Assembly (NCBI GenBank): GCA_964547465.1
Contig: CAZJNI010000002.1
Coordinates: 6,043 to 70,042 of the forward strand
DNA from: an uncultured Gammaproteobacteria bacterium
GTDB taxonomy: Bacteria; Patescibacteriota; Microgenomatia; Daviesbacterales; UBA10151
DNA: 64,000 nt
Reading direction: 5' to 3'
Shown here: positions 1 to 64,000 of the stretch, one piece after another
How positions within the stretch are numbered: the first letter of the stretch is position 1
How the letters are laid out: every line of letters starts with the position of its first letter
Translations under genes and position numbers: made by a program
Notes under the pieces: model-generated
Databases searched by the model: none
The model's input: only the letters and a program-made list of their open reading frames with translations
Told to the model about the DNA's origin: nothing

Positions 1-11
1 TGTGCAGACAG

Positions 12-680
12 TTGCTTCTTTGGAGTACACTATATAGATCTATGATTTACAACTTTGCAAAAAGATTCTTAGATATATTCGCATCAATGATAGGTTTAAT
101 TCTGCTTTTTCCGTTGTTTATAATGGTTGGGATAGCTATAATACTTGATTCTCCAGGGCCGATTTTTGCAGATACTCCCATGAGAGTTGGGAAAAACGGT
201 CGGCTTTTTAAGATGTATAAATTCCGTTCCATGATTGCTAATGCACATAAGCTTTTGCGAACTGACCCTTCTTTAAAAAAGCTTTATGAGAAGTATAAAA
301 AAAGCAGTTATAAATTAACTAAAGATCCCCGTATCACCATTGTGGGAAAATTTATCCGCAAATACTCTTTGGATGAACTGCCACAGCTTTTGAATGTTTT
401 AAGAGGTGAGATGAGTCTGGTTGGGCCAAGGGCTTATTATCCGGATGAGCTTAACGAACAACAGAAAAATTACCCCGAGACTACAAAATTTGTTAGAATT
501 ATTTTATCAGGCAAACCTGGAGTGACAGGAGTATGGCAGGTAACCGGCCGTTCTGAAATTCATTTTGACAAAAGAGTTGAAATGGATTCCCGATACGTTC
601 AAAGAAAATCTATTCTTTATGATTTTTGGATAATTTTAAAAACAATCCCCGCAGTTTTATCCGGAAAAGGAGCAGTTTAA
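12..680 (+). CDS. Bacterial sugar transferase (polyprenyl-phosphate hexose-1-phosphate transferase family); possibly 5'-partial at the window edge
   Basis: ORF track. Motifs KFRSM and [21 protein letters not shown] are typical of the Bac_transf domain. N-terminal TM helix. No in-frame stop between nt 1 and 12. Confidence 0.8.
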
Positions 681-682
681 GT

Positions 683-2545
683 ATGAAAATTGATTCAATA
701 AGCGCTAAATACAAAAAGCCAAAAAATAAATTCAGGAGAAGGTTTTTCGTAATTTTGGGTTTAATTTTACTTCTTTCTGCCATACCTTCATTTTTTACTT
801 ATATAAGTTTAAAAGGCACCCTAGCTCATGGGAAAGCATTAATTGCTGCCTATAACGGACAAGATTTTGATCTTTTAAAAAAAGAAGTAACATCAACCAA
901 AGGGGGGCTTGAAAGAGCAAACTTTTCACTTAACTTTCTGTTTTGGCTAAAGATAATACCAATTTTAGGCGGATATTACTCGGATGCTAAGGGATTTATG
1001 GGAGCAGGAGTTGAAGAATTAATTGCTTTAGATAAGTTATTAAATGAGTTGAGTCCGCATAAGGAGGAGCTTTTGTTTGATAATCATCCAAAAAAGGGAC
1101 CGGATAGGGTAACACAGGCTGTAAAAATACTGGATAAAAGTTTGCCATTTTTGGATAAAGTACAGGGGAATCTAACAAAGGCTGCAAATAATGTTAAGAA
1201 TATTAACGTTAATAAATACCCGGATACTTTTAAGGGAAAAGCAATTAGGAAAAATTTGGACGTTGCAAAAAATCTTATTATGGGAGCTTCCATTGCAGTG
1301 GGAGATGGGAGAGAGGCACTAATGGTGGCTCCACAAACTTTGGGTATACCGGCTGCTAAAAATTACCTGCTGCTTTTCCAGAATGATAAGGAAATTAGGC
1401 CAACAGGTGGATTTATAACAGCTTATGCCACACTGACTATAAATAACGGGCAAATTAGTGCCACTACTTCTGATGACATTTATAGACTTGATGAAAAATT
1501 ACTTAATGTTTGTTTAACAAAAATTTGCCCACTTACCCCCCCACCTCCTATTGTTAAATATTTGCCGGAAGTTTCCGGAAAACCTCGTTCAGCCTGGAGT
1601 ATGAGGGATTCTAATATTTCTCCAGATGTTCCAACCTCTGCAGCCCAATTTGAAAAAATGTATTCACTATTGGGAGAAGGCTTACCTTTTGATGGGATAA
1701 TTTTTATAGATTCCCAAGTGGTGGAAGAGTTAATTGAGGTAACAGGGCCAATAGATGTCTACGGCACCAAATATTCAGGAGAATTGGATAAAAGATGTAA
1801 TTGCCCGAATGTGATTTATGAGCTGGAATCATATGCGGAGATTGCTGCAAAAGGTGAGAAAGATAGAAAAGCAGTACTTGGGGTGTTAATGCAGCAAATT
1901 TTGGCACGCTCAATAGGTGCTGATATAGAAAAGATACCACAACTATTAGAAACTGTAGCAAGATTGGCGAATCACAAGCATGTGATATTTTATATGCATG
2001 ATAAATCAGCGCAAGATGCTTTTTCAGCTCTTAATTGGATAGGTCAGATCAAATCATATGACGCGGATTATCTGCACATTAATGATTCTAACTTTGCGGG
2101 AGGAAAATCTAATTTGTATGTTACCCAAACAGTAACTCAGGAAATAAGTAAACAGGGGGATAAAATAAAGAAAAAAATTACTATAGAGTATAAAAATGAC
2201 CAGCCATTTGGAGTTTGGTTAAATGGGATTAACAGAGACTATGTCAGATTTTATGTGCCAAAAGGAAGTAAGCTTATCTCTTCAAAAGGTTCAGAGGTGG
2301 CAGTTACAACAATAGAGGATGATTTAGGAAAAACCGTGTTTGAGGCATTTATACAAGTCAGGCCGCAAAATAGTAGAAAACTGGAGATAGAATATACGAT
2401 TCCTCACAAACCAAGTGGACAATATAAATTACTGATTCAAAAACAACCCGGAGCTAAGGATTTCCAGTATAAAATAAAACTAAACGGTTCCCAAAAGGCG
2501 GATTTTAAACTGGATTCTGATAAAGAATTTAAGTTCAGTATTTAG
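683..2545 (+). CDS. Membrane-anchored hypothetical protein, possibly DUF4012-like (family assignment from memory only)
   Basis: ORF 626..2545. First ATG after the upstream stop is at 683, with AAGGAG 10 nt upstream. N-terminal TM segment then a long extracytoplasmic region. Sits next to a sugar transferase. Confidence 0.5.
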   Translation: MKIDSISAKYKKPKNKFRRRFFVILGLILLLSAIPSFFTYISLKGTLAHGKALIAAYNGQDFDLLKKEVTSTKGGLERANFSLNFLFWLKIIPILGGYYSDAKGFMGAGVEELIALDKLLNELSPHKEELLFDNHPKKGPDRVTQAVKILDKSLPFLDKVQGNLTKAANNVKNINVNKYPDTFKGKAIRKNLDVAKNLIMGASIAVGDGREALMVAPQTLGIPAAKNYLLLFQNDKEIRPTGGFITAYATLTINNGQISATTSDDIYRLDEKLLNVCLTKICPLTPPPPIVKYLPEVSGKPRSAWSMRDSNISPDVPTSAAQFEKMYSLLGEGLPFDGIIFIDSQVVEELIEVTGPIDVYGTKYSGELDKRCNCPNVIYELESYAEIAAKGEKDRKAVLGVLMQQILARSIGADIEKIPQLLETVARLANHKHVIFYMHDKSAQDAFSALNWIGQIKSYDADYLHINDSNFAGGKSNLYVTQTVTQEISKQGDKIKKKITIEYKNDQPFGVWLNGINRDYVRFYVPKGSKLISSKGSEVAVTTIEDDLGKTVFEAFIQVRPQNSRKLEIEYTIPHKPSGQYKLLIQKQPGAKDFQYKIKLNGSQKADFKLDSDKEFKFSI

Positions 2546-2559
2546 TATAATCCCCAGAT

Positions 2560-3210
2560 ATGAGAGGGATAAAGGTAGAAGGAGTTATTTTAAAGAGAAG
2601 GAATTTGGGGGAGGCGGATCGGATTTTAACTGTTTTTTCGCTGCAAAAAGGTAAGATTTCTGTTTTGGCAAAAGGGGTTAGAAGAATAACTTCCAGAAGA
2701 TCAGGGAATGTGGAACTGCTTAATAGGTCTTTAATGTATCTTCATCAGGCTAAAACTTTTTTAATTTTAACAGAGGCTACAACACTAGATACTTTTTCAA
2801 AAATAAAGTCTGACCTTACTCTTTCTACTTATGCCTATCATATTTTGGAACTGGTTGATAAATTAACTGCAGAAAATCAGGAAAATAGGATTTTATATGA
2901 ACATTTAGTACAAGTTTTAAAAAGACTCGAGAAAAATCCCCGCCAGATTCTGATTCGGGCATTTGAGGCAAAGATTTTATCAAACTTGGGCTTTATTAGC
3001 TTCTTAGAGTCACACCCTGGAGTGTCAAAGGGAATACACCCCTGGGGTGTCCAATTACTGAAAAGTTTGGAGTTATCCTTGTGGGACGGGATTGAGAAAA
3101 TGGAAATTTCTCAAAAGCAGGCTATGGAACTGGAGCGTGTTTTAAGATATCATTTAGAGAGAGTGATTGAAGGATCACTTAAATCAAGAAGATTCCTAAA
3201 AAAGATTTAG
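2560..3210 (+). CDS. recO: DNA repair protein RecO-like (cysteine-free)
   Basis: N-terminal MRGIKVEGVILKRRNLGEADRILTVFS...VLAKGVRR matches the RecO N-terminal OB-fold pattern. Length 216 aa. Confidence 0.65.
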   Translation: MRGIKVEGVILKRRNLGEADRILTVFSLQKGKISVLAKGVRRITSRRSGNVELLNRSLMYLHQAKTFLILTEATTLDTFSKIKSDLTLSTYAYHILELVDKLTAENQENRILYEHLVQVLKRLEKNPRQILIRAFEAKILSNLGFISFLESHPGVSKGIHPWGVQLLKSLELSLWDGIEKMEISQKQAMELERVLRYHLERVIEGSLKSRRFLKKI

Positions 3211-3229
3211 GATTTATGATTTAAGATTT

Positions 3230-4564
3230 ATGAATAATAATTTAATGGATGAGCAAAGCTCCTCATCTTTGATGAGTAAGATAGTTGCTTTGTGTAAGCG
3301 CCGGGGATTTATATATCCCGGGTCTGAAATATATGGAGGACTTAGTGGAACTTGGGACTATGGACCTGCCGGAGCTCTTTTAAAGAAAAATATAAAAGAC
3401 CTTTGGTGGAAAGACATGGTGCAACTGCGAGAAGACATTGTAGGAGTTGATGCCGCAATCATGATGAATCCCAAAGCCTGGGAAGCATCAGGTCATGTGG
3501 AAGCTTTCAGCGACCCACTAGTTGAGTGTAAAATATGCCATGAGCGGTTTAGAGCTGATAAGGAAGATATAATTAAGAATCATGAAGCAACTCACAAAGA
3601 AAAGGTTGAATGGACAGAACCTCAACAGTTTAATCTGCTCGTTAAGGCTTATTTAGGCGTTTTGGAAGGTAAACAATCAGAAATATATTTAAGAGGAGAA
3701 ATTACCAATGGAGTTCATGTTAATTTTAAAAATGTTTTGGATTCTACCAGAGTTAAAATTCCTTTTGGAATTGCTCAAATTGGTAAGGCTTTTAGAAATG
3801 AAATAACCCCCGGCAATTTTACCTTTAGATCGAGGGAGTTTGAACAAATGGAAGTTCAATTTTACGTTAAAAATGAGAAATCAGAGGCTGAAAAGTGGTT
3901 TGAGTACTGGAAGCAAAACAGGATGGATTGGTATTTATCGCTGGGAATGAAGAAAGAAAACTTAAGGTTTAGAGAACACGCAGAAAAAGAAAGAGCACAT
4001 TATGCCAAAGCGGCATGTGACATTGAATATAATGCTCCGTTCGGCTGGTCAGAATTTATGGGGATTCATAATAGAGGTGATTGGGATTTATCCCGCCATC
4101 AAAAATACTCTGGGCAAGATATGACTTATAGAGATCCTGAATCTGGAGAGGAGTATACACCCTGGGATATTGAAACATCGGCTGGGGTAGATAGATCTGC
4201 GCTATTTATTTTGATTGATGCTTACAGTGAAGATAATGGAAGGGTTTATCTAAAACTTTCTCCAAAACTTGCTCCATACAAAGCTGCAGTATTTCCACTT
4301 CTTGCTAATAAACCGGAACTTATTAAAGTAGCCAAGAAAATTTATGATGATTTGAGAAAAGATTTTATGGTGGCTTGGGACGCCCGGGGTAATATTGGTA
4401 AAAGATATGCTAGTCAGGATGAAATCGGTACCCCTTTTTGTATAACAGTTGATTTTGATTCGCTAGGGGATGAAATGGTAACTGTCAGAGATAGGGATAG
4501 CGCCAAACAGGAAAGAGTTAAAATAGTTGACTTAAAAGATTATCTTAGTGATAGAATTAAATAA
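3230..4564 (+). CDS. glyQS: Glycine--tRNA ligase (alpha2 / GlyQS type)
   Basis: N-terminal RRGFIYPGSEIYGGLSGTWDYGPAG is characteristic of dimeric GlyRS. Class II aaRS core. 444 aa. Confidence 0.85.
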   Translation: MNNNLMDEQSSSSLMSKIVALCKRRGFIYPGSEIYGGLSGTWDYGPAGALLKKNIKDLWWKDMVQLREDIVGVDAAIMMNPKAWEASGHVEAFSDPLVECKICHERFRADKEDIIKNHEATHKEKVEWTEPQQFNLLVKAYLGVLEGKQSEIYLRGEITNGVHVNFKNVLDSTRVKIPFGIAQIGKAFRNEITPGNFTFRSREFEQMEVQFYVKNEKSEAEKWFEYWKQNRMDWYLSLGMKKENLRFREHAEKERAHYAKAACDIEYNAPFGWSEFMGIHNRGDWDLSRHQKYSGQDMTYRDPESGEEYTPWDIETSAGVDRSALFILIDAYSEDNGRVYLKLSPKLAPYKAAVFPLLANKPELIKVAKKIYDDLRKDFMVAWDARGNIGKRYASQDEIGTPFCITVDFDSLGDEMVTVRDRDSAKQERVKIVDLKDYLSDRIK

Positions 4565-5464
4565 GTGGATAAATTAAAAGTTTGGTTTGCTGCTCATAAA
4601 ACCACGGCTATCTTGGCTGTGGTATTAATATTGTTGGGGGGGTCGGGATTTTTAGGAATTCAAAAGTTTAGCTCTAAAGAAGATGGTTCAGTTGAAGAGG
4701 TTGATTTAGTTTTTGATGCAGAAGGCCCATACGCCTTAACCTTTCCCAGAAGGGATGGAAATGCTTTAATTTTAAATATTAAAAGAACAAGCTCTTATGA
4801 TTCTATATCCTATGACTTAGCATATACCTCTACTCCTGATGAAACTGTAGTTAAGGGCACTAAAGTGTTAGACGAGGGAGAAGGAGGACTAGCTGGAGGC
4901 AGTATCGATAGGGGAGTTTCAGGCCAACTAGATACGAAAGATAAAAAGGGTGAATATGAGCAGGAAATTTTGTTTGGGACTTGTTCTAAAAATGTCTGTA
5001 AATATGATAAGGGTGTTGAAAATGGAACGCTTACACTTCATATAAGAAAGGGAGATAAAGCGTATAGAATGATTACCCAGTGGCATTTGCAAAAACCAGA
5101 TGTGGCTTTGGGAAGCTTAACTTCAGGAGATAATCATTTAACTTACAAAGTGGATGGAGACAGGCAGACGCTTTCTAATATTGGATTTTCTATAATAAAT
5201 GATTTAACAGGAGTTCCAAAGTTGCCAAACGGTAAGCAAGTTTTAGGCAAAGTTTATGCCTTAAATGTGCCGATTGCCAAAGATTTAAAGAGTGGTCAGG
5301 TAAGTTTAGAGCTGGCCCAAAATCCATCTCCTGATGCCAAATTATATAGATATGATGGAAATAAGAGCAGTTGGGAGGAGTTGGATACAAAAATAGAAGG
5401 ATCTAAATTATCCTCCAAAGCCTCCGGCGCAGGTATATTTGCTGTTTTGACTTCCAAGAAATAA
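4565..5464 (+). CDS. Hypothetical membrane-anchored extracytoplasmic protein
   Basis: ORF track. Single N-terminal TM helix (TAILAVVLILLGGSGFLGI). No recognisable motif. Confidence 0.45.
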   Translation: MDKLKVWFAAHKTTAILAVVLILLGGSGFLGIQKFSSKEDGSVEEVDLVFDAEGPYALTFPRRDGNALILNIKRTSSYDSISYDLAYTSTPDETVVKGTKVLDEGEGGLAGGSIDRGVSGQLDTKDKKGEYEQEILFGTCSKNVCKYDKGVENGTLTLHIRKGDKAYRMITQWHLQKPDVALGSLTSGDNHLTYKVDGDRQTLSNIGFSIINDLTGVPKLPNGKQVLGKVYALNVPIAKDLKSGQVSLELAQNPSPDAKLYRYDGNKSSWEELDTKIEGSKLSSKASGAGIFAVLTSKK

Positions 5465-5468
5465 AAGT

Positions 5469-5903
5469 TTATAAATTTGATAAATTAGGTTGTAGTTGTG
5501 TGTTATTAACTAACCCAATATTAATATGATGTCTGTACATTAACCTATTAGCTATAATAACTCCTCCCACGAATCCTAGCATCATTGCTATGCCCCCGAG
5601 AGCACTCAAAGGACCTTTAGTTGGGAGCTCGTTTGTAAATGCTTTAGATGCTTCTGTAATTAAACCAGCCATTCCAATTGAACCTATGGTACCTCCAATT
5701 AAATTAGCAGTGAATCTACTAGTTCCCTCAACTAAGTTTTCCCAGAATCTTTTTGAACCTTTATGGCCTTGATAAATAATACTTAAGTGGCCGTTGTCTA
5801 CGAGGTCACCTCCGGATATTTCAAAGTATCTTTGTCCAATTATCTCTTCACTCATAATCAAAATTATATATGAATCTTGCGAAATGTAAATACCCCTTGA
5901 CAA
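5469..5903 (-). CDS. Hypothetical small membrane protein; the internal Met at 5855 may be the real start
   Basis: ORF track. Gly/Ala-rich hydrophobic segments. No motif recognised. Confidence 0.35.
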   Translation of the reverse strand: MSRGIYISQDSYIILIMSEEIIGQRYFEISGGDLVDNGHLSIIYQGHKGSKRFWENLVEGTSRFTANLIGGTIGSIGMAGLITEASKAFTNELPTKGPLSALGGIAMMLGFVGGVIIANRLMYRHHINIGLVNNTQLQPNLSNL

Positions 5904-5936
5904 ACAGTGTTAAAATGGCGGAAAATAGTAATAGAT

Positions 5937-5951
5937 GGTGATTTGAGGTGA
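5937..5951 (+). promoter_or_regulatory. Candidate MraZ operator: two GGTGA direct repeats at 10-nt spacing upstream of mraZ
   Basis: Sequence GGTGAtttgaGGTGA lies about 35 nt upstream of the mraZ start. MraZ proteins bind direct pentamer repeats with 10-bp periodicity in their own promoter (established for E. coli and Bacillus). Confidence 0.3.
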
Positions 5952-5986
5952 ATCAGCCATAGGCTGATAAATATTCTGCCCAGAAT

Positions 5987-6412
5987 ATGGATGTCCATAT
6001 GTTTTTGGGCGAATACAAAGTTAAATTTAGTGGTCACGGGAGAGTTATACTACCGAAAAAATTAAGAGAGGTAGTCTTTGGTGACGAGATTATATTAAGT
6101 AAAGGATTTGAAGGTTGTATTTGGGGATTTGATAAAAAGCTATGGGAAGAGCAAGCGCAAAAGCAACTTGAGATTTCGGCTGTGGAGGAAAAAGCACGGA
6201 ACTTGAGGAGATATTTATTTTCTTCGAGTATCCAGGTAGAGGTGGATGATCAAGGAAGGTTTGTTATACCAGGTAGTCTTTTGGGTTATGCGAGTCTTAC
6301 GCAAGAAGTGATAATAATTGGTGCCGGAGATCATTTTGAGGTTTGGGATAAGAATAAATGGGATAAAGAGGCAAAAAGATTGGAGAAAGAGTATGGAAGG
6401 GTATCACAGTAG
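5987..6412 (+). CDS. mraZ: Transcriptional regulator MraZ; alternative start ATG at 5999 (MFLGEY...)
   Basis: MFLGEYKVKFSGHGRVILPKKLRE plus a second repeat (QGRFVIP) give the duplicated MraZ fold. Position at the head of the dcw cluster. Confidence 0.8.
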   Translation: MDVHMFLGEYKVKFSGHGRVILPKKLREVVFGDEIILSKGFEGCIWGFDKKLWEEQAQKQLEISAVEEKARNLRRYLFSSSIQVEVDDQGRFVIPGSLLGYASLTQEVIIIGAGDHFEVWDKNKWDKEAKRLEKEYGRVSQ

Positions 6413-7319
6413 CGTTCTTTTAAAGGAGGCTTTGGGTGCACTCAATATCCGAGATGCCTGGTATATAGATTGTACTTTAGGCGACGGAGGGCATTCGATA
6501 GAAATTATAAAGCGGGGAGGGAAAGTAATCGGCATAGATGTAGACCCGCAGGCCCTTGGGCGAGTGCAAAAAAGATTTAAAGAATTGGGGTATTTGGGGA
6601 GTTTGGGGAAGAGAATAAAGCTAATTCAGGGCAATTTTAGAGATTTGAAAAAATTAATAAACCAGCAGACGGATACTGTAGGATTGAAATTTGCAGGGGC
6701 AATTTTTGATCTGGGGGTTTCCAGTTTGCAGCTTGAAACCCCGCAAAGGGGTTTTTCCTTTAGAAAAGTTGGCCCCTTGGACATGAGAATGGACCCTACA
6801 CTTGGAGTTAGGGCACTGGATTTAGTAAATGCATTATCAGGAAAGGAGCTATATGAATTATTTAAAAAATTGGGTGAGGAAAAATATTCTAAACGTCTGG
6901 CTGACTCTATTGTCAGCTCCCGTCAAGTAATTAAAACAACAAAAGACTTGGCTGGTTTGGCGGAGAAGGTGGTTGGCAAAAAGGGGAAAATACACCCGGC
7001 CACAAAAATCTTCCAGGCTTTAAGAATAGCTGTTAATGATGAGTTGGATGCATTGCAGGAGGGATTAGATCAAGTAATAGATTTAATAGAAAAAAATGGC
7101 ACAATTTTGGTTATTAGTTTTCATTCATTGGAAGATAGGATCATTAAATTTACTTTTAGAAAGTGGGAAGATGAAGGGTTGGGTGAGATTTTGACAAAAA
7201 AACCGATTGTGCCAAGAGATTATGAAGTAGCCGACAATCCCAGATCGCGTTCAGCAAAACTTAGGGTTTTTAGAGTGAATCATGGATCAAGTATCATGGG
7301 TCATATTGACATTTCTTGA
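6393..7319 (+). CDS. rsmH: 16S rRNA (cytosine1402-N4)-methyltransferase RsmH (MraW)
   Basis: YHSSVLLKEALGALNI..DCTLGDGGHS..GIDVDP is the RsmH SAM-binding region. ATG at 6393 has a GGAGAAAGAG RBS and overlaps the mraZ end. The longer ORF upstream is read-through. Confidence 0.85.
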   Translation: MEGYHSSVLLKEALGALNIRDAWYIDCTLGDGGHSIEIIKRGGKVIGIDVDPQALGRVQKRFKELGYLGSLGKRIKLIQGNFRDLKKLINQQTDTVGLKFAGAIFDLGVSSLQLETPQRGFSFRKVGPLDMRMDPTLGVRALDLVNALSGKELYELFKKLGEEKYSKRLADSIVSSRQVIKTTKDLAGLAEKVVGKKGKIHPATKIFQALRIAVNDELDALQEGLDQVIDLIEKNGTILVISFHSLEDRIIKFTFRKWEDEGLGEILTKKPIVPRDYEVADNPRSRSAKLRVFRVNHGSSIMGHIDIS

Positions 7320-7352
7320 TACCTGACACTTGATACCTTGACACATTAACTT

Positions 7353-7649
7353 ATGACAATTATTAAAAAATTTGAACCGGAGCTGCCTAAAAACGGATTT
7401 TCTAAAAAGTTAGTAATTTCTATTGGCGCATGTTTGTTTGTATTAATTCTGGCAGAGATTTGGGTTAGTAACACGGTCGTATCTTATGGTGATCAATTTG
7501 AGAAGCTCTCTTCTTTGCAAGGAGAATTAAATACTGAAAATCAAATTTTGGAAAACGAGATTGCGAAAAAATCTTCTATCATAAATGTTGCCACAAAATC
7601 CGGCGAACTTGGTTTTTCCAGAGGGAAAAGTATACAATATATTCGTTAA
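7353..7649 (+). CDS. FtsL-like small bitopic cell division protein
   Basis: 98 aa with a single TM (ISIGACLFVLILAEIWV) followed by a coiled-coil-like segment. Lies between rsmH and ftsI. Confidence 0.4.
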   Translation: MTIIKKFEPELPKNGFSKKLVISIGACLFVLILAEIWVSNTVVSYGDQFEKLSSLQGELNTENQILENEIAKKSSIINVATKSGELGFSRGKSIQYIR

Positions 7650-9353
7650 ATGCGAATTTATTGGGTAAAAATCTTCTTTGTCTTATTCTTTCTGTTAATA
7701 TCTTTGAGGCTTTTTTATTGGCAAATGATACAAGGAGAGTTTTTACAAGCCCAGGCTGAAAATCAACACTTCACCAATGTTTACGTCAAAGGAGTGAGAG
7801 GGAAGATATTCTTTAATGATGGATCCTTGCTTGTGTCAACTAGTCCTTCATATTCCATTTATGGATTACCGAAGGTTATAAAGCAGGATCAAAAATTAAA
7901 TACTGCTTACTCCATTGCCAAAGTTTTAAATGAGTCTGAATCAAAAGATGATACAGAATCTTTGGCAAAAGATATCCTGAATAAACTCTCACAGGACCTT
8001 TATTGGATACTTTTAAGTAAAAATGTAACTTTGGAACAAAGAAAAGCAATTGAACAGCTTAATTTATCCGGAATTGGTTTTGATGAGGGCAATATTAGAT
8101 TTTATCCGGAAGGTTCATCCTCTGCACACCTTTTAGGTTTTGTAGGACAAGATTCAAAGGGTGAGGATAAAGGTTATTTTGGTTTGGAAGGATTTTATGA
8201 TGGGGAATTGAAAGGAGCCTCCGGATTAATAAGACATGAAAAAGATGCTTTAGGTTTGCCAATCCTGATTGGAAATTTTCTCACATCTAACGCCAGGAAT
8301 GGTAAGGATTTGGTGCTAAATATTGACCAGACGGTTCAGTATGTTGTTGAACAAGCTTTAAAATCTGGCATGGAAAAGTACGATGCTAAAGCAGCATCAG
8401 CTGTGGTGATGGATCCAAAAACTGGCGCAATCCTTGCTTTGGCATCATTTCCAAATTATGATCCGCTAAAGTATTTTGATTACCCTAAAGAGTATTACAA
8501 AAACTCCTCTGTTGCAGATCAATATGAACCAGGGTCAACATTTAAGGTTTTGGTGATGGCAGCGGCAATAAATGAAAATGTTGTAAAGCCAGACACGAAA
8601 TGTGATATTTGCAGTGGCCCAATATCTTTGGGAGGTTTTGTTATTAGAACCTGGGATAATAAATATTTTCCTGATTCGTCCATGAAGGATGTGATTGTTC
8701 ATTCTGATAATACAGGTATGGTTTATGCCGGGAAAAAATTAGGTCTGGATAAATTCTATACGTATTTAGAAAATTTCGGATTCGGTAGCCCTACGAATAT
8801 TGATTTACAGGATGAATTTTCTCCTGATATAAGACAAAAAAGTAAGTGGGGAGAGATTGATTTAGCAACTGCTTCTTTTGGGCAGGGGATAGCTGTTACA
8901 CCTATTCAAATGGTTAAAGCAGTTTCAGCTATCGCTAATGGTGGAAATTTGATGGAGCCTCATGTTGTGAAAAAGATTGTAGATGATAGAAATAGTTTTG
9001 AAATAAAACCAAAAGTTATAAGACAAATCATAGAGGATTCAACAGCAGCGCAGATAAAAGAAATGATGGTAGCAGCGGTTAACGAGGGGGAAGCAAAATT
9101 TGCTAGACCTAAGGGTTTTAAGGTTGCCGGAAAAACAGGAACTGCTCAAATTCCAGTGGCAGGACATTATGATCCTAATAAAACTATTGCTTCATTTGTG
9201 GGATTTGCACCGGCTGATGATCCAAAATTTGTAATGCTTATACGATACGACCAACCAACTGCATCCATTTTTGGAGCAGAAACAGCAGCCCCGACTTTTT
9301 TTGAAATTGCCAAAGAATTATTTACATACTACAAAATTGCCCCAACAGAGTGA
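7650..9353 (+). CDS. ftsI: Peptidoglycan D,D-transpeptidase FtsI (class B PBP)
   Basis: Transpeptidase motifs STFK, SDN (HSDNTG) and KTGT. N-terminal TM. Confidence 0.85.
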   Translation: MRIYWVKIFFVLFFLLISLRLFYWQMIQGEFLQAQAENQHFTNVYVKGVRGKIFFNDGSLLVSTSPSYSIYGLPKVIKQDQKLNTAYSIAKVLNESESKDDTESLAKDILNKLSQDLYWILLSKNVTLEQRKAIEQLNLSGIGFDEGNIRFYPEGSSSAHLLGFVGQDSKGEDKGYFGLEGFYDGELKGASGLIRHEKDALGLPILIGNFLTSNARNGKDLVLNIDQTVQYVVEQALKSGMEKYDAKAASAVVMDPKTGAILALASFPNYDPLKYFDYPKEYYKNSSVADQYEPGSTFKVLVMAAAINENVVKPDTKCDICSGPISLGGFVIRTWDNKYFPDSSMKDVIVHSDNTGMVYAGKKLGLDKFYTYLENFGFGSPTNIDLQDEFSPDIRQKSKWGEIDLATASFGQGIAVTPIQMVKAVSAIANGGNLMEPHVVKKIVDDRNSFEIKPKVIRQIIEDSTAAQIKEMMVAAVNEGEAKFARPKGFKVAGKTGTAQIPVAGHYDPNKTIASFVGFAPADDPKFVMLIRYDQPTASIFGAETAAPTFFEIAKELFTYYKIAPTE

Positions 9354-9365
9354 TAACATTTAGTT

Positions 9366-10106
9366 ATGGACCTTAAGGGTAAAGTATTTATTTTAACCGG
9401 AGCAAAAAGAGTAGGGCAGGATGTGGCCAAAACTTTGGGTGAGAGAGGCGCCAATCTGGTTATCTCTTATAACAACTCTTTAGAAGATGCTCAAGTTTTA
9501 CAAAGGGAATGTGAATCTTCTGGTGCCAGAGCGATTATCGTTAAGGCAGATTTATCCCAAAATAAAGATATAGAATCCTTGGCGGATGAAGCATTAAAGC
9601 AGTTTGGCGCAATCGATGGACTGATCCATATGGCTGCCAATTATCCCAAAACTCCTGTTGGTGGGATTACACTGGAGGATTTTGATAAAACAATGCATAT
9701 AATTGCAGCTTCTACTTTACTTTTGGGGCAAAAAATAGGAGCGCAAATGCAAAAAAATGAGGGGGATGTTAAAGGAAAAATGATTTTTTTCTCTGACTGG
9801 TCGGTTTTGAGGAATCCTTATCCGGATTATATTGTTTATAATGGGGCCAAATCAGCGGTGGAATCTTTTACCAAAAGTTTAGCAAGACAATTTGCGCCAT
9901 CTATTACTGTTAATGCTATAGCTCCCGGGCCAATCCTTAGGCCCCCCGATTTATCAGAGGAGGATAATGAGGAAGTGATGAGTAAGACTCCTTTAAAAAA
10001 ATGGGGTGGAAGTAAGGAGATTGCCAAAGCTGTTTTATATTTACTTGATGCTGATTTTGTGACAGGGATTATTTTGCCAGTTGATGGTGGCCGGTCAATT
10101 GCTTGA
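9366..10106 (+). CDS. SDR family NAD(P)-dependent oxidoreductase
   Basis: N-terminal TGAKRVGQDVAKTL Rossmann motif. Catalytic YxxxK region (YNGAKSAVE). 246 aa. An unusual insertion in the dcw cluster. Confidence 0.75.
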   Translation: MDLKGKVFILTGAKRVGQDVAKTLGERGANLVISYNNSLEDAQVLQRECESSGARAIIVKADLSQNKDIESLADEALKQFGAIDGLIHMAANYPKTPVGGITLEDFDKTMHIIAASTLLLGQKIGAQMQKNEGDVKGKMIFFSDWSVLRNPYPDYIVYNGAKSAVESFTKSLARQFAPSITVNAIAPGPILRPPDLSEEDNEEVMSKTPLKKWGGSKEIAKAVLYLLDADFVTGIILPVDGGRSIA

Positions 10107-10234
10107 AGAAGATAGATTTATTTTTCTTTCAAGATACTTTTGTGCTTGCACATTAGCTATTGCATCAAACCTTATTAGCTCTAATTTATTTTATATCATC
10201 GACAAACTACTCACGATCGTGATAACCTTGAAAC

Positions 10235-10726
10235 ATGTATAAAAAGAAAAGTTTATCTAATTTAATTCTTTTAGTTCTGGAAAAGACGGCTGATGGTTAT
10301 GTGAGATTTGAAGATTTTACCACTCACTATTATAGATACCATTATGGTGCTCCTGAACTTAAAAAGTCTCAATTTTCCTTAACTTTGAAGAGATTAAGGG
10401 AGAATGGGTTAATTGATTTTGTTGATGATAATAAATTAATTCTTAAATTAACCGATAAGGGTAGAACGAAAGCATTGAAATCAAAAATATTATTAGAAGA
10501 TGAAAAATGGGATGGCAAATGGAGAATAGTTATCTGGGATATTCCAGAAAAAAGGAGGACAGTCAGAGATGTCTTGAGAAAACAATTAAAAAGCTGGAGT
10601 TTTACTCAATGGCAAAGAAGTGTATGGGCTACTAAGAAAAATTGCGCGAAGCCTTTAAGAGAATTCATAAATAAAACAGGAATAGACCGTTGGGTTAGGG
10701 TAATTGAATCAGATAATGTTGAATAA
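10235..10726 (+). CDS. PaaX-family-like transcriptional regulator (wHTH N-terminus plus PaaX_C-like C-terminus)
   Basis: C-terminal WDGKWRIVIWDIPEKRRTVRDVLRKQLKSWSFTQWQRSVW matches the PaaX C-terminal domain pattern. Confidence 0.5.
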   Translation: MYKKKSLSNLILLVLEKTADGYVRFEDFTTHYYRYHYGAPELKKSQFSLTLKRLRENGLIDFVDDNKLILKLTDKGRTKALKSKILLEDEKWDGKWRIVIWDIPEKRRTVRDVLRKQLKSWSFTQWQRSVWATKKNCAKPLREFINKTGIDRWVRVIESDNVE

Positions 10727-10782
10727 ATTTCAAAGTATATACGATCGTTATGAGTTTGAAACAATGTTATAATTAGCTTCAT

Positions 10783-11988
10783 ATGAAACAACTTATCAAA
10801 AAAGTTATTTCTCAAAAAATTATAAATATTTTTTATCATTTGCCAAAAGCAGTTTTAGCAAATATTTGGTATGGTTTCCCCACAAGAGGACTTAAGGTTA
10901 TTGGAGTAACCGGAACTGATGGTAAAACAACAACTGTTAATATGATTTATCAGATTTTAAAAGCTGCTGGTAAAAAGGTTTCCATGGTTTCAACTGTAAA
11001 TGCATTTGTAGCAGAAAAATCCTATGATACAGGTTTTCATGTTACCTCACCTGATCCATTCATGGTGCAAAGGTTTGCCAAGCGAGCACTTAATATTGGA
11101 GACGAGTATCTGGTGTTGGAGGTTACCTCGCATGCCCTAGATCAGTATAGATTTTGGGGAATAAAATTTGACGTAGGAATTATTACAAATATTACCCATG
11201 AACATTTGGATTACCATAAAACATTTGAAAATTATTTAAACACAAAGGTAAATTTATTGAAGAATGTAAGATTCGCAATGATTAATCAGAATTTAAGGGA
11301 AAAAATTAAAGAGAAAGTCAGAGGTAAGATTATTACTTTTGGAATAAATTCCGGGGATTTTAATCAAAAAAATGTAAAGTTAAATTTAAAAATACCAGGC
11401 GATTACAATATAGAAAATGCCTTAGCAGCTTTGGCTGTAGCTTTTAGTTTAAATATAGATAAAAAAATTGCCATAAAGAGTCTGGAGAATTTTGAGGGGG
11501 TTAAGGGTAGGATGGAATTTATAAAAAATAAAAAAGGAATTAAAATTGTGATTGATTTTGCCCATACTCCAAATGGTTTAGAGCAAGCTCTAAATTCCCT
11601 GCGTTCCCAAATTCAAAGTGGAAAATTGATTTCCCTGATAGGATGTGAGGGATACAGAGATGTGGGCAAAAGAGAGATGATGGGAGAGGTAGCTCAAAGG
11701 TTATCTGACATAGTAATTGTAACTGCAGTTGACCCAAGAGGACAGCTGGATACTATTAATAGACAGATTACTAAAGGAGCAGAAAAAAAAGGAGCAAAAA
11801 AAGAAATTAATTTTTTTATAATTAATGACCGGGAAAAAGCAATAGACTTGGCCATAAACAGTCTGGCAAAAAGAGGAGACATAGTTGGAATTTTCGGAAA
11901 AGGGCATGAAAATTCCATGAATTTGGATGGAAAAAAGGAAATTCCTTGGTCTGATGTTGAAGTAGTGCAAAAAGATTTGAATGGATAA
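10783..11988 (+). CDS. murE: Mur ligase, MurE-like (short form lacking the N-terminal domain)
   Basis: VIGVTGTDGKTTT P-loop of the Mur ligase central domain. Position after ftsI in the dcw cluster. Confidence 0.65.
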   Translation: MKQLIKKVISQKIINIFYHLPKAVLANIWYGFPTRGLKVIGVTGTDGKTTTVNMIYQILKAAGKKVSMVSTVNAFVAEKSYDTGFHVTSPDPFMVQRFAKRALNIGDEYLVLEVTSHALDQYRFWGIKFDVGIITNITHEHLDYHKTFENYLNTKVNLLKNVRFAMINQNLREKIKEKVRGKIITFGINSGDFNQKNVKLNLKIPGDYNIENALAALAVAFSLNIDKKIAIKSLENFEGVKGRMEFIKNKKGIKIVIDFAHTPNGLEQALNSLRSQIQSGKLISLIGCEGYRDVGKREMMGEVAQRLSDIVIVTAVDPRGQLDTINRQITKGAEKKGAKKEINFFIINDREKAIDLAINSLAKRGDIVGIFGKGHENSMNLDGKKEIPWSDVEVVQKDLNG

Positions 11989-12598
11989 TAAGCAAAGCTT
12001 GCCTTCGCATGGCGAAGGTAAATATAAACTAATTATAGATTCTTTTGGAAAGGAGAGATTTAAGTTTGATGAACCAATCAAAAATTATACTGCTTTTAAC
12101 ATCGGCGGGCCGGCAAAATTATTTTTTATAGCCTTCACAATACAAGAATTAATTAAAATTATATCTCAGTGCCGGGATTTAAACCTTCCTTATTTTTTAT
12201 TTGGTACTGGTAGCAAAATTATGATTTCAGATCAGGGATTTGATGGATTGGTAATAAAAAATAGGACTAAAAATATTCAAACAATTTCTGTTAAAGGTAA
12301 GGTGTCAAGACTGGGCATAGGGGTAGAGGAAGCATTAATAGAGGTAGAATCAGGGGTTAGTATGAATAAGTTAGCTGAAGATCTGGATACACAGAACCTT
12401 TTGTCTGATGGGCTTAAAGGCATATCCGGAAGCATAGGTGGGAATCTGTTTATTAGTGCATTTTTGCAAAATATGGCCAAAAGTATTAAAGTATTGGATC
12501 AAGACTCAAAAGTTGAGGAGATAGAACCTGGAACTTTAAGTCCTAAAAGGCATATAATTTTATCAGCAGTTTTTAAGGTTAAGGCAAAAAATTTATGA
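11981..12598 (+). CDS. murB: MurB-like UDP-N-acetylenolpyruvoylglucosamine reductase, short form (205 aa)
   Basis: FNIGGPAKLF..ELIKIISQCRDLNLPYFLFGTGSKIMISDQGFDGLVIKN resembles the MurB FAD-binding N-terminus. Protein is about 100 aa shorter than typical MurB. Confidence 0.45.
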   Translation: MDNKQSLPSHGEGKYKLIIDSFGKERFKFDEPIKNYTAFNIGGPAKLFFIAFTIQELIKIISQCRDLNLPYFLFGTGSKIMISDQGFDGLVIKNRTKNIQTISVKGKVSRLGIGVEEALIEVESGVSMNKLAEDLDTQNLLSDGLKGISGSIGGNLFISAFLQNMAKSIKVLDQDSKVEEIEPGTLSPKRHIILSAVFKVKAKNL

Positions 12599-12681
12599 AA
12601 TACGAAATTATTGGTGGAAAAAGACTATCTGGAGATATCATGGTCTCCGGAAATGAGCACAGCTCTTTCCTAGATTGTTAA
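12595..12681 (+). pseudogene. Duplicated 5' fragment of murA forming a 28-codon ORF (MKYEIIGGKRLSGDIMVSGNEHSSFLDC); its ATG overlaps the murB-like stop (ATGA)
   Basis: About 80% nt identity to the first ~66 nt of murA at 12692 (MKYQIIGGKKLSGEIMVSGNKNS). Seen directly in sequence. Confidence 0.5.
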
Positions 12682-12691
12682 TGGAGTAAGT

Positions 12692-13948
12692 ATGAAATAC
12701 CAAATTATTGGGGGTAAAAAGTTGTCAGGAGAAATCATGGTGTCCGGAAATAAAAACTCAATATTTCCAGCTATTGCTGCAGCTTTATTAACCAAAGATG
12801 AAGTTGTTTTAGAAAATATTTCTAAAATAAGTGATGTTGAAGTACTGGTGGAGATTTTAAAAAAATTAGGTGCTGATATAAAGAGAGAAGATTCAACTAT
12901 TATTATAAAGGCTGAAAATATTAAGATCAGCAGTTTATCTCAAAATTTGATGAGCAAGCTGCGAGGCTCGATTGTGCTAGTTGGGGCGATTTTGGCAAGA
13001 TTAGGCAAGGTTAATTTCTATCATCCTGGAGGAGATATTATTGGTCAAAGGAATATTAGCTCTCACCTGGAAGGATTTAAAAAACTTGGTGCAACTTTAA
13101 AAAAATCAGATTTGAAATTTTCGCTGCAGCTTTCAGATGATATTAAGGAAAATTGTACAATTTTTTTACGGGAGTCTTCTGTAACTGCTGCTGAAAACTT
13201 AATATTAGCGTCAGCTTTGGGTAAAAGAAAAGTAACTTTAAAAAATTGTCCGGTTGAACCTCACATTCAGGATCTTTGCAAACTACTTCTTCAAATGGGT
13301 GCAAAAATTAAGGGGATTGGATCTCACAGTCTTGAAATTGAGGGAGTGAGTGAGCTTTATGGAACCCACTTTAAAATAGGAATAGATTATATTGAAGTGG
13401 GTACATATGCAGTAGCAGCAGCAATAACAGGAGGTAAGATTAATATAAAAGGAGTTGATGAGACAGATTTGGATCCCATATTTGAACCTTTATCGAAATT
13501 CGGAATAAAGGTAGAAAAAAAAGAGGACGGAGTAATCGTTTGGACAGAAAAATTAAAATCTGTTCCAAAAATTATTACAAATATTTGGCCGGGTTTCCCG
13601 ACAGATTTAATGAGTGTTGTTATAGTGTTGGCAACACAGAGTAAAGGTGTAACGCTTTGTCATGATTGGATGTATGAATCCAGGATGTTTTTTGTTGATA
13701 AGTTAATTTCAATGGGAGCAAAAATTACTCTTGCTGATCCGCATCGTAGTTTGGTCTACGGACCTGCTAAACTTCATGGAAGGTCATTGGAAACCCCGGA
13801 TATCAGAGCAGGCATGGCGTTGGTTTTAGCAAGCTTGGTTGCTAGGGGTAAAAGTACTATCAATCAGGCAGAATTAATTGAAAGGGGTTACGAGGATGTT
13901 GTAGGGAAGCTAAAAAGTATCGGGGCAGATATAAGAAAAGAGACATAG
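12692..13948 (+). CDS. murA: UDP-N-acetylglucosamine 1-carboxyvinyltransferase MurA
   Basis: EPSP-synthase fold MurA N-terminus MKYQIIGGKKLSGEIMVSGNKNS. 418 aa. Confidence 0.9.
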   Translation: MKYQIIGGKKLSGEIMVSGNKNSIFPAIAAALLTKDEVVLENISKISDVEVLVEILKKLGADIKREDSTIIIKAENIKISSLSQNLMSKLRGSIVLVGAILARLGKVNFYHPGGDIIGQRNISSHLEGFKKLGATLKKSDLKFSLQLSDDIKENCTIFLRESSVTAAENLILASALGKRKVTLKNCPVEPHIQDLCKLLLQMGAKIKGIGSHSLEIEGVSELYGTHFKIGIDYIEVGTYAVAAAITGGKINIKGVDETDLDPIFEPLSKFGIKVEKKEDGVIVWTEKLKSVPKIITNIWPGFPTDLMSVVIVLATQSKGVTLCHDWMYESRMFFVDKLISMGAKITLADPHRSLVYGPAKLHGRSLETPDIRAGMALVLASLVARGKSTINQAELIERGYEDVVGKLKSIGADIRKET

Positions 13949-13963
13949 TGATATAATCATTTT

Positions 13964-15130
13964 GTGAATATTGAGCCGAATCTATCTGATACATCCAAAC
14001 ATAATAATAGACAGTTGCAACTTAAAAAGCCAACCTTTCTGCTTAAATATCACCTTTGCCGCCAATACGTTAAATTATATCCACAGGAAATGTTTATTGG
14101 TATCTGTGGATCATTAGGAAAAACTACAACTGTTGGATTGACTACAGCTGTTTTATCTCAAAAATTTAAAATATTAACCACTAAATCAAATAAAGATCAC
14201 GCGCTGGAAGTTCTTTCTACAATATTAAAAATAAATCCATCCTATAAGAAAATAATTTTGGAGTTAGGTATAAATATGGAAGGGGAGATGGATTTTTATA
14301 ACTCTATAATTTTGCCCAAAGTTGTAATAGTCACAAGAATTACCAATGATCAGGTTTTTAAAGAAACAACTAAACTTTTATCTGCACTTTCAAAAGACGC
14401 AGTCGCGATCTTGGACTTTGATGATATTAATAGTAAGAAACTTTCTCAATCAACTGAAGCTAGCGTGATTTATTATGGTTCGGATGCAAAAAATTGTACT
14501 GTTTGGGCAGGAAATATTCGGATTGAAAATTTTAAGACTACCTTTGAGCTAAATCTTGGAGTTGAGAGAGTAAAAGTAGAATTGGCTATGTTGGGTATAC
14601 ACCTAATTTATCCGGCATTGGCAGCAGCTGCTTTAGGGGTTGTTTATAATATTCCTTTAACAAAAATAAAAATTGCGCTGGAATCTGTTGAAGTACAAGA
14701 ACATAAACTACAACTGCTTTTTGGACCCAATAATTCTTTTATTTTAGATGACACATATGGTTCATCTCCGACTGAAATAGAGGCGGCGATTGATACTTTG
14801 ATACAAATTCCATCAAGAAGAAAGATATTAATTCTGGGGGACATGAATAATCCTATCGGGTATACCCCCAGTGATTACAGGAAAATAGCGGAGAAAATTT
14901 ACAAGGAGAAATTAGATTTTGTCTTTTTAGGACAGGGATTTATAAAGCAGGTTTCAGATGAGTTGAAGGATTTGGGTTTTTGGGAAGAAAGAATGGGAGA
15001 CAATTTAGCAAATTCTCAACTCGTTTCGAAGCTTTTAAAAACCCTGGGTAGGGGTGATGTTTGTTTGATTAAAGGATCTAAAGCAGTCAGATTGGATGAA
15101 GTAGTCAAAAGAATCGCAAAAAATAAATGA
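13964..15130 (+). CDS. murF: Mur ligase family, MurF-like (UDP-MurNAc-pentapeptide synthetase)
   Basis: GICGSLGKTTT P-loop. Lies immediately upstream of mraY, as murF does in canonical dcw clusters. The Met at 14092 may be the true start. Confidence 0.65.
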   Translation: MNIEPNLSDTSKHNNRQLQLKKPTFLLKYHLCRQYVKLYPQEMFIGICGSLGKTTTVGLTTAVLSQKFKILTTKSNKDHALEVLSTILKINPSYKKIILELGINMEGEMDFYNSIILPKVVIVTRITNDQVFKETTKLLSALSKDAVAILDFDDINSKKLSQSTEASVIYYGSDAKNCTVWAGNIRIENFKTTFELNLGVERVKVELAMLGIHLIYPALAAAALGVVYNIPLTKIKIALESVEVQEHKLQLLFGPNNSFILDDTYGSSPTEIEAAIDTLIQIPSRRKILILGDMNNPIGYTPSDYRKIAEKIYKEKLDFVFLGQGFIKQVSDELKDLGFWEERMGDNLANSQLVSKLLKTLGRGDVCLIKGSKAVRLDEVVKRIAKNK

Positions 15131-16134
15131 GTCAACTTCTGGGTTTAGTATTATTATCGTTTGTTTCAACCAGTATTTTTATGGTGCCTTTTATAGATTT
15201 TCTCTATTTTTTAAAAAGAAGGTTTGAAAGAAAAGAAAAAATTGTAAAAAGTTATGAAACTCCGATTCATGATAAATTGATGAAACAAGACGAATTAACT
15301 CCTTCAGGAGGAGGAATACTTTTAATTTTAGTTATGATAATTCTAAGTATTAGCTACACACTATTTAGTCCAATTGTGGATAGAATAAGTTTAAAAATTC
15401 TTCTTTTAACTCTGATATCTTTTGGGTCACTGGGATTGCTGGATGATATTAAACTTATTATTACCAGAAGAGAAGGTAAGTTTTTAGGATTGGGTAGAAA
15501 GAGAATGCTTTTTGTGCAACTAATTCTTGCACTGCTTATTTCCTCTTTACTTTACTTTATGGCCGGATTAAATAATCTTTATATTTCAGGACTTGGTAAT
15601 TTTGTTATTGGTTTTTGGTATATTCCGCTGGCTGCATTTGTGATAGTTTCATTTGCCAATGCCTATAATATCTCTGATGGTCTTGATGGCTTATCTGCAG
15701 GACTTCTACTGATTTGTTTATTTGCTTTTTTGGCATTGGCCTCGACCTCTTTGGATTTAACTCTGGCATCCTTTATTGGGATTTGGATAGGTGCACTTTT
15801 TGCATATCTTTATTTTAATGTATGGCCGGCCAGGATTTTTTTGGGAGACGGGGGGGCTTTTGGGTTTGGGGCAACTCTGGCAGTTGTTGGCCTTTTGACA
15901 GGAAAAATTTTGGCACTGGCGATAATTGGTGGGATGTTTGTAATTATTGTTGCCTCATCCTTTATTCAGATAATGTCAAAAAAATTTACAGGCAAAAAAG
16001 TCTTACCGGTTGCACCTATCCATATGTATTTTAAATATATTGGCTGGCAGGAACCAAAAATAGTAACCAGATTTTGGTTGGCCCAAGGATTATTTGCTAT
16101 TTTGGGACTTTGGATAGCCCTACTATCTAAATAA
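15127..16134 (+). CDS. mraY: Phospho-N-acetylmuramoyl-pentapeptide transferase MraY
   Basis: NAYNISDGLDGLSAGL and multi-TM topology. Confidence 0.9.
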   Translation: MSQLLGLVLLSFVSTSIFMVPFIDFLYFLKRRFERKEKIVKSYETPIHDKLMKQDELTPSGGGILLILVMIILSISYTLFSPIVDRISLKILLLTLISFGSLGLLDDIKLIITRREGKFLGLGRKRMLFVQLILALLISSLLYFMAGLNNLYISGLGNFVIGFWYIPLAAFVIVSFANAYNISDGLDGLSAGLLLICLFAFLALASTSLDLTLASFIGIWIGALFAYLYFNVWPARIFLGDGGAFGFGATLAVVGLLTGKILALAIIGGMFVIIVASSFIQIMSKKFTGKKVLPVAPIHMYFKYIGWQEPKIVTRFWLAQGLFAILGLWIALLSK

Positions 16135-17231
16135 TGAATCAATTAAGAGTAAGCTTGCAATTACAAAAGAGACAATTTGATCTGATACTTATTTCTGTAG
16201 TTGGAATTTTAGTCATATTTGGTCTTGTAATGGTATATGATGCTTCAGCAATTCAGGGGTTGCGGGATTTTAAGGACAGCTATTATTACATAAGACAGCA
16301 GTTAATTTGGGTCGTGTTAGGGTTATTTTCTCTTTTTTTCTTCTCTTTTTTTAAATACACCAAATTTAAAAAAATAGCCTTTCCTTTACTTTTAATTTCA
16401 CTTGGGCTTCTAGTGGCAGTTTTCATTCCAGGCCTCGGGATTTCTGGAGGAGGAGCACATAGATGGTTAAAGTTGGGTCCTGGAACTATTCAGCCAGCTG
16501 AAATAATAAAACTTACCGGAGTAATTTTTCTCTCTGCCATATTTGAGAAAAGAACCAGGATATTACCATTTTTAATTCTCTTGGGAATCGTTACGCTAAC
16601 TACAGCTGTTCTACAGAAAGATTTAGGTTCAACTATAGTCTTTGTGTTAACATCTTTAATTATATATTTCGGAAGCGGTGGCGCAATTTGGCATCTCCTT
16701 GCAATTTTACCAATAGGAGTTGTTGGGTTTTTAGGGTTAGTTCTTACTTCAAGTTATAGAAGCAAAAGAATCTTAGCTTTCTTAGATCCATTTTCTGATA
16801 CTCAAGGTTTCACTTATCATATCTCACAGGTTTTAATTGCTTTGGGATCTGGAGGTTTTCTAGGGTTAGGTTTAGGTCATTCCAGACAAAAATTTGAATA
16901 TATTCCAGAGGTGACAACTGATTCCATTTTTGGAATAGTGGGAGAGGAGTTAGGTTTTCTTGGGTCTATATTTTTAATTACCCTATTTGTAATTTTAATT
17001 TTAAGAGGACTTAGGATTTCCAAAGAATGTCCAGACAGGTTCGGTAAAATTCTCTCATTAGGTTTGACAACCTGGTTAGGCTTACAAGCGGCAATTAATC
17101 TTTCATCAATGATTGCTCTGCTGCCTTTAACTGGGGTACCTCTTCCCTTTATCTCATATGGAGGTTCAGCACTTTTGGTAAATCTGACTGCTGTTGGAAT
17201 ATTAATTAACATTTCCAAGCAATCTGCCTGA
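16134..17231 (+). CDS. ftsW: SEDS-family peptidoglycan glycosyltransferase FtsW
   Basis: Ten-TM SEDS pattern with a conserved end (PLPFISYGGSALL). Position between mraY and murG. Confidence 0.8.
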   Translation: MNQLRVSLQLQKRQFDLILISVVGILVIFGLVMVYDASAIQGLRDFKDSYYYIRQQLIWVVLGLFSLFFFSFFKYTKFKKIAFPLLLISLGLLVAVFIPGLGISGGGAHRWLKLGPGTIQPAEIIKLTGVIFLSAIFEKRTRILPFLILLGIVTLTTAVLQKDLGSTIVFVLTSLIIYFGSGGAIWHLLAILPIGVVGFLGLVLTSSYRSKRILAFLDPFSDTQGFTYHISQVLIALGSGGFLGLGLGHSRQKFEYIPEVTTDSIFGIVGEELGFLGSIFLITLFVILILRGLRISKECPDRFGKILSLGLTTWLGLQAAINLSSMIALLPLTGVPLPFISYGGSALLVNLTAVGILINISKQSA

Positions 17232-17252
17232 TTTTTTGAGTATAATCAAAAT

Positions 17253-17987
17253 ATGAAGATATTTTTGACGGGACATAAGGGTTATTTGGGAAGTGAATTC
17301 GTAAAACGTTATGGTAATAAGTATGAAATAGTAGGTTATGATCGTAAGGAAGGTGATGAACTGCTAGATTATGATAATCTGAAAAAGAAAATAAAAGGCT
17401 GTCAGCAAGTTGTTCATCTGGCTGCTATCCCTAAGCCTATGGAAGGTAAAGTATTTGAAGAATACTTTGATAATAATGTTAGGACCGTATTAAATATTGT
17501 AAAAGCTGCTGTTGAAAGTAATCTTAAAAGGATAATTTATGCAAGTTCGACAACTATATATGGAATAGAGAAAGGTATCCCATTTAAAATTCCTATCAAC
17601 GAAGACCAACTTTTTGTATCCCAGTATATTTCGGTAGATCAATTAACGTGTCGGGATGTTGACCTTTCTTATCATATTAGTAAAGTAATGGCAGAACAAA
17701 TTATGGCCTGGTATGGTTTAAATAAGAAGATTCAAACCATAGCTTTACGCTTTGGTCCTATTAATAAAGTATTTTTAGGAACGAGTGTTAGCATTAATAA
17801 TGCAACTCAAGCTATAAAATTAGCAATAGATTATACTGGTGAACTTTGGTATGAACCGTTTAGTATTGTGGATGAGCTTCTGCACATTAGCATAAGGAAA
17901 GCCAGAGACATCTTAGGATATAGCCCGAAAAAAACTAATTATACTCCTGAGCAAATTCATTCAACTCTGGAAGAGAGAACAAGGTAA
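17253..17987 (+). CDS. NAD-dependent epimerase/dehydratase family protein (short)
   Basis: N-terminal GHKGYLGSEF (GxxGxxG) Rossmann motif. YxxxK (YHISK). 244 aa. Confidence 0.6.
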   Translation: MKIFLTGHKGYLGSEFVKRYGNKYEIVGYDRKEGDELLDYDNLKKKIKGCQQVVHLAAIPKPMEGKVFEEYFDNNVRTVLNIVKAAVESNLKRIIYASSTTIYGIEKGIPFKIPINEDQLFVSQYISVDQLTCRDVDLSYHISKVMAEQIMAWYGLNKKIQTIALRFGPINKVFLGTSVSINNATQAIKLAIDYTGELWYEPFSIVDELLHISIRKARDILGYSPKKTNYTPEQIHSTLEERTR

Positions 17988-18003
17988 GTTGGGGGATAAA
18001 CCA

Positions 18004-18754
18004 GTAAGGTCAGACCTTACGAATCTAATCTTCCAATATTTTATTTTCTATCACTGAAAAATCATCATTTTCTTCTACGAATGCTTTATATGTAAGTTTA
18101 GGATTAGTTTTAGAAAAATTACTTAAAACCTCTTCTGGATGAACCCACTGCGTTTTTCTTTTGCCTAAATACTCATAATATGAGCATGGTTGAGTTTGCA
18201 AGGAGTCTCCTTGCAAAGCTAGTGCTTGTTTATGTATATAGCGGGACAGATGAAGAAATTGATTTTCATGGGTTACTAAAACTGCTTTGTATACATCTTG
18301 AAATAATGAACCTACTCTTTTGTATTTACGGTTAAAATACATGGTATACCTTGTGCATAATGATCTCATAAATTTATTAATTGTTTGGGCTGATTTTTGT
18401 TTAATAAAGAAATGAAAGTGATTAGGCATTAAACAATAGGCAATTAAAGATACTTCATCAGCAAAATTATTTAATCGAAGTATTTTTAGTATTTTATCCT
18501 TTTCTCTGTAAGAAACATTTGGATCTCCAAGTCTTTTTCTTAAAGTTTCCTCATCTTTAGGTAATAAATATTCTCTTAAATAGCCTAGTAATACTCCATA
18601 ATCTTGTTCATCTAGAAAAATTGTCCTCTTCTCAACTCCACGATTGTATAAGTGGTAATAACTATTATCCACATATAGCTTCAGAGAATTACGTGCCGGC
18701 ATAGTTTCAGTTTACCAGACTTTCGTTAAGCACACAAGGAGTCTCCTGGTGTGC
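18004..18754. mobile_element. IS200/RayT-like unit: Y1 HUH transposase gene bracketed by near-perfect palindromes (18004-18020 GTAAGGTCaGACCTTAC; 18730-18754 GCACACAAGGAgtcTCCTGGTGTGC), inserted between dcw genes
   Basis: Palindromes seen directly. An internal copy of the AAGGAGTCTCCTTG motif is at 18198-18214. REP-associated tyrosine transposases are known to be flanked by palindromic REPs. Confidence 0.4.
18025..18702 (-). CDS. IS200/IS605-family Y1 (HUH) transposase, REP-associated RayT-like
   Basis: HUH motif MPNHFHFFI and a catalytic Tyr region (RYTMYFNRKYKRVGSLFQ). N-terminal YHLYNRGVEKRTIFLDEQDY is typical of COG1943. Confidence 0.75.
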   Translation of the reverse strand: MPARNSLKLYVDNSYYHLYNRGVEKRTIFLDEQDYGVLLGYLREYLLPKDEETLRKRLGDPNVSYREKDKILKILRLNNFADEVSLIAYCLMPNHFHFFIKQKSAQTINKFMRSLCTRYTMYFNRKYKRVGSLFQDVYKAVLVTHENQFLHLSRYIHKQALALQGDSLQTQPCSYYEYLGKRKTQWVHPEEVLSNFSKTNPKLTYKAFVEENDDFSVIENKILED

Positions 18755-18796
18755 CTGTGGTTGAATCAGGTTCAGGTATAACGTATTATTACCTAT

Positions 18797-19912
18797 ATGA
18801 AGATTTTAATTACCGGGGCTCATTTTACACCTGCTGTAGCAGTTATTGAGCAGTTAAAAAAGAATTATCAGGCAGAGATTGTCTATGTTGGAAGAAAAAC
18901 TACTTTGGAAGGAGATAATACCCCTTCTCAAGAATCTCAAGTACTTCCAAAAATGGGAATAAAGTTTATTACAATTACAACCGGAAGGTTGCAGAGAGAA
19001 TTTACCATTTATACAATTCCTTCACTTCTTAAAATTCCAATAGGATTAATCCAATCACTATTTATTATTTTATTTGAAAAACCCAATGTAATATTGTCTT
19101 TTGGCGGGTATGTAGCTTTGCCGACAGTCTTTATAGGATGGCTTTTTTCAATACCTATTATTGTTCATGAGCAGACATTAGTATCCGGACTTGCCAATCA
19201 AATAAGTGCTCTATTGGCAGATAAAATTGCTTTGTCTTTTGATAAAGGCTATCAGATTAACAATACAAAAACTGTTCTAACTGGAAACCCAATCAGGGAG
19301 GAAATCAAGTCCCCTCAAAAATTTTCATTAGGCTCTGATTATAGGAAAATATTTGATTTAGCTAAAAAGAGTAATTCCCCTGTAATATTAGTTATTGGAG
19401 GTAATCAAGGTTCCCATACTATTAATTTAGTAATTGAGAACTCGTTGTCTAAATTATTAAAAATAGGGTACGTAATCCATCAAACAGGGGACACAAAATT
19501 TAGCGATTTTGAAAGATTAGAGGAAAAACAGAATGAGAAATATTTAGTGAAAAAGTGGATTGATAAGGATATAGGAATTGTTTTATCAGGTGTTGATTTT
19601 GTAATTTCAAGGGCTGGTGCAAATACTTTGGTAGAACTTGCATATTTAGGGAAACCAGTATTAACAATTCCATTCGAGCCGCTCTATAATGATGAACAGA
19701 ACAAAAACGCAAAGTATTTTGAAGATTTAGGCTTAGCGAGAATTCTACCTCAAGTTAGATTATCCTCTAAAAGTTTGTTGGAAAATATAAAAATTATGCT
19801 TAAGGATTTAGATAATCTAAAAGAAAAAGCCAGAAAAATTAGAGAAACTATAAATACAGATGCAGCAAATAGATTAGCTTTGGAGACAACGCTTTTGGGT
19901 AAAAGAAATTAG
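18797..19912 (+). CDS. murG: Undecaprenyldiphospho-muramoylpentapeptide beta-N-acetylglucosaminyltransferase MurG
   Basis: MKILITGAHFTPAVAV N-terminus and a GT28 C-terminal region (VISRAGANTLVELAYLGKP). Confidence 0.85.
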   Translation: MKILITGAHFTPAVAVIEQLKKNYQAEIVYVGRKTTLEGDNTPSQESQVLPKMGIKFITITTGRLQREFTIYTIPSLLKIPIGLIQSLFIILFEKPNVILSFGGYVALPTVFIGWLFSIPIIVHEQTLVSGLANQISALLADKIALSFDKGYQINNTKTVLTGNPIREEIKSPQKFSLGSDYRKIFDLAKKSNSPVILVIGGNQGSHTINLVIENSLSKLLKIGYVIHQTGDTKFSDFERLEEKQNEKYLVKKWIDKDIGIVLSGVDFVISRAGANTLVELAYLGKPVLTIPFEPLYNDEQNKNAKYFEDLGLARILPQVRLSSKSLLENIKIMLKDLDNLKEKARKIRETINTDAANRLALETTLLGKRN

Positions 19913-19915
19913 AAT

Positions 19916-20704
19916 ATGTTTTCTAAAAGATTAAAACGAAATACAGGATTTTTTAATAAGATCCTGATTTTTTTCACGGCAATTTTATTTTTAGTTCTTG
20001 TTTTTCTGGTTATAAAATCTTCAATTTTCGTCATTAAAAATATAGATATTGAAAAACAAAATGTGGATTGTGTTGATGATTTAAAAATCAAAGATTCTTC
20101 CCGAATTTTGGGTCAAAATTTTTTCTTAGTAGACACTCAAAAAATAGAGGGAAATCTAAAACTTAAGTTTTTTTGTATAAAAAAAGTTTTAACTAAAAAG
20201 GAATTTCCGAATAAAATAAAGCTAACATTACTGGGAAGAGAAGCAAAAGTTCTAGTTGCTCCTTTAAAAAATAAGGAAGCGACAACAGCAGCACTTTTAG
20301 AAAATATTGCCACCCCTTCTGCCCAAGATTTTTCAGATAATTTTTTTGTGGATGATGAAGGTGTTTCCTTCGGTAAAGCAAGTACCGGAAATGACCTGCC
20401 CAAGATTTTTCTTTATGGTAAGGGAATACCTTTGGGGGAGCAAAATTTACAAATTAAAGATACGATAAGAATTTTAGAAAAAATTAAGTCATTTAATATT
20501 GACATTAAAACAATGACTATTCAGGGTGATTTTCTAATTACTGAAACGCAACCTAAAATAGTATTTAATTTAGCGGGTAAGATAGACACCCAAATTGCAT
20601 CTTTACAATTAATCCTGCAGCAAGCTAAAATAGACTCAAATACTTTGGAGTTTATCGATTTAAGATTTGATAAGCCAATTGTTAAATTTGCCCCAAAGAA
20701 ATAG
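19916..20704 (+). CDS. ftsQ: FtsQ-like cell division protein (bitopic, POTRA-like)
   Basis: N-terminal TM (ILIFFTAILFLVLVFLVI). Position between murG and ftsA. Confidence 0.5.
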   Translation: MFSKRLKRNTGFFNKILIFFTAILFLVLVFLVIKSSIFVIKNIDIEKQNVDCVDDLKIKDSSRILGQNFFLVDTQKIEGNLKLKFFCIKKVLTKKEFPNKIKLTLLGREAKVLVAPLKNKEATTAALLENIATPSAQDFSDNFFVDDEGVSFGKASTGNDLPKIFLYGKGIPLGEQNLQIKDTIRILEKIKSFNIDIKTMTIQGDFLITETQPKIVFNLAGKIDTQIASLQLILQQAKIDSNTLEFIDLRFDKPIVKFAPKK

Positions 20705-20706
20705 TT

Positions 20707-22005
20707 ATGGCTAAGGATAAAGTAATCTGTGGTATAGATGTTGGATCATCAAAAATAGCAACTCTTATAGCTTCAGTTGATGAAGACGGAAAAATAAATC
20801 TTATCGGTGTTTCCTCAACTATTTCCAGGGGAGTAAGAAAAAATCAGGTTGTTGATATAGACGAAGCCGTTGCTGCAATTACTGAATCAGTTGAGGCAGC
20901 AGAGAGAATGGCAGGATATTCGATTTCTTCGGCATTCGTTTCTTTGGGTGGTCCACAAATAGAAAGTGTAAATCAACATGCAGTTGTTGCTGTTTCAGAA
21001 CCAGAAGGTGAAATAAAAGAATCTGATATACAAAGAGTAAATGATGCGGCAAGAGCACTCCCGCTTCCCTCTTCAAGAGAAATCCTGCACGTTATCCCCA
21101 GGACTTTTACAGTTGATGGACAAGAGGGGATTAAGGATCCAATTGGGATGACTGGGGTGAGACTGGAAACAGAAACACATATTATCACAGGTTCCTCGAC
21201 TTCAATGAGAAACCTGGTTAAGTGTGTTTCGCAAGTTGGCATTGATGTTTTAGAGTTAGTATTTTCAGGAATTGCCTCATCTATTGCCGTTTTAACTGAT
21301 ACTGAAAAAGAGCTGGGGGTAGTTTTGGTTGATATTGGCGGAGAGACTACTGATGTGGTGATATTTATTGACGGATCAGTCTCTTATTCCTCTGTTATCC
21401 CGATTGGTGCCCGTCATATTACATCTGATATGGCGGTAGGACTTCGGATTTCTTTGGAATCAGCAGAGAAAATAAAATTATCTTTAGCTAAAGTGGTAAA
21501 TACTCCGGCATTGGCAGATGAGAAAGAAGAAGAAAGTAAAAACGGTGCTGCCAGGAAAAAGGAAGACGGAATGCTTGATATAAAATCCCTGGGAATCACA
21601 GAGGATATACAAAAAATCTCCAGAAAAGCAGTAGTTGATGGAATAATTAGACCAAGACTCCAGGAAATATTTAAATATGTTGGCAAAGAGATTAAAAAAA
21701 GCGGTTTTGGGACTCAAATTCCTTCAGGACTTGTAATTTGTGGTGGGGGAGCGCAAACTGTTGGAATTTTAGATCAGGCAAAATATGTTTTGGGATTTCC
21801 TGCCAGGATTGGTCAAATTGAAGGATTATTTGGAATGATTGAGGAAATTGATTCTCCAACTTTTGCATCTGCCGCAGGCTTGATTCTTTATGGAGCAAGC
21901 CAGGGAACAAGAGGAGAAATACATTTACCGGTTCTCTCCGGAAACTTACCACTTAAAGGAATGATACAAAAGGGAATTTCTCTCATAAAGTCATTCCTGC
22001 CCTGA
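20707..22005 (+). CDS. ftsA: Cell division protein FtsA
   Basis: Actin-like ATPase N-terminus ICGIDVGSSKIATLIA. Immediately precedes ftsZ. Confidence 0.85.
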   Translation: MAKDKVICGIDVGSSKIATLIASVDEDGKINLIGVSSTISRGVRKNQVVDIDEAVAAITESVEAAERMAGYSISSAFVSLGGPQIESVNQHAVVAVSEPEGEIKESDIQRVNDAARALPLPSSREILHVIPRTFTVDGQEGIKDPIGMTGVRLETETHIITGSSTSMRNLVKCVSQVGIDVLELVFSGIASSIAVLTDTEKELGVVLVDIGGETTDVVIFIDGSVSYSSVIPIGARHITSDMAVGLRISLESAEKIKLSLAKVVNTPALADEKEEESKNGAARKKEDGMLDIKSLGITEDIQKISRKAVVDGIIRPRLQEIFKYVGKEIKKSGFGTQIPSGLVICGGGAQTVGILDQAKYVLGFPARIGQIEGLFGMIEEIDSPTFASAAGLILYGASQGTRGEIHLPVLSGNLPLKGMIQKGISLIKSFLP

Positions 22006-22087
22006 TGTTTGATGTTCCTTATTTAGGTACTTGATATCATTAAGTACAATCTGCTATATTCGGAGCGAAGTCTGTCCAAGAAGTATT

Positions 22088-23233
22088 ATGTTGATCAAAC
22101 CTGATGTTCAGAGATTTGCCAAGATTAAAGTCGTAGGACTTGGTGGCGGTGGTTCTAATTCTATAAGCTCCATGATTGCTCTTCAGCAAATTCAAGGGGT
22201 GGAATTTGTGGCTATAAATACCGATGCGCAAGCTTTAATGAATAATCAATCCCCCACCAAAGTACAAATTGGTGAAAGTTTAACTAAGGGTTTAGGTTCT
22301 GGTGGAGATCCGGAAATTGGCAAACAGGCAGCTGAAGAATCGACCCAAAAGTTAGAAGATGTATTGCAAGATGCTGATATGGTCTTCCTGACAGCCGGAA
22401 TGGGTGGAGGAACTGGAACAGGCTCAATTCCAATAGTTGCACAAATTGCCAAAAACGTGGGAGCTTTGACAGTAGCAGTTGTAACAAAGCCATTTTCTTT
22501 TGAAGGAACAAAAAGGATGGTGGTGGCAGAAGAAGGACTGGAGAAACTTAAGGATAAGGTTGATGCATTAATTATTATCCCCAACCAAAGGTTGCTTGAA
22601 ACCGTTGACAAAAATATCACTTTGCAGGACGCATTTAGGTTGGCAGATTCTGTCTTGGGCCAAGGGGTTCAAGGTATTTCTGATTTGATTACCATGCCAG
22701 GACTTATTAATGTTGATTTTGCAGATGTTAAAACAATCATGTCTAATGCCGGTTCTGCTTTAATGGGAATTGGTGTGGCAGGCGGGGAAAACAGGGCTGC
22801 TGCAGCAGCCAGAATGGCTATTGCCTCGCCCCTCTTGGAGGTTTCAATTGAGGGTGCCAAAGGGGTTTTGTTTAATATTGTAGGAGGATCAGATCTATCC
22901 ATGGCAGAGGTTAATGAGGCGGCACAAATTATTGCTCAAGCCGCAGATCCTGATGCTAATATTATTTTTGGTGCAACTATAAAAGAGGATCAATTGGATC
23001 AGGTTAAACTTTCTGTGATTGCCACAGGATTTGATGAAACAAGAAGAAGGCTCCGGGAATATATAGGTAGTGGAATTGGTTCATCATCCCTGCAAAATAC
23101 AGCAACACCATGGCAGGAAGAGGCTGAAGAAACTCCCGCTTCTCAAACAGTTTCTGAAGCAGAAGTGGCAGAAGAAGAGACCAAAGAGGAAGACGACTTA
23201 GAAATACCTGCTTTCTTACGTAGTAACCGCTAG
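22088..23233 (+). CDS. ftsZ: Cell division GTPase FtsZ
   Basis: Tubulin signature GGGTGTG. IKVVGLGGGGSN. Acidic C-terminal tail with DDLEIPAFLR. Confidence 0.9.
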   Translation: MLIKPDVQRFAKIKVVGLGGGGSNSISSMIALQQIQGVEFVAINTDAQALMNNQSPTKVQIGESLTKGLGSGGDPEIGKQAAEESTQKLEDVLQDADMVFLTAGMGGGTGTGSIPIVAQIAKNVGALTVAVVTKPFSFEGTKRMVVAEEGLEKLKDKVDALIIIPNQRLLETVDKNITLQDAFRLADSVLGQGVQGISDLITMPGLINVDFADVKTIMSNAGSALMGIGVAGGENRAAAAARMAIASPLLEVSIEGAKGVLFNIVGGSDLSMAEVNEAAQIIAQAADPDANIIFGATIKEDQLDQVKLSVIATGFDETRRRLREYIGSGIGSSSLQNTATPWQEEAEETPASQTVSEAEVAEEETKEEDDLEIPAFLRSNR

Positions 23234-23268
23234 AGTTAAGTCCAAAATTCTGTTAAAATTCTTTCATT

Positions 23269-26190
23269 ATGGCTAAATTGAAGAACTCGCTTCGCGAGAC
23301 CTTGCGACCCTTTCAGGGTCTAAAAAGCGTTTCTTCGCAAGTTGATTTTCCAGCTCTGGAGAGGGAACTCCTAGACTATTGGTACAAAGAGGGAATTATT
23401 GAGAAATATCTAAAAAAGAACCAGGAGGCTGAAGAAAAATTTTCTTTTCTGGATGGGCCGATTACTGCCAATAATCCAATGGGGGTTCATCATGCCTGGG
23501 GAAGAACTTATAAGGATCTTTGGCAAAGATTTTTTAACATGAAGGGTTATGCGCAGAGGTTTCAGAATGGATTTGATGAGCAAGGACTCTGGGTAGAAGT
23601 TGAAGTAGAAAAAGAACTAGGACTACATAGTAAAAAAGATATCGAAAATTTAATACCAGGAGATAAATTTAAAAGTTTGGAAAAATTTATTAATCTTTGT
23701 AAAGAGAGGGTAAAGAAATTTTCTGAAATTCAAACTGACCAAAGTAAAAGACTAGGCTATTTTATGGATTGGGATAATTCTTACCATACTTCCTCTGATG
23801 AAAACAATTTCGCAATCTGGAATTTCTTAAAAGTTGTTAATGATAAAGGCTGGCTTTATAAAGGGCATGATAGTGTTCCATGGTGTCCAAGATGCGGAAC
23901 AGCAATTTCCCAGCATGAAATTTTGACAGAGGATTATAAAGAAATTGATCATGAATCAGTATATTTCAAGTTACCCATTAGAGATAGAAAAAATGAATAC
24001 TTAGTTGTTTGGACAACTACTCCATGGACTATACCAGCCAATGTTGCTGTGGCCGTGGATCCAAAAATAAAGTATGTAAAAATAGAGGAAAATGGTGAAA
24101 TTTATTACCTAGCTGAATCAAGACTGGGCATTATAGGAAAGGGTGTAGTCATCAGTAATGCTGTATCAGCTAAAGATTTAGTGGGACTTGAATATGAAGC
24201 TCCATTTGATCATCTGCCTAGAGTTTCAGAAGCTTTGGGCGAATATATCCATAGGGTGGTAGAAACTGATGACTTAATTTTACCCATTACAACTGAAGAG
24301 GGAACTGGATTAGTCCATGTAGCTCCAGGTGCCGGGTCAGAAGATTTTAAATTGGGAAAAAAATTAGGTCTTCCAGTAATTGAGCTCATTGATGAGGAAG
24401 CAAATTATATGGACAAAATGGAGGATTTCTCTAATCAGAATGCTAAAAAACATCCGGAATTAATAATAGATTTTCTAAACAAAAAAGATGGCGGGAAATT
24501 TTTGTTTAAGACTGAAAGAATAAAACATAGATATCCAAATTGCTGGAGATGTAAATCCGAACTTGTTTGGAGAGTTGTTGATGAGTGGTACATAGCAATG
24601 GATCGTGATGACGAATCAGGAAAAACTTATCGGGAACAAATGGTGGAAGTTGTTAAAAACATAAACTGGATACCGAAGTGGGGATTAGAGCGAGAATTAG
24701 ATTGGCTTAAAAACATGCATGATTGGTTAATTTCCAAAAAAAGATATTGGGGTTTAAGCTTACCGGTTTGGGAATGTAGTAAATGTGGTAATTTTGAAGT
24801 AATTGGTAGTAAAGAGGAGCTTAAAGAAAGAGCTGTTGAAGGTTGGGATAAGTTTGAGGGACATTCTCCGCATAGGCCCTGGATTGATCAAGTCAGGATT
24901 AAATGCTCAAATTGTTCAGAAATAATTTCAAGGATTCCAGATGTGGGGAATCCCTGGCTTGATGCTGGAATCGTACCATTCTCTACCTTGCCAGAAGACT
25001 TTTTTCCAGCAGATTTTATAACAGAAAGCTTTCCGGGTCAGTTTAAAAATTGGTTTTATTCACTTATAGCTATGAGTACAGCTTTAAAAAGAGAAGCTCC
25101 ATTTAAAAACATTTTAGGTTTTGCTTCTTTACTTGATGAAAAAGGTGAACCAATGCATAAGTCTAGGGGTAATGCCATTGAGTTTAATGAAGCAGCAGAT
25201 AAAATCGGTGCAGATGTAATGAGATGGATGTACGTTACTCAAAACCCAGAATTCAATTTACTTTTTGGATATACTCCGGCTGCTGAAGTTAAGAGAAGGT
25301 TTTATCTTATTCTATGGAATAGTTATAAGTTTTTCATAGATTATGCACTTTTGAATAAGTGGGATTGCAAAGAAGAGATTGATAATCTGACAGTTTTAGA
25401 TAAATGGGTATTAGCACGCCTTACAGAAGTTGTTTTAGCGGTTAATAAGAATTTGGAGAATTTTGATGCTGCCTCATCTACCAGGGCAATTGAGGATTTT
25501 GTAGTGAATGACTTTTCAACCTGGTACATCAGACGATCAAGGGATAGAGTCGGACTTGATGTTGATAAATCCGATCGCAGCGCAGCTTTATCAGTTATGT
25601 ACGGAGTGTTAGTCACGTTATCAAAACTTTTAGCTCCCTTTATTCCGTTTATAACTGAAGAGATGTATCAAAATTTAACTGGTGATATATCTGTACACTT
25701 AAGTGATTATCCACTGGGGGACAAAACTCTACTTGATGAAAAATTAATTGAGCAAATGAAAATAGTCAGAAAAATAGCAGAAGCAGCACATGCTAAAAGA
25801 AAAGAAGCAGGAATTAAGCTCAGACAACCCTTAGCTAGTTTAACTTATAAATCCTTAGTTCAGTTAAGGCAAGATTTAGAAAAGATTTTATCAGAGGAGC
25901 TTAATGTTAAGAAGATTGAATACCAAAAATCCTCAAAGACTGAGCCTGAAGTAGAGTTGGATACAAAAATTACTCCCGCTCTTAAAGAAGAAGGTGAGGC
26001 TAGAGATTTAATCAGGCAGGTTCAGCAACTTAGAAAGGAACAAAATCTAACTTTGGTAGATAAAACAAAAATAACTGCCCCAAGTTGGCCAAAAGATTTT
26101 GAGAAACAAATTCTTGTTGGGACAGCTTCTGTCTCTATTCAAAAAGGCAATGAGCTTTCTGTTATCAAAGTAGAAGATGTTAAATCTTAA
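23269..26190 (+). CDS. ileS: Isoleucine--tRNA ligase with divergent signature motifs
   Basis: [25 protein letters not shown] matches IleS [35 protein letters not shown] matches DWCISRQRYWG.PIP. KMSKS-like PMHKS. HIGH region is atypical (GVHHAWG). Confidence 0.8.
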   Translation: [973 protein letters not shown]

Positions 26191-27241
26191 GCTTATTAAT
26201 TGGCAAATCACCCTGGCAAGTTTTTTACTTGTTTGTATTGGAATTTTAATTATTTTTTCATCATCCAGGGAACTTGCCATACAGCAGATAATCTTTAGCA
26301 TTTTAGGACTTACTTTTTTCCTGATAGTTTCACAGCTTGATTTTCATGCTTTAGTGAGCTTCATAAAGCCTGCTTATTTTTTAATAATTTTTTTACTTAT
26401 TGCAGTTTTAATCTTGGGAGTAGAAACCAGGGGAACTTTGAGATGGATACCTTTAGGGATTTTCAATATTCAACCATCCGAGTTTGCAAAACCAATATTA
26501 ATTTTATTTTTAGCAAGATTCTGGTCAAATAATATTCCCTCCTGGAGAAATATTTTTAAATGCTTGCTTTGGGTTTTACCTATTTTTATTCTAATATTTA
26601 AGCAACCAGACTTGGGTTCTGCCTTAACTATTGCAGCAATCTGGTTAGGTATGTTATTTGCAGCAAAAGTTTCCCTTAAAAAAATAATTGTTATTATATT
26701 AATTAGCGCATTTATTCTTCCCTTAGGTTGGCATCTTTTGCATGATTATCAAAGACAAAGGATTATCAGCTTTTTAGCTCCTCAAAGCGACCCATTAGGT
26801 AGGGGATATAATTTAATTCAATCAACCATTGCTGTTGGATCAGGACAGTTTTTAGGAAGAGGTTTAGGAAGAGGGACTCAATCCAGGCTTCAATTTTTGC
26901 CTGAATTTAGAACTGATTTTATTTTTGCCTCAATTGCGGAGGAGATGGGACTTTTAGGTTCAGCTGTTATTTTGAGTTTATATCTTTTTATAATTGTTTA
27001 TAGTTTATTTCTTGCCAATAAAATTTCGGATCCGGCAAATTTACTCCTAATTGTTGGGGTTGTATCAATGCTTCTTTTCCAGACTTTTGTTAATATTGGA
27101 ATGAATATGGGTCTTTTACCAATTACAGGTATTACTCTGCCTTTGATTTCTTATGGCGGCAGTTCTTTAATAGCTACTTTTATATGTTTGGGACTTATCT
27201 CATCAGCCTGGAAATTTGGGAAAAGAATTGACCACGATTAG
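26177..27241 (+). CDS. rodA: SEDS-family protein, RodA-like (second SEDS copy)
   Basis: Multi-TM protein with a SEDS C-terminal region (LLPITGITLPLISYGGSSL). Confidence 0.7.
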   Translation: MLNLKLINWQITLASFLLVCIGILIIFSSSRELAIQQIIFSILGLTFFLIVSQLDFHALVSFIKPAYFLIIFLLIAVLILGVETRGTLRWIPLGIFNIQPSEFAKPILILFLARFWSNNIPSWRNIFKCLLWVLPIFILIFKQPDLGSALTIAAIWLGMLFAAKVSLKKIIVIILISAFILPLGWHLLHDYQRQRIISFLAPQSDPLGRGYNLIQSTIAVGSGQFLGRGLGRGTQSRLQFLPEFRTDFIFASIAEEMGLLGSAVILSLYLFIIVYSLFLANKISDPANLLLIVGVVSMLLFQTFVNIGMNMGLLPITGITLPLISYGGSSLIATFICLGLISSAWKFGKRIDHD

Positions 27242-27262
27242 TTTACATGTTAAAATCTCTCC

Positions 27263-27568
27263 ATGTTAAATTATGCAATCTGTGAAATAAACGGTAAACA
27301 ATATAAGATTTTCCCTAATATTCCTTTGTTGATTGATTATCAAGGCGAAAAAAATAAGGATATAGAGGCTAATGTTTTGCTAATGGAGGATGGTAAGCTG
27401 CATTTGGGAAAGCCGTATCTTAAGGAAAAATTAAATTTAAAATTTGTTGAGAATACTCAAGGAGAGAAAGTCAGAGTATCTAAATTTCATGCCAAGGCAA
27501 ATTATAGAAAAATAACAGGTAAAAGAGCAAAATTTACCAAAGTTGTTCTGAATGTGAAAAGGGCTTGA
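27263..27568 (+). CDS. rplU: 50S ribosomal protein L21
   Basis: MLNYAICEINGKQYKI... Confidence 0.85.
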   Translation: MLNYAICEINGKQYKIFPNIPLLIDYQGEKNKDIEANVLLMEDGKLHLGKPYLKEKLNLKFVENTQGEKVRVSKFHAKANYRKITGKRAKFTKVVLNVKRA

Positions 27569-27592
27569 TACGTTCATGAGACTGAACGTATC
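27567..27592. repeat. Hairpin element GATACGTTCA-tgagac-TGAACGTATC in the L21-L27 spacer
   Basis: Perfect 10-bp inverted repeat seen directly. Related to elements at 43331 and 56724. Confidence 0.6.
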
Positions 27593-27638
27593 TTGACAAT
27601 AGTTTTCACGGAGTGTATCTTACAATTGTCTTAATGTT

Positions 27639-27884
27639 ATGGCGCATAAAGCAGGTGGTGGAAGTACCAGAAAAAATAGAGATTCGATATCAAAGCGTTT
27701 AGGCGTTAAAATTTATGGTGGAGCAAAAGTAATTTCAGGCAACATTATTGTCCGTCAAAAAGGAAATAAATTTTATCCGGGAGTTGGGACAAAGCAGGGT
27801 AATGACTACACAATATTCGCAGTGACGAGTGGAAAAATAGAATTTAAGAAAAAGTTGGGAAAAAGTTTAATTAATGTTGTTTAA
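27639..27884 (+). CDS. rpmA: 50S ribosomal protein L27
   Basis: [16 protein letters not shown]... Confidence 0.9.
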
Positions 27885-27890
27885 ATAAAA

Positions 27891-28736
27891 ATGGATGAAT
27901 CTATCTATGAGTTGGAAATAGACCTGCTGCAGCCAAATCCCCTGCAGCCAAGAGGATTGATCACACCGGAATCTTTATCTGAACTGGCAGAATCTATCAG
28001 GGCGCATGGAATTTTAGAGCCTATTGTGGTTGCTAAAACTCCTGCCGGTTATCAAATTATTGCAGGGGAGCGAAGATGGAGAGCTTCCAAAGTTGTGGGT
28101 ATTCCTAAGGTTCCGGTGATAATCCGGGAAACCACTCCGCAGGGTATGCTGGAGATGGCTATTGTAGAAAATGTTCAAAGGATAGATTTAAATCCGCTGG
28201 AGAGGGCCCAAGCTTACAAAAGATTAATGGATGAATTTACGCTAACTAATGCAGAAATTTCAGAAAGAGTTTCAAAAAGTCCATCCTATATTTCCAACAC
28301 AATAAGACTGCTGACCCTGCCTGATGCGCTTAAGGATGCCTTAATGTCCGGGGCCACCACAGAAGGTCATGCCAGAGCTTTAGCAGCCCTGGAGGATCCA
28401 CACCTTATTATAGAGGCTTATAAAGAAGTATTAAAAAGAAATCTATCTGTCAGGGGTACAGAGGATTTGGTTAGAAGGTTTAGGGCAAAGGAAGGAATCG
28501 GGCCTAAGAGGGCAGCTACTATTGAGACAATGCATATACTTTCAGAAGAATTGGATCGGGTGCAAAATGATTTAAGTTCTGCCTTGTCTAAAAAAGTAGA
28601 TAGGGCAGAAGTAAAGTGTTCACAAACCGGTCAAAAGGCAAAAGTGGAGTTATTATTGGAAGGAAATCCGGAAAAAACTACACCTGCCTTGGAAGATATA
28701 AGAGCGGCAATAGTTGGTTATTTTAATCTTTCGTAG
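27891..28736 (+). CDS. parB: ParB/Spo0J-family partition protein
   Basis: ParB box GILEPIVVAKTPAGYQIIAGERRWRAS. Confidence 0.85.
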   Translation: MDESIYELEIDLLQPNPLQPRGLITPESLSELAESIRAHGILEPIVVAKTPAGYQIIAGERRWRASKVVGIPKVPVIIRETTPQGMLEMAIVENVQRIDLNPLERAQAYKRLMDEFTLTNAEISERVSKSPSYISNTIRLLTLPDALKDALMSGATTEGHARALAALEDPHLIIEAYKEVLKRNLSVRGTEDLVRRFRAKEGIGPKRAATIETMHILSEELDRVQNDLSSALSKKVDRAEVKCSQTGQKAKVELLLEGNPEKTTPALEDIRAAIVGYFNLS

Positions 28737-28742
28737 AACTGA

Positions 28743-29336
28743 TTATTTGTTAGTTAAAAGTCCAACGCTCGGAGGTGGCCAGTATCTAAAAAAAGCTCTT
28801 CCCACAATCTCTTCTTTGGTTACCGCTCCCCATTCTCTTGAATCAGATGAGTGTTCTCTATTATCCCCAAAAACAAAATATTGATTAGGCCCGGCTTTAA
28901 CTGTTGAACCTTCCAGAAGAAATGACCCTCCATTTGTATGGATCCCTGCAGGTAAAAATGGTTGAGAGATTATCTCATCATTTACAGAAACCGTGTTATC
29001 TGCCACTTTTATTGTATCCCCGGGGACTGCCATTATTCTTTTGATAAAATCTTGAGATTCATCCCTGGGGTTTTTTAAAACAATGATGTCTCCCTTCTTC
29101 GGTGAACCAAATCTATAACTTATTTTTTCGGTAATAATATAATCCCCATTTTGCAGGGTCGGGATCATGGAGCTTCCGGAAACTTTATGAAATTGGGCAA
29201 TAAATAAATAAATAATGAAAAAAATTGCGACACAAACAACAACAGTCTCAATAATTTCTATAAAATAGCCGCCTAATTTATTAAAAAAGCCTTTTTCTTC
29301 CCCATACCCATAACTTGTATAACCTTCAGGATCCAT
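28743..29336 (-). CDS. lepB: Signal peptidase I (S26)
   Basis: SGSSMIPTL catalytic Ser box. N-terminal TM. Confidence 0.85.
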   Translation of the reverse strand: MDPEGYTSYGYGEEKGFFNKLGGYFIEIIETVVVCVAIFFIIYLFIAQFHKVSGSSMIPTLQNGDYIITEKISYRFGSPKKGDIIVLKNPRDESQDFIKRIMAVPGDTIKVADNTVSVNDEIISQPFLPAGIHTNGGSFLLEGSTVKAGPNQYFVFGDNREHSSDSREWGAVTKEEIVGRAFFRYWPPPSVGLLTNK

Positions 29337-29401
29337 TCTTAAGATTATCGCAAAATTTCAGGTTGTGATGCAAGTACTACGGTGCTAAAATGACTTCTAA
29401 T

Positions 29402-29487
29402 GGAGTCATAGCTCAGTTGGTTTACCCGTTCAAATTTTTGCAGAGCAAAAACTTGCGCGGGTAAAGAGCGCCGCATTCATCCGCGCG
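29402..29487 (+). pseudogene. Degenerate tRNA-Val-like 5' fragment (acceptor 5' arm plus D-arm) with a ~43-nt hairpin inserted in the D-loop; not a functional tRNA
   Basis: GGAGTCATAGCTCAGTTGGTT matches the start of tRNA-Val at 29778 (GGACAAGTAGCTCAGTTGGTT). An inserted imperfect hairpin at 29422-29464 is followed by a non-pairing anticodon-arm-like stretch. No 3' acceptor complement. Confidence 0.35.
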
Positions 29488-29523
29488 AATCTTAACAGAT
29501 TCGATCGGATTCACATATAAAAT

Positions 29524-29787
29524 ATGTATTATGTATACGTTCTTAGGAGCTTAAAGGATGGAAAGTTATATTCTGGGTATACATCCAATTTGAAGCAAAG
29601 ATTGGAATACCATAATAATGGTAAGGTAGAATCTACTAAATGGAGAAAACCTTTTGAGTTGATCTATTTTGAAGGGTATAATCATCATCAAGATGCAACT
29701 GCAAGAGAAAAGTTCTTTAAGACGCAATGGGGTAGGAATTATATAAGGAGGGTGTTAAAGAATTATTGGAAAGAAATGGACAAGTAG
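29524..29787 (+). CDS. Small GIY-YIG nuclease-domain protein (YhbQ/UPF0213-like); stop codon overlaps the first 10 nt of tRNA-Val
   Basis: YVYVLRS..DGKLYSGYTSNLKQRLEYHNNG is a GIY-YIG motif. 87 aa. Confidence 0.75.
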   Translation: MYYVYVLRSLKDGKLYSGYTSNLKQRLEYHNNGKVESTKWRKPFELIYFEGYNHHQDATAREKFFKTQWGRNYIRRVLKNYWKEMDK

Positions 29788-29851
29788 CTCAGTTGGTTAG
29801 AGCGTCGCATTCACATTGCGAAGGCCACAGGTCCGAGTCCTGTCTTGTCCA
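29778..29851 (+). tRNA. tRNA-Val (anticodon CAC)
   Basis: Manual fold: acceptor GGACAAG/CTTGTCC, D-arm GCTC..GAGC, anticodon stem TCGCA/TGCGA with loop TTCACAT, T-arm ACAGG-TCCGAGT-CCTGT. No encoded CCA. Confidence 0.8.
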
Positions 29852-29852
29852 C

Positions 29853-31502
29853 TTACAGGGATTTTGTTCGATTATTGTAGTATTCAGCAACTTTTTCATC
29901 AGTTGTGTACCATCTTCCTAAAAACCAAACAGCATCCAGTCTACCTCCATGTGCATGCGGGACAAGTGATTTATCAAAACTTGCAACCCTTTTGATTCCT
30001 GCTGGATAAATAATTTTATTCTCAATAGCTTTTCTAGCGATTGATAAAGCACCTGTAATACTATCTTCAGATTTGTCTAACCCCTTTTCTATATCAGTAC
30101 TTTTTTTGCCCTGCAGCTTTAAATTAACAATTTCTAATATGTAGGGAGACAAATTTACCTCTCTGATTTTCAGCCATTCATTAAATTGTCTTAGAAAAAT
30201 ATCAACTGCCAACTCAAAGTTATCTGGTTGAGGTAAATGACGTCTTTTTTTCCGAGGTAGCCTATGATCAGAAATGGCTTTAGCAGTCTTAAAAAACCAA
30301 TTCCGAAAATTCTCATGAGAATCATTTTCTGGCATATTCTCTAACTCAACTGCAGAAAAAAGTTCAATCTGTCTTTGTGATATTGAATTGATTACTTCAA
30401 TAGGTCTAATATTATTTTGTGACGCTGTGTAAGTAGTTAAAAATTCTTTCGCATCTTCTGGTTTAATAAACCACCAGCTACCTTTTTTAACTCCTGGTAA
30501 ATATCCGCTTGCTAGTGCCTCTGTTAATCTATTTTTCACAGCAGGAGTAGCTGGAAAATCACTTACTTGTTGATATTCTTTTCCGGGAGATTTTATTCTT
30601 CTTTTCGCTCTAATTCTTTTACTTCTAAATTCATTCAACCCTTCTTGGGTGATATAGATCCTTCCTTGAGTTCGGGTTAAAAGATGTTTATATCTAAATC
30701 CTAATAGGGTTCCATACTCATCTGACGTTGTTTGTTCAGCAAGAGGTAAAAATCCTTGTTCCAGCATTGATGTACTTAGTGTAACTCTTTTATAATGATA
30801 TCTTTGCACCCATTCATCCGTTGTATACCAGCGTCCTAGAAATTTTACTGCTTCTAAACCACCTCTGCTAGCTGCTGTTGCTAGGGAGCCATCTTGATAA
30901 TCAGCTAGTAGTCTAAATCCAGCTGGATAGAATAGATTTCCTTCAATTTTGTCTCTTGCCCTATACATTAAATTAAGTACTGCCCGTTGGGTAGATCCTA
31001 ACTCGTCTATAATTTCAGATATTCCTTTACCCGCTGTTCTTAGTTCTACAGCTTTTAATTGGGCGGGGGTTAGTAATTCGGTAAGTCTATCTTTAAACCT
31101 TGGCATCAAATCTATGAAAGTAGTCTCTGTTCTCTCTTTTGGTTGCCTAACAAAAGTATCCTCAAAAGATACACCACGTGTCCTGATAATTCTCCTTAAC
31201 TCCATATTTATATTTGCTCTAGCTATAGTAAATGTCCACTTGATAAATGTCTTTGTTGGATCCTTACCTTTCAGATCAAACTCAAAAGACGGAAGAGCAG
31301 CATACATTTCTGAAAGAGTATCTTGGGTAAGGTCTTCAGCTTCGTTTGGAAGACGACGTACTAAATATCTAAATAATTCTGGTCTTAAAAAACCATCTAA
31401 TTCAGCAAAAGCCCGCTCATCTCCAGCTTTTATTCTCTTAACCACCAATGGTATATCAATTGAAGGTTTTGGTGTCCCTCTGCCTTCTGCTTCTAAAGTC
31501 AT
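29853..31502 (-). CDS. ECF-type sigma-70 family factor (regions 2 and 4) fused to a ~350-aa extension. The extension carries a second region-4-like HTH, and each HTH is followed by a repeated YPAG[FI]..GG.L.AV.FLGRWYTTDE module
   Basis: Region 2: AGDERAFAEL..LFRYLVRRLPNEAEDLTQDT..WTFTIARAN. Region 4: LTPAQLKAVELRTAGKGISEIIDELGSTQRAVLNLMYRARDKI. Internal duplication seen directly in the translation. Confidence 0.6.
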   Translation of the reverse strand: MTLEAEGRGTPKPSIDIPLVVKRIKAGDERAFAELDGFLRPELFRYLVRRLPNEAEDLTQDTLSEMYAALPSFEFDLKGKDPTKTFIKWTFTIARANINMELRRIIRTRGVSFEDTFVRQPKERTETTFIDLMPRFKDRLTELLTPAQLKAVELRTAGKGISEIIDELGSTQRAVLNLMYRARDKIEGNLFYPAGFRLLADYQDGSLATAASRGGLEAVKFLGRWYTTDEWVQRYHYKRVTLSTSMLEQGFLPLAEQTTSDEYGTLLGFRYKHLLTRTQGRIYITQEGLNEFRSKRIRAKRRIKSPGKEYQQVSDFPATPAVKNRLTEALASGYLPGVKKGSWWFIKPEDAKEFLTTYTASQNNIRPIEVINSISQRQIELFSAVELENMPENDSHENFRNWFFKTAKAISDHRLPRKKRRHLPQPDNFELAVDIFLRQFNEWLKIREVNLSPYILEIVNLKLQGKKSTDIEKGLDKSEDSITGALSIARKAIENKIIYPAGIKRVASFDKSLVPHAHGGRLDAVWFLGRWYTTDEKVAEYYNNRTKSL

Positions 31503-31518
31503 GAGATCATTATATAAA

Positions 31519-31641
31519 ATGCCTATTTATAGTCAAATTAATTACATAAATCATTACGGTAAACCTCAAGATATAGAGTGGGCAATTGATGATCAGGGGA
31601 AAATTTGGATTCTTCAGTCAAGGCCAATAACTACGCTTTAA
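31519..31641 (+). pseudogene. Relic of a PEP-utilizing enzyme ATP-grasp (PPDK_N-type) gene: only the domain's C-terminal signature survives
   Basis: GKPQDIEWAIDDQGKIWILQSRPITTL matches the conserved DIEWA...G.LYILQ.RPIT end of the PPDK_N domain. Compare YEWMVDGGVKLIGIKPYTP in the 59525 ORF. The upstream part of the ORF is antisense to the sigma-like gene. Confidence 0.45.
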
Positions 31642-31696
31642 ATTTTTATATATCTACTTATCCCATATCAGGTATGAGGATAAAGATTGAGAGATA

Positions 31697-32524
31697 TTAT
31701 TTCAATTTCTTTATTGATGCACTTCCAACAAGCGATTGCATTTGTGTAATAGCAACCTCATTTAGTTGTATTAAACGCTTACTTTGGGATAGACCAAGCC
31801 GGATAAGTTCGGCATTTATACCTTCCAAATTTGCCAATACCACCAATTGAGTTACATCTGCCCAGTCGCGGATATTGCCGTTTTTATTATGATTTTCATC
31901 TCGCCACTCCTTAGCTGTTTTTCCAAACAGCGCCATGTTGAGTACGTCTGCTTCACTGGCATAGATTACATTGGTTGATTGCTTTGATAGTTGGGGAGGG
32001 ATCAAGTACGCTTTAACCGCATCAGTTTGAATCTTGTAGTTAATTTTTGCCAAAGTCCGTTTTATATCCCAACCCAAGGCTAAGCGTTGATTTTCTTCCT
32101 CTTTTAATCGTTGAAACTCTTTAATGAGAAACAGCTTGAATTCAGCGCTAATCCAACTAGCAAACTCAAAAGCAATATCTTTATGAGCGAAAGTGCCGCC
32201 GCCATATCTACCTGATTTAGAAGTCATACCTGTCGCAGCAGTAGAATCTATCCATTTTTGGGGAGAAAGGACAAATGAATTGCTTCCTGATTCATTTTTA
32301 AACCCGTCGAATTCGACCAGTTTAAAATTTGGGTTGTTTATCTTCTCCCATAAACCAAGAAATTCAATAGTACTATGGGTTCTCATCCAATTTTTTACAA
32401 CATCTGCAGGCGCATCTTTGTTTTTCAGCTTGGCAATATCAGTGAGAGAAATGAAGTCTCCCTGATCCTTTTTTAGTATATAGATCTGTATGCCCTTGGT
32501 AATTATCTTTTTCATTTTAGGCAT
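31697..32524 (-). CDS. KilA-N domain protein (phage/mobile-element-associated DNA-binding family)
   Basis: N-terminal YILKKDQGDFISLTDIAK...THSTIEFLGLWE. Central GGGTFAHKDIAFEFASWISAEFKLFLIKEFQRLKEEE is typical of KilA-N/DinD-like proteins. Confidence 0.6.
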   Translation of the reverse strand: MPKMKKIITKGIQIYILKKDQGDFISLTDIAKLKNKDAPADVVKNWMRTHSTIEFLGLWEKINNPNFKLVEFDGFKNESGSNSFVLSPQKWIDSTAATGMTSKSGRYGGGTFAHKDIAFEFASWISAEFKLFLIKEFQRLKEEENQRLALGWDIKRTLAKINYKIQTDAVKAYLIPPQLSKQSTNVIYASEADVLNMALFGKTAKEWRDENHNKNGNIRDWADVTQLVVLANLEGINAELIRLGLSQSKRLIQLNEVAITQMQSLVGSASIKKLK

Positions 32525-32664
32525 ATCTATACTTTATAACCAAATAATACCCGAAGTCAATAGAGAAAGTAGACCCACAAAAGCTAAAACTACTACAAAA
32601 GTTAATATGAAATTGTGCTAATTATTGTTAAAATAGTTGTCTAGAGATAATTTCTTCTAGGCCA

Positions 32665-34185
32665 ATGTATAAAATTTCAAAAAATATCCTTTATAATTTT
32701 TCGGGGCAAGTAACTCTACTAATTTTAACTATAGTTACAGCTCCCTTTATTATAAATTCCCTGGGTCATGATAAATATGGTATTTTTACTTTGGCTATTA
32801 CAGTTGTGGGTTATTTTTCTATTTTGGACTTAGGATTAGGTACCTCAATCATTAAATTTATATCAGATTCCCATTCAAGGCAGGATAAAGAGTCTTTAGA
32901 AAAAATTATCAACACCTCTTTAACTTCTTATACGGTAATTGGATTTTTGGGGGCAGTTTTGATTATATTATCTACTCAATTTATTGTAAGAGGGGCTCTG
33001 CATATTCCTTTAACCTTAATTCCCTTGGCCTTATCGGTTTTCTATATTAGTTCATTAGGTTTTTTTGTAAATATGATTTTGACAGTTTTTAATAGCATAC
33101 CTATTGCTTTAGAACGGATGGATATTACAAATAGCAGAAATATTATCTTTGGTCTTTTAAATACTTTAGGTATTGTTATACTTTTGATCCTTGGTCAGGA
33201 TCTTCTGACAGTAATTATATGGAGTATTTTAGTTTCAGTAGTCGCAACAGTAAGTTTTCTAAAGATAATTTTTGACCTTTTACCAAATATTAAGATAAAG
33301 TTTGGTTTTGATAAAGAAATATTTGTTAGGTTAATAAAATTTGGACTGTTTAAATCTATAGTTAATATAAGCGGTCAAATTGTTTTTCAGTTAGACAGAC
33401 TACTAATTGGTATTTTCCTTCCTATTGCATCTGTTACCTTTTATACTGTCCCTGCTATTTTGGCCCAAAGAGGTTTTTCAATACTCTTTAATGTTACAAG
33501 CGCTTTCTTTCCGGCTATTAGCTTCTCTCAAGCTAAGGATGATAAACAAAGAGTAAAAGATTTATATCTCCGTATGACAAAAATAATCATTTTGCTGATC
33601 TCCCCCCTTATGGCAATTATTTTTCTCCTTGCAGAAGATATTTTAGAGATTTGGTTAGGGTCTCAGTTTGCGTACCAAAGTACCTCAACCCTAAAAATAT
33701 TAACATTAGCTTATTTTCTAGCAGCTTTTTCTGCTCCGGGAGTAATTGTTTCAGATGCATCTAACAAACCTCAAATTCCAGCTATTTTTTCGATATTTAG
33801 TGCTGCGATAAACTTGATAGCAGCATTAATTTTAATACCGGTATTAGGCATAGAAGGTGCCGCTTGGGCACTCGTTATAAATTTTGCGGTTCAAGTTCCT
33901 GTATTTTTAATGATTGTTCATAAAAAAGTTCTAGGGATATCTCATCTTACTGTTATTGCTCAGTCAATAATAAAACCATTATTATCCGGGATTACTACAG
34001 CAGTAATTTTATATACCGCACTTAACTTCATTGATAGTCCAATCCAGCGTTTAGTAGCTATACCTATTCTTTTTGGTTTATTGTATATAGTTATAAACTA
34101 TCTTATTGGTACATTTGATGAGAGAGATAAGTTAATGGTTTTATTTTTTATAAACAGGTTTAAATTAATATTTCAAAGAAAATAA
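32665..34185 (+). CDS. Oligosaccharide flippase (Wzx/MOP superfamily, polysaccharide biosynthesis protein)
   Basis: About 14 predicted TM helices over 506 aa. Sits in a glycan-synthesis neighbourhood. Confidence 0.65.
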   Translation: MYKISKNILYNFSGQVTLLILTIVTAPFIINSLGHDKYGIFTLAITVVGYFSILDLGLGTSIIKFISDSHSRQDKESLEKIINTSLTSYTVIGFLGAVLIILSTQFIVRGALHIPLTLIPLALSVFYISSLGFFVNMILTVFNSIPIALERMDITNSRNIIFGLLNTLGIVILLILGQDLLTVIIWSILVSVVATVSFLKIIFDLLPNIKIKFGFDKEIFVRLIKFGLFKSIVNISGQIVFQLDRLLIGIFLPIASVTFYTVPAILAQRGFSILFNVTSAFFPAISFSQAKDDKQRVKDLYLRMTKIIILLISPLMAIIFLLAEDILEIWLGSQFAYQSTSTLKILTLAYFLAAFSAPGVIVSDASNKPQIPAIFSIFSAAINLIAALILIPVLGIEGAAWALVINFAVQVPVFLMIVHKKVLGISHLTVIAQSIIKPLLSGITTAVILYTALNFIDSPIQRLVAIPILFGLLYIVINYLIGTFDERDKLMVLFFINRFKLIFQRK

Positions 34186-34186
34186 A

Positions 34187-34789
34187 ATGGCAAAAAACTG
34201 GGCAACTTTTTACTCAAAATCCTTTGATTTTGAATTTTTGATCAGAAATACATATGTTCATCTTGATATGTTTAAGTCAATTTATAATGAACGCCCTAAA
34301 AGATTGCTTGAGGTTGGCGTTGGCAGCGGATCAATGTCCATCTTTTGGTCTTATTTAGGACTTAAATTATTTGCTTTGGATAATGATCCAAGAGTTTTGG
34401 AAAAAGCAAAATATATGTCAAAGAGTTTAAATGGTAATGTGAAATTTGTTTATGGGGATGCTTTTAAACTTCCATTTAAAGATAATTCTTTTGATGTGAT
34501 ATTTCATCAGGGACTCTTAGAACATTTTTCAGATGAAGAAATTATAAGACTCCTTAATGAGCAACTTAGAGTTGGAAAAGTAGCAGTTTTTAGTGTGCCC
34601 AATAATTTTTATAAGGAAAAAGATTTTGGTGATGAAAGATTATTATCTAAAAAAAATTGGGATAAATTTTTGAAAACAAATTTCAATTTAATTGAGAGTA
34701 AAAACTATAATCCTGTAAGAGAGAAGATCTTTAAAAAAATTCCATATAAAGTTGTAAATACGATGTACTATGCAAAAATAAAAAGATGA
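34187..34789 (+). CDS. Class I SAM-dependent methyltransferase
   Basis: LEVGVGSGSMS motif I. DVIFHQGLLEHF motif. Confidence 0.75.
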   Translation: MAKNWATFYSKSFDFEFLIRNTYVHLDMFKSIYNERPKRLLEVGVGSGSMSIFWSYLGLKLFALDNDPRVLEKAKYMSKSLNGNVKFVYGDAFKLPFKDNSFDVIFHQGLLEHFSDEEIIRLLNEQLRVGKVAVFSVPNNFYKEKDFGDERLLSKKNWDKFLKTNFNLIESKNYNPVREKIFKKIPYKVVNTMYYAKIKR

Positions 34790-35970
34790 AAAATATAGTT
34801 CTAGATTTAAGATCTCTGGAGAGCCCAACCGGCAAAAGAGGAATAGGTTATTTTAACAAACATCTTTTTGAGGCTTTACTTTCAAATCCCCATCCTGATT
34901 TTAAATTTAATTTATTAACTTTTCCCGGGAGCAGTTTACCCAGTAAGTTTAAGGTAGGGCCGGAAGATAAATTTAGGTCAGTACCGGCTTTATTTTGGCC
35001 AAAAAAAGGGCTGCGCAAACTTGACCCTTTTTTTTCCCTATTTTGGCAGCGAACACTAAATCAGCTTAAGAGTGAACTTGTACATATACCATCCCTTTTT
35101 GAAACATATTACCTAAATGTGCCAAATAATATTAAATCTATTGTGACGCTTTATGATCTTATCCCTCTGCTTTTTCCAAAGCAATATTTTCAAAATGAAA
35201 AAGCTCATGTTTGGTATAAACAAAGATTAGAACAAGCAAAAAATGCTTCAAAAATTATCACCATTTCGCAATCATCTAAAAGAGATATTGCGGAATTTTT
35301 AAAAATTCCATCTGAAAAAATTGAAGTTGTTTATGGTGGAGTAGATGCGCGGTTTAAACCAATAGATAAGCAAAAAGTATCAAAAATTATCCAAAAATAT
35401 AAAATTAAGCGGCCTTATATCTTAACAGTCAGCACTCACAGTTTTCATAAAAATATTTCCAGGATTTTTCAAGCGTTTAAAGAATATATTAATACATCTT
35501 TAAATAATGATTTAAATTTAGCAGTTGTTTGTAAATTAATTCCCACAGAGCTGAAAGACTGGCAAAGAGAGCTTAAACAGCTGGGAATAGAAAAAAGAGT
35601 TATCTTAACTAATTTTGTTGAAGATGAGGATTTAGCCGCCATTTATTGTGGAGCTGAAGTCTTTCTGTTTCCATCATTATACGAGGGTTTAGGGTTACCG
35701 GTTTTGGAAGCTTTTGCTTGTGGTACTGTTGTGATTACCTCAAATGTTGCATCAATGCCGGAGGTGGGGGGTGATGCTGCTTTGTATGTAAATCCGGAAA
35801 GTGTGGAAAATATTAAATCTGCGATTGCTCAACTTTTAAACGATCAAATCTTAAAGCAGCAGCTAATCAAAAAAGGTTTCAGCCAGGTTAAGAAATTTAG
35901 CTGGAATAAAGCATCCAAACAAGTAATGCAAATTTATAAAGAAATAATCCAAAATAAAATTGGGGGATAA
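34786..35970 (+). CDS. Glycosyltransferase family 1 (GT4-type)
   Basis: EGLGLPVLEAFACGTVVITSNVASMPEV is the canonical GT1 C-terminal motif. Confidence 0.85.
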   Translation: MKNIVLDLRSLESPTGKRGIGYFNKHLFEALLSNPHPDFKFNLLTFPGSSLPSKFKVGPEDKFRSVPALFWPKKGLRKLDPFFSLFWQRTLNQLKSELVHIPSLFETYYLNVPNNIKSIVTLYDLIPLLFPKQYFQNEKAHVWYKQRLEQAKNASKIITISQSSKRDIAEFLKIPSEKIEVVYGGVDARFKPIDKQKVSKIIQKYKIKRPYILTVSTHSFHKNISRIFQAFKEYINTSLNNDLNLAVVCKLIPTELKDWQRELKQLGIEKRVILTNFVEDEDLAAIYCGAEVFLFPSLYEGLGLPVLEAFACGTVVITSNVASMPEVGGDAALYVNPESVENIKSAIAQLLNDQILKQQLIKKGFSQVKKFSWNKASKQVMQIYKEIIQNKIGG

Positions 35971-37058
35971 AATAAGCTGTTAGCAAAAAAGGAATGGATT
36001 AAAAGTCCAACAATGGCGGAAATCAAAGCAGGATTTTTAGGATATGAATATTTTAAGAGACTTATCAGAAATATAAAATAGATACTAAGCCCAACTATTC
36101 CTGTAGTTGATGCAATGAATAAAAGACTGGAATCATTACCGGTTGAGCCGTGACCTTTGATGAATTCCTCGTCCCCTAAATTATATTCTTTTAAAGCATA
36201 TCTGTATGCATTAAACCCTACCCCTAAAATTGGGGATTTTTGAAAAATAGTAAAACCCTGCTGCCAGGTATCAACACGGGATGCGGCTGACTGGGTTCTG
36301 TCTATATATCTTGGTCTTGCTACTAATTCTGTATAAATTTGAAATCCGAGTAACAGAACAAAAAATAAAATAATTACTGATAAGAAAAATATTCTTGATT
36401 TTTTTAAAAAAGAAAAGGTTACACCACTGATTAAAAACATTAAATAACTTGAACGGGAAAAAGTAGCTAATAGAGCTATATATACTATTGCCATTACTGA
36501 CAGTCTAATATTGTGGAGATTCTTAAATGACATCAGTAGTAGAAATGTTAAAACAAAATAAGCACCTGCAAAATTTGGATCCAAAAATGTGGAGACCACT
36601 CTAAAATAATGCGGATCCCACCCGCTGATTGTCAAAAATTGTAAATCCGGTAAAAAAATAAACTGTAATAATCCTAAAATAGCTAAGCCAACTCCGCTGG
36701 TTAAAAATGTATTAGTAAGATTTTTTTTAAAGTCTGCAAAGGCGCCTGAATAAATTATCCAGCCGCTCAATATGTATGAAGAAAATCTGATGGTGTAAAA
36801 AAAGCTTAACAGGTATTCAGTTTTAGTTAAATGAAGTGGCGTTAAGATAAGTGATATTGTACTGCTAGTCAAAAATAATCCTGCAATTTTAATAAAAAGG
36901 GGTGGGTTTTTTAACCTGAACCTTAATTTAAAAATTCCCATAAGACAAAAGCAAATAACAAAAAAATCAAGCAGGGTAGGACCAAGATTTCCAAGAAGTG
37001 GAAACTTTATTAACTGACCTGCTAAAATCGAAAGTAGTAAACTTAAGTTAAGTAACAT
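35934..37058 (-). CDS. O-antigen ligase/polymerase-like (Wzy_C-type) integral membrane protein
   Basis: About 10 TM helices with a large periplasmic loop region. Neighbours are glycosyltransferases and a flippase. Confidence 0.45.
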   Translation of the reverse strand: MLLNLSLLLSILAGQLIKFPLLGNLGPTLLDFFVICFCLMGIFKLRFRLKNPPLFIKIAGLFLTSSTISLILTPLHLTKTEYLLSFFYTIRFSSYILSGWIIYSGAFADFKKNLTNTFLTSGVGLAILGLLQFIFLPDLQFLTISGWDPHYFRVVSTFLDPNFAGAYFVLTFLLLMSFKNLHNIRLSVMAIVYIALLATFSRSSYLMFLISGVTFSFLKKSRIFFLSVIILFFVLLLGFQIYTELVARPRYIDRTQSAASRVDTWQQGFTIFQKSPILGVGFNAYRYALKEYNLGDEEFIKGHGSTGNDSSLLFIASTTGIVGLSIYFIFLISLLKYSYPKNPALISAIVGLLIHSFFANSLFYPPILFWIISL

Positions 37059-37075
37059 GACCTAAATTATAGACT

Positions 37076-38137
37076 ATGAAACTATATCCTAACATAAGTT
37101 TAATTTTTTGTATCTGGACTTTATCGCTTTTAATGATATCTTTTTTTGGCTATTCTCTGCTTCCCCATTCTGAAAAAGCGGCTGCTGATTTTGTAAGCAA
37201 TTTATCAATTTGGGATGGAGGACATTATTTAAATATAGCAAAATATGGATACAGCGAAAAAATTCAATATGCTTTTTTCCCAATGTATCCTTTGCTAATT
37301 AGGGTTATTAATTTAGTTTTCCAAAATTACTTAATTTCAGGACTTTTAATAAGTGTAGTCAGTTCATTTTTAGCAATTCAAATACTTTATAAACTTGTCA
37401 TTTTGGATTTTGACAAAAAAATTGCTGAAAAAGTAATTCTATCTTTATTACTGTTTCCAACAGCTTTTTATTTTTTAATTGTTTACTCGGAAGGACTTTT
37501 TTTCCTTTTGACTGTTTCATCGTTCTACTTCTTAAGGAGGAATAAGCTTTTACTTGCAGTAATTTTTGCCAGTTTGGCATCTGCAACCAGGCTTTCGGGT
37601 TTAGCAGTAGTTTTGGCTATCTTAATAGATGTTCAAATAAATTATGGAATAAATAAAAAGAATTGGTTTGTTTTATTATCACCACTGGGATTTATTCTTT
37701 ATTGTTGGTTTCTTTTTCAACAAACTAATGATCCATTATATTTTCTTACAGCCGAAAACAATTGGCAAAGATATTTAACACTTCCCGGAATAAGTTTTTG
37801 GGAGTCAATAAGAAATATCTCTTCGGGTAATTTAAATTTGAATAATTTTAATATCTTTTTAGATCTTGTATTTTCTATATTTGGTTTAGGTTTTGTAATA
37901 AGAAGTTTTAGATTTTTACCATCAGTATATTCTTTTTATGGTACAATTTCTTTGGCTTTTCCGCTGTTCACTTCTACATTAATATCAATACCGAGATTTC
38001 TAGTAGTTTTATTCCCAATCTTTATTTTAATAGCGTTAATAAAAAATAAATATGTATCTTTGACTTATCAGGTAATCTCTTTAATGCTACTTTCACTTTT
38101 TGTAAGCCTTTTCATCAACGGATATTGGGTAAGTTAA
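37076..38137 (+). CDS. GT-C-type integral membrane glycosyltransferase-like protein (PIG-V/DUF2029-like)
   Basis: Multi-TM protein with WDGGHYLNIAKYGY near the N-terminus, resembling the conserved motif of GT-C mannosyltransferase-like families. Confidence 0.4.
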   Translation: MKLYPNISLIFCIWTLSLLMISFFGYSLLPHSEKAAADFVSNLSIWDGGHYLNIAKYGYSEKIQYAFFPMYPLLIRVINLVFQNYLISGLLISVVSSFLAIQILYKLVILDFDKKIAEKVILSLLLFPTAFYFLIVYSEGLFFLLTVSSFYFLRRNKLLLAVIFASLASATRLSGLAVVLAILIDVQINYGINKKNWFVLLSPLGFILYCWFLFQQTNDPLYFLTAENNWQRYLTLPGISFWESIRNISSGNLNLNNFNIFLDLVFSIFGLGFVIRSFRFLPSVYSFYGTISLAFPLFTSTLISIPRFLVVLFPIFILIALIKNKYVSLTYQVISLMLLSLFVSLFINGYWVS

Positions 38138-38865
38138 GGGGTGAAATTAATATTGCGGGAAATTTCCGTTGAATTTTGAGCGCTGTCCAAAGCCTTAATG
38201 GTAAAATTATTATCCCCATCATTTAAGGATTGATCAGAGGAAAAACTTCCATCTTGGTCAACAATTATTTGATTGCCGTTTATGAAAACTTTAGCACCTG
38301 CTTCTGTTTTACCGACAAACTTTATTTTTCTCTCACCCTGAATTTTCTTACTATCTTCAGGCTCACTTAAATCCAGAATAGGTTTTTCATTATCAAAAAT
38401 TATTTTAATTGTTTTAGAAGGTAGACTTTCATTACCCTTATCATCAACAGTTTTTCCATATATATTATTTGTGCCCAAACTTAAATCAATATTTTGAAAA
38501 TTGAATGAGCCATCAGAAGTGACATCTGCTGTTTGTTTTTCCTCATCATCCATAAAAAGTTTTACTTTCAAATCAGGTGTGGAATAGCCCTGGATATCAA
38601 TTTGGGTGCTACTGGTTGCCTCATACGGAATGTTTAAGACAGGAGGTGCCAGAGTTATTTGATTTTCTAAATTTAGTTTTTTGACAGTTGGATGAATAAA
38701 ATCCTTTACAGAACCAATTATTCCAATAAAATTTGGCAGAATCCAAAGTAAGGCGAGATAAGAAAAAATGATAACAAGTATTAAACTAATAATGAAATTG
38801 CGTTTGCTTTTGCCGGCTGCCCTTCTGATAGCACGGGGCCTATATTTATATGATCTGTAAGCCAT
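38134..38865 (-). CDS. Membrane-anchored protein with Ig-like extracellular repeats
   Basis: N-terminal TM helix then a beta-rich repetitive segment (NFQNIDLSLGTNNIYGKTVDDKGNES..). Confidence 0.4.
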   Translation of the reverse strand: MAYRSYKYRPRAIRRAAGKSKRNFIISLILVIIFSYLALLWILPNFIGIIGSVKDFIHPTVKKLNLENQITLAPPVLNIPYEATSSTQIDIQGYSTPDLKVKLFMDDEEKQTADVTSDGSFNFQNIDLSLGTNNIYGKTVDDKGNESLPSKTIKIIFDNEKPILDLSEPEDSKKIQGERKIKFVGKTEAGAKVFINGNQIIVDQDGSFSSDQSLNDGDNNFTIKALDSAQNSTEISRNINFTP

Positions 38866-38892
38866 TTGTAAATAGTATATAATAATCCAGCT

Positions 38893-38964
38893 TGCGGTGG
38901 TAGTTCAGCAGCAGAATGTCTCCTTCCCAAGGAGAAGGTCGGGGGTGCAAATCCCCTCCACCGC
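38893..38964 (+). tRNA. tRNA-Gly (anticodon CCC)
   Basis: Manual fold: acceptor GCGGTGG/CCACCGC, anticodon stem TCTCC/GGAGA with loop TTCCCAA, T-arm GGGGG-TGCAAAT-CCCCT. Confidence 0.75.
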
Positions 38965-38976
38965 TCAGCGAGATCA

Positions 38977-40524
38977 ATGCCTAAGTTTTCTTGGCTCATT
39001 CTAATTTTCTTTTTGGCTTACTTTCTGCTGGGTCTTTTTATCTTTAGAGATTACGGATCTTATTGGGATGAACCAAGGGATAGACTTACAGGTATAGTTG
39101 CCTTAAAATTTGTGCTATTTAAAGACCCGGAGCTATTTTCTTACAGGGACCGCTACTATGGAACTGCTTTTCAGCTGCCGTTGGTTGCTTTGGAAAAATG
39201 GTTGAGAATTGATAGTCCTCCTGAAATTTATTTTTTAAGACACTTTTCCACCTTTTTATTATTTTTTATAGCGGTTTTTATTTTTTACCTGCTTTGTAAA
39301 GACTATTTCAAAAACTTTTGGATTGGGGTTTTGGGTGCAACTTTTTTGATTTTAAGTCCCAGAATTTTTGCTGATAGTTTTTATAATTCAAAGGATCTAG
39401 TGTTGCTTTCTGCTTTTATCATTAGCTCTTATACAATGTATCGCTTTATCAAAAGTCCCAATATCCTTTGGTCCACCCTTCATGCAGCAGCCTGTGCCTT
39501 TGCTGTTGACGTCAGATTAGTAGGATTACTTATCCCGGGATTTACGGCTCTGTTTATATTATTTGATGTTATAGTCTCACCTGCTTTTGGTGGTTTCTTA
39601 AAAACAAAAGTAATTCCTCTTGGTATCTTCATTCTATTTTTTTGGCTATTTGTCATTCTTTTCTGGCCCTTTCTCTGGAGAAATTCCCTTACAAACTTTA
39701 TTGACGCTATCGGTTTTATGAGTAAGTTTGAAGCTTATGGAGGAACAGTTTTGTACCTTGGTCAATTTATAAAGGCAAATCAAGTTCCCTGGCATTACAT
39801 TCCTGTCTGGATCTTTTTTACTACCCCGTTGCTTTATACATTGCTATTTCTTGTGGGGATGCTGAAAACACTTATAAGACTTAGGTACCATTTGAGAGCC
39901 ACTTACCGTAAAGAAAAGATCCTCCTGCTATCACTTCTTTGGCTACTAATTCCCTGGGTTTTAGTTATTAACTCTCATAATGAGCTCTATGACGGCTGGA
40001 GACATTTTTATTTTATCTATCCGGCCTTTTTATTAATAGCTCTTTATGGTTTTTACGCTATCTGGGAATTATTTAAAAATGTAAAATTTGCAAAGGTTGC
40101 GGCCGTTATAGTTATTTTGGGTAATTTTGCCTGGGTTGGGCGCTTCATGGTTATTAATCATCCTTATCAATATCTTTATTTTAATGAGGCTATTGGGGGA
40201 ATGGAAAATGCCAAAAAGAATTTTGATCTTGATTATTGGGGTTTAACTTTTAAAAAGGGGTTAGAATTTATAGCACAAGAGGATCAGGGTAGCGCCATAC
40301 CTTATATGCTTGAATTTGGATCAGCAGGGAATGTACAAATTTTACCAAAAAAGGATTGGGAACGCTTTGTATTCATTTATGATTTCCAAAAGATGGATCA
40401 AGCTAAATATATCTTAAGCAATTATCGTTGGCATCCGCAGGATTATCAAGGTCAGAACGAGATTTATAGCCTTAAGATAGATAAGACTAAAGTTATGAGT
40501 GTATTTAAGGCTCCATTTAAATAA
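38977..40524 (+). CDS. GT-C family membrane glycosyltransferase, ArnT/PMT (GT39/GT83)-like
   Basis: N-terminal FRDYGSYWDEPRDRLTGIV is like the ArnT/PMT DE motif region. About 12 TM helices. 515 aa. Confidence 0.5.
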   Translation: MPKFSWLILIFFLAYFLLGLFIFRDYGSYWDEPRDRLTGIVALKFVLFKDPELFSYRDRYYGTAFQLPLVALEKWLRIDSPPEIYFLRHFSTFLLFFIAVFIFYLLCKDYFKNFWIGVLGATFLILSPRIFADSFYNSKDLVLLSAFIISSYTMYRFIKSPNILWSTLHAAACAFAVDVRLVGLLIPGFTALFILFDVIVSPAFGGFLKTKVIPLGIFILFFWLFVILFWPFLWRNSLTNFIDAIGFMSKFEAYGGTVLYLGQFIKANQVPWHYIPVWIFFTTPLLYTLLFLVGMLKTLIRLRYHLRATYRKEKILLLSLLWLLIPWVLVINSHNELYDGWRHFYFIYPAFLLIALYGFYAIWELFKNVKFAKVAAVIVILGNFAWVGRFMVINHPYQYLYFNEAIGGMENAKKNFDLDYWGLTFKKGLEFIAQEDQGSAIPYMLEFGSAGNVQILPKKDWERFVFIYDFQKMDQAKYILSNYRWHPQDYQGQNEIYSLKIDKTKVMSVFKAPFK

Positions 40525-40591
40525 ATTACCCAAATTTCTACATATCTACTTAATTTCTTGTATAATTTTATCTGTGCCATGGAGATTGTAG

Positions 40592-40663
40592 GCCGACTTG
40601 GCTCAATGGTAGAGCAGCTGTTTCGTAAACAGCAGGTCACTGGTTCGATTCCAGTAGTCGGCT
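40592..40663 (+). tRNA. tRNA-Thr (anticodon CGT)
   Basis: Manual fold: acceptor GCCGACT/AGTCGGC, D-arm GCTC-AATGGTA-GAGC, anticodon stem GCTGT/ACAGC with loop TTCGTAA, T-arm ACTGG-TTCGATT-CCAGT. Confidence 0.85.
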
Positions 40664-40679
40664 CAAAAATACCGTATCG

Positions 40680-42497
40680 TTATTTACTCGCCTCAATTAG
40701 GCCTTGTCTGGCAAATTGATTTTGAGGATCCAAAGATAGAACTTGATTAAAAATTTGTTTTGCTTTTTCTTTATCACTTTTAGCCAGATAAACTATCCCT
40801 AAATTATTTACTAAATTTAAATTTTTAGGATTAACCATAATGGCTTTTTGAATATATTGCAGTGCTAAATCATATTGTTTTTGGTCAAAATATAAAGCGG
40901 CTATATTTTGAAAGGACTGCCAGAGGTTTGGATTTATTTTGGCTGCCATTTGGTAACTTTCCATTGCCTTGTCCATTTGACCCATTTCCCTGTAGGTATT
41001 TCCCAGGTTATGATAAGCATCAGCATAGTTTGGTTTTAGCTCAATTGCCCTGCTAAATTCCCTCAAAGCTCCTTCCTTATCGCCGCGTCGTCCGTACACA
41101 TCCCCTAAATTATTGTGTGTATTAGGAGAAGAAGGGGAGGTTTTGCCTGTTGCTATCCAGAGATTATCTTCGTTTTGCCAGTCTATCCCTCTAAAAAAGG
41201 TTCTGACAGACAAGGCCAGAATTATTAAAACAAAAATAATATAAAGTGTATTAGTAAACTTTTTCCTAAGTAAAATTAACTTGTCCAATCCTAAAGCCAG
41301 AAGAGTGAAAATACCTATACTCGGTAAATAAATATACCTTTCTGCTACTATCCAGTTTAACCTGAATGGGGTGAGAGTTGGGGATAGAGCAATTATAAAA
41401 AAGGATAACCAGAAGAAAGTAGATTTATCTTTTTTGAATCCAACAAGAATAAGTCCAAAAAATGCCAGAGTTAATAAAGCTCTCATGGCAAATGAAAAAT
41501 TACCAAAAGCAAGTTCAGAATGATAAAGGGTTAAAATTTTGGGGAAAAATATTAATTCTGCATAAGATGAGATAGCAATTGGAATTTGAATTAAGGGATT
41601 ATCTACACCTTTTTCCTGATAATGGACAGTCTGCAAAGTTGTTTCTCTTTCAGGTAAAGCAGCAAGGTTCACAAAAACATAAACAAGAGCAAGTATTAAA
41701 AAGGGGATAAATTTAAACCAGTTCTTCTTAAGGCTTCTAAAGCAAAAATCATACAAAGGATAGATTACAAAAAGCGCTGCAGGCATCACAGGGTGCGACA
41801 TTAAAGATAGAAGATAGAAGATAGAAGATAGAATATAGAAAAGCTTTTTTTCTGAAGATAAAATATAAAACAGAAATGATAAAAGGAAAAAGAAGCTATA
41901 TTGTGCATACATGCCTCCGGAAATCCAAAGCACAGCTTCTGCGATAGCCGGATGCACTGCAAACAAGGCGGAGGCAAAAAGAGCAATTCTTTTTGATTTG
42001 TATATTAGAAAAATAATAAAGTAGACAAGATAAGAAGACAAAAGATGGAAAATTAAATTAGTAAGCCTGAACGTAAAAGGATTAACTCCTCCAATGTGTA
42101 CAGATGCCCAATAAATAAAATGTCTGATTGGCCCAAAGGGATATTGCAATATGCGGGAAAAGTCTGCTATTTCAGGTTTTTGAGCAATTTCTGCAATATC
42201 ATCAGATATAAAGGCATTATTTAGAAAATATGTATAAGTAAAAATTACCAGTAGGCTTAAGATTAAAAGGTTGATCCAGTGATTTTTAATCCAGGATTTT
42301 TTATCAATATGATTTGGAGGGGTGCGATTATTTTTGTGTCTTTTTAAGAAAATATTCAATTTTTCCTTACCCCATTTTTTGCCTAAATAACTTAAAATTT
42401 CTTCTCTGGGGAGCGTTAAATTACCGGCAATTTCCTCTATAGTTTGCTCCTTGAGGTGTTTTTTTAGATAACTTTTTTGACTATGGGTAAGTTGCAT
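40680..42497 (-). CDS. Membrane protein with a PMT/ArnT-like multi-TM N-domain fused to C-terminal TPR repeats (TMTC-like architecture)
   Basis: C-terminal TPRs (NLGDVYGRRGDKEGALREF..AIELKPNYADAYHNLGNTYREMGQMDKA..). More than 10 TM helices. Confidence 0.6.
   Translation of the reverse strand: MQLTHSQKSYLKKHLKEQTIEEIAGNLTLPREEILSYLGKKWGKEKLNIFLKRHKNNRTPPNHIDKKSWIKNHWINLLILSLLVIFTYTYFLNNAFISDDIAEIAQKPEIADFSRILQYPFGPIRHFIYWASVHIGGVNPFTFRLTNLIFHLLSSYLVYFIIFLIYKSKRIALFASALFAVHPAIAEAVLWISGGMYAQYSFFFLLSFLFYILSSEKKLFYILSSIFYLLSLMSHPVMPAALFVIYPLYDFCFRSLKKNWFKFIPFLILALVYVFVNLAALPERETTLQTVHYQEKGVDNPLIQIPIAISSYAELIFFPKILTLYHSELAFGNFSFAMRALLTLAFFGLILVGFKKDKSTFFWLSFFIIALSPTLTPFRLNWIVAERYIYLPSIGIFTLLALGLDKLILLRKKFTNTLYIIFVLIILALSVRTFFRGIDWQNEDNLWIATGKTSPSSPNTHNNLGDVYGRRGDKEGALREFSRAIELKPNYADAYHNLGNTYREMGQMDKAMESYQMAAKINPNLWQSFQNIAALYFDQKQYDLALQYIQKAIMVNPKNLNLVNNLGIVYLAKSDKEKAKQIFNQVLSLDPQNQFARQGLIEASK
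41806..41840. repeat. Tandem heptanucleotide repeat (GATAGAA x4 plus TATAGAA) inside the TPR-membrane protein coding sequence
   Basis: Seen directly in sequence. The unit length is not a multiple of 3. Confidence 0.85.
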
Positions 42498-42546
42498 GCA
42501 TTATAGATATTAAATCTTTCTTTTTTGGATGAAAAGAGTGGAAAAG

Positions 42547-43212
42547 TTATCTGGGTATAGTTAGAACCTGGCCGGGTTCAATAAGATCAGGATTTGCAAT
42601 ATTATTTGCTTTGGCAATCCGATCATAGGCGTAAATATTACCATAAGCTCTGCCTGCAATCTTTGATAGCCAGTCACCTTCGACTACGGTGTAGGTATTA
42701 GATGTAATTTCAGGACCCCAACTCTGTTGCATCATAGTGACATCCGGAGCCCCTTTTGATCCGGGTGCAGCATTAGATGGTTCCTCTATTGCAGGAGCTT
42801 CAGATAAGACTGGTACCTCTTCTATTTTTGGTATTTCCAAAACCTGACCTACCTCAATCTGATCAGGATTTGAGATATTGTTAGCTTTGGCAATTTCTGT
42901 GAATTTATATCCGTCTTTGTAATATTTTTCAGCGACAGTAAATAAGGTGTCATCTTCTTTAACAGTATATTTTCCGGGTAAATTTTCAGGGGAAACATCT
43001 TCTTCCATTTGGGTTTGTTGGGCCGGACCTAAATCTGCACTATTTTTGTTAAAGTAATTAAAAACTAAAATCCCCACAACTAAAACAATCAAAGCACCTA
43101 AAATCATGCTCAACCTTGATTGATTAGACTCAACTTGACCTTCCAGTTTTTCAACATAACTTTCATAAACTGGAGTTGCCCCATTTTTTTTATTTGAAGT
43201 TTTTCTTGCCAT
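42547..43212 (-). CDS. LysM-domain protein (two LysM repeats, N-terminal TM anchor)
   Basis: Two copies of the YTV.E.D.L..IA...Y.....IA.AN.I.NPD.I..GQVL.IP LysM pattern. Confidence 0.8.
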   Translation of the reverse strand: MARKTSNKKNGATPVYESYVEKLEGQVESNQSRLSMILGALIVLVVGILVFNYFNKNSADLGPAQQTQMEEDVSPENLPGKYTVKEDDTLFTVAEKYYKDGYKFTEIAKANNISNPDQIEVGQVLEIPKIEEVPVLSEAPAIEEPSNAAPGSKGAPDVTMMQQSWGPEITSNTYTVVEGDWLSKIAGRAYGNIYAYDRIAKANNIANPDLIEPGQVLTIPR

Positions 43213-43330
43213 TTTTTTTGGAGCAGTTTAGTTTAAGGAGCAGAATTACAAAGCATTTTTATCCTATAAACGAAAGTTTGTCAAGGGGCAATTATGTAAA
43301 CTAATTGCCTCAAGGGGGCAAATCTGCGGG

Positions 43331-43355
43331 CCACGTTCATGTAAACTGAACGTGG
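43331..43355 (-). terminator. Hairpin CCACGTTCA-tgtaaac-TGAACGTGG directly abutting and including the encoded CCA of tRNA-Asp (no U tract)
   Basis: Perfect 9-bp inverted repeat seen directly. Core ACGTTCA..TGAACGT is shared with the 27567 and 56724 elements. Confidence 0.35.
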
Positions 43356-43428
43356 CGGGGCCGACGGGAATCGAACCCGCTATCTTCTCCGTGACAGGGA
43401 GACGTGATGACCGGTTCACTACGGCCCC
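43353..43428 (-). tRNA. tRNA-Asp (anticodon GTC), CCA encoded
   Basis: Manual fold of the reverse complement: acceptor GGGGCCG/CGGCCCC, D-arm GTGA-ACCGGTCA-TCAC, anticodon stem TCTCC/GGAGA with loop CTGTCAC, T-arm GCGGG-TTCGATT-CCCGT, then GCCA. Confidence 0.85.
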
Positions 43429-43449
43429 AACTTCTGATATATTAGCATC

Positions 43450-45216
43450 ATGGAGTATTCTAATCAACGTCTGGCTAAGATGCTTAGGAGTGTGGCTGCT
43501 GCCTACACTATCAAGAAAATTGGTAATATTTTTCAAATCAGGGCTTATGAAAATGCAGCTGATTCTATAGAGAATTCAACAGTTGAAGTTTCGGATCTGT
43601 GGCAGGAAGGTAAGCTGGATCAGGTTCCTGGTGTGGGGGAAAGCCTTAAAGGATATTTGGATGAGCTTTTTAAAACAGGTCAGGTTAAACATTTTGAAGC
43701 AGTAAAAAAAGGTATACCTGATGTGGTTTTTGACCTGTTGGATGTTTCCGGTGTTGGACCCAAGACTGCTCAAAACTTAGCAAATTTGGGGGTTTCCAGC
43801 CTGGATGAGTTAAAAAGATGGATAAAGAGTGGAGAATTGGTACGAAAAGGTTTTTCTTCCAAGCTGGCCCAAAATATCATGGGTGGTTTGCATGAGTTGA
43901 ATCAGCGGGATAACAGGATGCTTTTGCCTTATGCTGCAGTCCAGGCTGAAAAGATTTTGGATTACCTTAAAAAATCAAAGGATGTTTTGGATGCTCACCC
44001 GCTAGGATCACTCCGTAGAATGGTAGCAACAGTTGGAGATTTAGATTTTTCCGCTTCCTCAAAAAATCCCAAAGTTGTGGTTGATTATTTTTGTAAAATG
44101 CCTGCTATTGCCAGAATTTTAGATCAGGGTATAAACAAGGCTACAATTGTACTTAAAAGCGGTGTTCAGGCAGATTTATTAGTTGGTGAGCCTGATTCTT
44201 ACGGAGCCCTTCTACAGCATTTTACAGGCTCTAAAGCCCACAATATTAAGTTAAGGACACTGGCAATTGGGAAAGGGTACTCTTTATCAGAACATGGAGT
44301 TAGACGAACTGAAGGTGGAAGATTGAAGGTGGAAGATGGAAAGCTCATAAAAACAGAAACAGAGGAGGAGTTTTATAAATTATTGGGTATGGATGTGCCT
44401 GCTCCGGAGTTAAGAGAAGATACTGGGGAGATTGAGGCCTCATTAGAGCATAAACTACCCCGGCTGGTAAGTTCAGATGATATTAAGGGAGATCTTCATC
44501 TTCATTCCAATTTCCCAATCGAGAAGCCATCACATGCTCCTGGAGTTGATTCCATCGAAGAAATCATTAGAAAAGCAATGAAGTTAGGCTATATGTATGT
44601 GGGCATCTCAGACCATTCTCCCAGTTTTAATTTAAGTAAGGATAAAATAGTAGCAACAATTGAAAAGAGGACAAAATTTATTCAACAATTAAAACAGAGG
44701 ACAAAAAGTATTCGAGTACTAAATGGACTCGAAATAGATATATTACCCAATGGAGCATTGAGTATTCCAGATGAGGCTTTGGAAACTTTAGATTATTGTA
44801 TTGCCGGCATTCACTCCGGGCACAGAGGCGAGAAAGATGTAATTACTAAAAGATTAATCTCTGCCTTAAATTCTCCTCATGTTGATATTATTTCTCATCC
44901 AACTAATCGATTATTAAATGAAAGAGATTCATCTGATGCAGATTGGGAAGAGATTTTTAAACTGGCAGCCAAAAATGGAAAGATTTTGGAAATTAATGCA
45001 TACCCAAACAGGTTGGATTTAAGGGATGATCTGGTAAGAATGGCCAAAAATTATGGGGTGAAATTTATTATCAACACAGATGCTCATCGAATAGAACAAA
45101 TGGATAATATGAAATTTGGGGTGGCTGTTGCCAGGCGTGGCTGGGCTGAAAAAAAAGATATTGTAAATAGCTGGAACTGGACAGATTTTGCAAAATGGTT
45201 TAAGATACAACTATGA
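43450..45216 (+). CDS. polX: DNA polymerase X family protein with C-terminal PHP phosphoesterase domain (PolX)
   Basis: N-terminal Pol-beta-like HhH/NT domain ([10 protein letters not shown]). PHP motifs LHLHSNFP and GISDHS. 588 aa. Confidence 0.8.
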
Positions 45217-45761
45217 TAACTTACATTATTGTGGGGGTTATTGTACTTTTAGCTTTCTGGTTACTCGCAACTTACAATTCTTTGATAACTTTAAGAAATA
45301 GAGTCAGGGAAGCCTGGTCTCAAATTGATGTTCAACTTAAAAGAAGGTCTTCTCTAATTCCAAATTTGGTTGAAGCTGTAAAAGGTTATGTTAAGCACGA
45401 GAAAGGTGTGTTGGAGGAAGTAACAAAGGCCCGTACATCTTTGATGAGCGCTAAAAGTCCGCATGAGGCTGCTGATGCGGATAATATGCTTACTGGTGCT
45501 TTAAAATCCCTTTTTGCTGTGGCGGAGAATTATCCAAATCTTAAAGCATCGGAAAATTTTATTAAGCTTCAGGATGAACTTTCGGATACGGAAACAAAAG
45601 TTGCTGCTTCCAGGCAATTCTATAATACTAATGTTTTAGATTTAAATAATTCTTTGGAAACTATCCCTTCAGCTTGGGTAGGATCTATGTTTGGTTTTAC
45701 TAAAGAGGATTTCTTTAAAGCCTCTGACGAAGAAAAAGCCGATATTAAGGTTAAATTCTAA
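45213..45761 (+). CDS. lemA: LemA family protein
   Basis: N-terminal TM then [35 protein letters not shown], a LemA signature. Adjacent to htpX, a common gene pairing. Confidence 0.8.
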
Positions 45762-45819
45762 ATAGATTGCTTCGTTTCGCTCGCAATGACAAGTCAGATT
45801 TGGTAAAATACATCCACAT

Positions 45820-46743
45820 ATGGCAACTATTAATACTGCATGGGATCAAGTTGGGGCAAATACTTTTAAAACATGGTTGATCATGTTTTTCTTTTCAGTC
45901 TTTACTGTAGCTGTGGTATATGTGCTAGCCAGAGGTTTTGGATATGGAGAAGTAGGGGGATTGGGAATAGTGGGATTTGCTCTGATTATGGCTGGGGTGA
46001 TGAATTTTGTATCTTACTTTTACTCAGATAAAATTGTCTTAGGAATTTCCGGAGCTAAACCAATTAAGAAAGAAGATAACCCGGAAATTTACAGAATTGT
46101 GGAGAATCTTTGTATTGCTGGGGGACTACCTTTACCTAAAGTTTATATAATTGATGACACTGCTACCAATGCTTTTGCTACAGGCAGGGATCCAAAACAT
46201 GCAGCTATTGCTTTTACTAAAGGAATTTTACAGAAATTAAATAAACAAGAGTTAGAGGGAGTTACCGCACACGAGCTTTCCCATGTTGGAAATAGAGATA
46301 CTTTGGTGATGGCTGTAGTTTCTATCTTGGTAGGGACAATTGCCCTGTTATCAGATTTTTTTATGAGGAGCATGTGGTATGGATCGCGAGACAGGGAAGG
46401 TAGAGGTAACCAGCTGTTTGTAATTTTGGCTATAGTAGCAGCTATTCTGGCTCCCCTGGTGGCAACCTTGATACAACTGGCAGTTTCAAGAAGAAGAGAA
46501 CTTTTGGCAGATGCATCAGGAGTACTTTTGACACGTTATCCGCAGGGTTTAGCATCAGCCCTGCAAAAGATTTCATCTGATAAAGAGCCTTTAGAAGTAG
46601 CAAATCGTGGCACTGCCCACCTTTACATAATTAATCCTTTAAAAGGACAGGAAGCAAAAGCCTGGTTAGCAGGACTTTTTAACACTCATCCTCCGATTGA
46701 AGCCCGTATAAAAGCCCTGCGCGAAATGGAAGGTAAGGTCTAA
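45820..46743 (+). CDS. htpX: Zinc metalloprotease HtpX (M48)
   Basis: HELSHV (HExxH). Four TM segments. Confidence 0.85.
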   Translation: MATINTAWDQVGANTFKTWLIMFFFSVFTVAVVYVLARGFGYGEVGGLGIVGFALIMAGVMNFVSYFYSDKIVLGISGAKPIKKEDNPEIYRIVENLCIAGGLPLPKVYIIDDTATNAFATGRDPKHAAIAFTKGILQKLNKQELEGVTAHELSHVGNRDTLVMAVVSILVGTIALLSDFFMRSMWYGSRDREGRGNQLFVILAIVAAILAPLVATLIQLAVSRRRELLADASGVLLTRYPQGLASALQKISSDKEPLEVANRGTAHLYIINPLKGQEAKAWLAGLFNTHPPIEARIKALREMEGKV

Positions 46744-47282
46744 GGGTTTTTTTGTCTTTCAATGAATTTTATATTTGTAACTTCATAATCTGGTTCTAGT
46801 AAATAGATAACTATCATAGCGTCTCGATTCTTAATATTTTTGTAAGTTATTATTCTTTTATCCTTTTCATTAAAAAAGGGACGGGGAAAATCATTCGGAT
46901 TAGCTGTCAAGATTACAGATTTGGAAATAAATGCTGTTGCTGCAATTATTTTATCGCAATCTGAAATTTGTGTATCTGATATTCTTTCAGCTCTATATAA
47001 ATCGGCAAGCCAAGCAGCCATAATTAAAACTTGCTTACCGGCATCTAATTGTGTAAATAAGTTAAGAGTTTTAAAAGCTTCGTCTTCTTTGGCTTCGTTG
47101 CATCTTTGGATTGCTTCGTATATGGTAACTTGAGATATTGCTCCAATGAAATTTTGATTACTTGTTAATTCTAAAATATATTTGACAATTTGACTTGATC
47201 TGTTTTGCGGAGAAGTACCTGCAAATTGAATAATATTTGTGTCAATGATAAGGTAGGATTGTTGTGGGGTTGTTTCACTCAT
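46740..47282 (-). CDS. PIN-domain protein (VapC-like nuclease with a ~45-aa C-terminal extension)
   Basis: N-terminal LIIDTNIIQ. Acidic residues in IYEA, DCDKIIAATA and TANPNDF match the PIN catalytic quartet. Confidence 0.6.
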   Translation of the reverse strand: MSETTPQQSYLIIDTNIIQFAGTSPQNRSSQIVKYILELTSNQNFIGAISQVTIYEAIQRCNEAKEDEAFKTLNLFTQLDAGKQVLIMAAWLADLYRAERISDTQISDCDKIIAATAFISKSVILTANPNDFPRPFFNEKDKRIITYKNIKNRDAMIVIYLLEPDYEVTNIKFIERQKNP

Positions 47283-47484
47283 TTAAAGATGGGGGTATAA
47301 ATGTGTCTTTATCTGCAGCCTTTTTGAAAGCATCAAGTATTTGTCTTGGGGATGAGGTTGAAGTAGAGCTTGTACCCACGCTGCTAGCACCTACCTTAAT
47401 AGTTCCAGAGGGTAAATAAATGGAGTTTGTAGAAACAAAGGGTTTTTTAGAGAGTTTTGTTTTGGAAAATTTCTTTTTACTCAT
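47275..47484 (-). CDS. Small ORF (69 aa from MSKKKF...) overlapping the PIN gene start by 8 nt; candidate antitoxin-like partner
   Basis: ORF 47275..47598 trimmed to the internal Met. Lys-rich N-terminus. No recognisable domain. Confidence 0.3.
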   Translation of the reverse strand: MSKKKFSKTKLSKKPFVSTNSIYLPSGTIKVGASSVGTSSTSTSSPRQILDAFKKAADKDTFIPPSLNE

Positions 47485-47551
47485 AGAATCATTATATATC
47501 AAATATTCAATTATTAACAGAGTGGATAAATTAAAGTATAATCCTCTTAAG

Positions 47552-47848
47552 ATGAAATTAACTAAAGATGCTGTTAAACATGTGGCCAAGTTGGCCAACT
47601 TACCTCTGACCGAAGAGGAGGAAGAAAAATATTCAAAGCAGCTTTCTGAAATTTTAGAATATATTGATCAGCTAAATTCTGTTAATACTAAAAATGTAGA
47701 GCCAACTTTTAACGTTTCAGGGCAAGAAAATGTCATGAGTAAAGATGAACTAGGGGACTGTACTATACCTTCTGATGATGCTTTATCAAATGCTTCTAAA
47801 AAGGAAAATGGATTTTTTGTAACTAAAGGAGTTTTTCAAGAGGAGTAA
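47552..47848 (+). CDS. gatC: Asp/Glu-tRNA amidotransferase subunit C
   Basis: MKLTKDAVKHVAKLANLPLTEEE..LSEILEYIDQLNSVNT..VEPT. The ORF's upstream extension is not credible. Confidence 0.8.
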   Translation: MKLTKDAVKHVAKLANLPLTEEEEEKYSKQLSEILEYIDQLNSVNTKNVEPTFNVSGQENVMSKDELGDCTIPSDDALSNASKKENGFFVTKGVFQEE

Positions 47849-47852
47849 TTAC

Positions 47853-47902
47853 TAGGTCGCACCTTAGTTCAGGTGCGTCCTAGGTTAAGGTGCGACCTGA
47901 AC
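47853..47902. repeat. Structured gatC-gatA spacer: arm AGGTCGCACCT (47854-64) is complementary to two downstream direct repeats, AGGTGCGtCCT (47871-81) and AGGTGCGACCT (47888-98); further GTTCAGG/CCTGAAC pairing
   Basis: Seen directly. Geometry permits two mutually exclusive hairpins. Confidence 0.6.
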
Positions 47903-47911
47903 AGATAAGAT

Positions 47912-49252
47912 ATGGATATTACGGGACTAACATTAACAAAGACTCTAGAAGCTCTTAAAAAAAAAGAGTTTTCTTTGAGAGAGTTAAATAAAGCTTACTT
48001 AGAAAGAATTAAAAGATATAATCGACTGCTTAATGCTTATCTTTTTATAAATGATGAAAATAATAAAATTCCGGCTGCTTTTAAAGATGTAATTTCAACA
48101 AAGGGAATTCCTACTACTGCTTCTTCTAAAATTTTAGAAGGGTATATTCCGCCATATAATGCAACAGTTATTAATTTATTATCCAGCCAAAATGTGGGAA
48201 TAATTGGCAAAACAAATAATGACGAGTTTGCCATGGGATCTTCAAATGAAAATTCAGCTTATGGGGTGGTTAAAAATCCATGGAATCTAGACAAGGTTCC
48301 TGGAGGATCATCTGGTGGATCTGCTGCTGCAGTTTCAGCTGATCTTTGTACATTTGCTCTGGGTTCTGATACAGGTGGATCTATAAGACAACCGGCCTCT
48401 ATTTGTGGAATAGTTGGTTTTAAACCTTCCTATGGAACAGTATCCAGGTATGGACTGATTGCCATGGCCTCATCTTTGGACCAGATTGGACCCATGACAA
48501 AATCTGTGGAAGACGCAGCTTTAGTATTGGAATGGATCTCAGGAGCAGATGGAATGGATAGTAATTCTAAAGGTGGTAAGTGGAAGATGGGGGGAATGGG
48601 GGAAATTAGGGGGATGAGGGTAGGAGTGCCTAAGGAATATTTTGGGGAAGGATTGAACTCAAAAGTAAAAGCAGTTATTCAGGATGCAATTAAAAAATTA
48701 GAAGAGATGGGAGCAGAAATAGTTGAAATAAACCTGCCACACAGTAAATATGCTGTTGCTGTTTATTATATTTTGATGGCTTCTGAAGTTTCCTCAAATT
48801 TAGCCCGATTTGATGGGATAAGATATGGAAAAGATAGAAATCAGTTTGGAGCTGAAGTAAAAAGAAGAATAATGCTTGGAACTTATTCCCTATCTTCAGG
48901 TTACTGGGATGACTACTACGCCCAGGCAGCTAAGGTTCGGACTTTAATAAAGGGGGATTTTGAAAAAGCCTTTGAGAAAGTGGATGCAATGGTTGGTCCA
49001 GTCTCCCCCACCACAGCATGGAATTTGGGAGAAAAAATTGATGATCCTTTAGCTATGTATTTATCTGATGTTTATACTATTCCAGCTAATTTAGCAGGAA
49101 TTCCAGCAATATCGGTGCCTTGTGGTTTTTCTGAAGGGTTACCAGTTGGGCTACATATTCAGGGAAAATTTGGTGACGATAATACTGTTTTACAAACAGC
49201 TTACGCATATGAGCAAGCAACAAATTGGAAAAAGGAAAAACCCAAATTATGA
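47912..49252 (+). CDS. gatA: Glu-tRNA(Gln)/Asp-tRNA(Asn) amidotransferase subunit A
   Basis: Amidase signature GGSSGGSAAAV. 446 aa. Confidence 0.9.
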   Translation: MDITGLTLTKTLEALKKKEFSLRELNKAYLERIKRYNRLLNAYLFINDENNKIPAAFKDVISTKGIPTTASSKILEGYIPPYNATVINLLSSQNVGIIGKTNNDEFAMGSSNENSAYGVVKNPWNLDKVPGGSSGGSAAAVSADLCTFALGSDTGGSIRQPASICGIVGFKPSYGTVSRYGLIAMASSLDQIGPMTKSVEDAALVLEWISGADGMDSNSKGGKWKMGGMGEIRGMRVGVPKEYFGEGLNSKVKAVIQDAIKKLEEMGAEIVEINLPHSKYAVAVYYILMASEVSSNLARFDGIRYGKDRNQFGAEVKRRIMLGTYSLSSGYWDDYYAQAAKVRTLIKGDFEKAFEKVDAMVGPVSPTTAWNLGEKIDDPLAMYLSDVYTIPANLAGIPAISVPCGFSEGLPVGLHIQGKFGDDNTVLQTAYAYEQATNWKKEKPKL

Positions 49253-49569
49253 TTATTGAAGCTAGGGCAGATGGGTTGAGTCAACCGATAGATGATACTG
49301 AACAGTTGGGGCATTTAGTGGTAAGAAGGTTAGATCGGTTTACCAGAGGATACATAGAACTCTCCGGTATAGTTCCTATAATAAGTGGGTATAATTATAG
49401 TAGAGAAGATGGTGAATTAACCTTTTTTAAATACTCTATAGATACAACTAACCCAGCCGAAGTAGCCTTGGCTGTAAACCAGGTAAATATCATAAGAAGG
49501 TTGCTTACAAATGGTAGGGCTAATAAAGAATTGGAGGATACTCTGAAATGGGTACTAAATATCCAATGA
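49249..49569 (+). CDS. Small hypothetical protein (~106 aa) translationally coupled between gatA and gatB (ATGA overlap with the gatA stop; its 3' end overlaps the gatB start)
   Basis: ORF 49225..49569. ATG at 49249 overlaps the gatA TGA. No recognisable motif. Confidence 0.4.
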   Translation: MIIEARADGLSQPIDDTEQLGHLVVRRLDRFTRGYIELSGIVPIISGYNYSREDGELTFFKYSIDTTNPAEVALAVNQVNIIRRLLTNGRANKELEDTLKWVLNIQ

Positions 49570-50909
49570 AATACGAACCTGTAATTGGACTAGAAGTTCA
49601 TGTGGAACTAAATACAAAATCCAAAATGTTTTGCAGATGCAGCGCTGACTATTTTGGCAAGGAACCAAATACGCACACATGCCCGGTATGCTTGGGGCTT
49701 CCTGGGGCCTTGCCTTATATTAACGAGCAGGCTATAGATGATTGTATAAAAATAGGTTTGGCCTTAAACTGCAAGATTTCTGAAAAATCCCTTTTTGAGA
49801 GAAAAAATTATTTTTATCCGGATTTACCCAAAGGTTATCAGATTTCCCAATACAGATGGCCTTTGTGTATCAATGGCTCAATTGAAGTAGAAGAATTAGA
49901 AGGAAGTAGAAGGATTAGAATAAATAGGGCTCATCAGGAAGAGGATACAGGAAAACTAACTCATCGCGGCAGCGAAACTCTAATAGATTTTAACAGATCC
50001 GGAGTGCCTTTAGTGGAAATCGTAACCGAACCTGATTTTAATAATGTAGAACAAATCAGGGATTATGCAAAAAAACTTCAGCAACTCTTTAGATATTTAG
50101 GAGTATCTAATGCCGACATGGAGCGTGGTGATATGCGACTTGAGGCGAACGTATCCGTTCGTCAGATTTCACCTAGGAGGAGTCCAAAGGCCACCTCCGA
50201 GGTGTTGCCTAATTATAGAGTGGAACTTAAAAATATTAATTCTTTTAGGTTCATGGTGGCTGCTGTTGAATATGAAATTAAGCGCCAAATTGCCGCATTA
50301 GAAAAAGGAGAAAAACTTTCTCAAGAAACCAGAGGATGGAATGAGGACAAAAAGTGTACATATCTTCAAAGAAGCAAAGAAGAGGCCCATGATTACCGCT
50401 ATTTTCCCGAACCTGATTTATCTGAATTAATTTTGAGTACAAAAAAAATCCAATCAATCAAAGAATCTCTCCCGGAATTACCATGGAATAAAGCTAAAAG
50501 GTATATATCTGAACTGGGGATTAAAAATTCGGATGCGAAAATACTTTCTGATAACAAAAATTTAGCAGAATTTTTTGAAAGTGCAGTTGAGCATGGAAAA
50601 GAACATAAAATTTCTGCTCAAGATATAGCAAACTACATAATTAACAAAAAAATCGATATAAAAAAAGCCTTACCTTTGCAGGTAGTGGAAGATGTTAAAA
50701 ATAGGGGGATAGGGGTAATTGGGGAGATTGGGGAGATAGAAAAGTTAGCCAAACAAGCCATTAAAGAAAACCAAAAAGCAGCAGAAGATTTTAGAAGCGG
50801 CAAGGAAGCTGCCTTGCAGGTATTAGTAGGAGCAGTAATGAGATTATCAAAAGGTAAAGCTGAAGCCGCTAAAGTTAAAGAAATACTACTTGAAAAACTT
50901 AAAAGTTAG
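49548..50909 (+). CDS. gatB: Asp/Glu-tRNA amidotransferase subunit B
   Basis: PVIGLEVHVELNTKSKMFC..C..C zinc-binding N-terminus. GatB/YqeY C-terminal domain. Confidence 0.9.
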   Translation: MGTKYPMKYEPVIGLEVHVELNTKSKMFCRCSADYFGKEPNTHTCPVCLGLPGALPYINEQAIDDCIKIGLALNCKISEKSLFERKNYFYPDLPKGYQISQYRWPLCINGSIEVEELEGSRRIRINRAHQEEDTGKLTHRGSETLIDFNRSGVPLVEIVTEPDFNNVEQIRDYAKKLQQLFRYLGVSNADMERGDMRLEANVSVRQISPRRSPKATSEVLPNYRVELKNINSFRFMVAAVEYEIKRQIAALEKGEKLSQETRGWNEDKKCTYLQRSKEEAHDYRYFPEPDLSELILSTKKIQSIKESLPELPWNKAKRYISELGIKNSDAKILSDNKNLAEFFESAVEHGKEHKISAQDIANYIINKKIDIKKALPLQVVEDVKNRGIGVIGEIGEIEKLAKQAIKENQKAAEDFRSGKEAALQVLVGAVMRLSKGKAEAAKVKEILLEKLKS

Positions 50910-50977
50910 CTGTTTAATTAGTTAGTCGTATATATGCTGGTGATCTTTCGAATAGCCCGGCGTAATAGGACAAAAAT

Positions 50978-53900
50978 ATGGCTAATTTTGTTCACCTTCA
51001 CGGTCACAGCGAATATTCTCTTTTAGACGGTCTTTCAAAAATTCCGGGTTTGGTAAAAACTGTTAAAGATTTAGGCATGGATGCAATAGCAATAACAGAT
51101 CATGGGGTGATGTATGGAGCAATAGAATTTTATAAAGCATGCAAAGAAGCAGAAATAAAACCAATCATAGGTGTTGAGATGTACGTGGCTAAAAGATCTC
51201 ATACAGACAAAGAGGGAAAACTGGATTCAGAGCCGTATCATTTAACAGTTTTAGCAAAGAATTACCAGGGCTATTTAAACTTAATGAAGCTAACTTCCAT
51301 TGCTCATATTGAGGGTTATTATTACAGACCAAGGGTAGATAAAAAACTCTTAAAGCAGTTTAGTGAAGGGTTAATTGCCCTGTCAGGATGTCCAACTGGT
51401 GAATTTATCCGCTCACTGGGTAATCAGGACTTAATAAAAGCGGAAGAAGTGATAAAAAGCTATTTAGAGATTTTCGGTGAAGAGAATTTTTATCTGGAGC
51501 TGCAAAACCATCCATATCAGCAATCAATAGATTTGGCTGTAGATGAAACCATTAGGCGTGATATGCAAAGACTGCTGCAGATTCAAAATAAAACTAAAGA
51601 GGCAGTTAAAGAACTATCTTCCAAGCTGGGAGTAAAAATAGTTGCCACAAATGATTATCACTATATAAAAAAGGAAGATGCGGAGGCTCAAGATGTACTT
51701 TTGTGCATACAAACAGGAAAGCTGTTATCTGAAACAGACAGACTGCGTATGATAGACACGCCAGATTATTTTGTGAAATCCCCGGAAGAAATGGAAGAAA
51801 ACTTTAGGGATTTACCAGAAGCACTGGAGAATACAGTGAAGATTGCGGAGTCAATTGATTTGGAAATACCCCTGGGTATCGCCAGATTTCCAGTATTTAA
51901 AACAGAGGGAAAAACATCGATGGAGTATTTAAGAGAGCTTACCTATAAAAAAGGTGCCGAGAGAGTAAAGATAACCGGAAAGATTAAGGAAAGGATTGAA
52001 TACGAATTAGGCGTAATTGAAAAGAAAAAATATGCAGATTATTTTTTGGTTGTAGCAGATTTTATGGAATGGGCGCATGAGAGGGGAATTATAACTAACA
52101 CCAGAGGTTCAGCTGCCGGGTCTTTAGTTTTGTATTGTTTGGATGTGACTAATTTAAATCCTTTGGATTATCTGCTGCCGTTTGAGAGATTTTTAACAAT
52201 TTATAGACCCACCTTGCCTGATATTGATGCTGATATTGCAGATGATAGACGGGACGAGGTTATTGATTATGTGATGAAAAAGTATGGAGAAGATAGAGTT
52301 GCGCACATTGTCACTTTTGGAACAATGATGGGGCGGGCAGCTGTGAGGGATGTGGGTAGGGTTTTAGGTATGGCATATGGGGAAGTAGATAGAATTGCAA
52401 AATTAATTCCCCCACCTCATCAGGGATTTCATAAACCATTGTCAGAAGCAATGAAAGATGTGCCCGAACTGGCCCAAATGTATAAAGATAATCCTCAAGT
52501 AAAAAATTTACTCAATTTGGCAGTCAAGGTTGAAGGTACTGTCAGGCATGCATCTGTTCATGCTGCCGGTATTGTTATCGCGCCTGATGATATAACCAGA
52601 TTCACTCCGCTCCAAAAAGAGGCAGATGGAGAAAGACTGGTATCCCAATATGACATGTTTGCAGTTGAAGATGCAGGCTTGGTAAAAATGGATCTTTTAG
52701 GGATCAGAAATTTATCAATTTTAGGAAAAGCTGTGGAGTTTGTCAGGGAAAATCAATACATTGCTGTCAATTTAAACAAAATTCCTCTGGAAGATAAAAA
52801 AGCCTTCAGCCTTTTAGCAAAAGGAGATACCATGGGTATTTTTCAGCTGTCTTCCTCCGGTATGACCAGATATTTAGTGGATTTAAAGCCATCCAGAATA
52901 GCAGATTTAGCGGCTATGGTGGCACTATATCGTCCAGGCCCATTATCTGTTATCCCTGACTATATCCAAAGAAAGCATAATCCAAAATTAATTAAATACC
53001 TGGATCCGAGAATGAAAGAATATATGGAGCAATCTTTGGGGCTTTTGGTTTATCAGGAAGATGTTTTATATACGGCAATTAATTTAGCAGGCTATTCCTG
53101 GGAAGAGGCTGATAAATTTAGAAAAGCTATGGGGAAGAAAAATCCCAGCGAGATGGCAAAACAAAAAGGGCATTTTGTGGAGGGTTGTATTGCAAATGGG
53201 ATAAGGAGAGAAAAAGCTGAAAAATTATTTGCATTAATTGCCCCATTTGCGGCTTATGGATTTAATAAAGCCCATGCTGCCAGCTACGCAATGGTGGCTT
53301 ATCAAACAGCCTTTATGAAAGCCAATTTTCCGGTGGAATTTATGGCGGCTGTAATGACAGCTGAATCTGATGATACAGATAAGATCGCCGCGGCGATCGA
53401 GGAGTGTAAACGTTTAGGAATTGTAGTTTTACCACCGGATATAAATAAATCAGAAGTTGGCTTTTCTTTAGAAAAGCTTACAGATTTAAGGAAAGAAGAT
53501 TTAGAAAGGAGTTTGAGTGTATCTGCTGCCTCCAAGGTAAAACAAGGTATCAGGTTTGGTTTATCTGCAGTTAAAAATGTGGGTCTTTTAGCGATTGAGT
53601 CTATTATCAAAGCCAGGACTAATGGCGAATTTAAAAGTCTGGTTGATTTAGTGTCAAGGGTTGATACAAGGTTGGTTAATAGAAAAACTTTGGAGAGTTT
53701 AATTAAGGCCGGGGCACTGGATCAACTGGGACTTAGGTCTGCTCAACTTTTGATTTTGGATCAAGTACTTGAAGAAGGTCATAAAACAGCTAAAAGTAAG
53801 TTATCCGGACAGTTTTCGTTATTTGATTCAGAGGAAGATTTGGGAGGATTGGCCATAAAATTGCCTAATGTTGAGGAGCTACCACTGGAGCAATTACTTA

Positions 53901-54523
53901 TTTTTGAAAAAGATCTGCTTGGTTTTTATTTGCATGAGCCGCCATACCTGGCAGCTTTACAAAAAATCAGTCAGTTTGTAAATTTTAAGATTTCAGATTT
54001 GCTGGATGAACATATAGGTCAAAGACTTGTTTTAGGAGGAGTGATAAGTCAGATTAAGAGAGTGTTTACTAAAAAAAGTAATGCCGAAATGGCCTTTGTC
54101 AGAATTTCTGATGGAGTATCCAGTATTGAAAGTGTAATATTTCCCGCAAACTTTGAATCAAGTAAGCATTTTCTTTTGAAGGATCAGGTAGTAATAGCAA
54201 CCGGAAGAATTGACAAAAGAGAAGAGGAGTTATCTTTTGTTGTAGATAAGATTAGCCTTTTTGAACCAGAGGGTACGAATGAACTTTTTCAAGCCCGGAA
54301 TTCTATTGAGATTTATATCCCCTTTGGAACAGATATAAGCATTTTACAAAATATCAACAGAACTTTAAGGACTTTCCCGGGAAAAGTACCGGTGGTTTTG
54401 CTTTTACCCAGTGGCAGTAGTGAACTGCGAAGAATGAATCTGCCTTTTTCCATTGACCCCAGTCCGGTTTTGGAGGGAGAAGTAAAGAAAATTTTAGGTG
54501 AAGGGGCTTTCAAAAAGGTATAG
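50978..54523 (+). CDS. dnaE: DNA polymerase III alpha subunit
   Basis: PHP N-terminus [15 protein letters not shown]. 1181 aa. Polymerase core motifs and an OB-fold C-terminus. Confidence 0.9.
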
Positions 54524-54543
54524 TTTATGTTAACATTACAGCC

Positions 54544-54858
54544 ATGATTTCGGTTAAAGTAGGGGAAACAAATTTACACACAGGGGACACCTTAAGGGTA
54601 CATGCCCAAATTGTTGAAGGCGGGAAAGTAAGGGTGCAGGTTTTTGAGGGAATTTTAATAAGGCTTAAGGGACGGGACGTAAATAAAACATTCACTGTTA
54701 GAAAAATCGGAGCAGCCGGGATAGGGGTAGAGAGAACCTGGCCATTGGATGCAAAAAATATAGTTAAAATTGAGGTAAAGAAGAAAAATTCCGGGGTTAG
54801 AAGATCTAAGCTTTATTATTTAAGAGATTTAACAGGTAAATCAGCTGTTAGAGTTTAA
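54544..54858 (+). CDS. rplS: 50S ribosomal protein L19
   Basis: [30 protein letters not shown]... Confidence 0.85.
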
Positions 54859-54876
54859 TGCAATCTATCTGCACCT

Positions 54877-55452
54877 ATGGATATTTTTCTGTTCAATTTT
54901 GTATGGATGGGAGAAAATGTTGGACTTGCATTACTCGGATTATTATTCTGTATCCTTTTTTTGCGGACAAAAAATAGTTTCTTTAAAATAATATTTTTTA
55001 TTTCCTGGGTACTTTTCGTTCCAAATACAATTTATCTTGTTACAGATATACACTATCTGCCAGAGCAACTGATAAAAGCAGATATTTTATTTAAGATTAT
55101 TTTAATCATTCAATATTTAGTATTAATTGGACTTGGGGTTGCAATTTATATTGCCTCGGTTTATCCGGTAGAGATTTTTTTTCAAAAAAATAAACGGGAT
55201 AAGGCATATACAGGACTTTTGATATTTCTTTTTAATTTTCTTATAGCATTTGCTGTGGCGATTGGAAAAATACAAAGAACCGAATCCTGGGATATAATTA
55301 TAAATCCTACCAGGGCTTTTTTTGATTTTTATAAATCTGCCTCCTCCTCGCCATTAATGCTCTTTGTAATTGTTTTTGGGTTGGTTTTAAATATTTTATA
55401 TTTTTATATTATCAGGACATTCAAAAAAGATTTGGATAAAATTTTTAAATAG
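54877..55452 (+). CDS. Hypothetical integral membrane protein (about 5 TM helices)
   Basis: ORF track. Hydrophobic profile only. Confidence 0.4.
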   Translation: MDIFLFNFVWMGENVGLALLGLLFCILFLRTKNSFFKIIFFISWVLFVPNTIYLVTDIHYLPEQLIKADILFKIILIIQYLVLIGLGVAIYIASVYPVEIFFQKNKRDKAYTGLLIFLFNFLIAFAVAIGKIQRTESWDIIINPTRAFFDFYKSASSSPLMLFVIVFGLVLNILYFYIIRTFKKDLDKIFK

Positions 55453-55456
55453 TTTT

Positions 55457-55822
55457 TTGAACATGAATTCAAAACAGTTTGGAGATTATGGGGAGGATTT
55501 GGCAGTTTGGTATTTAAAGAAGCAAGGGTATGAGATTCTGGAAAGAAATTACCGGATTAGTGGTGGGGAGATAGATATTGTGGCAATGGATGGGGAGACT
55601 TTGGTGTTTGTGGAAGTAAAGAGTAGATGGTCACATGAATTTGGCCCGCCTGCCGAATCTATGACTCCCTGGAAAATTAAATATTTAGTAAAAACCGCTC
55701 AATTTTATGTTTTAAAAATAAACTGGGAAGACAAAGAATATAGATTAGATTTTATTTCTATTGATTTTGCAGATGATCCCGAAAATCCCAAGATTGAGCT
55801 AATCAAAAATATTACTTCTTAG
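55457..55822 (+). CDS. yraN: YraN-family (UPF0102) endonuclease-like protein
   Basis: GDYGEDLAVWYLKKQGYEILERNYR..GEIDIVAMDGETLVFVEVKSR is the classic UPF0102 pattern. Confidence 0.75.
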   Translation: MNMNSKQFGDYGEDLAVWYLKKQGYEILERNYRISGGEIDIVAMDGETLVFVEVKSRWSHEFGPPAESMTPWKIKYLVKTAQFYVLKINWEDKEYRLDFISIDFADDPENPKIELIKNITS

Positions 55823-56687
55823 AGTTTCCTTCAACCGCGAATGGAATCTCTTTCCAGTCATGTACTTTCCTGATTTTTTTATCATACTTCCACATTGTTT
55901 CCAGTAAGCTATTGTCTACGCCCATTTTTTTAAACTCTCCCATTATTGCCACCAGGTCTTTGGGAAAACATTTACCTCCAAAGCCTCGCTGCGTGGTAAC
56001 TTCCAGATGATAATCTCCGATTCTGTGATCAAATGCCGCCATTTCTTTTACTTCCTCATATTTAATACCCAGCTTTTGACAGTAATCATAAAAATAATTG
56101 GCAAAAGTAACTTTCATTGACAAAAAAGCATTGGCAAAATATTTAACGCATTCTGCAGTGGTAGGGTCTGTAAAAAATATTTTTTGTTTGGGAAATCTTT
56201 GCCTGAAAATTATTCCAACACTTCTTAAAACCCAATCAGAATCTGCTCCCAAAACAGTTCTTTCCGCATTTAAAAAATCCTCCAGATAATTTGCTTCAGT
56301 TAAAAATTCCGGGTTAAAACAGAATTTAGATTTGGGATATTTCTTTTGAAATTTAGCGGTTGTCCCGGGAATTACTGTAGATTTGATGATGATTATTTTA
56401 TCTGTGTTATCTGTTAATTTGGTTATTTGGGGAATCATATCCTCAAAAATTGATAAATCTATGCCTGATTCATCAGCTTTCATAGGGGTGGGAAGACAGA
56501 CAAAAATAAAATCTGAATTCTTTATTACATTCTCCAGTGGTTCTCCGTCCTTAAATTTGTCATACCATTTTATGGTATCCAGGCCGTTTGAGACAGTTTT
56601 AAAGCCGTTGGCCACAGCCTGGCCCACAAAGCCATACCCGATGATGCCGATTTTGATGGGAATTAATAATGCATCAGTAGTATCCAT
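55812..56687 (-). CDS. Nucleotide-sugar dehydrogenase (UDP-glucose/GDP-mannose dehydrogenase family), short form
   Basis: N-terminal GIIGYGFVGQAV Rossmann motif. Active-site-like GFGGKCFPKDL resembles the UDPG-DH catalytic Cys motif GFGGSCFPKD. Confidence 0.6.
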   Translation of the reverse strand: MDTTDALLIPIKIGIIGYGFVGQAVANGFKTVSNGLDTIKWYDKFKDGEPLENVIKNSDFIFVCLPTPMKADESGIDLSIFEDMIPQITKLTDNTDKIIIIKSTVIPGTTAKFQKKYPKSKFCFNPEFLTEANYLEDFLNAERTVLGADSDWVLRSVGIIFRQRFPKQKIFFTDPTTAECVKYFANAFLSMKVTFANYFYDYCQKLGIKYEEVKEMAAFDHRIGDYHLEVTTQRGFGGKCFPKDLVAIMGEFKKMGVDNSLLETMWKYDKKIRKVHDWKEIPFAVEGNSKK

Positions 56688-56714
56688 GGCAAATAGTATA
56701 AAGTATCATGTATC

Positions 56715-57155
56715 ATGTATCAAGATACGTTTATGAAGCTAAACGTATCAAGTGTCATGAAAGTAATCCAAAAAGTAGCTTTGGCTTTTTTTAAAAATGG
56801 GAAAATGCTGCAGGTAAGAACCAAAAAGCAGAATGAGATATTTTATACCCTGGGAGGGAAAATAGAAAAAGGGGAATCTGATTTAGAGTGTTTAAAAAGA
56901 GAGGTAAAAGAGGAAATAGGTTGTGGAATTGATGATGGATCATTAAAGTTCTTAAAAGAATTTGAGGACGTGGCACATGGGGGCGGAATTTTAAATCTTA
57001 AGTTATATGAAGGGAAAATAATCGGGGAGCCAAAAGCTTCTTCAGAAATTGTAGAAATTGGATATTTTGATACTCAATCAGATCCTAAAAAATTATCTGT
57101 TATTGCACAAAGAACAATCTTTCCCTGGCTTAAGATGCATGGATACATAAATTAA
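56715..57155 (+). CDS. NUDIX hydrolase; alternative start at 56757 (MKVIQK...) would place the hairpin in the 5' leader
   Basis: Nudix box GGKIEKGESDLECLKREVKEEIG. Confidence 0.75.
   Translation: MYQDTFMKLNVSSVMKVIQKVALAFFKNGKMLQVRTKKQNEIFYTLGGKIEKGESDLECLKREVKEEIGCGIDDGSLKFLKEFEDVAHGGGILNLKLYEGKIIGEPKASSEIVEIGYFDTQSDPKKLSVIAQRTIFPWLKMHGYIN
56724..56749. promoter_or_regulatory. Hairpin GATACGTTTA-tgaagc-TAAACGTATC plus GTATCAT direct repeats in the divergent dehydrogenase/Nudix control region
   Basis: Perfect 10-bp inverted repeat seen directly. Sister of the 27567 element, with a compensatory C/T change. Confidence 0.5.
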
Positions 57156-57173
57156 GGTATAATTTCAAGGTTT

Positions 57174-57247
57174 GGCGCCATCGTCTAGTGGCCTAGGACG
57201 CTGGGTTTTCATCCCAGAAATCACGGGTTCGACTCCCGTTGGCGCTA
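57174..57247 (+). tRNA. tRNA-Glu (anticodon TTC)
   Basis: Manual fold: acceptor GGCGCCA/TGGCGCT, D-arm GTCT-AGTGGCCTA-GGAC, anticodon stem CTGGG/CCCAG with loop TTTTCAT, T-arm ACGGG-TTCGACT-CCCGT. Confidence 0.85.
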
Positions 57248-57258
57248 CACTTAAAGTT

Positions 57259-57330
57259 GGTCCGGTAGCTCAGCGGTAGAGCAGGAGCCTTTTAAGCTCT
57301 TGGTCCTCGGTTCGAATCCGAGCCGGATCA
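57259..57330 (+). tRNA. tRNA-Lys (anticodon TTT)
   Basis: Manual fold: acceptor GGTCCGG/CCGGATC, D-arm GCTC-AGCGGTA-GAGC, anticodon stem GGAGC/GCTCT with loop CTTTTAA, T-arm CTCGG-TTCGAAT-CCGAG. Confidence 0.85.
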
Positions 57331-57331
57331 C

Positions 57332-58291
57332 ATGAATCAGCTAAATTGGGTTGATTTGGTGATTTTAGGAACCCTGGTTCTCTTTGCACTGGAGGCAATA
57401 GGCAGACCTTTTATTGTTGAAGTGCTGGATTTGGCAAGCTTTCTGGTAGCTTTTGTTTTTTCTTTTAACTTTTATAATCTTCCTGCCAAATTTTTTGAAA
57501 CTCAATTTAGAATTCCTCACGGGCTGTCTTTAGTTTTGGGATTCATGAGTATGTGGTTTATTTCAGAATTTATTTTTTATTTCATAGTGAGGATATTTAT
57601 TCCCAGGATTCCAAAAATTAAGATACCCTGGGGAGGAACATTATCTGTTATTCCTGCCCTTTTGAGATCTTTAATTTTTATCGCTTTATTTTTGGTTATG
57701 GTTGCCACTTTTCCAATACAGCCTACTATTAAAAAAGCTGTTTTGGATTCTAAATTAGGGAGTGAAATCCTAAAGTATGCTTACGGGTTGGAAAAGCCTG
57801 TAAAGAATGTTTTTGGTGGAGTGGCAAACGATTCCTTAACTTTTCTAACAATTAAGCCAAAAACAGATGAAAGAGTAGATTTAGGATTTCAAACAGCTAA
57901 ATTTTCAGTGGACGAGACATCAGAAAATACCATGATTACTTTGGTTAATAAAGAAAGAGAAAGCAGGGGAATAAAGGCTTTAGTATTTGATGTAAGGCTA
58001 AGAGAGGTGGCAAGGGGCCATAGCGAAGATATGTTCAAAAGAGGTTATTTTTCCCATTATTCCCCGGAAGGTAACTCTGTTGCAGATAGGGCTACTGCTG
58101 CCGGAGTAGATTTTCTGGTAATTGGAGAAAATTTAGCATATGCTCCGGATGTAAATCTTGCACACAGCGGGTTAATGAATTCACAGGGGCATAGAGAAAA
58201 TATTTTATCAAAAGATTATGGCAAAATTGGAATCGGGATAATTGATGGTGGTATTTATGGCAGGATGTTTACCCAGGTATTTAGCAATTAG
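57332..58291 (+). CDS. CvpA-family membrane protein fused to a C-terminal CAP (SCP/PR-1-like) domain
   Basis: N-terminal CvpA-like TM region (MNQLNWVDLVILGTLVLFALEA). C-terminal GHSEDMFKRGYFSHYSPEG...GHRENIL has CAP-domain motifs. Confidence 0.55.
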   Translation: MNQLNWVDLVILGTLVLFALEAIGRPFIVEVLDLASFLVAFVFSFNFYNLPAKFFETQFRIPHGLSLVLGFMSMWFISEFIFYFIVRIFIPRIPKIKIPWGGTLSVIPALLRSLIFIALFLVMVATFPIQPTIKKAVLDSKLGSEILKYAYGLEKPVKNVFGGVANDSLTFLTIKPKTDERVDLGFQTAKFSVDETSENTMITLVNKERESRGIKALVFDVRLREVARGHSEDMFKRGYFSHYSPEGNSVADRATAAGVDFLVIGENLAYAPDVNLAHSGLMNSQGHRENILSKDYGKIGIGIIDGGIYGRMFTQVFSN

Positions 58292-58365
58292 TAGTAAGTA
58301 TTAAGTAGTATGTATTATGGTGAGTCGCATAATACTTAATAAATGATACATAATACAAATTCTGA

Positions 58366-58953
58366 ATGATTAATAATACTAAATTACTAGTAATAGCAAG
58401 TTTATTGATCATAATTTCAGGTTTTAGTTTTCTTTGGTTTGGCCTGAAACCTTCGACTACTTCTCTTTCTACTTCACTCTTCAGCCCATCTCCTGTTGTG
58501 GAATCTGTTGAAGTTGCCACAAGCTCTGTGGTAGCCGGGCTGGATGGAGAAAGAGCCCGGGTTACAAAAGTTGTGGACGGGGACACATTTCAAATTAACG
58601 GGGAATTAACTGTCAGGTTTATTGGCATAGATACTCCGGAAACTGTTGACCCAAGGCGGCCGGTTGGTTGTTTTGGCAAAGAGGCCAGCAGTGAAACAAA
58701 AAGTCTGCTTTTCGGCAAAACTGTGATTTTACAAAAAGACATTTCAGATAAGGATAAATATGGAAGATTACTGCGGTATGTTTTTTTACCACTTGATGAC
58801 GGGAGGATCCTTTTTGTGGATGATTATTTAGTGAGAGAAGGATTTGCAAAAGTTTTAACTTATCCTCCGGATGTAAAATATAATGAGCAGTTAAGGGAAG
58901 CGGAAAAAGAAGCTAAGGAAAATGAGCGGGGGCTTTGGAAAGCATGCCAGTAA
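58366..58953 (+). CDS. Secreted/membrane-anchored thermonuclease (SNase-like) family nuclease
   Basis: VVDGDTFQINGELTVRFIGIDTPE...YGRLLRYVF...GLW is the staphylococcal-nuclease fold signature. N-terminal signal anchor. Confidence 0.8.
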   Translation: MINNTKLLVIASLLIIISGFSFLWFGLKPSTTSLSTSLFSPSPVVESVEVATSSVVAGLDGERARVTKVVDGDTFQINGELTVRFIGIDTPETVDPRRPVGCFGKEASSETKSLLFGKTVILQKDISDKDKYGRLLRYVFLPLDDGRILFVDDYLVREGFAKVLTYPPDVKYNEQLREAEKEAKENERGLWKACQ

Positions 58954-58983
58954 ATTTAAGGATATGATAAACTAAATTTAGTA

Positions 58984-59475
58984 ATGAAAAAGTTTATAGT
59001 TCAGTTTGTTTTTTTAATAATTGTAATAGGTATAGCTTTAGTTTTCTTTGGTCCCACAGGCGGAGGTAAAAATTTTGAGATCCCTTTCATACCTCAAAGA
59101 ACAACTTTGCAAACTCTGGAAATTGGGGCAAATAAAATTCAGGTAGAGGTTGCAGATACACAGGGTGAAAGAAGCAAAGGTTTGGGAGGCAGACAAAATT
59201 TAGCGCAAGATCAGGGAATGCTATTTATTTTCGATCATCCTGATAAATACCCATTTTGGATGAAGGGCTTAAGTTTTTCACTGGATTTTATTTGGATAAA
59301 AGGAAACCTGGTGGTTGATATTTTGCCAAATGTTCCACCACCGGTTGAAGGACAAGCAGACTCATCCTTACCTATTTACCAGCCAAAAGTTGAGATAGAT
59401 AAGGTTTTAGAGGTAAATGCAGGTACTGCTCAAAGATTAAATATAAAAGTGGGGGACACAATAAGTATAAAGTAA
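58984..59475 (+). CDS. DUF192 (COG1430) family secreted protein
   Basis: GLGGRQNLAQDQGMLFIFD...PFWMKGLSFSLDFIWI matches the DUF192 pattern. N-terminal signal peptide. Confidence 0.65.
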   Translation: MKKFIVQFVFLIIVIGIALVFFGPTGGGKNFEIPFIPQRTTLQTLEIGANKIQVEVADTQGERSKGLGGRQNLAQDQGMLFIFDHPDKYPFWMKGLSFSLDFIWIKGNLVVDILPNVPPPVEGQADSSLPIYQPKVEIDKVLEVNAGTAQRLNIKVGDTISIK

Positions 59476-59524
59476 AAAATTCTAAGTAGAAAATTTTTTT
59501 CTTTTTACTTTTGACTTTGAACTT

Positions 59525-61048
59525 ATGATCGAAATACTGCCTATAAGATTACTGATTCCGGAAGACAGCCAAATTTTTGGTAAAATGGCTGTTTCTTTGG
59601 GGAAACTTCACAGAGCTGGATTGGCTGTGGCTTCTGGTGTGGTGGTGACTCCCCCGCTTTTAAAGCTGAAAACTGTTTTGGAACATTATGATTTTAAATC
59701 TAAAGAAGTTTTTGAACAGTCCTTAACTTTAGTAAAAAAAGAGATCAAGTCAATTCCTATACCTGATCTTTTAACTCGCGAGCTAGGCAAACATCACCAT
59801 TTTTTAGTTAATGAAAAGATTTTCAAATCTGTTAAGGAAGTTTGGATTGCTCTTTTAGATACCTGGTTGGAAGAAATTAAAGACAGACTTTGGAAAGAAG
59901 GGTTTCAGCAGGGGATGACTGAAAACCTGGAACCCCAGATTATTATTTTTATAAAAAAGATGGAAAGTTTAGGTTTAGCATATTTTGATAATCTGGCAGA
60001 TGACACAGTGATAAATGTTAAAGAAGGTAAGCTACATCCAAATGATTTAAAAAAATTGGATGAGTTGGTTAGGGAAGCGAATAAAAAATTATTTATCCCC
60101 CACCAGTATGAGTGGATGGTAGATGGAGGAGTAAAGTTGATTGGGATAAAGCCTTATACTCCAAGTCCGGATATGTCTACCTATCCCATACCAAACGTGG
60201 ACTCATCGCCCAAGGGCATGGGTAAAGAAATATATAAAGAGCTTTTGCCAAACGAAGCGAGAAGTACTATTAAAGTCTTCTTAGATTTATCATCAGGGTT
60301 AGTAGTAGAAAGAGAGGTTGACGGGGTTTATATTGCTTCTGAAAAAATATTTGATTTAAATAAAACTCAAGATTCTTTTGAAAATTTGGTTTTTAAAATT
60401 GTGGAAGCTGCCATAACTTTTCCAGACTCTCCGGTTTTGGTAAAGCTGGCAGATAAATCTGAAGGAATGGGTAAGGTAAGAGGAACTTTGCGGCTTTTGC
60501 ATCAGAAAAATTTATTTGATCCAATTGTCGATGCTCTGGATTTTGCCAGACACAAAAAAGCTCTGACCAATGTTCACATTGTGGTGCCATTTATCAGAGG
60601 AGTAAATGAGTTACTTCAGATCAAACGCGAGCTGGCAGTGAAAAAGTTATCAAGAAAAAATTCTTTGCAGCTTTGGATGGAAGTTTGCACCCCGGAAAAT
60701 ATAATAAATCTGGAAGATTATTTAATGGTAGGACTGGATGGGGTAGTCCTAAACTTAGATGAGCTAGTGTCTTTCTTAAATGGTTTTGACAATAGTGAAG
60801 GGGAATTAATTGCTTATAAAAATGAACTAAGTGGTTTATTAAAATTTTTGGAGGATGGATTAAAGTTGCTTCATAAATCCAAGATTCCTTTTATAGCCTA
60901 CGGAAGTTTAAGTTTATATCCACAGGTTCTGGAATTTTTAGTGGAAAAGGGAGTTTATGGAGTGGTGGTAGAGCGCTATGAAGCTCCTTCTGCAAAAGAG
61001 TTCTTACATCAGGTAGAGAGAAGATTAATTTTACGAAGAGTATCCTAG
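59525..61048 (+). CDS. Protein with an N-terminal PPDK_N-like ATP-grasp (PEP-utilizer N-domain) and no obvious phosphohistidine domain
   Basis: FGKMAVSLGKLHRAGLAVASGVVVTP start and YEWMVDGGVKLIGIKPYTP end-motif of the PPDK_N type. The remaining ~290 aa are unassigned. Confidence 0.4.
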   Translation: MIEILPIRLLIPEDSQIFGKMAVSLGKLHRAGLAVASGVVVTPPLLKLKTVLEHYDFKSKEVFEQSLTLVKKEIKSIPIPDLLTRELGKHHHFLVNEKIFKSVKEVWIALLDTWLEEIKDRLWKEGFQQGMTENLEPQIIIFIKKMESLGLAYFDNLADDTVINVKEGKLHPNDLKKLDELVREANKKLFIPHQYEWMVDGGVKLIGIKPYTPSPDMSTYPIPNVDSSPKGMGKEIYKELLPNEARSTIKVFLDLSSGLVVEREVDGVYIASEKIFDLNKTQDSFENLVFKIVEAAITFPDSPVLVKLADKSEGMGKVRGTLRLLHQKNLFDPIVDALDFARHKKALTNVHIVVPFIRGVNELLQIKRELAVKKLSRKNSLQLWMEVCTPENIINLEDYLMVGLDGVVLNLDELVSFLNGFDNSEGELIAYKNELSGLLKFLEDGLKLLHKSKIPFIAYGSLSLYPQVLEFLVEKGVYGVVVERYEAPSAKEFLHQVERRLILRRVS

Positions 61049-61063
61049 GGTGTCAATCTATAT

Positions 61064-61813
61064 TCACCCCAGGGGTGTCCAAATTACAGGGGTGTCCAAA
61101 TTAAATAGTAGGGTATATTCTCCTTTGGGTCTGCCAGCTGGCAGATTTAGGGTTTCCAGCCAGTTACTAATAGTTTTCTTTTCCACACTTTGGTGAATTT
61201 TAGTTAATTCTTTTGCCAAAACTACTTCTATATCCCCAAAAACTTCTTTCATATTTTCCAGGGTTCTGAAAAGTTTATGTGGTGAAACAAACATTATATA
61301 TGTAGCTTTCATATTTTCATTATCTTCGCGGTCGCGAATAATTTGAAATAATTTTAATCTGTGGCCTGGTTTTTCCGGAGGATAACCTAGAAAGAAAAAT
61401 TTATCAGGTGGAAGACCGGAAAGTGTGAGGGCTGTAATAACAGAAGATGGGCCAGGAAGAGAGTCTACCTCAATCCCCTGGTGGATACACTCTCTGACTA
61501 ATTTATATCCAGGATCAGAGATAAGTGGAGTACCAGCATCAGAAACTAGAGCCAGGTTTTCACCAGACTTAAGTCTTTCTATAATTGCTGGAAAAGATTT
61601 AAATTCGTTGTAGTCATTTAGCACGATGAGCTGTTTATTAATTGGATTCCCGCCTTCGCGGGAATGACGGGAGAAAATTTTGTAATGATTTAAAAGGAGA
61701 GATGTCCTTCTGGTATCTTCACAAATTATTCCGTCCACGTTTTTTAAAACTTCAAGCGCTCTTAAGGTAATATCCCCTAAATTACCAATTGGGGTTGCAA
61801 TAATGTATAGCAT
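61064..61813 (-). CDS. rsmI: 16S rRNA (cytidine1402-2'-O)-methyltransferase RsmI
   Basis: MLYIIATPIGNLGDITLRALEVLKNVDGIICEDTRRT is the tetrapyrrole-methylase-like RsmI N-terminus. Confidence 0.8.
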   Translation of the reverse strand: MLYIIATPIGNLGDITLRALEVLKNVDGIICEDTRRTSLLLNHYKIFSRHSREGGNPINKQLIVLNDYNEFKSFPAIIERLKSGENLALVSDAGTPLISDPGYKLVRECIHQGIEVDSLPGPSSVITALTLSGLPPDKFFFLGYPPEKPGHRLKLFQIIRDREDNENMKATYIMFVSPHKLFRTLENMKEVFGDIEVVLAKELTKIHQSVEKKTISNWLETLNLPAGRPKGEYTLLFNLDTPVIWTPLG

Positions 61814-61833
61814 ACGCTAAAAAATGAAGAAGC

Positions 61834-62313
61834 TTATCTTGTGACTGAAACTGGAGGAGTAATCATGCTTGGGGCTGTCACAGTTACTCTTCCACTTGAG
61901 TCCTTTTTAATGTTATATCCGGTTACATTAAGCGCCGGATCTTCATTACAAGTAGTAATTTCTGTGCCATTATTTACCCCTGGGTCTACTGGTAAAGCAG
62001 ATATATAAGTTGTCACAAGATCTGTACAAATCATTCCAGCATCTTTATCTGTGTCTGTAATTCCTGGAAGACTTCCTCTGTTATTTGCGGCGAATGCTCC
62101 GACTGCATTTAAAATTGCATTAATGTCATTTCGTCTTTTGGTATCATCTGCTTGACCGAATTGTTTAGATGGATTAATGGCAATTAAGACAATTGAAAGA
62201 AGTACTGCTAAAATTCCAATAACAACCAGCAGTTCAATTAATGTAAAACCTTTTTGTTTTATTTTCGGTACTAAATTTAGCATATTCTGACCCTTATTAT
62301 GCCATAAAAACAT
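61834..62313 (-). CDS. Type IV pilin / pseudopilin (prepilin N-terminal methylation domain)
   Basis: KGFTLIELLVVIGILAVLLSIV is the class III signal and hydrophobic alpha-1 helix. Confidence 0.8.
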   Translation of the reverse strand: MFLWHNKGQNMLNLVPKIKQKGFTLIELLVVIGILAVLLSIVLIAINPSKQFGQADDTKRRNDINAILNAVGAFAANNRGSLPGITDTDKDAGMICTDLVTTYISALPVDPGVNNGTEITTCNEDPALNVTGYNIKKDSSGRVTVTAPSMITPPVSVTR

Positions 62314-62326
62314 TACTTGTCAAGAA

Positions 62327-63118
62327 CTATTTTGTTGGAGTAATTTTTGCCGAAGGGGTAGCTGACTCCGATGCTTGCGGGTTGGGTGTAACTGCTTGTT
62401 GGCGAGTGTAAACTGTGGGAGTTAATGAGGGTTTTGATTGTGGACCTAGAAATCTATTGTATGAAAAAATAAAAAGGATTATTAGTAAGATTACAAAAAT
62501 ACCTGTTAGTATAACCAGCCTGGTATTTTTAAAAGAAGACATATAATTGGTATAGGATCTTTCCCGGTTTTCTGAACTAGAAATAAGACTATACTGTTTT
62601 ATTATATTAGTTTTATTAAGAAGTGCAAGCAGGGAAAATTCATCCTTGAGTTTGGGAATTATTTCCTCAAGTGTAGATACAGAAGTTATTGCTAAAACGC
62701 TAAATCCTTCTTCTTCAAATATATTATTGATTTCCTGGCAGAAGTTTTTATTTACTACTATAATTTTTTCTTTTTTTTGGATCTTGAAAGTTTTACTCTG
62801 TGTTTCTTCAAAAGGGACAATATCTAAAAACTTATTGATTTCGCTGTGTCGATCAGAGGCAGGTATACCTGAAATATCTTTTTCAAAGGTGGTATTTTTG
62901 CCAAGCAAAATAAAGACATTCATAGGCTCTATCTTTTTATTTTTTAAAAATTCCCGGATAAATTCTGTTAATTTTTCTGTACTAACTATTTCCAAATGAG
63001 AAAAAGCATTTTTCGGGATATCCAGCTCTAAGGATTTGGATTTCGGGACATTTGTTAAAAATAGTCCTTTATTTTTATCTATATAAAACAAAGCTTCGCT
63101 CTTTTTAGAAAAATTCAT
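62327..63118 (-). CDS. Hypothetical bitopic protein in the pilin cluster (cytoplasmic N-domain, one TM near the C-terminus, Pro/Thr-rich tail)
   Basis: ORF track. TM segment LVILTGIFVILLIILFIF. Genomic context only. Confidence 0.35.
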   Translation of the reverse strand: MNFSKKSEALFYIDKNKGLFLTNVPKSKSLELDIPKNAFSHLEIVSTEKLTEFIREFLKNKKIEPMNVFILLGKNTTFEKDISGIPASDRHSEINKFLDIVPFEETQSKTFKIQKKEKIIVVNKNFCQEINNIFEEEGFSVLAITSVSTLEEIIPKLKDEFSLLALLNKTNIIKQYSLISSSENRERSYTNYMSSFKNTRLVILTGIFVILLIILFIFSYNRFLGPQSKPSLTPTVYTRQQAVTPNPQASESATPSAKITPTK

Positions 63119-63120
63119 TA

Positions 63121-63504
63121 TTAGATTTCCTTCCAGGAGGAAATAGTGATCTTACCATCAGTATACACTGTTTGAATACGGATTTTCCTGTTGGCAGTCA
63201 CGGCAGTCCCGGCTCTACCAGTAGATACTATAGTTCCAGCTACACTGTCTATTTCAACTGTTGCATCAATTCCTTCTGTGATATCATATGAACCTGAATA
63301 GTTTGGGTCACGCAAACGGCGCAAAAGTCCATCTTCTGCCCCAGCTTCGCCGGCGTAGTAAGCCTCAAGGCCCAGTTCACTGTTTGTTGTTGAAAGATTA
63401 TTTGTAAAAACCACAGATACAGCAGCAGTGATAATTATTACAGCAATTACTGTAAAAAATATTAATGTTATTAAAGCTTGTCCTTTTTCAGTATTTTTTT
63501 TCAT
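63121..63504 (-). CDS. Minor pilin-like protein (PilX-N-like hydrophobic N-terminus)
   Basis: MKKNTEKGQALITLIFFTVIAVIIITAAV resembles the PilX/pseudopilin N-terminus. Lies between two pilin genes. Confidence 0.45.
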   Translation of the reverse strand: MKKNTEKGQALITLIFFTVIAVIIITAAVSVVFTNNLSTTNSELGLEAYYAGEAGAEDGLLRRLRDPNYSGSYDITEGIDATVEIDSVAGTIVSTGRAGTAVTANRKIRIQTVYTDGKITISSWKEI

Positions 63505-63510
63505 AAAACG

Positions 63511-64000
63511 CTACCTTGTACCGATTGTTGTCTGGAATGTTTCAGTCTGATTGTTCCCGCCTGTTTTTATAACTTTACTTTTAATAATAAAGCTGACTTG
63601 AACTGTATTATTTGTACCTCCGGAAATGCCGAGTGTTGTAAAGTTGAGATTAGAAATTGTGGTATCTGCGCTATTTAATTGATCAACTGTGGGGTTTGTA
63701 ATCAGCAAATTATTATTCCCATCAAGTGAATAAGTATAGTTTGTTCCGTCAACAATAATTTGTAGAGAAGCAGCTGAATTGCCAATAGCTGGACTAACAA
63801 TTGAGCTAGCCCGGTGAATATCATAGGAAAGTCTGGAGGTAATAAATCTGCCATCCTGGGTGACACTGGAAGTGGCTTCAGACTCCAGTTTTACATCCAA
63901 AATAGAACCAAAAAACCGCATTAAGGTAACCAGCAAAATAGAAAAAATTCCCATATACAAAAGCATTTCTACAAGACTGAAGCCACGTTCATGTGATAAA
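63511..64000 (-). CDS. Type IV pilin-like protein, 5'-partial (start lies beyond the window end)
   Basis: Extending the frame past the annotated Met gives ...HERGFSLVEMLLYMGIFSILLVTL, i.e. a G/FSLVE prepilin cleavage motif. No stop before nt 64000. Confidence 0.7.
   Translation of the reverse strand, partial: LSHERGFSLVEMLLYMGIFSILLVTLMRFFGSILDVKLESEATSSVTQDGRFITSRLSYDIHRASSIVSPAIGNSAASLQIIVDGTNYTYSLDGNNNLLITNPTVDQLNSADTTISNLNFTTLGISGGTNNTVQVSFIIKSKVIKTGGNNQTETFQTTIGTR

Follow-up and report, generated by a model that had tools for sequence, protein, structure and literature searches.

The tRNA-Val(CAC) gene studied here, from a Candidate Phyla Radiation bacterium, has probably been colonised by a small selfish Ssn-like element, made up of a single-domain GIY-YIG nuclease and its cognate palindromic hairpin. 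We infer both the identity of this element, a tRNA-associated new variant of the Ssn-like hairpin/nuclease elements, and its way of moving. The same module is found at more than 30 related Microgenomates loci, at Val, Asp and Ile tRNA genes. The window denotes the whole 64-kb stretch of DNA that was analysed, and L-numbers (L001 etc.) are labels of the related loci compared with it.

Organisation of the tRNA-Val locus

A sigma-70-type promoter (29363..29391, forward strand; TTGTGA, 17 nt and TAAAAT, with a TG extension) precedes the 5' part of a pseudo-tRNA (29402..29422, forward strand), which comprises the acceptor strand GGAGTCA and the D-arm TAGCTCAGTTGGTT. After the GGTT of the D-loop a 42-nt palindromic hairpin is placed (29423..29464; TACCCGTTCAAATTTTTGC-AGA-GCAAAAACTTGCGCGGGTAA), followed by the decayed remainder of the pseudo-tRNA (29465..29520, forward strand) with AGAGCG, an anticodon-arm-like stretch (loop TTCATCC) and the T-arm-like ACAGA TTCGATC GGATT. 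Within this remainder a secondary hairpin with 12 of 14 pairs (29479-29510) stands in place of the anticodon arm. The gene of an 87-aa single-domain, Ssn-like GIY-YIG nuclease (29524..29787, forward strand) then runs into the intact tRNA-Val(CAC) (29778..29852, forward strand), with which its end shares 10 nt (29778-29787). The pseudo-copy repeat lies 376 bp 5' of tRNA-Val, and the hairpin-nuclease module occurs as a single copy within the window. All elements of the original prediction were found where it had placed them, apart from one detail: the stop codon TAG (29785-29787), which had been put inside the acceptor stem, coincides with tRNA positions 8-10 (U8, A9 and G10), just past the acceptor strand.

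The promoter is the native promoter of tRNA-Val. The same promoter is located 10-11 nt 5' of the intact tRNA-Val in four relatives with an empty site (L165, L166, L167 and L169), and the 5' part of the pseudo-tRNA keeps the native distance of the tRNA from it. The promoter now reads through the pseudo-tRNA, the ORF and the tRNA in turn; no terminator was called between them, and the 3' side of the hairpin has no T-run.

The decayed tRNA copy

The only tRNA called by ARAGORN and the Rfam tRNA model is tRNA-Val(cac) at 29778-29852 (71.3 bits), as the original prediction had expected. At E ≤ 10, the Rfam models matched nothing over 29200-30000 beyond the real tRNA and chance-level hits, and the sole match overlapping 29402-29520 is a minus-strand LhrC (E 6.9; 17.9 bits, where the gathering score is 110). 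The proposed pseudo-copy thus passed the covariance-model search without a convincing match, and on this result a reading of 29402-29520 as a structured RNA or intron is rejected.

Similarity of the copy to the real gene is nevertheless extensive. Positions 29399-29422 repeat 29775-29798 (83% over 24 nt) and 29465-29479 repeat 29799-29813 (93%), and after in-silico deletion of the hairpin, tRNA positions 8-36 match the copy at 28 of 29 sites. Local alignment of tRNA-Val with the copy scores 53, whereas the best of all other 150-nt pieces of the window, both strands included, reaches 21, and no further tRNA-Val-like fragment was found across the window on either strand. The acceptor strand GGAGTCA differs from that of the real tRNA at four of seven positions, while the D-arm is identical at 14/14. 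Derivation from the tRNA-Asp of the window was considered and ruled out, its acceptor being GGGGCCG. Aligned segment by segment, 29465-29520 matches the remainder of the tRNA, with CCGCA/TTCATCC/GCGCG as the anticodon arm and, in a part of the alignment that is suggestive only, ACAGA/TTCGATC/GGATT as the T arm. The pseudo-tRNA therefore looks like a full-length, heavily decayed copy of tRNA-Val. The decayed copy of the original prediction is real, but its restriction to a 5' half is not, since 29465-29520 aligns with the remaining tRNA; the missing 3' acceptor strand was correctly recognised, as GGAGTCA has no TGACTCC partner.

Decay is unevenly distributed. The acceptor strands of pseudo-tRNA and resident tRNA differ at 42% of positions, compared with 46% between unrelated tRNAs of the same type, and positions 8-15, which lie beside the hairpin, differ at 7%. 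The remnant after the hairpin is cut to 8-20 nt in relatives. Sequence comparison thus shows constraint on the hairpin and its D-arm flanks while the rest of the pseudo-tRNA is decaying.

The hairpin as a repeat of an element family

The arms of the hairpin (29421-29441 and 29445-29465) are 21 nt long, 86% complementary and separated by a 3-nt loop, and the pseudo-tRNA/hairpin region folds at -44 kcal/mol (z = -5.3). The hairpin sequence is unique within the window. The ORF starts 59 nt past it, and no hairpin follows downstream within the window; several relatives have a second one past the tRNA. The hairpin is kept at more than 30 related loci, across which its stem is 95.5% paired, the outer 13 bp being invariant in sequence and the distal pairs covarying. 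Relatives with extra pseudo-tRNA copies carry further hairpins in the D-loops and anticodon loops of these copies. The arms also share homology with the inverted repeats on either side of homologous ORFs elsewhere. The D-loop hairpin is the conserved signature repeat of an element family and not an incidental interruption, and the hairpin of the window corresponds to an ORF-less copy of the inverted repeat/hairpin of that family. The original prediction had seen the hairpin correctly and missed its importance as a family repeat.

Inverted repeats matching at least 11 of 12 nt (ACCCYGTKARAT) bracket the ORF at 85 of 157 loci, compared with 1 of 157 in a shuffled control. Homologous ORFs elsewhere form discrete insertions of 277-290 bp between repeats homologous to the hairpin arms. 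In-silico excision of such bracketed units restores host ORFs of YhcG, 23S_rRNA_IVP and HATPase_c_4, and the Pfam matches span the excision junction in the YhcG and 23S_rRNA_IVP cases. No obvious target duplication was seen at the bracketed insertions. The arrangement in the window differs in that the ORF lies outside its hairpin, whereas in the bracketed elements it lies between the repeats.

Occupied and empty sites

The modules at tRNA genes share one order, namely a 5' tRNA fragment, a near-identical hairpin after GGTT, AGAGCG, the ORF and an intact tRNA. Carriers are L001-L003, L081-L109, L162 and L164, with tRNA-Val(cac/gac/tac), tRNA-Asp(gtc) or tRNA-Ile(gat), and in most of these loci the stop codon falls within the tRNA. 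The module thus recurs, and it does so with site specificity for tRNAs that have the D-arm in common.

The closest relatives of the window (L165-L169; ParB 86-88%, LepB 75-78% identity) have empty sites, in which the synteny of lepB, promoter and an intact tRNA-Val is present without hairpin and ORF. The occupied loci, L161 and L162, stand farther from the window (ParB 76-78%, LepB 66-67%, L27 74-78%, L21 62-66%). Identity of the GIY-YIG protein to that of the window is nonetheless 91% in L161 and 84% in L162, compared with 62-78% for the neighbouring housekeeping proteins. The GIY-YIG gene has a dS of 1.0-1.3 and a third-position identity of 0.66-0.70 between genomes with the insertion. For the neighbouring genes dS is saturated in most comparisons and third-position identity is 0.35-0.57, with the exception of L27, which has a dS of 1.2 in the pair of window and L162. 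In addition, the ORF tree mixes tRNA types. By these comparisons the ORF postdates the divergence of the genomes that host it, a sign of horizontal spread, and the dS of ~1.2 means that no recent transfer is involved.

Absence of the pseudo-copy from all relatives with the ORF, which would have weakened the original prediction, is not what was observed, as nearly all of them have it. The one without it is L161, in which ORF and tRNA occur with neither hairpin nor pseudo-tRNA, and the hairpin is thus dispensable for persistence. Recurrence, empty sites and conservation of the ORF support the original suggestion that the copy is a partial duplication or target-site remnant left by a GIY-YIG element landing at the tRNA gene.

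Evidence is mixed on whether the intact tRNA is the native gene or moves together with the ORF as cargo. In L164 a unit of ORF and tRNA lies between direct repeats of ~60 nt (CAAC, D-arm, hairpin, GAGCG), the right one running on into a dead tRNA, which agrees with a travelling tRNA; the acceptor-pairing test in this locus gave 5/7 vs 4/7. On the other hand, the intact tRNA of the window is nearly identical to the native tRNA-Val that L169 has at its empty site, and the acceptor stems of the tRNAs attached to closely related ORFs differ. That the intact tRNA matches the native tRNA of L169 and the acceptor strand of the pseudo-copy does not is unpredicted by a simple model of insertion into the D-loop.

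The nuclease and its relation to Ssn proteins

The ORF (29524-29787) matches Pfam PF01541 (GIY-YIG; E 5.7e-16) over residues 1-70 of 87 and contains no other domain. Its AlphaFold model (pLDDT 92.8) has the element order beta-beta-alpha-beta-alpha-alpha-alpha, and a PDB fold search with this model returned GIY-YIG folds only, UPF0213 and Slx1, the best solved-structure relatives being 1zg2 and 1ywl (E ~1e-6), with Slx1 related by fold. These results agree with the earlier view of a short GIY-YIG protein without a DNA-binding domain. TIGR01453 scored 15.7 bits against a cut-off of 56, and the NCBIfam search of the protein gave no informative model; such ORFs are currently annotated with the generic name "GIY-YIG nuclease family protein". 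Across 24 homologues, residues Y5, Y16, R26 and E62 do not vary, and several homologues end in SSVG, the translated D-arm. Between genomes with the insertion the gene has a dN of 0.06-0.11 and a dN/dS of ~0.05-0.1, a pattern of strong purifying selection.

Ssn nucleases entered the literature in 2025, presented as the first ssDNA endonucleases with site specificity (Chenal et al. 2025, Nat Commun 16:2388, PMC11893778). They form a very widespread family of single-domain GIY-YIG proteins of ~90-100 aa without an extra or DNA-binding module, and their genes are accompanied by a 20-50-nt hairpin-forming inverted repeat (the NTS/SRM hairpin repeats) with conserved sequence and flanks; they cut ssDNA only, a few nt 5' of the hairpin, and leave dsDNA uncut (PMC11893778). 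The window protein resembles them as a single-domain GIY-YIG protein of ~90 aa without a DNA-binding module and in the presence of the catalytic residues Y5, Y16 and E62, which in SsnA of N. meningitidis are Y6 (Tyr of GIY), Y17 (Tyr of YIG) and the metal-binding E64 (PMC11893778). Its gene is likewise accompanied by a hairpin-forming inverted repeat with conserved sequence and flanks, and the repeat cores are similar (TTACCCG..CGCGGGTAA in the window, ATTCCCGCG..CGCGGGAAT in the Neisseria Ssn repeat). As a stand-in for an Ssn member we used a homologue from Azospirillum lipoferum (AZO_p3), found by plasmid search, whose gene is flanked by four matches to the published SRM motif. This protein aligns with the window protein over its full length (pairwise BLASTP 33% over 81 aa, E 2e-13; hhalign probability 97.7%), including the four invariant residues, and UPF0213 proteins are similar to the window protein to about the same degree. 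The ssDNA specificity and hairpin binding of the window protein are extrapolated from such ~33%-identical proteins and may apply to it.

Several features set the locus apart from described Ssn systems. The published SRM motif (HGTCWYN(0-2)YYVSBRHN(0-5)WNVSBRGN(0-2)RNCYNB; PMC11893778) is matched nowhere in the window (0 sites), and in 160 related loci the ±400 nt around the ORF likewise contain 0 matches, although the same expression recovers the Neisseria consensus and the four Azospirillum sites; formal SRM membership of the hairpin is accordingly not claimed. The hairpin is longer than those of Ssn (a 20-bp stem with a 2x2 internal loop), occurs once and upstream only instead of in a hairpin-gene-hairpin order, and sits within a tRNA D-loop with the ORF fused to an intact tRNA. 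tRNA is unmentioned in the Ssn paper, and likeness of Ssn genes to insertion sequences, or their mobility, is put forward there as a hypothesis only (PMC11893778); here, empty and occupied sites and precise insertions are observed. Staggered nicks flanking a palindrome as the source of the hairpin-gene-hairpin order would be speculation, and the flanking units in Azospirillum share SRMs, not spacers.

Proposed mechanism and comparison with other mobile elements

If the favoured reading of a selfish element is correct, the native promoter would drive the decayed tRNA duplicate with its hairpin, the nuclease ORF and then the intact tRNA-Val. The intact copy would keep the host viable while the hairpin-bearing copy decays. 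By analogy with Ssn proteins, the nuclease may bind the hairpin and nick next to it when the DNA becomes single-stranded, be it in replication, on DNA uptake or under heavy tRNA transcription. The recombination or repair machinery of the host could afterwards spread the module to further tRNA genes, conserved tRNA segments serving as homology, and hairpin-only copies would be ORF-less derivatives.

This scheme recalls, by analogy only, REP/RAYT systems (REPtrons) and IS200/IS605 elements, which also combine small palindromic hairpins, presumably recognised by a nuclease encoded adjacently, with ORF-less hairpin copies, insertions without obvious target duplication and a plausible action on single-stranded DNA. 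By contrast, the enzyme here is a hydrolytic GIY-YIG nuclease and not a HUH/Y1 transposase, which is absent from the element (its sole ORF is the GIY-YIG gene), and the element is far smaller (~280 bp). Covalent strand-transfer chemistry is thus not expected; to our knowledge a hydrolytic GIY-YIG nuclease is incapable of strand transfer, so that any transposition scheme requires additional host functions. Like integrative elements that rebuild their target tRNA, the element keeps an intact tRNA, by which the insertion is tolerated, and a partial copy marks the other border. Unlike these, it has no integrase, its duplicate is an upstream 5' part or a whole decayed copy, and the "island" measures 376 bp. 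Proteins of the UPF0213/YhbQ/YazA group and the Slx1 nuclease domain have the same size and fold, a relationship at family or superfamily level only, and no report of their association with hairpins or tRNA was found in the literature searched. Searches on GIY-YIG proteins in connection with tRNA, palindromes, transposases or Patescibacteria did not yield a description of the present arrangement; a paper on tRNA group I introns of Patescibacteria (PMC13011429) is unrelated.

Alternative explanations

Seg and Tev enzymes have C-terminal DNA-binding domains and cut dsDNA. With such free-standing GIY-YIG homing endonucleases the locus shares the catalytic domain, an association with tRNA genes and a selfish inheritance, and T4 SegB is described as a GIY-YIG endonuclease acting in a tRNA gene cluster (PMC2330249). 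Classical homing, in which the nuclease would cleave double-stranded, element-free tRNA-Val alleles and double-strand break repair would copy the gene in, with the hairpin as a passenger or as protection of the occupied allele, agrees with this precedent, with site-specific occurrence at a conserved tRNA sequence and with the existence of empty and occupied alleles. We consider it unlikely, because the 87-aa protein is a catalytic domain only, accompanied by its cognate hairpin and a duplicate of part of the tRNA, neither an I-TevI/Seg-type C-terminal module nor a group I intron model match was found at the locus, the presumed target, an intact tRNA gene, is still present in the occupied allele, and the closest characterised relatives leave dsDNA uncut (PMC11893778). 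Also unlikely, if slightly less so, is a domesticated host gene co-transcribed with tRNA-Val, in which pseudo-D-arm and hairpin would be a cis-acting RNA leader and not a DNA mobility signal. Such a leader would control processing, translation or stability, for instance by cuts of RNase P or RNase E or by leaving a non-stop mRNA once the tRNA 5' end has matured. One promoter without a terminator before the tRNA, a stably folding region, constraint on D-arm and hairpin amid decay, purifying selection on the ORF and a stop codon inside the tRNA, where RNase P cleavage would yield a non-stop mRNA, can all be read in this way. However, the closest relatives are empty, across genomes farther apart the ORF surpasses ribosomal proteins in conservation, and the leader is absent from L161. 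Moreover, the outer stem is conserved in sequence and not in pairing alone, hairpins are also found beyond the tRNA and, in dead copies, in the anticodon loop, and the same repeat brackets homologous ORFs as discrete insertions in protein-coding genes, where a leader role is impossible.

tRNA genes duplicate in tandem, and an ordinary duplication with one decaying copy, between which and the intact gene a YhbQ-like gene and an unrelated REP-like or terminator-like palindrome came to lie by chance, would involve neither element nor mobility. The full-length appearance of the pseudo-copy and the single module in the window conform to it. We regard it as very unlikely in view of the exact module, its near-identical hairpin placed alike in the D-loop, recurring at other tRNA species and in other contexts, of its patchy presence and the empty sites, and of a hairpin that has no T-run and was not called as a terminator. 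tRNA genes are also common integration sites, and KilA-N and sigma-like genes on a variable segment of 2.8 kb directly 3' of the tRNA could hint at an att-site remnant of an integrase-mediated island. Neighbouring ORFs include no integrase, the repeat is a 5' part situated upstream and only 376 bp away, and the window holds no other tRNA-Val-like fragment. The related notion of an intron-containing or split tRNA conflicts with the lack of an intron or tmRNA model match, with ARAGORN calling the intact tRNA only, and with a pseudo-copy acceptor strand without a pairing partner. Both of these last readings are highly improbable.

Implications

We tentatively extend the selfish-element reading to a possible general rule. 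Small Ssn-like GIY-YIG nucleases might be the mobility enzymes of unrecognised, ~280-bp elements bounded by hairpins or inverted repeats, which would move via ssDNA and prefer loops of structured genes, namely the D-, anticodon- and T-loops of tRNAs and conserved motifs of a few protein families. The tRNA-linked form would disable the resident tRNA by its hairpin and keep or supply an intact copy fused to its own gene, so that loss of the element would mean loss of an essential tRNA.

The locus and its relatives supply natural before-and-after alleles, precise insertions and a signature of horizontal transfer, which makes the question of Ssn mobility directly testable, and recurrence at many tRNA genes provides natural evidence for mobility of Ssn-like nucleases. 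Hairpin/nuclease pairs exist in many distinct forms, which are candidate reagents for cutting ssDNA. In Candidate Phyla Radiation genomes, annotation will overlook the pseudo-tRNA and hairpin parts of such elements. For the family itself, the arrangement suggests a previously unreported lifestyle inside an essential RNA gene without an intron, in which the element would duplicate the tRNA, put its hairpin in the dead copy, borrow the tRNA promoter and take U8-A9-G10 as its stop codon.

Architecture of the tRNA-Val locus

ARAGORN and Rfam call only one tRNA at the locus, the intact tRNA-Val(CAC) at 29778-29852, which the original prediction had expected to score alone. The degenerate copy proposed upstream, a tRNA-Val 5' half with a hairpin in its D-loop, is borne out by direct repeats (29399-29422 matching 29775-29798, and 29465-29479 matching 29799-29813) and by tRNA positions 8-36, which are 28/29 identical to the pseudo-tRNA (29402-29520) once the intervening 42 nt are taken out. 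These 42 nt are a palindrome with a single occurrence in the window; the hairpin arms (29421-29441 and 29445-29465) are 86% complementary around a 3-nt loop, and the folding of the region has a z of -5.3 relative to shuffles. The local score is 53 for the pseudo-tRNA, as compared to at most 21 for all other pieces of the window. The feature is real and not a chance resemblance. Its 5' part is present as predicted; however, decayed anticodon-arm-like and T-arm-like segments reach the ATG of the following ORF, so that the pseudo-tRNA resembles a complete tRNA that has died and not just a half, the T-arm-like part being only suggestive.

The ORF (29524-29787) encodes 87 aa that form a GIY-YIG domain and no other domain, in agreement with the short YhbQ-like type without a DNA-binding domain suggested before. 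Matches of its structure model (pLDDT 92.8) are confined to UPF0213 (YhbQ-like small GIY-YIG proteins) and Slx1 nuclease folds. Its TAG, formerly placed inside the tRNA acceptor stem, is instead formed by tRNA positions 8-10. A sigma-70-type promoter (29363-29391) lies upstream of the pseudo-tRNA, and no terminator is called between it and tRNA-Val. The gene order is FtsW, L21, L27, ParB, LepB (reverse strand), promoter and the module of 5' tRNA fragment, hairpin, ORF and intact tRNA.

An alternative pairing within 29448-29493, between the hairpin's 3' arm and 29476-29493 (18 nt, 72%), competes with both this hairpin and a second one at 29479-29510. The T-loop of the intact tRNA-Val (29831-29837) reads TCCGAGT, with a C at the position of the near-universal U55, and the tRNA still scores 71 bits; the tRNA-Val of the relative L169 has the usual TTCGAAT. 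Downstream, a variable 2.8-kb segment (29853-32524) separates tRNA-Val from polysaccharide-synthesis genes; in relatives these genes come after the tRNA. The segment encodes a 549-aa Sigma70_r2 protein, in which an internal repeat brings ..FLGRWYTTDE.. up twice and whose stop codon adjoins the tRNA-Val 3' end. A KilA-N protein and a C-terminal PPDK_N fragment (about 31550-31641) are encoded there too, and no integrase was found in this segment.

Recurrence at tRNA genes

The module is present in three species-representative genomes (L001-L003), in 27 of the 29 closest metagenome loci (L081-L109), in L162 and, at another tRNA cluster than the window's site, in L164. A 5' tRNA fragment ending in GGTT is followed by a hairpin of the form [T/C]ACCCG-nn-CAAATTT...AAATTTG-nn-CGGGT[G/A]A, by AGAGCG plus 2-20 nt, by the ORF and by an intact tRNA, whose U8-A9-G10 usually provide the ORF stop codon. 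Its placement is site-specific, at genes for tRNA-Val(cac, gac, tac), Asp(gtc) and Ile(gat). These types are intermixed in the ORF tree, such trees being weak for a short protein. Homologues (60-94% identical) stem from Microgenomates (Daviesbacteria, Woesebacteria, Levybacteria and others), and several end in ...SSVG, the translated tRNA D-arm. Further dead tRNA copies beside an intact tRNA carry additional hairpins in D-loops and anticodon loops.

A comparison of 22 distinct hairpin copies shows no variation in the outer 13 bp (ACCCG, AAATTT) and covariation of the two distal pairs (UA/CG/GC); stem cells are paired in 95.5% of cases versus 18-53% in slid controls. Between pseudo-tRNAs and resident tRNAs, 42% of acceptor-strand positions differ, about as many as between unrelated tRNAs of the same type (46%), whereas positions 8-15, adjoining the hairpin, differ at only 7%. 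We interpret this as constraint on the D-arm-hairpin-AGAGCG unit while the remainder of the pseudo-tRNA decays.

Several variants were observed in addition. Nested or expanded hairpins (CACCCGAA-CCCGAAT...AAGCGGG-CGCGGGTAA), and also tandem hairpins behind the same GGTT, occur among loci L099 and L105 (about 50 nt 5' of the ORF) and L101 and L103 (about 150 nt), an appearance that repeated hits on one site would give. An ORF copy with an in-frame stop (L100 151-405, ..YLH*QDAT..) indicates a decaying element. A distant subfamily (52-57% identical) adjoins tRNA-Ser (L118, L120, L124, L125, L134, L137, L139, L140, L144, L147-L152, L154, L157, L160), with one to several GC-rich hairpins (e.g., CATGCACCACGTAGGGTGCATGG and AGCCCTGAAC..GTTCAGGGCG) inserted at the 3' end of the tRNA and a repeat of its final CGCCA after them. 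Other tRNA-linked variants (L070 about 2740-3350, L080 about 2740-3000, L026 2874-3000, L046 2939-3000) involve tRNA-Cys, where a hairpin (CCCGTCTCAGACGGG) replaces the anticodon-to-T-loop stretch of pseudo-copies and units of tRNA part and ORF stand in tandem, tRNA-Ser, with T-loop hairpins inserted after position 71, and tRNA-Gln, with a GC-rich hairpin after position 13.

Empty and occupied alleles

Four relatives found through LepB homologues (L165, L166, L167/L168, L169) share the synteny and promoter of the window, with an intact tRNA-Val(CAC) 10-11 nt past the -10 box, and hairpin and ORF are absent from their lepB/tRNA-Val site. The site is occupied by the ORF in two further relatives. 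In L162 the pseudo-tRNA and a near-identical hairpin accompany the ORF; both are missing from L161 (2903-3291), where the ATG follows the promoter by 20 nt and the ORF extends further into the tRNA (...RSSVG). The neighbouring proteins identify the empty-site genomes L165, L167 and L169 as the window's closest relatives (ParB 86-88%, LepB 75-78%, L27 73-86%, L21 64-69% identity), while the more distant occupied genomes L161 and L162 (76-78%, 66-67%, 74-78% and 62-66%, respectively) share a highly similar ORF (91%, the most similar found, and 84%).

This transfer signature extends to synonymous sites: dS of the ORF is 1.0-1.3 and third-position identity 0.66-0.70, as compared to saturated dS and 0.35-0.57 in most neighbour genes, with the exception of L27 (dS 1.2 between window and L162). 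Together with an ORF dN/dS of about 0.05-0.1, the pattern points to horizontal spread into the same target with the nuclease under purifying selection. A less favoured but formally conceivable reading is that the ORF was inherited vertically, was lost several times and evolved unusually slowly.

Insertions bracketed by inverted repeats

In the wider family, inverted repeats matching at least 11 of 12 nt (ACCCYGTKARAT and its complement) occur at 85/157 loci versus 1/157 in the shuffled control, the left arm 13-47 nt 5' of the start codon and the right arm over the stop codon. Units of 277-290 bp (L129 1698-1974, L119 1209-1498, L121 2486-2774; repeats TTTACCCCGTTAGATA...TATCTAACGGGGTAAA, stop codon in the right repeat) show no obvious target duplication. 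Their in-silico removal, repeat to repeat, restores the host genes HATPase_c_4 (..ALREII|NAIVHKDY..), YhcG/DUF1016 and 23S_rRNA_IVP, with Pfam matches spanning the junction in the latter two, and the units are thus discrete insertions. These repeats and the arms of the window's hairpin (TTTACCCGTTCAAAT) are homologous, and the hairpin is most plausibly a copy of the bracketing pair that lacks the ORF.

At nine independent loci (L112, L115, L116, L121, L122, L126, L132, L146, L158) the element lies at one shared point (..SNIA|..), directly upstream of the ORF start, in genes of the four-helix-bundle 23S rRNA intervening sequence protein, which suggests an insertion hot spot in this family.

Possible mechanism and alternatives

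All evidence is in silico, and the related sequences are mostly metagenomic. A GIY-YIG nuclease would be purely hydrolytic, and we infer the route of insertion: the nuclease would recognise the hairpin extruded in single-stranded DNA and nick beside it, and host recombination, using conserved tRNA segments as homology, would copy the module into tRNA genes sharing the D-arm. Host survival would require an intact tRNA copy alongside the hairpin-bearing one, which would explain the pair at each locus. Direct repeats of about 60 nt around ORF and tRNA in L164 would fit an intact tRNA carried by the element, but the near identity of the window's intact tRNA to the native one of L169 would fit a native gene. 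The ORF probably borrows the promoter of the tRNA. If RNase P cleaves at 29778, the ORF would lose its stop codon, and its expression may, speculatively, be self-limiting.

Co-transcription and constraint would also accord with an RNA leader or a domesticated gene, but this reading is at odds with the empty sites and with L161, with insertions inside coding genes and with hairpins found in dead tRNA copies. Plain tandem duplication of the tRNA is contradicted by the recurrence of the module, and classical homing at double-stranded DNA is disfavoured by a protein without a DNA-binding domain and by the target still intact in occupied alleles. An integrase island was rejected, with no integrase nearby and no further tRNA-Val-like fragment in the window, as was an intron in the tRNA, with no Rfam intron match at the locus.

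Relation to Ssn nucleases

The mobile hairpin/nuclease module favoured here resembles Ssn, single-domain GIY-YIG single-strand nucleases of about 94 aa encoded between hairpin repeats (NTS/SRM). These proteins bind the hairpin as ssDNA only, and their cut falls a few nt 5' of the hairpin (Chenal et al. 2025, PMC11893778). That paper compares the arrangement of the genes with insertion sequences and REP/RAYT but gives no evidence of mobility, and it does not mention tRNA. The window protein is likewise single-domain with the catalytic residues, and is homologous over its full length to the protein of a bona fide SRM-flanked gene of Azospirillum lipoferum AZO_p3 (33% identity, E 2e-13; hhalign 97.7%). 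The regex detects four SRMs around that gene, which is located between sufB and sufC. This canonical Ssn-type gene (L170 1379-1887; 255396-255904 of the 4B plasmid AZO_p3), with two inverted SRM pairs (CGTCATCCCCGCGAAGGCGGGGATCCAG) per side within an Fe-S cluster operon, itself looks like an insertion. However, a scan with the published SRM motif gave no match in the window or in 160 related loci, only one hairpin is present in the window in place of flanking repeats, and its protein is about as similar to UPF0213 proteins as to the SRM-flanked homologue; we therefore call it Ssn-like and not a proven member.

Literature searches found no earlier description of a tRNA-linked GIY-YIG/hairpin arrangement. 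Judged from its sequence, the window locus is a new, tRNA-associated variant of Ssn-like hairpin/nuclease systems, and the comparison provides the first comparative evidence found that such elements move.

Follow-up and report, generated by a model that had tools for sequence, protein, structure and literature searches.

Among the ways in which ECF sigma factors are regulated, C-terminal extensions rank second in frequency, and ECF sigmas that carry one tend to lack an anti-sigma factor (PMC7826278; PMC8999054). The extension types described there include neither an HTH nor a winged helix (PMC7826278, PMC8999054). Within the literature that we searched, the characterized extensions sense signals, and DNA binding is neither demonstrated nor suggested for any of them. 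The protein that we describe here shares with these sigma factors a minimal sigma2 + sigma4 core, a short linker, a long extension after sigma4, and the lack of an anti-sigma gene nearby. It differs from them in that the extension consists of tandem winged helices of a DNA-binding type and a second sigma4, which we propose serve for reading DNA rather than for sensing signals. The first-pass annotation of this DNA had called the architecture unfamiliar, and the ECF classification and review literature agrees: the combination of a sigma factor, a winged-helix array, and a second sigma4 is absent from the ECF literature that we searched.

Two other kinds of system are useful for comparison. Class II activators, and T4 MotA in “sigma appropriation,” bind at or just upstream of -35, beside the C-terminus of sigma4, and either extend promoter recognition or redirect it. 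They act in trans as separate proteins, whereas the modules described here would be fused in cis. BldC of Streptomyces is a small MerR-like regulator (PDB 6amk) whose subunits bind head-to-tail, each on one 9-bp direct repeat (PMC5859096). BldC is free-standing, has 68 residues, and forms a non-covalent oligomer, while our modules are covalently joined and fused to a sigma factor, and the sequence identity between the two is only about 8%. By analogy, the protein may work like BldC without being a member of the BldC family.

The open reading frame and its ECF-type core

The protein is encoded by a single minus-strand open reading frame in a genome of Candidatus Daviesbacteria (CPR), assigned to this group through the relatives of its FtsZ. 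The features that we identified in the window (the whole stretch of 64,000 nucleotides that was analyzed) are listed in Table 1. The plus-strand frame across the same interval has many stops. The whole protein is basic (pI 9.5, net charge +16), and its full-length AF2 model has a low pTM (0.36), so the arrangement of the domains is not fixed by the model.

Table 1. Features of the sigma factor gene and its surroundings.
Feature	Residues	Positions in window	Strand	Basis
tRNA-Val(CAC)		29778..29852	+	ARAGORN; Rfam 71.3 bits
Whole ORF, 549 aa		29853..31502	-	ORF list; stop codon 29853-29855
Sigma70-type promoter-like site, TTGACT-16-TATAAT		31509..31536	-	best site in region, 11/12 matches
Sigma2 domain, regions 2.1-2.4	18-106	31185..31451	-	Pfam Sigma70_r2, NCBIfam ECF models, Foldseek
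Sigma2-sigma4 linker (26 aa), predicted disordered	107-132	31107..31184	-	AF2 pLDDT <50 for aa 108-131
Sigma4 domain	133-190	30933..31106	-	Pfam r4_2, TIGR02937, AF2 helices
M1, YPAG...GLEAVKFLGRWYTTDEWVQRY, winged helix	191-240	30783..30932	-	AF2, hhalign
M2, GFLPLAE...GRIYITQEGLNEFR, divergent winged helix	244-296	30615..30773	-	AF2, hhalign
M2-M3 linker, RSKRIRAKRRIKSPGKE, highly basic	293-309	30576..30626	-	charge calculation, alignment
M3, ...ASGYLPGVKKGSWWFIKPEDAKEFL, most HTH_17-like module	306-360	30423..30587	-	family Pfam matches, AF2 topology
Spacer, acidic, low-confidence	361-392	30327..30422	-	pLDDT <50 for aa 359-378; net charge -3
Copy of last sigma2 helix + basic linker, FRNWFFKTAKAISDHRLPRKKRRHLPQPD	393-439	30186..30326	-	hhalign of unit 1 vs unit 2
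Second sigma4-like HTH domain	440-497	30012..30185	-	hhalign to unit 1 sigma4; weak NCBIfam SigH matches, aa 446-496
M4, YPAG...RLDAVWFLGRWYTTDEKVAEY	498-549	29856..30011	-	hhalign, AF2

The ECF-type sigma, made up of sigma2 and sigma4, spans residues ~18-190. The first-pass annotation had read a complete ECF-like sigma at this end of the protein; Pfam, NCBIfam, and Foldseek agree, and all of the peptide strings that it quoted are present in the translation. Sigma2 is intact and conserved, with the core-binding/-10 motif pattern AEDLTQDT ... WTFTIARAN. Pfam’s Sigma70_r2 matches at aa 40-104 with E 3.3e-5 (24.0 bits, which is the gathering score), and comparison of sigma2 with structures of sigmaE region 2 using Foldseek gave target-normalized TM-scores of 0.7-0.8. 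Pfam and NCBIfam gave no r1 or r3 match, i.e., no region 1.1 and no sigma3 domain.

For sigma4, the individual matches are below the cut-offs: Sigma70_r4_2 at aa 139-186 has E 0.04 and 13.9 bits (cut-off 25.7), and TIGR02937 (sigma70-ECF) at aa 41-187 has E 1.6e-10 and 40.9 bits (cut-off 42.9). The best NCBIfam equivalog, the BldN family, scores 42.6 bits against a cut-off of 206. We accept sigma4 despite these scores because the full-length fold matches ECF sigmas (the top PDB matches of the AF2 model in Foldseek are all ECF sigmas: sigmaE, BldN, AlgU, SigH, and SigW) and because relatives exceed the Pfam thresholds for r2, r4_2, and Sigma70_ECF. Sigma4 has four helices in the AF2 model (H133-143, H146-156, H161-168, and H172-194), and the last of these, the long recognition helix, continues without a break into module M1. 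Overall, the protein has both the sigma2 and the sigma4 of sigma-70 group 4 (ECF-type).

It had been suggested that this sigma might regulate itself, but the promoter-like site upstream of the gene is near-consensus for sigma70, not of the ECF type. The ATG starts 6 nt past the end of the -10 hexamer, and no Shine-Dalgarno sequence precedes it; a leaderless transcript is therefore possible. TATAAT-like boxes are also found near the ATG in homologues.

Winged-helix modules and a duplicated unit

The repeated “YPAG...GRWYTTDE” module that the first-pass annotation pointed out is a real repeat, but there are four copies of it rather than two, and it is not of an unrecognized kind. Instead, the modules (M1-M4, ~50 aa each, with beta-alpha-alpha-beta-beta-alpha topology) are divergent HTH_17 / excisionase / MerR (BldC-like) winged helices. 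M2 and M3 are the more divergent copies and lie between the two sigma4-containing units. Profile comparisons with hhalign gave probabilities of 99.85% for M1 and M4 (E 6.8e-31), 98.4% for M1 and M3, 98.3% for M3 and M4, and 97.4% for M2 and M3 (E 1.2e-11). A separate AF2 model of M1-M3 has three beta-alpha-alpha-beta-beta-alpha units (pLDDT 93.3, pTM 0.68). The predicted elements are E196-198, H199-202, H205-213, E219-221, E224-228, and H229-240 in M1, and E525-527, E530-533, and H535-548 in M4; the topology of M2 is beta-alpha-alpha-(alpha)-beta-beta-alpha. This is the beta1-alpha1-alpha2-beta2-beta3 (wing) fold of the HTH_17 / excisionase-MerR superfamily.

The relationship to Pfam’s HTH_17 (PF12728; Xis, TorI, and RdfS) rests on the shared beta-alpha-alpha-wing topology and on sub-threshold matches, in register, in many modules of the family. 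Individually, 27 of 79 M3 modules from the family match HTH_17, all below threshold (best 1.3e-4), and no other family recurs; for M1 and M4 modules, this is 2 of 102. The M3 of our protein is the best of its modules, with E of only 7, and none of its modules reaches the PF12728 gathering score. M1, M2, and M4 are too divergent for direct recognition and, in contrast to the excisionase-like members of HTH_17, there is no integrase partner here. A profile of the C-terminal part also picks up P0153, a protein in which there are five canonical HTH_17 domains (E 2e-42). The three-module model has no significant match in the PDB (Foldseek). TraN of plasmid pIP501 (PDB 4p0y / 4pm3), a conjugation protein that has two modules and is without sigma domains, comes up at a non-significant E of 0.3. 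The putative recognition helix of M1 and M4 is rich in Ala and Ser and is not basic.

We also considered whether the module is a SnoaL, TPR, or anti-sigma domain and rejected these identities, as there is no Pfam match and the fold is a winged helix. Across aa 189-549, no SnoaL-like, TPR, Cys-rich, zinc-finger, or transmembrane extension, and no domain known from ECF41, ECF42, or ECF56, was matched in Pfam at E <= 10.

The spacing of the modules is nearly fixed: across 58 proteins, the median distance from M1 to M2 is 55 aa (interquartile range 54-57), and from M2 to M3 it is 62 aa (61-64). The mean charge of a module is +2 to +2.8. The linker between M2 and M3 carries a net charge of +8 over 17 aa, and its R/K columns are conserved in the alignment.

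A duplication of region 4 together with the module had been noted as well. This holds up, with a Smith-Waterman score of 175 for the internal repeat (33.6 +/- 5.1, maximum 52, in 200 shuffles), but the repeat is longer than described and includes part of sigma2. It begins at the last helix of sigma2 (region 2.4-like, “F..W.F..A”) and continues through the linker, sigma4, and the module. In a profile-profile comparison, aa 78-239 and aa 391-545 align with a probability of 99.8% (E 4.6e-29, 34% identity, 148 columns). The second sigma4-like HTH, which the first-pass annotation had also seen, aligns to the sigma4 of the first unit, and AF2 places its helices at H453-463, H468-475, and H479-501. 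The columns of the preceding segment (aa 393-439) are among the most conserved in the family, and W402, F403, F404, A407, K408, S411, D412, K419, R420, Q425, P426, and D427 are invariant.

Relatives vary in how they use the sigma4-module unit. It is duplicated at differing positions in P0022, P0058, P0030 (which has two r4_2 stretches, E 1.2e-14), and P0016, and it is present in P0009 and P0019, both of which lack sigma2. Judged from these sequences, the unit behaves as an independent cassette.

Family distribution and genomic context

The family comprises ~200 clusters at 50% identity, nearly all of them known from metagenomes alone; the member described here is from a Daviesbacteria genome. 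The usual form is sigma2-sigma4-M1-M2-M3, with ~365 aa and fixed module spacing, and the duplicated form (with the second sigma4 and M4) is a rarer variant. A scan of JGI metagenomes found a single locus. A scan of genome contigs with the full alignment gave only generic ECF sigmas among the matches listed, and a search for protein homologues with a 40-sequence alignment returned nothing.

In this genome, the gene lies in a variable region linked to tRNA-Val, together with GIY-YIG and KilA-N genes. The 3' end of the tRNA (29852) abuts the stop codon of the reading frame (29853) and forms the edge of the variable region; DNA synteny stops at ~29374. The variable region is missing from two syntenic Daviesbacteria loci. 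In one of these (L075), lepB is directly followed by a flippase, and in the other (L076), the same tRNA-Val is at the same position beside a different island. Thus, the location at the 3' end of a tRNA and the absence from syntenic relatives are both as expected for a tRNA-linked island.

The first-pass annotation had raised the possibility of a sigma specific to a mobile element and had suggested checking for co-occurrence with KilA-N. The tRNA-linked variable region lends the first idea partial support from context, but no integrase-like ORF is present from 29.3 to 32.7 kb, a search for a repeat of the tRNA-Val 3' end (att-like) was negative with up to 3 mismatches allowed, and searches of phages, plasmids, and IMG/VR gave no homologues. 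None of the six other family loci that we examined has KilA-N, and the homologues are in unrelated chromosomal contexts. In seven family loci, there is no anti-sigma gene or conserved neighbor. A search of the window for a candidate target promoter or a helically phased array of tandem repeats turned up nothing convincing.

Proposed upstream DNA reading and alternative explanations

The explanation that we favor, at about even odds, is that the protein is a functional group-4 (ECF-type) sigma whose modules read DNA upstream of -35, extending promoter recognition. Structures of sigma70, RNA polymerase, and promoter DNA, as well as class II activators, indicate that sigma4 points its C-terminal end at the DNA just upstream of -35. 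Sigma2 and sigma4 would contact the -10 and -35 elements, as well as core RNA polymerase, like those of any ECF sigma. M1, M2, and M3, at fixed spacing and with basic linkers, would then lie on the DNA immediately upstream of -35 and read an additional sequence, probably a direct repeat, much as head-to-tail BldC or Xis monomers do on ~9-bp repeats but within one polypeptide. In effect, the sigma factor would carry its own upstream activator or UP-element reader, and its promoter would be long and very specific. With the extra unit (the sigma2.4-like helix, basic linker, second sigma4, and M4), a further composite head of HTH and winged helix would be available to bind DNA at a more distant site. 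The analysis establishes what the domains are, that the four modules are homologous, the duplication, the conserved architecture, and the taxonomy; that the modules bind DNA, that they lie upstream of -35, and what the second unit does are inferences. The geometry and positive charge (the fixed spacing, the pI of 9.5, and the +8 linker) fit with DNA binding. Points against this explanation are the rarity of HTH_17 matches among M1 and M4 modules, the Ala/Ser-rich recognition helix of these modules, the lack of a candidate target promoter or phased repeat array in the window, and the low pTM of the full-length model.

More tentatively, this CPR-associated family could represent a new design for promoter specificity: three winged-helix readers of BldC/Xis type (four here) would be attached covalently to an ECF sigma, along with a second sigma4 head in the present variant, and the holoenzyme would recognize a composite promoter of 60-80 bp (-10, -35, phased upstream direct repeats, and perhaps a distal “-35”-like site) with no separate activator. 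If the modules do bind DNA, then a sigma factor with its own upstream array would blur the line between sigma factor and activator, a very long and unrecognized class of promoters would be predicted, and the arrangement would be a natural design for highly orthogonal synthetic pairs of sigma factor and promoter. A composite promoter, if real, might also offset the sparse transcription-factor repertoire of the reduced CPR genomes. The family offers a concrete way into the regulation of transcription in CPR/Patescibacteria, a field that is almost unexplored experimentally.

Alternatively, the extension might be a regulatory domain of one-component type, as in ECF41, ECF42, and ECF56. The modules, the second sigma4-like unit, or both would fold onto sigma2, the linker, or sigma4, or compete for the beta-flap and core, and the sigma would be inactive until a partner, a ligand, or DNA frees it. 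The C-terminal extensions of ECF sigmas that have been studied so far all regulate and do not bind DNA (PMC7826278, PMC8999054), and the lack of an anti-sigma gene beside any family member that we examined is in keeping with this explanation. Also, the duplicated sigma2.4 helix, linker, and sigma4, with their highly conserved columns, could mimic the parts that contact core, and MerR-like folds can serve protein-protein contacts (CbpM, DafA). We nevertheless consider a regulatory extension unlikely: known regulatory domains (SnoaL, TPR, Cys-rich, or others) are missing, the superfamily of the modules is a DNA-binding one and the modules themselves are basic, and AF2 shows no confident intramolecular docking (pTM 0.36). 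Furthermore, a domain that purely regulates sigma2 and sigma4 would be unexpected in P0009 and P0019, which have sigma4-module units without sigma2.

It is more doubtful still that the protein is not mainly an initiation factor but a multi-headed DNA-binding protein of the tRNA-linked island (a transcription factor, a nucleoid- or centromere-like organizer, or a recombination directionality factor) built from sigma-derived HTHs and Xis-like modules. The conserved and intact sigma2, core-binding/-10 motif pattern included, the missing integrase, att repeat, and phage, plasmid, or IMG/VR homologues, and the unrelated chromosomal contexts of the homologues all speak against it.

Finally, an artefact (a decaying pseudogene, or two neighboring paralogues that an error in sequencing or assembly has fused) is effectively refuted: the C-terminal unit does resemble a 5'-truncated second sigma gene, and the spacer (aa 361-392) shows poor conservation and low confidence, but five full-length homologues from independent samples (47-53% identity) keep the whole architecture, which excludes an assembly or frameshift error; the duplicated architecture is continuous and stop-free in at least seven clusters from different samples, again at 47-53% identity; an independent Logan contig from a different run encodes the identical 549-aa protein; and the columns of the second unit are strongly conserved.

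An ECF-type sigma factor with an internal duplication

The sigma gene is a single minus-strand ORF of 549 amino acids (there are many stops in the plus-strand frame), and all of the peptide strings quoted in the first-pass annotation are found in its translation. That annotation recognized a complete ECF sigma factor at the N terminus, and residues ~18–190 are indeed ECF-type according to Pfam, NCBIfam, Foldseek, and the protein's relatives. Sigma70_r2 matches with E = 3.3e-5 and 24.0 bits, which is exactly the gathering score; Sigma70_r4_2 is below threshold (E = 0.04); and residues 41–187 match TIGR02937 (sigma70-ECF; E = 1.6e-10) with 40.9 bits versus a cutoff of 42.9. In relatives from the same family, r2, r4_2, and Sigma70_ECF are above threshold. 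When we modeled the whole protein with AF2 (pLDDT 76), the 27 best Foldseek matches in the PDB were ECF sigmas (sigmaE, BldN, AlgU, SigH, SigW, SigK, and others). We conclude that the protein, which is basic (pI 9.5, net charge +16), is a sigma70-family member with ECF-type architecture.

The proposed repeat of sigma4 plus a module is also real: its local alignment scores 175, as compared to 33.6 +/- 5 for shuffled sequences, and hhalign matches residues 78–239 to residues 391–545 (probability 99.8%, E = 4.6e-29). Its limits had been drawn too short, as it also covers the last sigma2 helix and the linker. The second copy opens with a copy of that helix ("F..WFFKTAK..SD.RL" versus "F..WTFTIAR.N...EL"), followed by the linker, sigma4 (the second copy is sigma4'), and the module. 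The number of module copies changes as well, to four in the AF2 model (M1–M4).

HTH, winged-helix, or DNA-binding extensions are absent from the 2021 ECF reclassification and the 2022 review of non-canonical ECFs (PMC7826278, PMC8999054), and our full-text searches turned up no sigma fusions of this kind. The architecture is as unusual as first thought: the sigma factor bears an extension of a new class and is partly duplicated internally.

Coordinates of the features (window positions unless a locus or amino acids are indicated)
Feature	Coordinates	Strand	Details
Sigma gene	29853-31502	-	549 aa
M1	aa 191-240		AF2
M2	aa 244-296		AF2
M3	aa 306-360		AF2
M4	aa 498-549		AF2
Sigma gene, upstream region	31502-31540	-	TATAAT-like box
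Sigma gene, -35 box	31531-31536
Family gene in locus L001, upstream region	5960-6003 (L001)		TATAAT-like box
Family gene in locus L002, upstream region	60-88 (L002)		TATAAT-like box
tRNA-like relic	29402-29515	+	Directly after lepB; "GGAGTCATAGCTCAGTTGGTT", hairpin insert, "AGAGCGCCGCATTCA..."
Hairpin insert in relic	29421-29465		42 nt
GIY-YIG nuclease ORF	29524-29787	+	87 aa; Pfam E 5.7e-16; between tRNA relic and intact tRNA-Val
tRNA-Val(CAC)	29778-29852	+	3' end abuts sigma-gene stop
PPDK_N / PEP-utilising enzyme 3' remnant	31549-31641	+	"...QDIEWAIDDQGKIWILQSRPITTL*"; PF01326 E 5.4e-11, profile 282-311 of 328
KilA-N protein	31697-32524	-	275 aa; Pfam E 1.9e-19; PHROG 2657 "transcriptional regulator" E 8e-56
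Site after lepB in Daviesbacteria locus L075	17160-17400 (L075)		No insert, no tRNA
Site after lepB in Daviesbacteria locus L076	17227-21149 (L076)		tRNA-Val(CAC), then Asp-protease-like, DUF5678, DpnI-like, GIY-YIG, LexA, HNH, N6/N4-methyltransferase

The modules and their family

All four modules share a strand-helix-helix-strand-strand-helix topology in the AF2 model, and a second prediction, of M1–M3 from a 40-sequence alignment, is confident (pLDDT 93.3, pTM 0.68). Judging by profile-profile comparisons with 39–92 copies per module, the four are homologous to each other (M1–M4, 99.9%; M1–M3, 98.4%; M3–M4, 98.3%; M2–M3, 97.4%). Pfam searches of the protein ruled out a SnoaL, TPR, Cys-rich, or anti-sigma identity.

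By fold, the module is related to the N-terminal domains of MerR-family proteins (BmrR, CarA-N, GlnR, TnrA, SoxR, and TipAL), to pSK1 Par and RacA, and to excisionases (Pukovnik Xis, RdfS, TorI, and Tn916 Xis); the best structural match is BldC. The modules of the sigma protein itself fall below the threshold for Pfam's HTH_17. Among 79 M3 modules from the family, searched singly, 27 match HTH_17 in register, and no other Pfam family recurs. HTH_17 also matches M1, M3, or M4 in several relatives. Furthermore, the family profile recovers a 714-residue protein (P0153) with five canonical HTH_17 domains (E = 2e-42), whose repeats open with a "PGP.Y" motif, as M3 does. Searched alone, M1 and M4 are too divergent for Pfam (HTH_17 matches in 2 of 102), so their assignment relies on homology to M3 and on fold. 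By fold and remote homology, the modules belong to the MerR/excisionase winged-helix superfamily. The whole array had no significant match in PDB sequence searches or Foldseek; among tandems within one chain, TraN of pIP501 comes closest, with two Xis-like winged helices. Part of a multiheme cytochrome (PDB 6qvm_A residues 154–197, "LKKYADYTKAASANQKALVWAVKKGYLSARKAGSKLYLDP") resembles M3 (E = 0.1); this may reflect an unrecognized insert of the HTH_17 type or mere coincidence.

In an exhaustive HMMER search, the C-terminal profile matched 198 clusters (at 50% identity) with E <= 1e-3 and 121 with E <= 1e-10. The prevailing architecture is sigma2-sigma4-M1-M2-M3 (~365 amino acids), with tightly conserved spacing (M1 to M2, median 55 amino acids, IQR 54–57; M2 to M3, median 62, IQR 61–64). 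About 7–8 of the 155 proteins examined have an added unit (sigma2.4-like helix, sigma4', and M4), as in our protein; in P0022, P0058, and P0030, the extra unit follows one or two modules. Other variants are sigma4-module units without sigma2 (P0009, P0019), a group-3-like sigma (r1.2, r2, r4) with a second sigma4 and then three modules behind it (P0023, 606 amino acids), and about eight tandem M2-like modules without sigma domains (P0076, 715 amino acids). Most of the "module-only" matches are preceded by a divergent sigma4/GerE-type HTH.

A possible role for the winged-helix array

We favor, at about an even chance, a working ECF sigma factor whose C-terminal winged-helix array would contact DNA upstream of the -35 element. 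DNA binding is proposed because the modules are members of a superfamily that binds DNA and because they are basic and regularly spaced, with Arg/Lys-rich linkers between them (the M2–M3 linker has a charge of +8 across 17 residues). M1, moreover, continues straight on from the sigma4 recognition helix, with no flexible linker in between. Placement upstream of -35 is proposed from established structural knowledge: sigma4 points its C-terminal end toward upstream DNA, the position of class II activators. BldC binds DNA as head-to-tail arrays at 9-bp direct repeats (PMC5859096), and by analogy a covalent tandem would bind similarly, in cis. Our protein is not a BldC-family member, though it may work as BldC does.

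All of the ECF extensions that have been studied are precedents for a regulatory, auto-inhibitory extension (PMC7826278, PMC8999054). We consider this unlikely here, as the sigma4-module pair was duplicated in one piece and is also found in proteins that lack sigma2, which speaks for an independent DNA-binding cassette and against a regulator of sigma conformation. A non-sigma role within the island, DNA-organizing or RDF-like, seems more doubtful still. An artefactual fusion is extremely improbable because the architecture is conserved across samples.

Self-regulation had also been suggested, and this was not borne out: the region's best sigma70-type promoter match, TTGACT-16-TATAAT, lies upstream of the sigma gene, and there is no sign of ECF-type autoregulation. 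The -10 hexamer ends just 6 nt ahead of the ATG, which no Shine-Dalgarno sequence precedes, so the transcript may be leaderless. Across the family's sigma genes (the window, L001, and L002), TATAAT-like boxes lie 6–10 nt before the ATG and Shine-Dalgarno sequences are absent, which suggests leaderless or SD-independent translation.

A variable region linked to tRNA-Val

FtsZ from the window has many relatives at 85–93% identity, and many "Candidatus Daviesbacteria bacterium" proteins (Patescibacteria/Microgenomates group) match it at 85–89%. At 90% identity, all six other window proteins that we looked up (ribosomal proteins L21 and L27, ParB, RodA, IleRS, and the KilA-N protein; window 22031-28736) are singletons in a set of 15 billion proteins, so this particular lineage is very sparsely sampled. 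From ftsZ through ileS-rodA-rplU-rpmA-parB-lepB, the window is syntenic with two relatives (67–73% DNA identity, up to ~29374). After lepB, L075 continues directly into a polysaccharide flippase cluster, L076 has tRNA-Val and a different island, and the window has the tRNA relic, GIY-YIG, tRNA-Val, the sigma gene, the PPDK_N remnant, and the KilA-N gene before the flippase. Because the three loci differ after lepB, the sigma gene lies in a tRNA-Val-linked variable region, and in Daviesbacteria this site is a hot spot where gene content varies.

The idea of a mobile-element sigma factor is partly supported by the variable region, but we found no integrase gene in this region and no att repeat in the window. 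The C-terminal region had no tblastn match among 50,697 records from phages and 72,556 from plasmids, and none in IMG/VR. The mobile-element evidence is incomplete. The KilA-N gene shares its strand with the sigma gene and lies upstream of it. A co-occurrence analysis with KilA-N had been suggested, and KilA-N is beside family members in 0 of 6 other loci. The neighbors in those six loci are unrelated (glycosyltransferases; type I R-M; TP_methylase/LexA/UvrB; others) and include no adjoining anti-sigma gene.

The PPDK_N remnant lies between the start of the sigma gene and the KilA-N gene, with its own start 13 nt from the -35 box of the sigma promoter, and the remainder of the PPDK_N gene is absent. 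The tRNA-like relic, which is not called by ARAGORN or Rfam, aligns with tRNA-Val over its whole length; it is probably an older, degraded copy of tRNA-Val that an insertion event left behind. The last 10 nt of the GIY-YIG ORF overlap the 5' end of the tRNA-Val gene, and the different island at the same site in L076 likewise carries a GIY-YIG gene.

Follow-up and report, generated by a model that had tools for sequence, protein, structure and literature searches.

The short open reading frame (ORF) at positions 31519-31641 of the window, as the whole stretch of 64,000 nucleotides analysed here is called, is very probably the 3' end of an otherwise lost gene, a young and non-functional remnant of a known kind and not a new small protein. 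The ORF is homologous over 30 codons to the end of a stand-alone PPDK_N-type ATP-grasp gene, the intact gene stands at the orthologous locus of a relative, both junctions of the rearranged segment were found, and further relatives present the same gene at independent stages of decay. The lesion would have arisen either by an insertion together with a deletion or by a single replacement, is likely to be recent, and has presumably left a stub that is not expressed.

Extent of the homology

The ORF lies on the forward strand, starts with ATG and comprises 40 codons followed by TAA, encoding MPIYSQINYINHYGKPQDIEWAIDDQGKIWILQSRPITTL. A Pfam-A search assigns it to PPDK_N (PF01326) at 44.1 bits (E=2.1e-11), far above chance given the gathering cut-off of 27 for this family. 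The initial annotation had read the end of the ORF as the conserved terminus of PPDK_N, as the match bears out, and its doubt that the similarity might fall below significance can be set aside. The match spans ORF residues 11-39 and only positions 282-311 of the 328 positions of the profile. The remainder of a complete domain (N-terminal GGKGxxLG nucleotide-binding segment and central ATP-grasp sheets, ~330 positions in all) is absent from the ORF, and since nine-tenths of the domain are missing, the fragment is not a functional PPDK_N domain.

The limits of the remnant are set by comparison with its relatives. Residues 248-277 of P0015, a PPDK_N protein of 277 aa, align to 31549-31638 (80% identity, E=7e-13, tblastn), and no second piece matching P0015 was found anywhere in the 64-kb window. 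Both DNA and protein similarity to four related loci (L089, L001, L002, L083) begin at ~31546-31549, indicating that the ATG of the ORF and the nine codons after it are not derived from PPDK_N, and the DNA similarity extends past the stop codon, in L001 by ~19 nt. The homology proposed by the initial annotation for the last 27 codons thus stands, but covers 30 codons, preceded by 10 that are unrelated. Compared with L089, the remnant is 89.9% identical over 89 nt (blastn), with 28 of 30 residues and 79 of 90 bases identical (88% nucleotide identity), and compared with L001 it is 82% identical (blastn). A continuation of the homology upstream to 31489 was considered and rejected, as it adds four identities at the price of a 4-residue gap in AT-rich DNA and is indistinguishable from chance.

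The same motif had also been said to close the N-domain of the protein encoded at 59525-61048. The string YEWMVDGGVKLIGIKPYTP is indeed present there, but it has no statistical support: no PPDK_N was found in this protein, whose sole Pfam match is PEP-utilizers_C, and the PPDK_N family profile aligns with its N-terminal 37 residues only, at 50% probability (hhalign). The gene is on the forward strand and encodes 507 aa, with PEP-utilizers_C at the C-terminus and an N-terminus faintly resembling the GGKGxxLG start of PPDK_N. A PEP-utilizing enzyme that has diverged strongly or degenerated, without a recognisable swivel domain, is one possible identity.

Table 1. Features around the remnant in the window, followed by related loci that carry the PPDK_N gene or pieces of it
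Feature	Position	Strand	Description
ParB (+) and LepB (-) genes	27891..29336		Synteny anchors marking L089 as the orthologous locus
tRNA-Val(CAC)	29778..29852	+	Left landmark of the rearranged segment; ARAGORN, Rfam, alignment with L089 and L001
Sigma-fusion gene	29853..31502	-	549 aa, 1.65 kb; ECF-type sigma regions 2 and 4, two C-terminal repeats (Pfam)
Sigma-70-type promoter	31509..31536	-	TTGACT-16-TATAAT, 11/12 matches (promoter scan)
Head of the 40-codon ORF	31519..31548	+	MPIYSQINYI; without PPDK_N homology; ATG appears fortuitous
True remnant	31549..31641	+	Last 30 codons, NHYGKPQDIEWAIDDQGKIWILQSRPITTL, and original TAA of a stand-alone PPDK_N-type ATP-grasp gene
KilA-N domain gene	31697..32524	-	Pfam KilA-N, E=2e-19; phage-like, between remnant and Polysacc_synt
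Polysacc_synt gene	32665..34185	+	Wzx/MurJ-like flippase (Pfam)
L083			Full PPDK_N gene with one frameshift; cassette of 75-aa and Asp-protease-like genes between PPDK_N and PEP-utilizers gene
L102			Half of tRNA-Val, internally deleted HD gene, 92-aa in-frame chimera, minus-strand gene, Polysacc_synt
L001			tRNA-Val(CAC), 76-aa gene (-), Asp-protease-family gene (-), 61-codon remnant, Polysacc_synt
L002			Last ~112 parent positions with 21-residue internal deletion, 91 residues left
L099			42-codon remnant in frame with TspO-like gene (fusion)

The orthologous locus and the replaced segment

The metagenome contig L089 (Ga0180007_10008388) is collinear with positions 23183-29312 of the window over ~6 kb (tblastx, blastn). 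The shared genes include RodA/FtsW, L21, L27, ParB and the divergent LepB, followed by tRNA-Val(CAC); ParB is 81% identical over the best tblastx segment and 76% over the full protein, LepB 60% at the amino acid level. Downstream of the tRNA, L089 carries a module of three genes encoding an HD-domain protein (190 aa), a PEP-utilizers protein (424 aa) that ends in the PEP-utilizers swivel domain (Pfam, E=9e-25), and a PPDK_N protein (247 aa; Pfam, E=4e-76). The comparison with relatives suggested by the initial annotation therefore yields an intact PPDK_N gene at the orthologous locus. It is not the large PEP-utilizer paralog that had been expected; the parent is a stand-alone ATP-grasp protein of 247-277 aa.

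In the window, similarity to L089 after tRNA-Val resumes only at the last 30 codons of the PPDK_N gene. The loss (~2.5 kb in L089) begins at the first base past the tRNA discriminator and ends near codon 217 of the PPDK_N gene, and what has been gained is ~1.69 kb consisting almost wholly of the sigma-fusion ORF and its promoter. The sigma-fusion gene, which is absent at the syntenic locus in L089, stands in place of the HD and PEP-utilizers genes together with the 5' 90% of the PPDK_N coding sequence, and lenient searches with the three module proteins returned nothing credible between 29300 and 32700 in any frame. A PEP-utilizers fragment at 29434-29529 (-) was discarded as a chance match (E=0.084 over the whole window) that overlaps a tRNA-like repeat region. 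At the left junction the stop codon of the sigma-fusion gene abuts tRNA-Val, starting at the very next base, and the encoded CCA seen in the L089 and L001 copies of the tRNA is missing (29850-29856). The flanks are occupied as previously described, by the sigma-fusion gene on one side and the KilA-N gene on the other (Table 1), and the idea of a gene remnant left by insertion or deletion holds, with the lesion refined to a replacement of ~2.5 kb by ~1.7 kb.

This arrangement does not derive from a chimeric assembly of the window, since the Logan contig L085 (run SRR12113383), which was assembled independently and spans both junctions, is 100% identical to 29827-31599. L085 ends within tRNA-Val and, at 31599, within the remnant, and position 31599 is one of two nucleotides private to the window's copy; the same sample may hold another closely similar PPDK_N 3' end, from a strain variant or from another organism.

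Several features indicate that the incoming gene is mobile. Homologues of the sigma-fusion protein amount to five cluster representatives among 5.8 billion, with 47-53% identity, and their contexts are all different: that in L100 adjoins a type I restriction-modification system and that in L101 a glycosyltransferase cluster. The unrelated contexts suggest that the gene moves from one to another. Its internal repeats (around FLGRWYTTDE) are 58% identical over 36 aa. The minus-strand promoter of the gene overlaps the first 10 codons of the 40-codon ORF, and 6 nt separate the end of its -10 box from the start codon, so that the sigma-fusion mRNA is probably leaderless. Such spacing is typical in the window, where the end of a TATAAT-like box precedes the start codon by 4-11 nt (mode 6-7) in 19 of 57 genes, compared with a background of 7%, which suggests mostly leaderless mRNAs. 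Upstream of the sigma-fusion homologues nothing but the -10 box is shared, so homology does not define the boundary of the cassette.

Taken together, an ancestor would have carried the HD gene, the PEP-utilizers gene (~424 aa) and the PPDK_N gene (247-277 aa) directly downstream of tRNA-Val(CAC). The stretch between the tRNA discriminator and about codon 217 of the ATP-grasp gene, which measures ~2.5 kb in the relative, would then have been replaced by a 1.69-kb segment with the minus-strand sigma-fusion gene and its own promoter. Thirty codons would have survived together with their stop and a short piece of 3' flank, and a chance in-frame ATG in the incoming sequence would have extended them to an ORF of 40 codons.

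Further signs of insertion surround the segment. Over 98% of its length, the KilA-N protein shares 57% identity with ORF014 of Staphylococcus phage EW and with Streptococcus satellite-phage proteins; this similarity to phages is unusually high, and little else in the window resembles sequences of cultured bacteria. In this clade the Polysacc_synt gene is repeatedly found downstream of the PPDK_N gene or its remnant (window, L001, L102), and in L001 the remnant lies ~100 nt from it with no intervening gene, from which the KilA-N gene of the window is recognised as a second, phage-like insertion. Exact look-ups of the KilA-N protein and of the 40-aa ORF returned no contigs. On the other side, an 87-aa GIY-YIG gene is located between LepB and tRNA-Val, its end overlapping the intact tRNA, and just upstream of it is a degenerate partial copy of tRNA-Val corresponding to the 5' half (29524-29787 and 29399-29516, respectively). 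Three segments of this copy share 83-93% identity with 29775-29816, a palindrome with 21-nt arms at 29421-29465 interrupts it, and neither ARAGORN nor Rfam called it. Since LepB and tRNA-Val are ~30 nt apart in L089, the GIY-YIG gene and the pseudo-tRNA look like an insertion as well.

Such surroundings raise the question whether the remnant is an att-type duplicate, i.e., whether an element integrated at the 3' end of a PPDK_N gene, with the ORF as the displaced or element-borne copy and the intact gene at the other end. The phage-like KilA-N gene and the floating sigma-fusion gene flanking the stub, the tRNA at the left border, and the ends of L085 within both tRNA-Val and the remnant would fit this explanation. 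However, the 64 kb searched out of the 118-kb contig hold no second PPDK_N copy (tblastn), no integrase was found among the genes examined around the remnant, and no direct repeats bracket the replaced segment. The remnant also stands exactly where the syntenic L089 has the intact gene, the truncation points vary between lineages, and the motif is unmatched in 2.9 million viral contigs. An att duplicate is thus highly improbable, and replacement in situ is preferred. With ordinary bacterial pseudogene remnants beside tRNA genes, the locus shares a truncated gene copy that is intact at a relative's orthologous locus, and borders formed by a tRNA and by horizontally mobile genes (KilA-N, GIY-YIG, floating sigma-fusion). 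Unlike these, it shows no detectable integrase, att repeats or compositional anomaly (the GC content reveals no island at the locus), and there is no point-mutational decay yet.

The parent gene and the lost module

Exhaustive HMMER searches and a scan of metagenome contigs with a degenerate DNA pattern (DIEW-x6-KIWILQSRPITTL) show that the parents bearing the motif are stand-alone ATP-grasp proteins, mostly of 245-320 aa, which end exactly with QSRPITTL before the stop codon. Among 14 metagenome loci with KIWILQSRPITTL, 12 have a complete PPDK_N gene, including L094, a 700-aa C-terminal fusion; the other two are L088, which is cut by the contig end, and L099, a remnant. In at least 80 representative genomes the DIEW...QSRPITT motif, where located, is always inside a long protein (349 aa at the least), and none ends with TTL before the stop. 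Most of the representative-genome matches listed are 750-1100 aa long with 430-640 residues past the motif, and a few are ~350-450 aa long with ~30 residues past it; those listed are generic genes of the PEP-synthase/RPH type with 55-77% identity, and no close relative is among them.

The parent looks like a short stand-alone ATP-grasp protein that ended at the motif and formed one part of a split dikinase. The order HD, PEP-utilizers, PPDK_N seen in L089 recurs in L087, L091, L092, L095, L096 and L098, and together with the domain architecture it makes the module look like a putative split two-component small-molecule dikinase. In the two-component dikinase HpeHI, HpeI is a stand-alone ATP-grasp protein, while HpeH contains the substrate-binding and swivel domains (PMC12167813); dikinases of this type are related to rifampin phosphotransferase and PEP synthase (PMC4844700). 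The module of the relatives is split in the same way, with the PEP-utilizers swivel protein encoded first and the PPDK_N ATP-grasp protein (247-277 aa) encoded separately after it, and a stand-alone ATP-grasp protein beside a separate swivel protein is present in L089, L087, L091, L092 and L095. It differs from HpeHI by an additional HD-domain gene, and its placement in the HpeHI subfamily is suggested by architecture. In the window, unlike in HpeHI, the partner gene is gone and 30 ATP-grasp codons are left, so that the locus does not encode a two-component system.

The nearest solved structures to P0015 are PEP synthase (8a8e_A, E=2e-65) and the Listeria rifampin phosphotransferase RPH-Lm (5hv6 and 5fbs, E ~1e-47), and the remnant corresponds to the last strands of their ATP-grasp domain. 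RPH-Lm and PEP synthase are single chains of 790-880 aa that continue for 430-640 residues past the motif, whereas the parent protein stops at it. In RPH-Lm, Glu297 coordinates Mg2+ (PMC4844700, Nat Commun 2016), and judging from the alignment offset, the Glu of the remnant's DIEW is probably equivalent to this residue. The stub retains the Mg-binding DIEW...QSRP motif, but with less than 11% of the ATP-grasp fold no kinase action is possible.

Decay in relatives and conservation of the stub

Five related loci carry the gene in other states of disrepair (Table 1). Homology to the parent starts at codon 248 in the window, 217 in L001, 166 in L002 and 236 in L099, with the window containing the shortest stub of the series, and in L102 the final ~35 residues of PPDK_N follow directly on residues 1-87 of the PEP-utilizers protein. 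No two breakpoints are the same, indicating independent lesions of one accessory module, and the common synteny of tRNA-Val, remnant and Polysacc_synt indicates that the pieces are in situ. The cassette of L083 (3358-4066) consists of genes for a 75-76-aa protein and a ~137-aa Asp-protease-like protein with a DTGA motif, and is located directly upstream of PPDK_N; a cassette of the same make-up lies next to the remnant of L001 (120-757) in inverted orientation. It may be a mobile, toxin-antitoxin-like pair.

The stub itself is strikingly undecayed. Compared with L001, it shows 12 synonymous and 2 non-synonymous differences (pS 0.65, dN/dS ~0.02), it keeps every residue that is invariant in the family, its only two window-private substitutions are both synonymous, and no frameshifts, stops or radical substitutions, as expected from neutral decay, were found in it. 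The dead HD and PEP-utilizers fragments of L102, however, are 61-65% identical to L089, compared with 61-73% for intact orthologues. As fragments that are plainly dead are equally well conserved, the state of the remnant is read as a sign of recent truncation.

Undecayed codons are also what would be expected if the C-terminal strand motif of PPDK_N had been kept as a translated peptide of 40-90 aa, for example one that modulates a dikinase or an ATP-grasp partner. Such a micro-protein would account for the short ORFs ending with QSRPITTL that recur in many metagenomes, and the ORF is open with an ATG start. All 13 protein matches of a word-index search are 42-92 aa long and end with QSRPITT (11 of them with TTL before the stop), and many short entries are among the top matches of the exhaustive HMMER search. 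The family of micro-proteins suggested by the word-index search proved to be a product of search bias, as exhaustive HMMER and the DNA scan show full-length proteins of 247-320 aa to be the norm, and the unbiased DNA-pattern scan yielded 12 complete genes against 1 remnant. The short ORFs of the relatives, moreover, have no common start, length or neighbour, and their breakpoints fall at 248, 217, 166 and 236, which disposes of the earlier doubt that the same short ORF might be conserved in relatives as a genuine micro-protein. Individually, P0003 is a frameshifted full gene, P0005 an in-frame deletion chimera, and P0007 stems from a contig with 0.35x coverage. Given that the dead fragments of L102 are as conserved as intact orthologues, conservation reflects youth and not function, and the synonymous sites of the remnant behave like those of intact genes. 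There is no predicted promoter on the forward strand, and the product is not called as a gene. A conserved micro-protein is therefore very unlikely.

The promoter scan found neither a forward-strand promoter nor a TATAAT-like -10 box before the ATG. A Shine-Dalgarno sequence is also missing upstream of the ATG, which is uninformative, as only 5 of the 57 genes in the window have an SD-like motif. The 40-aa product is absent from a collection of 15 billion proteins that does contain five other proteins encoded on the same 118-kb NCBI contig.

Alternatively, the retained sequence could act at the level of DNA, as upstream regulatory region of the sigma-fusion promoter, as terminator between the KilA-N and sigma-fusion genes, or as a conserved anchor for recombination bordering a variable glycan locus. 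The remnant begins ~10 nt upstream of the -35 box of the sigma-fusion gene, the neighbouring Polysacc_synt is highly variable between relatives, and the nucleotide identity of 88% to L089 (79/90) exceeds the ~68% of flanking housekeeping DNA. Likewise, the fraction of identical codons relative to L089 is 0.69 in the remnant, compared with 0.42-0.57 in neighbouring genes. The variation of the remnant has third-codon-position periodicity, however, as is typical of protein constraint. In 11 intact genes, conservation at synonymous sites is only slightly raised over the last 30 codons (0.58, compared with 0.52 elsewhere in the gene), and the remnant is within this range; its synonymous-site similarity to intact genes is 0.55, and that among intact genes is 0.58. 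An extra constraint on the nucleotides was therefore rejected, the remnant being typical of the family-wide profile. Folds examined for a terminator or structured RNA in the 3' flank are no better than those of shuffled sequences (z -1.3, -1.2, +1.1 and -0.1), RNA structure is not significant on either strand (z -1.2 to -1.3), and the region contains neither a terminator pattern nor an Rfam family. A role at the DNA level is thus extremely unlikely.

A more general variant would be that the terminal 30-60 codons are preferentially kept after loss of the module, be it as translated peptide or as recombination or regulatory DNA anchor, and in the latter case the anchor would sit between the insertion hot spot at tRNA-Val and the hypervariable polysaccharide locus. 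Very little weight is given to this possibility; if it were true, the recurrent mini-ORFs ending with QSRPITTL would be a selected feature rather than debris.

Under the preferred reading of a young remnant, 31549-31641 should be annotated as a pseudogene fragment, neither as a protein nor as empty intergenic DNA, and the case cautions that strong amino acid conservation with a dN/dS of ~0.02 in a short ORF can simply reflect recent truncation. The lost putative dikinase module is widespread in groundwater metagenomes and may merit follow-up more than the remnant itself. The locus provides a clean natural series, from intact to frameshifted, internally deleted and replaced genes and finally a stub of 30 codons, which illustrates how small genomes shed an accessory module beside a tRNA gene.

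Follow-up and report, generated by a model that had tools for sequence, protein, structure and literature searches.

The 64,000-nucleotide stretch of DNA analyzed here (the window), from Candidatus Daviesbacteria (CPR/Microgenomates), carries a block of genes between positions 32,665 and 43,212, with every open reading frame exactly where the sequence-only reading had placed it. That reading described a surface-glycan or glycoconjugate module, and Pfam family assignments bear this out. The block begins with a plus-strand operon that lies in a variable cassette, the first gene of which (32,665–34,185) encodes a 506-residue Wzx-type flippase of the MOP family for lipid-linked glycans (Pfam Polysacc_synt, 75 bits; Polysacc_synt_3, 64 bits). 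It is followed by a 200-residue SAM-dependent methyltransferase (34,187–34,789; Pfam Methyltransf_25, Methyltransf_11 and Methyltransf_31) that, from its sequence, probably O-methylates a sugar; in NCBIfam it scores best against the oligosaccharide methyltransferase MftM, though under the cut-off of that model. The third gene (34,786–35,970) encodes a cytoplasmic GT-B glycosyltransferase of 394 residues (Glycos_transf_1, 107 bits; Glyco_transf_4, 51 bits) with MshA, PimA and BshA-type GT4 enzymes as its relatives in the PDB. The earlier label of GT1 for this enzyme needs correction, as Pfam Glycos_transf_1 corresponds to CAZy GT4. On the minus strand, a conserved core gene (35,934–37,058) encodes a 374-residue membrane protein with a Wzy_C domain (63 bits), which on this domain would be either a glycan polymerase or a ligase/O-oligosaccharyltransferase; comparison with PDB sequences gave no match and does not separate these roles. 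Next on the plus strand is a PIG-V-like GT-C glycosyltransferase of 353 residues (37,076–38,137), followed on the minus strand by a 243-residue protein (38,134–38,865) with an N-terminal hydrophobic anchor at residues ~24–50 and two Ig-like beta-sandwich domains (Glucodextran_B, 61 bits; Big_13, 31 bits). Assignment of the latter as the CPR pilus protein PamR was considered and rejected, since an NCBIfam score of 20 bits against a cut-off of 300 reflects a shared fold only.

Four tRNA genes lie in or beside the block. On the plus strand, ARAGORN places tRNA-Gly(CCC) at 38,894–38,966 and tRNA-Thr(CGT) at 40,592–40,664, and between the two lies an accessory gene for a GT39/PMT_2-like GT-C glycosyltransferase of 515 residues (38,977–40,524, plus strand). 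This protein scores 20.0 bits against PMT_2, under the gathering cut-off of 26.1, and many of its homologues (40–47% identity) carry PF13231 and some PF02366; it has the GT-C fold and carries an acidic motif in its first outer loop, and its family profile found no match among PDB sequences. The TMTC-family homologue follows on the minus strand (40,680–42,497). Its 605 residues comprise a cytoplasmic N-terminal extension (1–65), a GT-C membrane domain (~66–450) with 11 transmembrane helices by homology, and, after the last helix, four TPR repeats at ~452–602 (TPR_1, 113 bits) that are predicted to lie outside the membrane. Immediately upstream on the same strand, and thus probably co-transcribed with it, is the gene for a membrane-anchored, peptidoglycan-binding protein of 221 residues with two LysM domains (42,547–43,212; LysM, 91 bits over two stretches). 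The three GT-C proteins originally proposed, namely the PIG-V-like protein, the 515-residue protein and the TMTC homologue, are accordingly all present, and none of the multi-spanning proteins fell into an unrelated transporter family.

The order LysM, TMTC-like, tRNA-Thr/Gly, Ig-like, (PIG-V), Wzy_C, GT/MT and Wzx constitutes a frame whose housekeeping neighbors on either side are the same in about 45 Daviesbacteria species. Orthologues of the LysM, TMTC-like, Ig-like, Wzy_C and usually PIG-V genes occur between S26/ParB/RodA/IleRS on one side and PolX/LemA/M48 on the other in most species of this lineage, and their identities of 60–75% equal those of the housekeeping neighbors. In each of the 45 Daviesbacteria-type loci the LysM and TMTC-like genes are adjacent, LysM being the upstream one; among the 33 loci with at least 6 kb of downstream sequence the Ig-like gene is present in 27 and Wzy_C in 23. 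Overall, Wzy_C orthologues were found in 26 loci (identity up to 61%) and Ig-like orthologues in 29, the Ig-like gene always adjoining Wzy_C and sharing a 4-nt overlap with it in minimal loci such as L005. The Ig-like protein, a conserved partner of Wzy_C, is a candidate acceptor. The PIG-V-like gene is optional, being present in 17 and absent from 6 of 23 Daviesbacteria loci. Outside this lineage, in 37 further Microgenomates/Omnitrophota loci, the genes seen most often beside a TMTC-like gene are those for GT2, GT4 and NDP-sugar enzymes. The block had been taken for an accessory, variable region; for the block as a whole this does not hold, since conservation among relatives is largely strict, and the description fits only certain sub-parts: the 515-residue GT-C gene between the tRNAs, the Wzx-MT-GT4 cassette and a KilA-N/sigma-like insert.

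Variation is instead concentrated in three slots within the frame, namely the tRNA slot, the Wzx-MT-GT4 cassette and a tRNA-Val slot. In most relatives the tRNA-Thr gene follows the TMTC-like gene at a distance of 2–60 nt, and in 12 relatives tRNA-Gly is adjacent to tRNA-Thr; in the window the two are parted by the 515-residue GT-C gene, of which no orthologue was found in any Daviesbacteria locus scanned. A second, unrelated GT-C family occupies the same slot in four further species (two families in five genomes, counting the window), and at L025 and L031 the GT-C gene sits precisely in the gap that separates these tRNAs. The 515-residue gene is bordered neither by att-like direct repeats nor by partial duplications of a tRNA. 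The second slot pairs Wzx with a GT2 (14 loci) or a GT4 (5 loci), usually together with a methyltransferase. The cassette found in the window has orthologues in only two of about 22 loci scanned, and three or four others carry a GT4 cassette that is more distantly related. Its Wzx has a close orthologue only in L035 (53%) and is at most 25% identical to other Daviesbacteria Wzx proteins, including those of the other cassette type, and its methyltransferase has orthologues only in L040 and L035. We propose that, as in O-antigen loci, diversity arises here when cassettes are exchanged at slots next to tRNA genes, rather than through slippage of a heptamer repeat.

For the TMTC homologue, single-sequence and profile searches with the N-terminal domain gave no match in Pfam or among PDB sequences; its identification comes only from fold search, which gives a GT-C fold, and from hhalign. 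Comparison of the bacterial family with an alignment of eight animal TMTC1–4 proteins, rebuilt from the supplement of a paper, gave a match spanning the entire membrane domain with a probability of 99.6% (E 1e-23, 25% identity, columns 9–372 of 392 aligned to columns 5–429 of 430), whereas the 515-residue GT-C family, as a control, gave a probability of 0.4%. The resemblance to TMTC that had been suspected from architecture is consequently one of homology. A comparison by hhalign between the TMTC-like and 515-residue families was not significant, so the two are not recent paralogues. As in animal TMTC1–4 (CAZy GT105), an N-terminal GT-C membrane domain precedes C-terminal TPR repeats, and shared motifs include DD in loop 1, HP..EAV, DNP in the DUF1736 loop, and VAER.LY.PS.G before TM10. 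Across the 21 members of the bacterial family, S33-D34-D35 and A320-E321-R322-Y323..Y325 are invariant and align to TMTC motifs M1 (DD, loop 1) and M7 (ERxxY), and HP..EAV and DNP are retained. The differences are equally clear. The homologue has ~4 TPRs, a shorter array than the 8–10 of animal TMTCs, along with the additional 65-residue cytoplasmic extension, and it would use undecaprenyl phosphate, not dolichyl phosphate, as its lipid carrier. Motif M2 (SHKSYRP) is gapped, M3 (RxD), M4 (KE(T/Q)xxT) and M5 (DW) read GG.Y, MSHP and YHSE, and none of the 21 members matches Pfam DUF1736. Given that M2–M5 are not kept and that DUF1736 is not matched, the homologue represents a divergent subfamily, and because M2 and M3 contact mannose and M4 and M5 form the metal site, neither mannose nor a TMTC-like acceptor should be assumed. 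Nor does the TPR array prove a protein acceptor, since proteins of polysaccharide export can carry such arrays too. If TMTC and PMT enzymes are a guide, the homologue would most likely glycosylate one or more envelope proteins, with the Pro/Ser/Ala-rich linker of the LysM protein or the Ig-like protein as candidates. The existence of full-length TMTC homologues in prokaryotes is on record, although these have not been investigated (PMC7801869), and our search of the literature on CPR glycosylation or bacterial TPR-GT-C function found nothing directly relevant.

Taken together, we favor, at a probability of roughly 0.55, the view that the block is a lineage-conserved chromosomal locus that makes a cell-envelope glycoconjugate and attaches it. 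Its likeliest role is envelope glycoconjugate synthesis combined with extracytoplasmic GT-C transfer steps, with acceptor and sugar both putative. Inside the cell, the GT4 enzyme would extend a small polyprenyl-linked glycan begun by an initiator encoded outside the block, the methyltransferase would methylate it, and the cassette's own Wzx, assigned to its family by Pfam, would flip it outward, where the Wzy_C protein would polymerize it or ligate it to an acceptor. At the outer face, GT-C enzymes would add sugars from polyprenyl-phosphate sugars; the PIG-V-like and GT39-like enzymes would serve as optional decorators, and the TMTC homologue, whose catalytic DD loop would face outward together with the short TPR array, would be the invariant member acting on envelope proteins. 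Several observations count against this scheme. The genes lie on alternating strands and do not form one operon, and MraY, a member of the dcw cluster, is the sole initiating phosphoglycosyltransferase found anywhere in the 64-kb window; the block itself has none. No GT2 occurs anywhere in the window either, and the GT2 common in relatives is not supported as a supplier of Und-P-sugar, being closer to chondroitin-synthase/GalT1-type, glycan-elongating GT2 enzymes than to DPMS, GtrB or ArnC, which leaves the lipid-sugar donors unaccounted for.

The locus is a useful lead and no new kind of system, and its parts have recognizable counterparts. Like Wzx/Wzy-dependent O-antigen, capsule and S-layer-glycan loci, it combines a Wzx, a Wzy_C protein, a cytoplasmic glycosyltransferase and a modifying enzyme, is flanked by housekeeping genes at a fixed chromosomal position, and contains a variable cassette whose wzx and glycosyltransferase genes change together. 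Unlike them, it has only one cytoplasmic glycosyltransferase, lacks an initiating transferase, a chain-length regulator, LCP and a WaaL-type acceptor context (no chain-length or attachment factor was found elsewhere in the window either), and includes two or three GT-C enzymes with LysM and Ig-like proteins in its conserved frame. The GT-C enzymes recall GtrA/GtrB/GtrC, CsbB/GtcA/YfhO, ArnC/ArnT and bacterial Pmt (GT39), in which a GT-C enzyme transfers a single sugar from a polyprenyl-phosphate donor at the outer face. Three-component systems of this kind are often strain-variable; the block differs in having no recognizable GtrB/ArnC-type synthase and no GtrA-type flippase that we could find, and in that the 515-residue protein has a sub-threshold PMT_2 score and lacks a sequence-level PDB relative. 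The PIG-V-like protein resembles the PIG-V/Gpi18 (GT76) mannosyltransferases in its N-terminal half, with an above-gathering match to Mannosyl_trans2 (PF04188; 46.3 bits, cut-off 22.4). It carries a WDGGHY..IAKYGY segment after TM1. However, the Pfam match covers only positions 49–208 of the 443-position profile (the N-terminal ~160), the gene is optional in the lineage, and the protein had no match among PDB sequences. As bacteria have no GPI anchor, its acceptor must differ from that of PIG-V/Gpi18.

Of the alternatives, the original proposal that the whole block is a horizontally acquired island, with the TPR gene switched by heptanucleotide slippage, now appears very improbable, and for the block as a whole it is largely refuted by a frame syntenic in some 45 species and a GC content (0.28–0.38) near that of the window (0.36). 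The tRNA genes invited such a reading, as did the repeat itself, which is genuine: TTCTATC x5.3 on the coding strand (41,804–41,840, minus; AAGATAG on the plus strand; TRF score 67, with 0 expected by chance), a 7-nt unit not divisible by three inside a gene. It encodes a transmembrane segment, FY[IL]LSSIFYLLS, right before the invariant MSHP motif. Phase variation is not supported, as the tract is low in copy number (5) and of identical length and in frame in all 24 alleles (the window, 12 species loci and 11 metagenome contigs). None differs by 7 nt, in genome and metagenome scans that allowed 3–7 copies and drew on assembly consensus sequences, which are blind to minority variants. One broken allele (L056) is missing the tract region, but it carries further frameshifts, including one in PolX, and is probably a poor or decaying contig. 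A hint of maintenance at the DNA level comes from the 36 nt of the tract, which are identical at synonymous sites across species with differing flanking codons.

Two further alternatives concern the acceptor. The block might direct only the synthesis of a Wzx/Wzy-dependent secondary cell-wall polymer or capsule, in which the GT-C enzymes, including the TMTC homologue, add side-chain sugars in the manner of GtrC, YfhO or ArnT-type enzymes, the TPR and LysM domains simply position the machinery at the peptidoglycan, and no protein is glycosylated. Wzx and Wzy_C with a variable GT/MT cassette form the classic pattern of a polysaccharide locus, the GT-C genes behave as exchangeable decorators, the LysM partner points to the wall, and the poor conservation of the TMTC mannose-contact and metal motifs fits as well. 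We nonetheless consider this rather unlikely, given the missing ligase, regulator and initiating transferase, the single cytoplasmic glycosyltransferase, and a conserved Ig-like protein overlapping Wzy_C that would be left without a role; moreover, all characterized TMTC and PMT family activities act on proteins (PMC7801869). Protein O-glycosylation en bloc, with Wzy_C acting as a PglL/PilO/WsaB-type O-oligosaccharyltransferase on the Ig-like protein, an S-layer protein or pilins while the GT-C enzymes add single sugars, strikes us as doubtful. According to PMC3643930, the Wzy_C domain is common to WaaL ligases and PglL-type O-oligosaccharyltransferases, and genes for the latter often lie beside their targets; the constant proximity of the Ig-like gene, the absence of LPS genes from this window and a single-glycosyltransferase cassette suited to a short oligosaccharide are all compatible with such a role. 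Yet Pfam and PDB comparisons do not distinguish an O-oligosaccharyltransferase from a polymerase or ligase, and no Ser/Thr-rich stretch that might act as acceptor is obvious in the Ig-like protein. Pilins, once suggested as neighboring substrates, lack positional support: the only pilin-like open reading frames (61,834–62,313 and 63,511–63,966) are some 19 kb distant, on the far side of PolX, GatCAB and DnaE.

The envelopes of CPR/Patescibacteria are almost uncharacterized, yet they mediate attachment to host cells. In this light, the glycoconjugate locus represents a conserved, clearly delimited candidate for the main surface glycoconjugate of the lineage, and its serotype-like cassette variation may reflect phage or host-recognition pressure. 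For the TMTC field, it provides a compact bacterial homologue (~540–600 residues, ~4 TPRs) with candidate partners encoded alongside, which could lend itself to expression and structural study, and the contrast between motifs kept (DD, AER..Y) and motifs replaced (sugar and metal contacts) predicts residues of donor specificity. A bolder and, in our estimation, improbable extension is that the homologue is a bacterial protein O-glycosyltransferase whose outward TPR array recognizes folded beta-sandwich or wall-bound proteins, here the Ig-like and LysM proteins. To our knowledge, domain-specific O-glycosylation of Ig-like folds is limited to animal TMTCs (cadherins) and TMEM260 (plexins/MET). 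If the extension is true, this modification would have a prokaryotic counterpart, possibly a prokaryotic origin, and its setting would be ultra-small episymbionts in which contact with the host is mediated by surface proteins.

The block at 32665-43212 is an envelope glycan locus of the Wzx/Wzy type that includes GT-C transferases, and the nine open reading frames and two tRNA genes that the sequence-only reading had placed in it match our coordinates exactly. Annotation with Pfam recovered the glycan-module families: Wzx/Polysacc_synt, a SAM methyltransferase, Glycos_transf_1 (CAZy GT4, and not GT1 as previously labelled), Wzy_C, PIG-V Mannosyl_trans2 (46 bits; cut-off, 22), Glucodextran_B/Big_13 Ig-like domains on one anchored protein, two LysM domains on another, and TPR repeats on a protein of 605 aa (40680-42497, minus strand). 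In the window, which has a low G+C of 0.36, the block is preceded by the dcw cell-wall cluster and by genes for IleRS, RodA, ParB and a signal peptidase, and is followed by PolX, LemA, an M48 peptidase, GatCAB and DnaE. Within the dcw cluster, on the opposite strand, an IS200-like Y1 transposase (Y1_Tnp, 47 bits; 18025-18702, minus strand) is flanked by an NAD-dependent epimerase and murG. Elsewhere, a UDP-glucose/GDP-mannose dehydrogenase frame of 291 aa (55812-56687, minus strand) has the N-terminal and central domains without the C-terminal one, and may be truncated or a pseudogene.

The block had been taken for an accessory, variable region, which proves correct for three slots within it but not for the frame that carries them. 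We compared gene tables of five relatives and the 77 loci of a GTDB-wide scan, using phmmer and family HMMs to map the genes of the latter; across them the frame was conserved and the slots varied. The LysM gene lies directly upstream of the TMTC-like gene, which encodes the 605-aa protein, in 45 of 45 Daviesbacteria-type loci; where at least 6 kb of downstream sequence was available (n = 33), the Ig-like gene was present in 27 loci and Wzy_C in 23. PIG-V was found in 17 loci and missing from 6. This gene set is bounded by M48-LemA-PolX on one flank and S26-ParB-RodA-IleRS on the other, and the best orthologue identities of its members (TMTC-like 75%, LysM 66%, Ig 66%, Wzy_C 61%, PIG-V 60%) are comparable to the values for adjacent housekeeping genes (S26 69%, PolX 78%). 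Given this fixed synteny and these identities, the frame is core, an outcome that the sequence-only reading had itself named as refuting an accessory region.

Slot 1 is the tRNA-Thr/tRNA-Gly site, at which the two tRNA genes are adjacent in 12 loci and 0.14-8.9 kb apart in 12 others. Its cargo is mixed (Fic, helicases, nucleotidyltransferases, RhuM, MFS transporters, a glycoside hydrolase), and what recurs most often is a PMT_2-type GT-C, present in four comparison loci from other species (L016 4456-5946; L017 12510-14027; L025 5055-6536; L031 12291-13919), exactly between tRNA-Thr and tRNA-Gly in L025 and L031. This second family, of about 500 aa with 'RFYNLPNSFIFAGDEE' after TM1, is unrelated at the HMM level to the window's own 515-aa GT-C protein (38977-40524, plus strand), for which no orthologue was found in any compared locus and no flanking repeats were detected. 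A PaaX central Cas2-like domain occurs both in the slot-1 cargo of another locus and in a small protein of the window (10235-10726, plus strand) immediately upstream of Mur ligase genes. At slot 2, which separates Wzy_C from S26, 18 loci carry Wzx, together with GT2 (14) or GT4 (5) and usually a methyltransferase. L035 and L040 are the only loci with close counterparts of the window's cassette, and its Wzx has one in L035 alone (at most 25% identity to Wzx of the remaining loci); this variation is a serotype-cassette pattern. Slot 3 is likewise a tRNA-adjacent insertion slot, possibly a mobile-element remnant: tRNA-Val (29778-29852) is followed by a 549-aa protein with a sigma-70 region 2 match only (29853-31502, minus strand) and, before the Wzx gene, by a KilA-N domain protein (31697-32524, minus strand), neither protein having an orthologue in any related locus.

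The 605-aa protein was compared by hhalign, as family alignment A1, with eight animal TMTC1-4 N-domains rebuilt from Additional file 1 of Eisenhaber et al. 2021 (PMC7801869). The match (probability 99.6%, E 1e-23, 25% identity over 364 aligned columns) extends from TM1 to TM11 and thus marks the protein as a true TMTC-family homologue beyond a look-alike, so that the earlier TMTC-like label is upheld as homology. Tested in the same way, the block's other GT-C family reached a probability of 0.4%, and no match was obtained between the two GT-C families themselves. Bacterial presence of the family is not new, since full-length, uncharacterised prokaryotic homologues have already been noted (PMC7801869); several hundred homologues of this protein exist, those named being Candidatus Daviesbacteria or Microgenomates, which places the window's genome in the CPR/Patescibacteria. 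Seven motifs (M1-M7) are defined in that study; in the published models, the mannose contacts come from M2 and M3, and the metal ion is bound by M4 and M5. Unlike animal TMTC1-4, the bacterial homologue lacks M2 and has M3-M5 replaced, whereas M1 (DD) and M7 (AER..Y) are invariant in the present family, with the HP..EAV and DNP segments and a portion of M6 likewise retained. Consequently, the catalytic core is conserved, yet mannose cannot be assumed to be the donor sugar. Homology predicts 11 TM helices, with the N-terminus in the cytoplasm and the TPR array facing outward. Residues 1-65 (42303-42497) form a cytoplasmic N-terminal extension containing '...TIEEIAGNLTLPREEILSYL...', which looks like a small helix-turn-helix; roughly half of the orthologues have this extension (~600 aa, against ~535-545 aa in the rest). 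Outside Daviesbacteria, four TMTC-like genes clustered on one Microgenomates contig (L063 2437-13717) show a paralogue expansion.

A phase-variable repeat had also been proposed in this gene. The repeat is real and non-random (TTCTATC x5.3; 41804-41840, minus strand); it encodes the TM segment immediately ahead of the invariant MSHP motif and its codon positions are shared by 12 species loci (among the tract-bearing loci are L002 10463-10499, L011, L017, L020, L029, L030, L039 and L083-L093). Phase variation is unsupported, because overall tract length is the same and the frame intact in every allele, point substitutions accounting for shorter perfect runs. These lengths, including those from 11 contigs of a metagenome scan built to detect 3-7 copies, were read from consensus assemblies, which hide minority alleles. 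Among the loci that encode the peptide FYLLSSIFYLLS, which come from many Daviesbacteria species, synonymous positions of the 36-nt stretch hardly differ, even though the flanking codons of these loci do; slippage homogenisation, hidden OFF alleles and gene conversion are all possible causes. The only broken allele (L056 3066-4839) has residues ~215-239 deleted, tract and MSHP motif included, and is further disrupted by a tandem duplication of 20 nt in its TPR part; the contig carries other frameshifts as well, one of them splitting PolX. This reflects either gene decay or poor assembly.

Enzyme families, fold, conservation and cassette behaviour are established here, and the pathway that we infer is one in which GT4 would extend a polyprenyl-linked glycan that is then methylated, the cognate Wzx would flip it and Wzy_C would polymerise or ligate it. 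Extracytoplasmic GT-C enzymes would add sugars drawn from polyprenyl-phosphate donors, with the invariant TMTC homologue working alongside the peptidoglycan-binding LysM protein on acceptors that are probably proteins. A connection between the two halves of the locus is supported by the fact that they always occur together, by the Ig-like gene overlapping Wzy_C by 4 nt in minimal loci, and by the glycan genes that surround TMTC-like genes in 37 loci from beyond the genus. The alternating strands of the block genes count against this model, which is further weakened by the lack, within the window, of an initiating transferase and of a recognisable polyprenyl-phosphate sugar synthase. Nor does gene position favour the pilins that had been suggested as substrates: the type IV pilin-like frames, with class III signal motifs KGFTLIELLVV (61834-62313, minus strand) and RGFSLVEMLLY (63511-63966, minus strand), lie at the window end, ~19 kb from the block. 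The original observation is confirmed and its interpretation supported in part. That the bacterial TMTC O-glycosylates Ig-like or LysM surface proteins seems to us rather unlikely. The most interesting part of the locus is the divergent, compact TMTC homologue with its conserved LysM and Ig-like neighbours.
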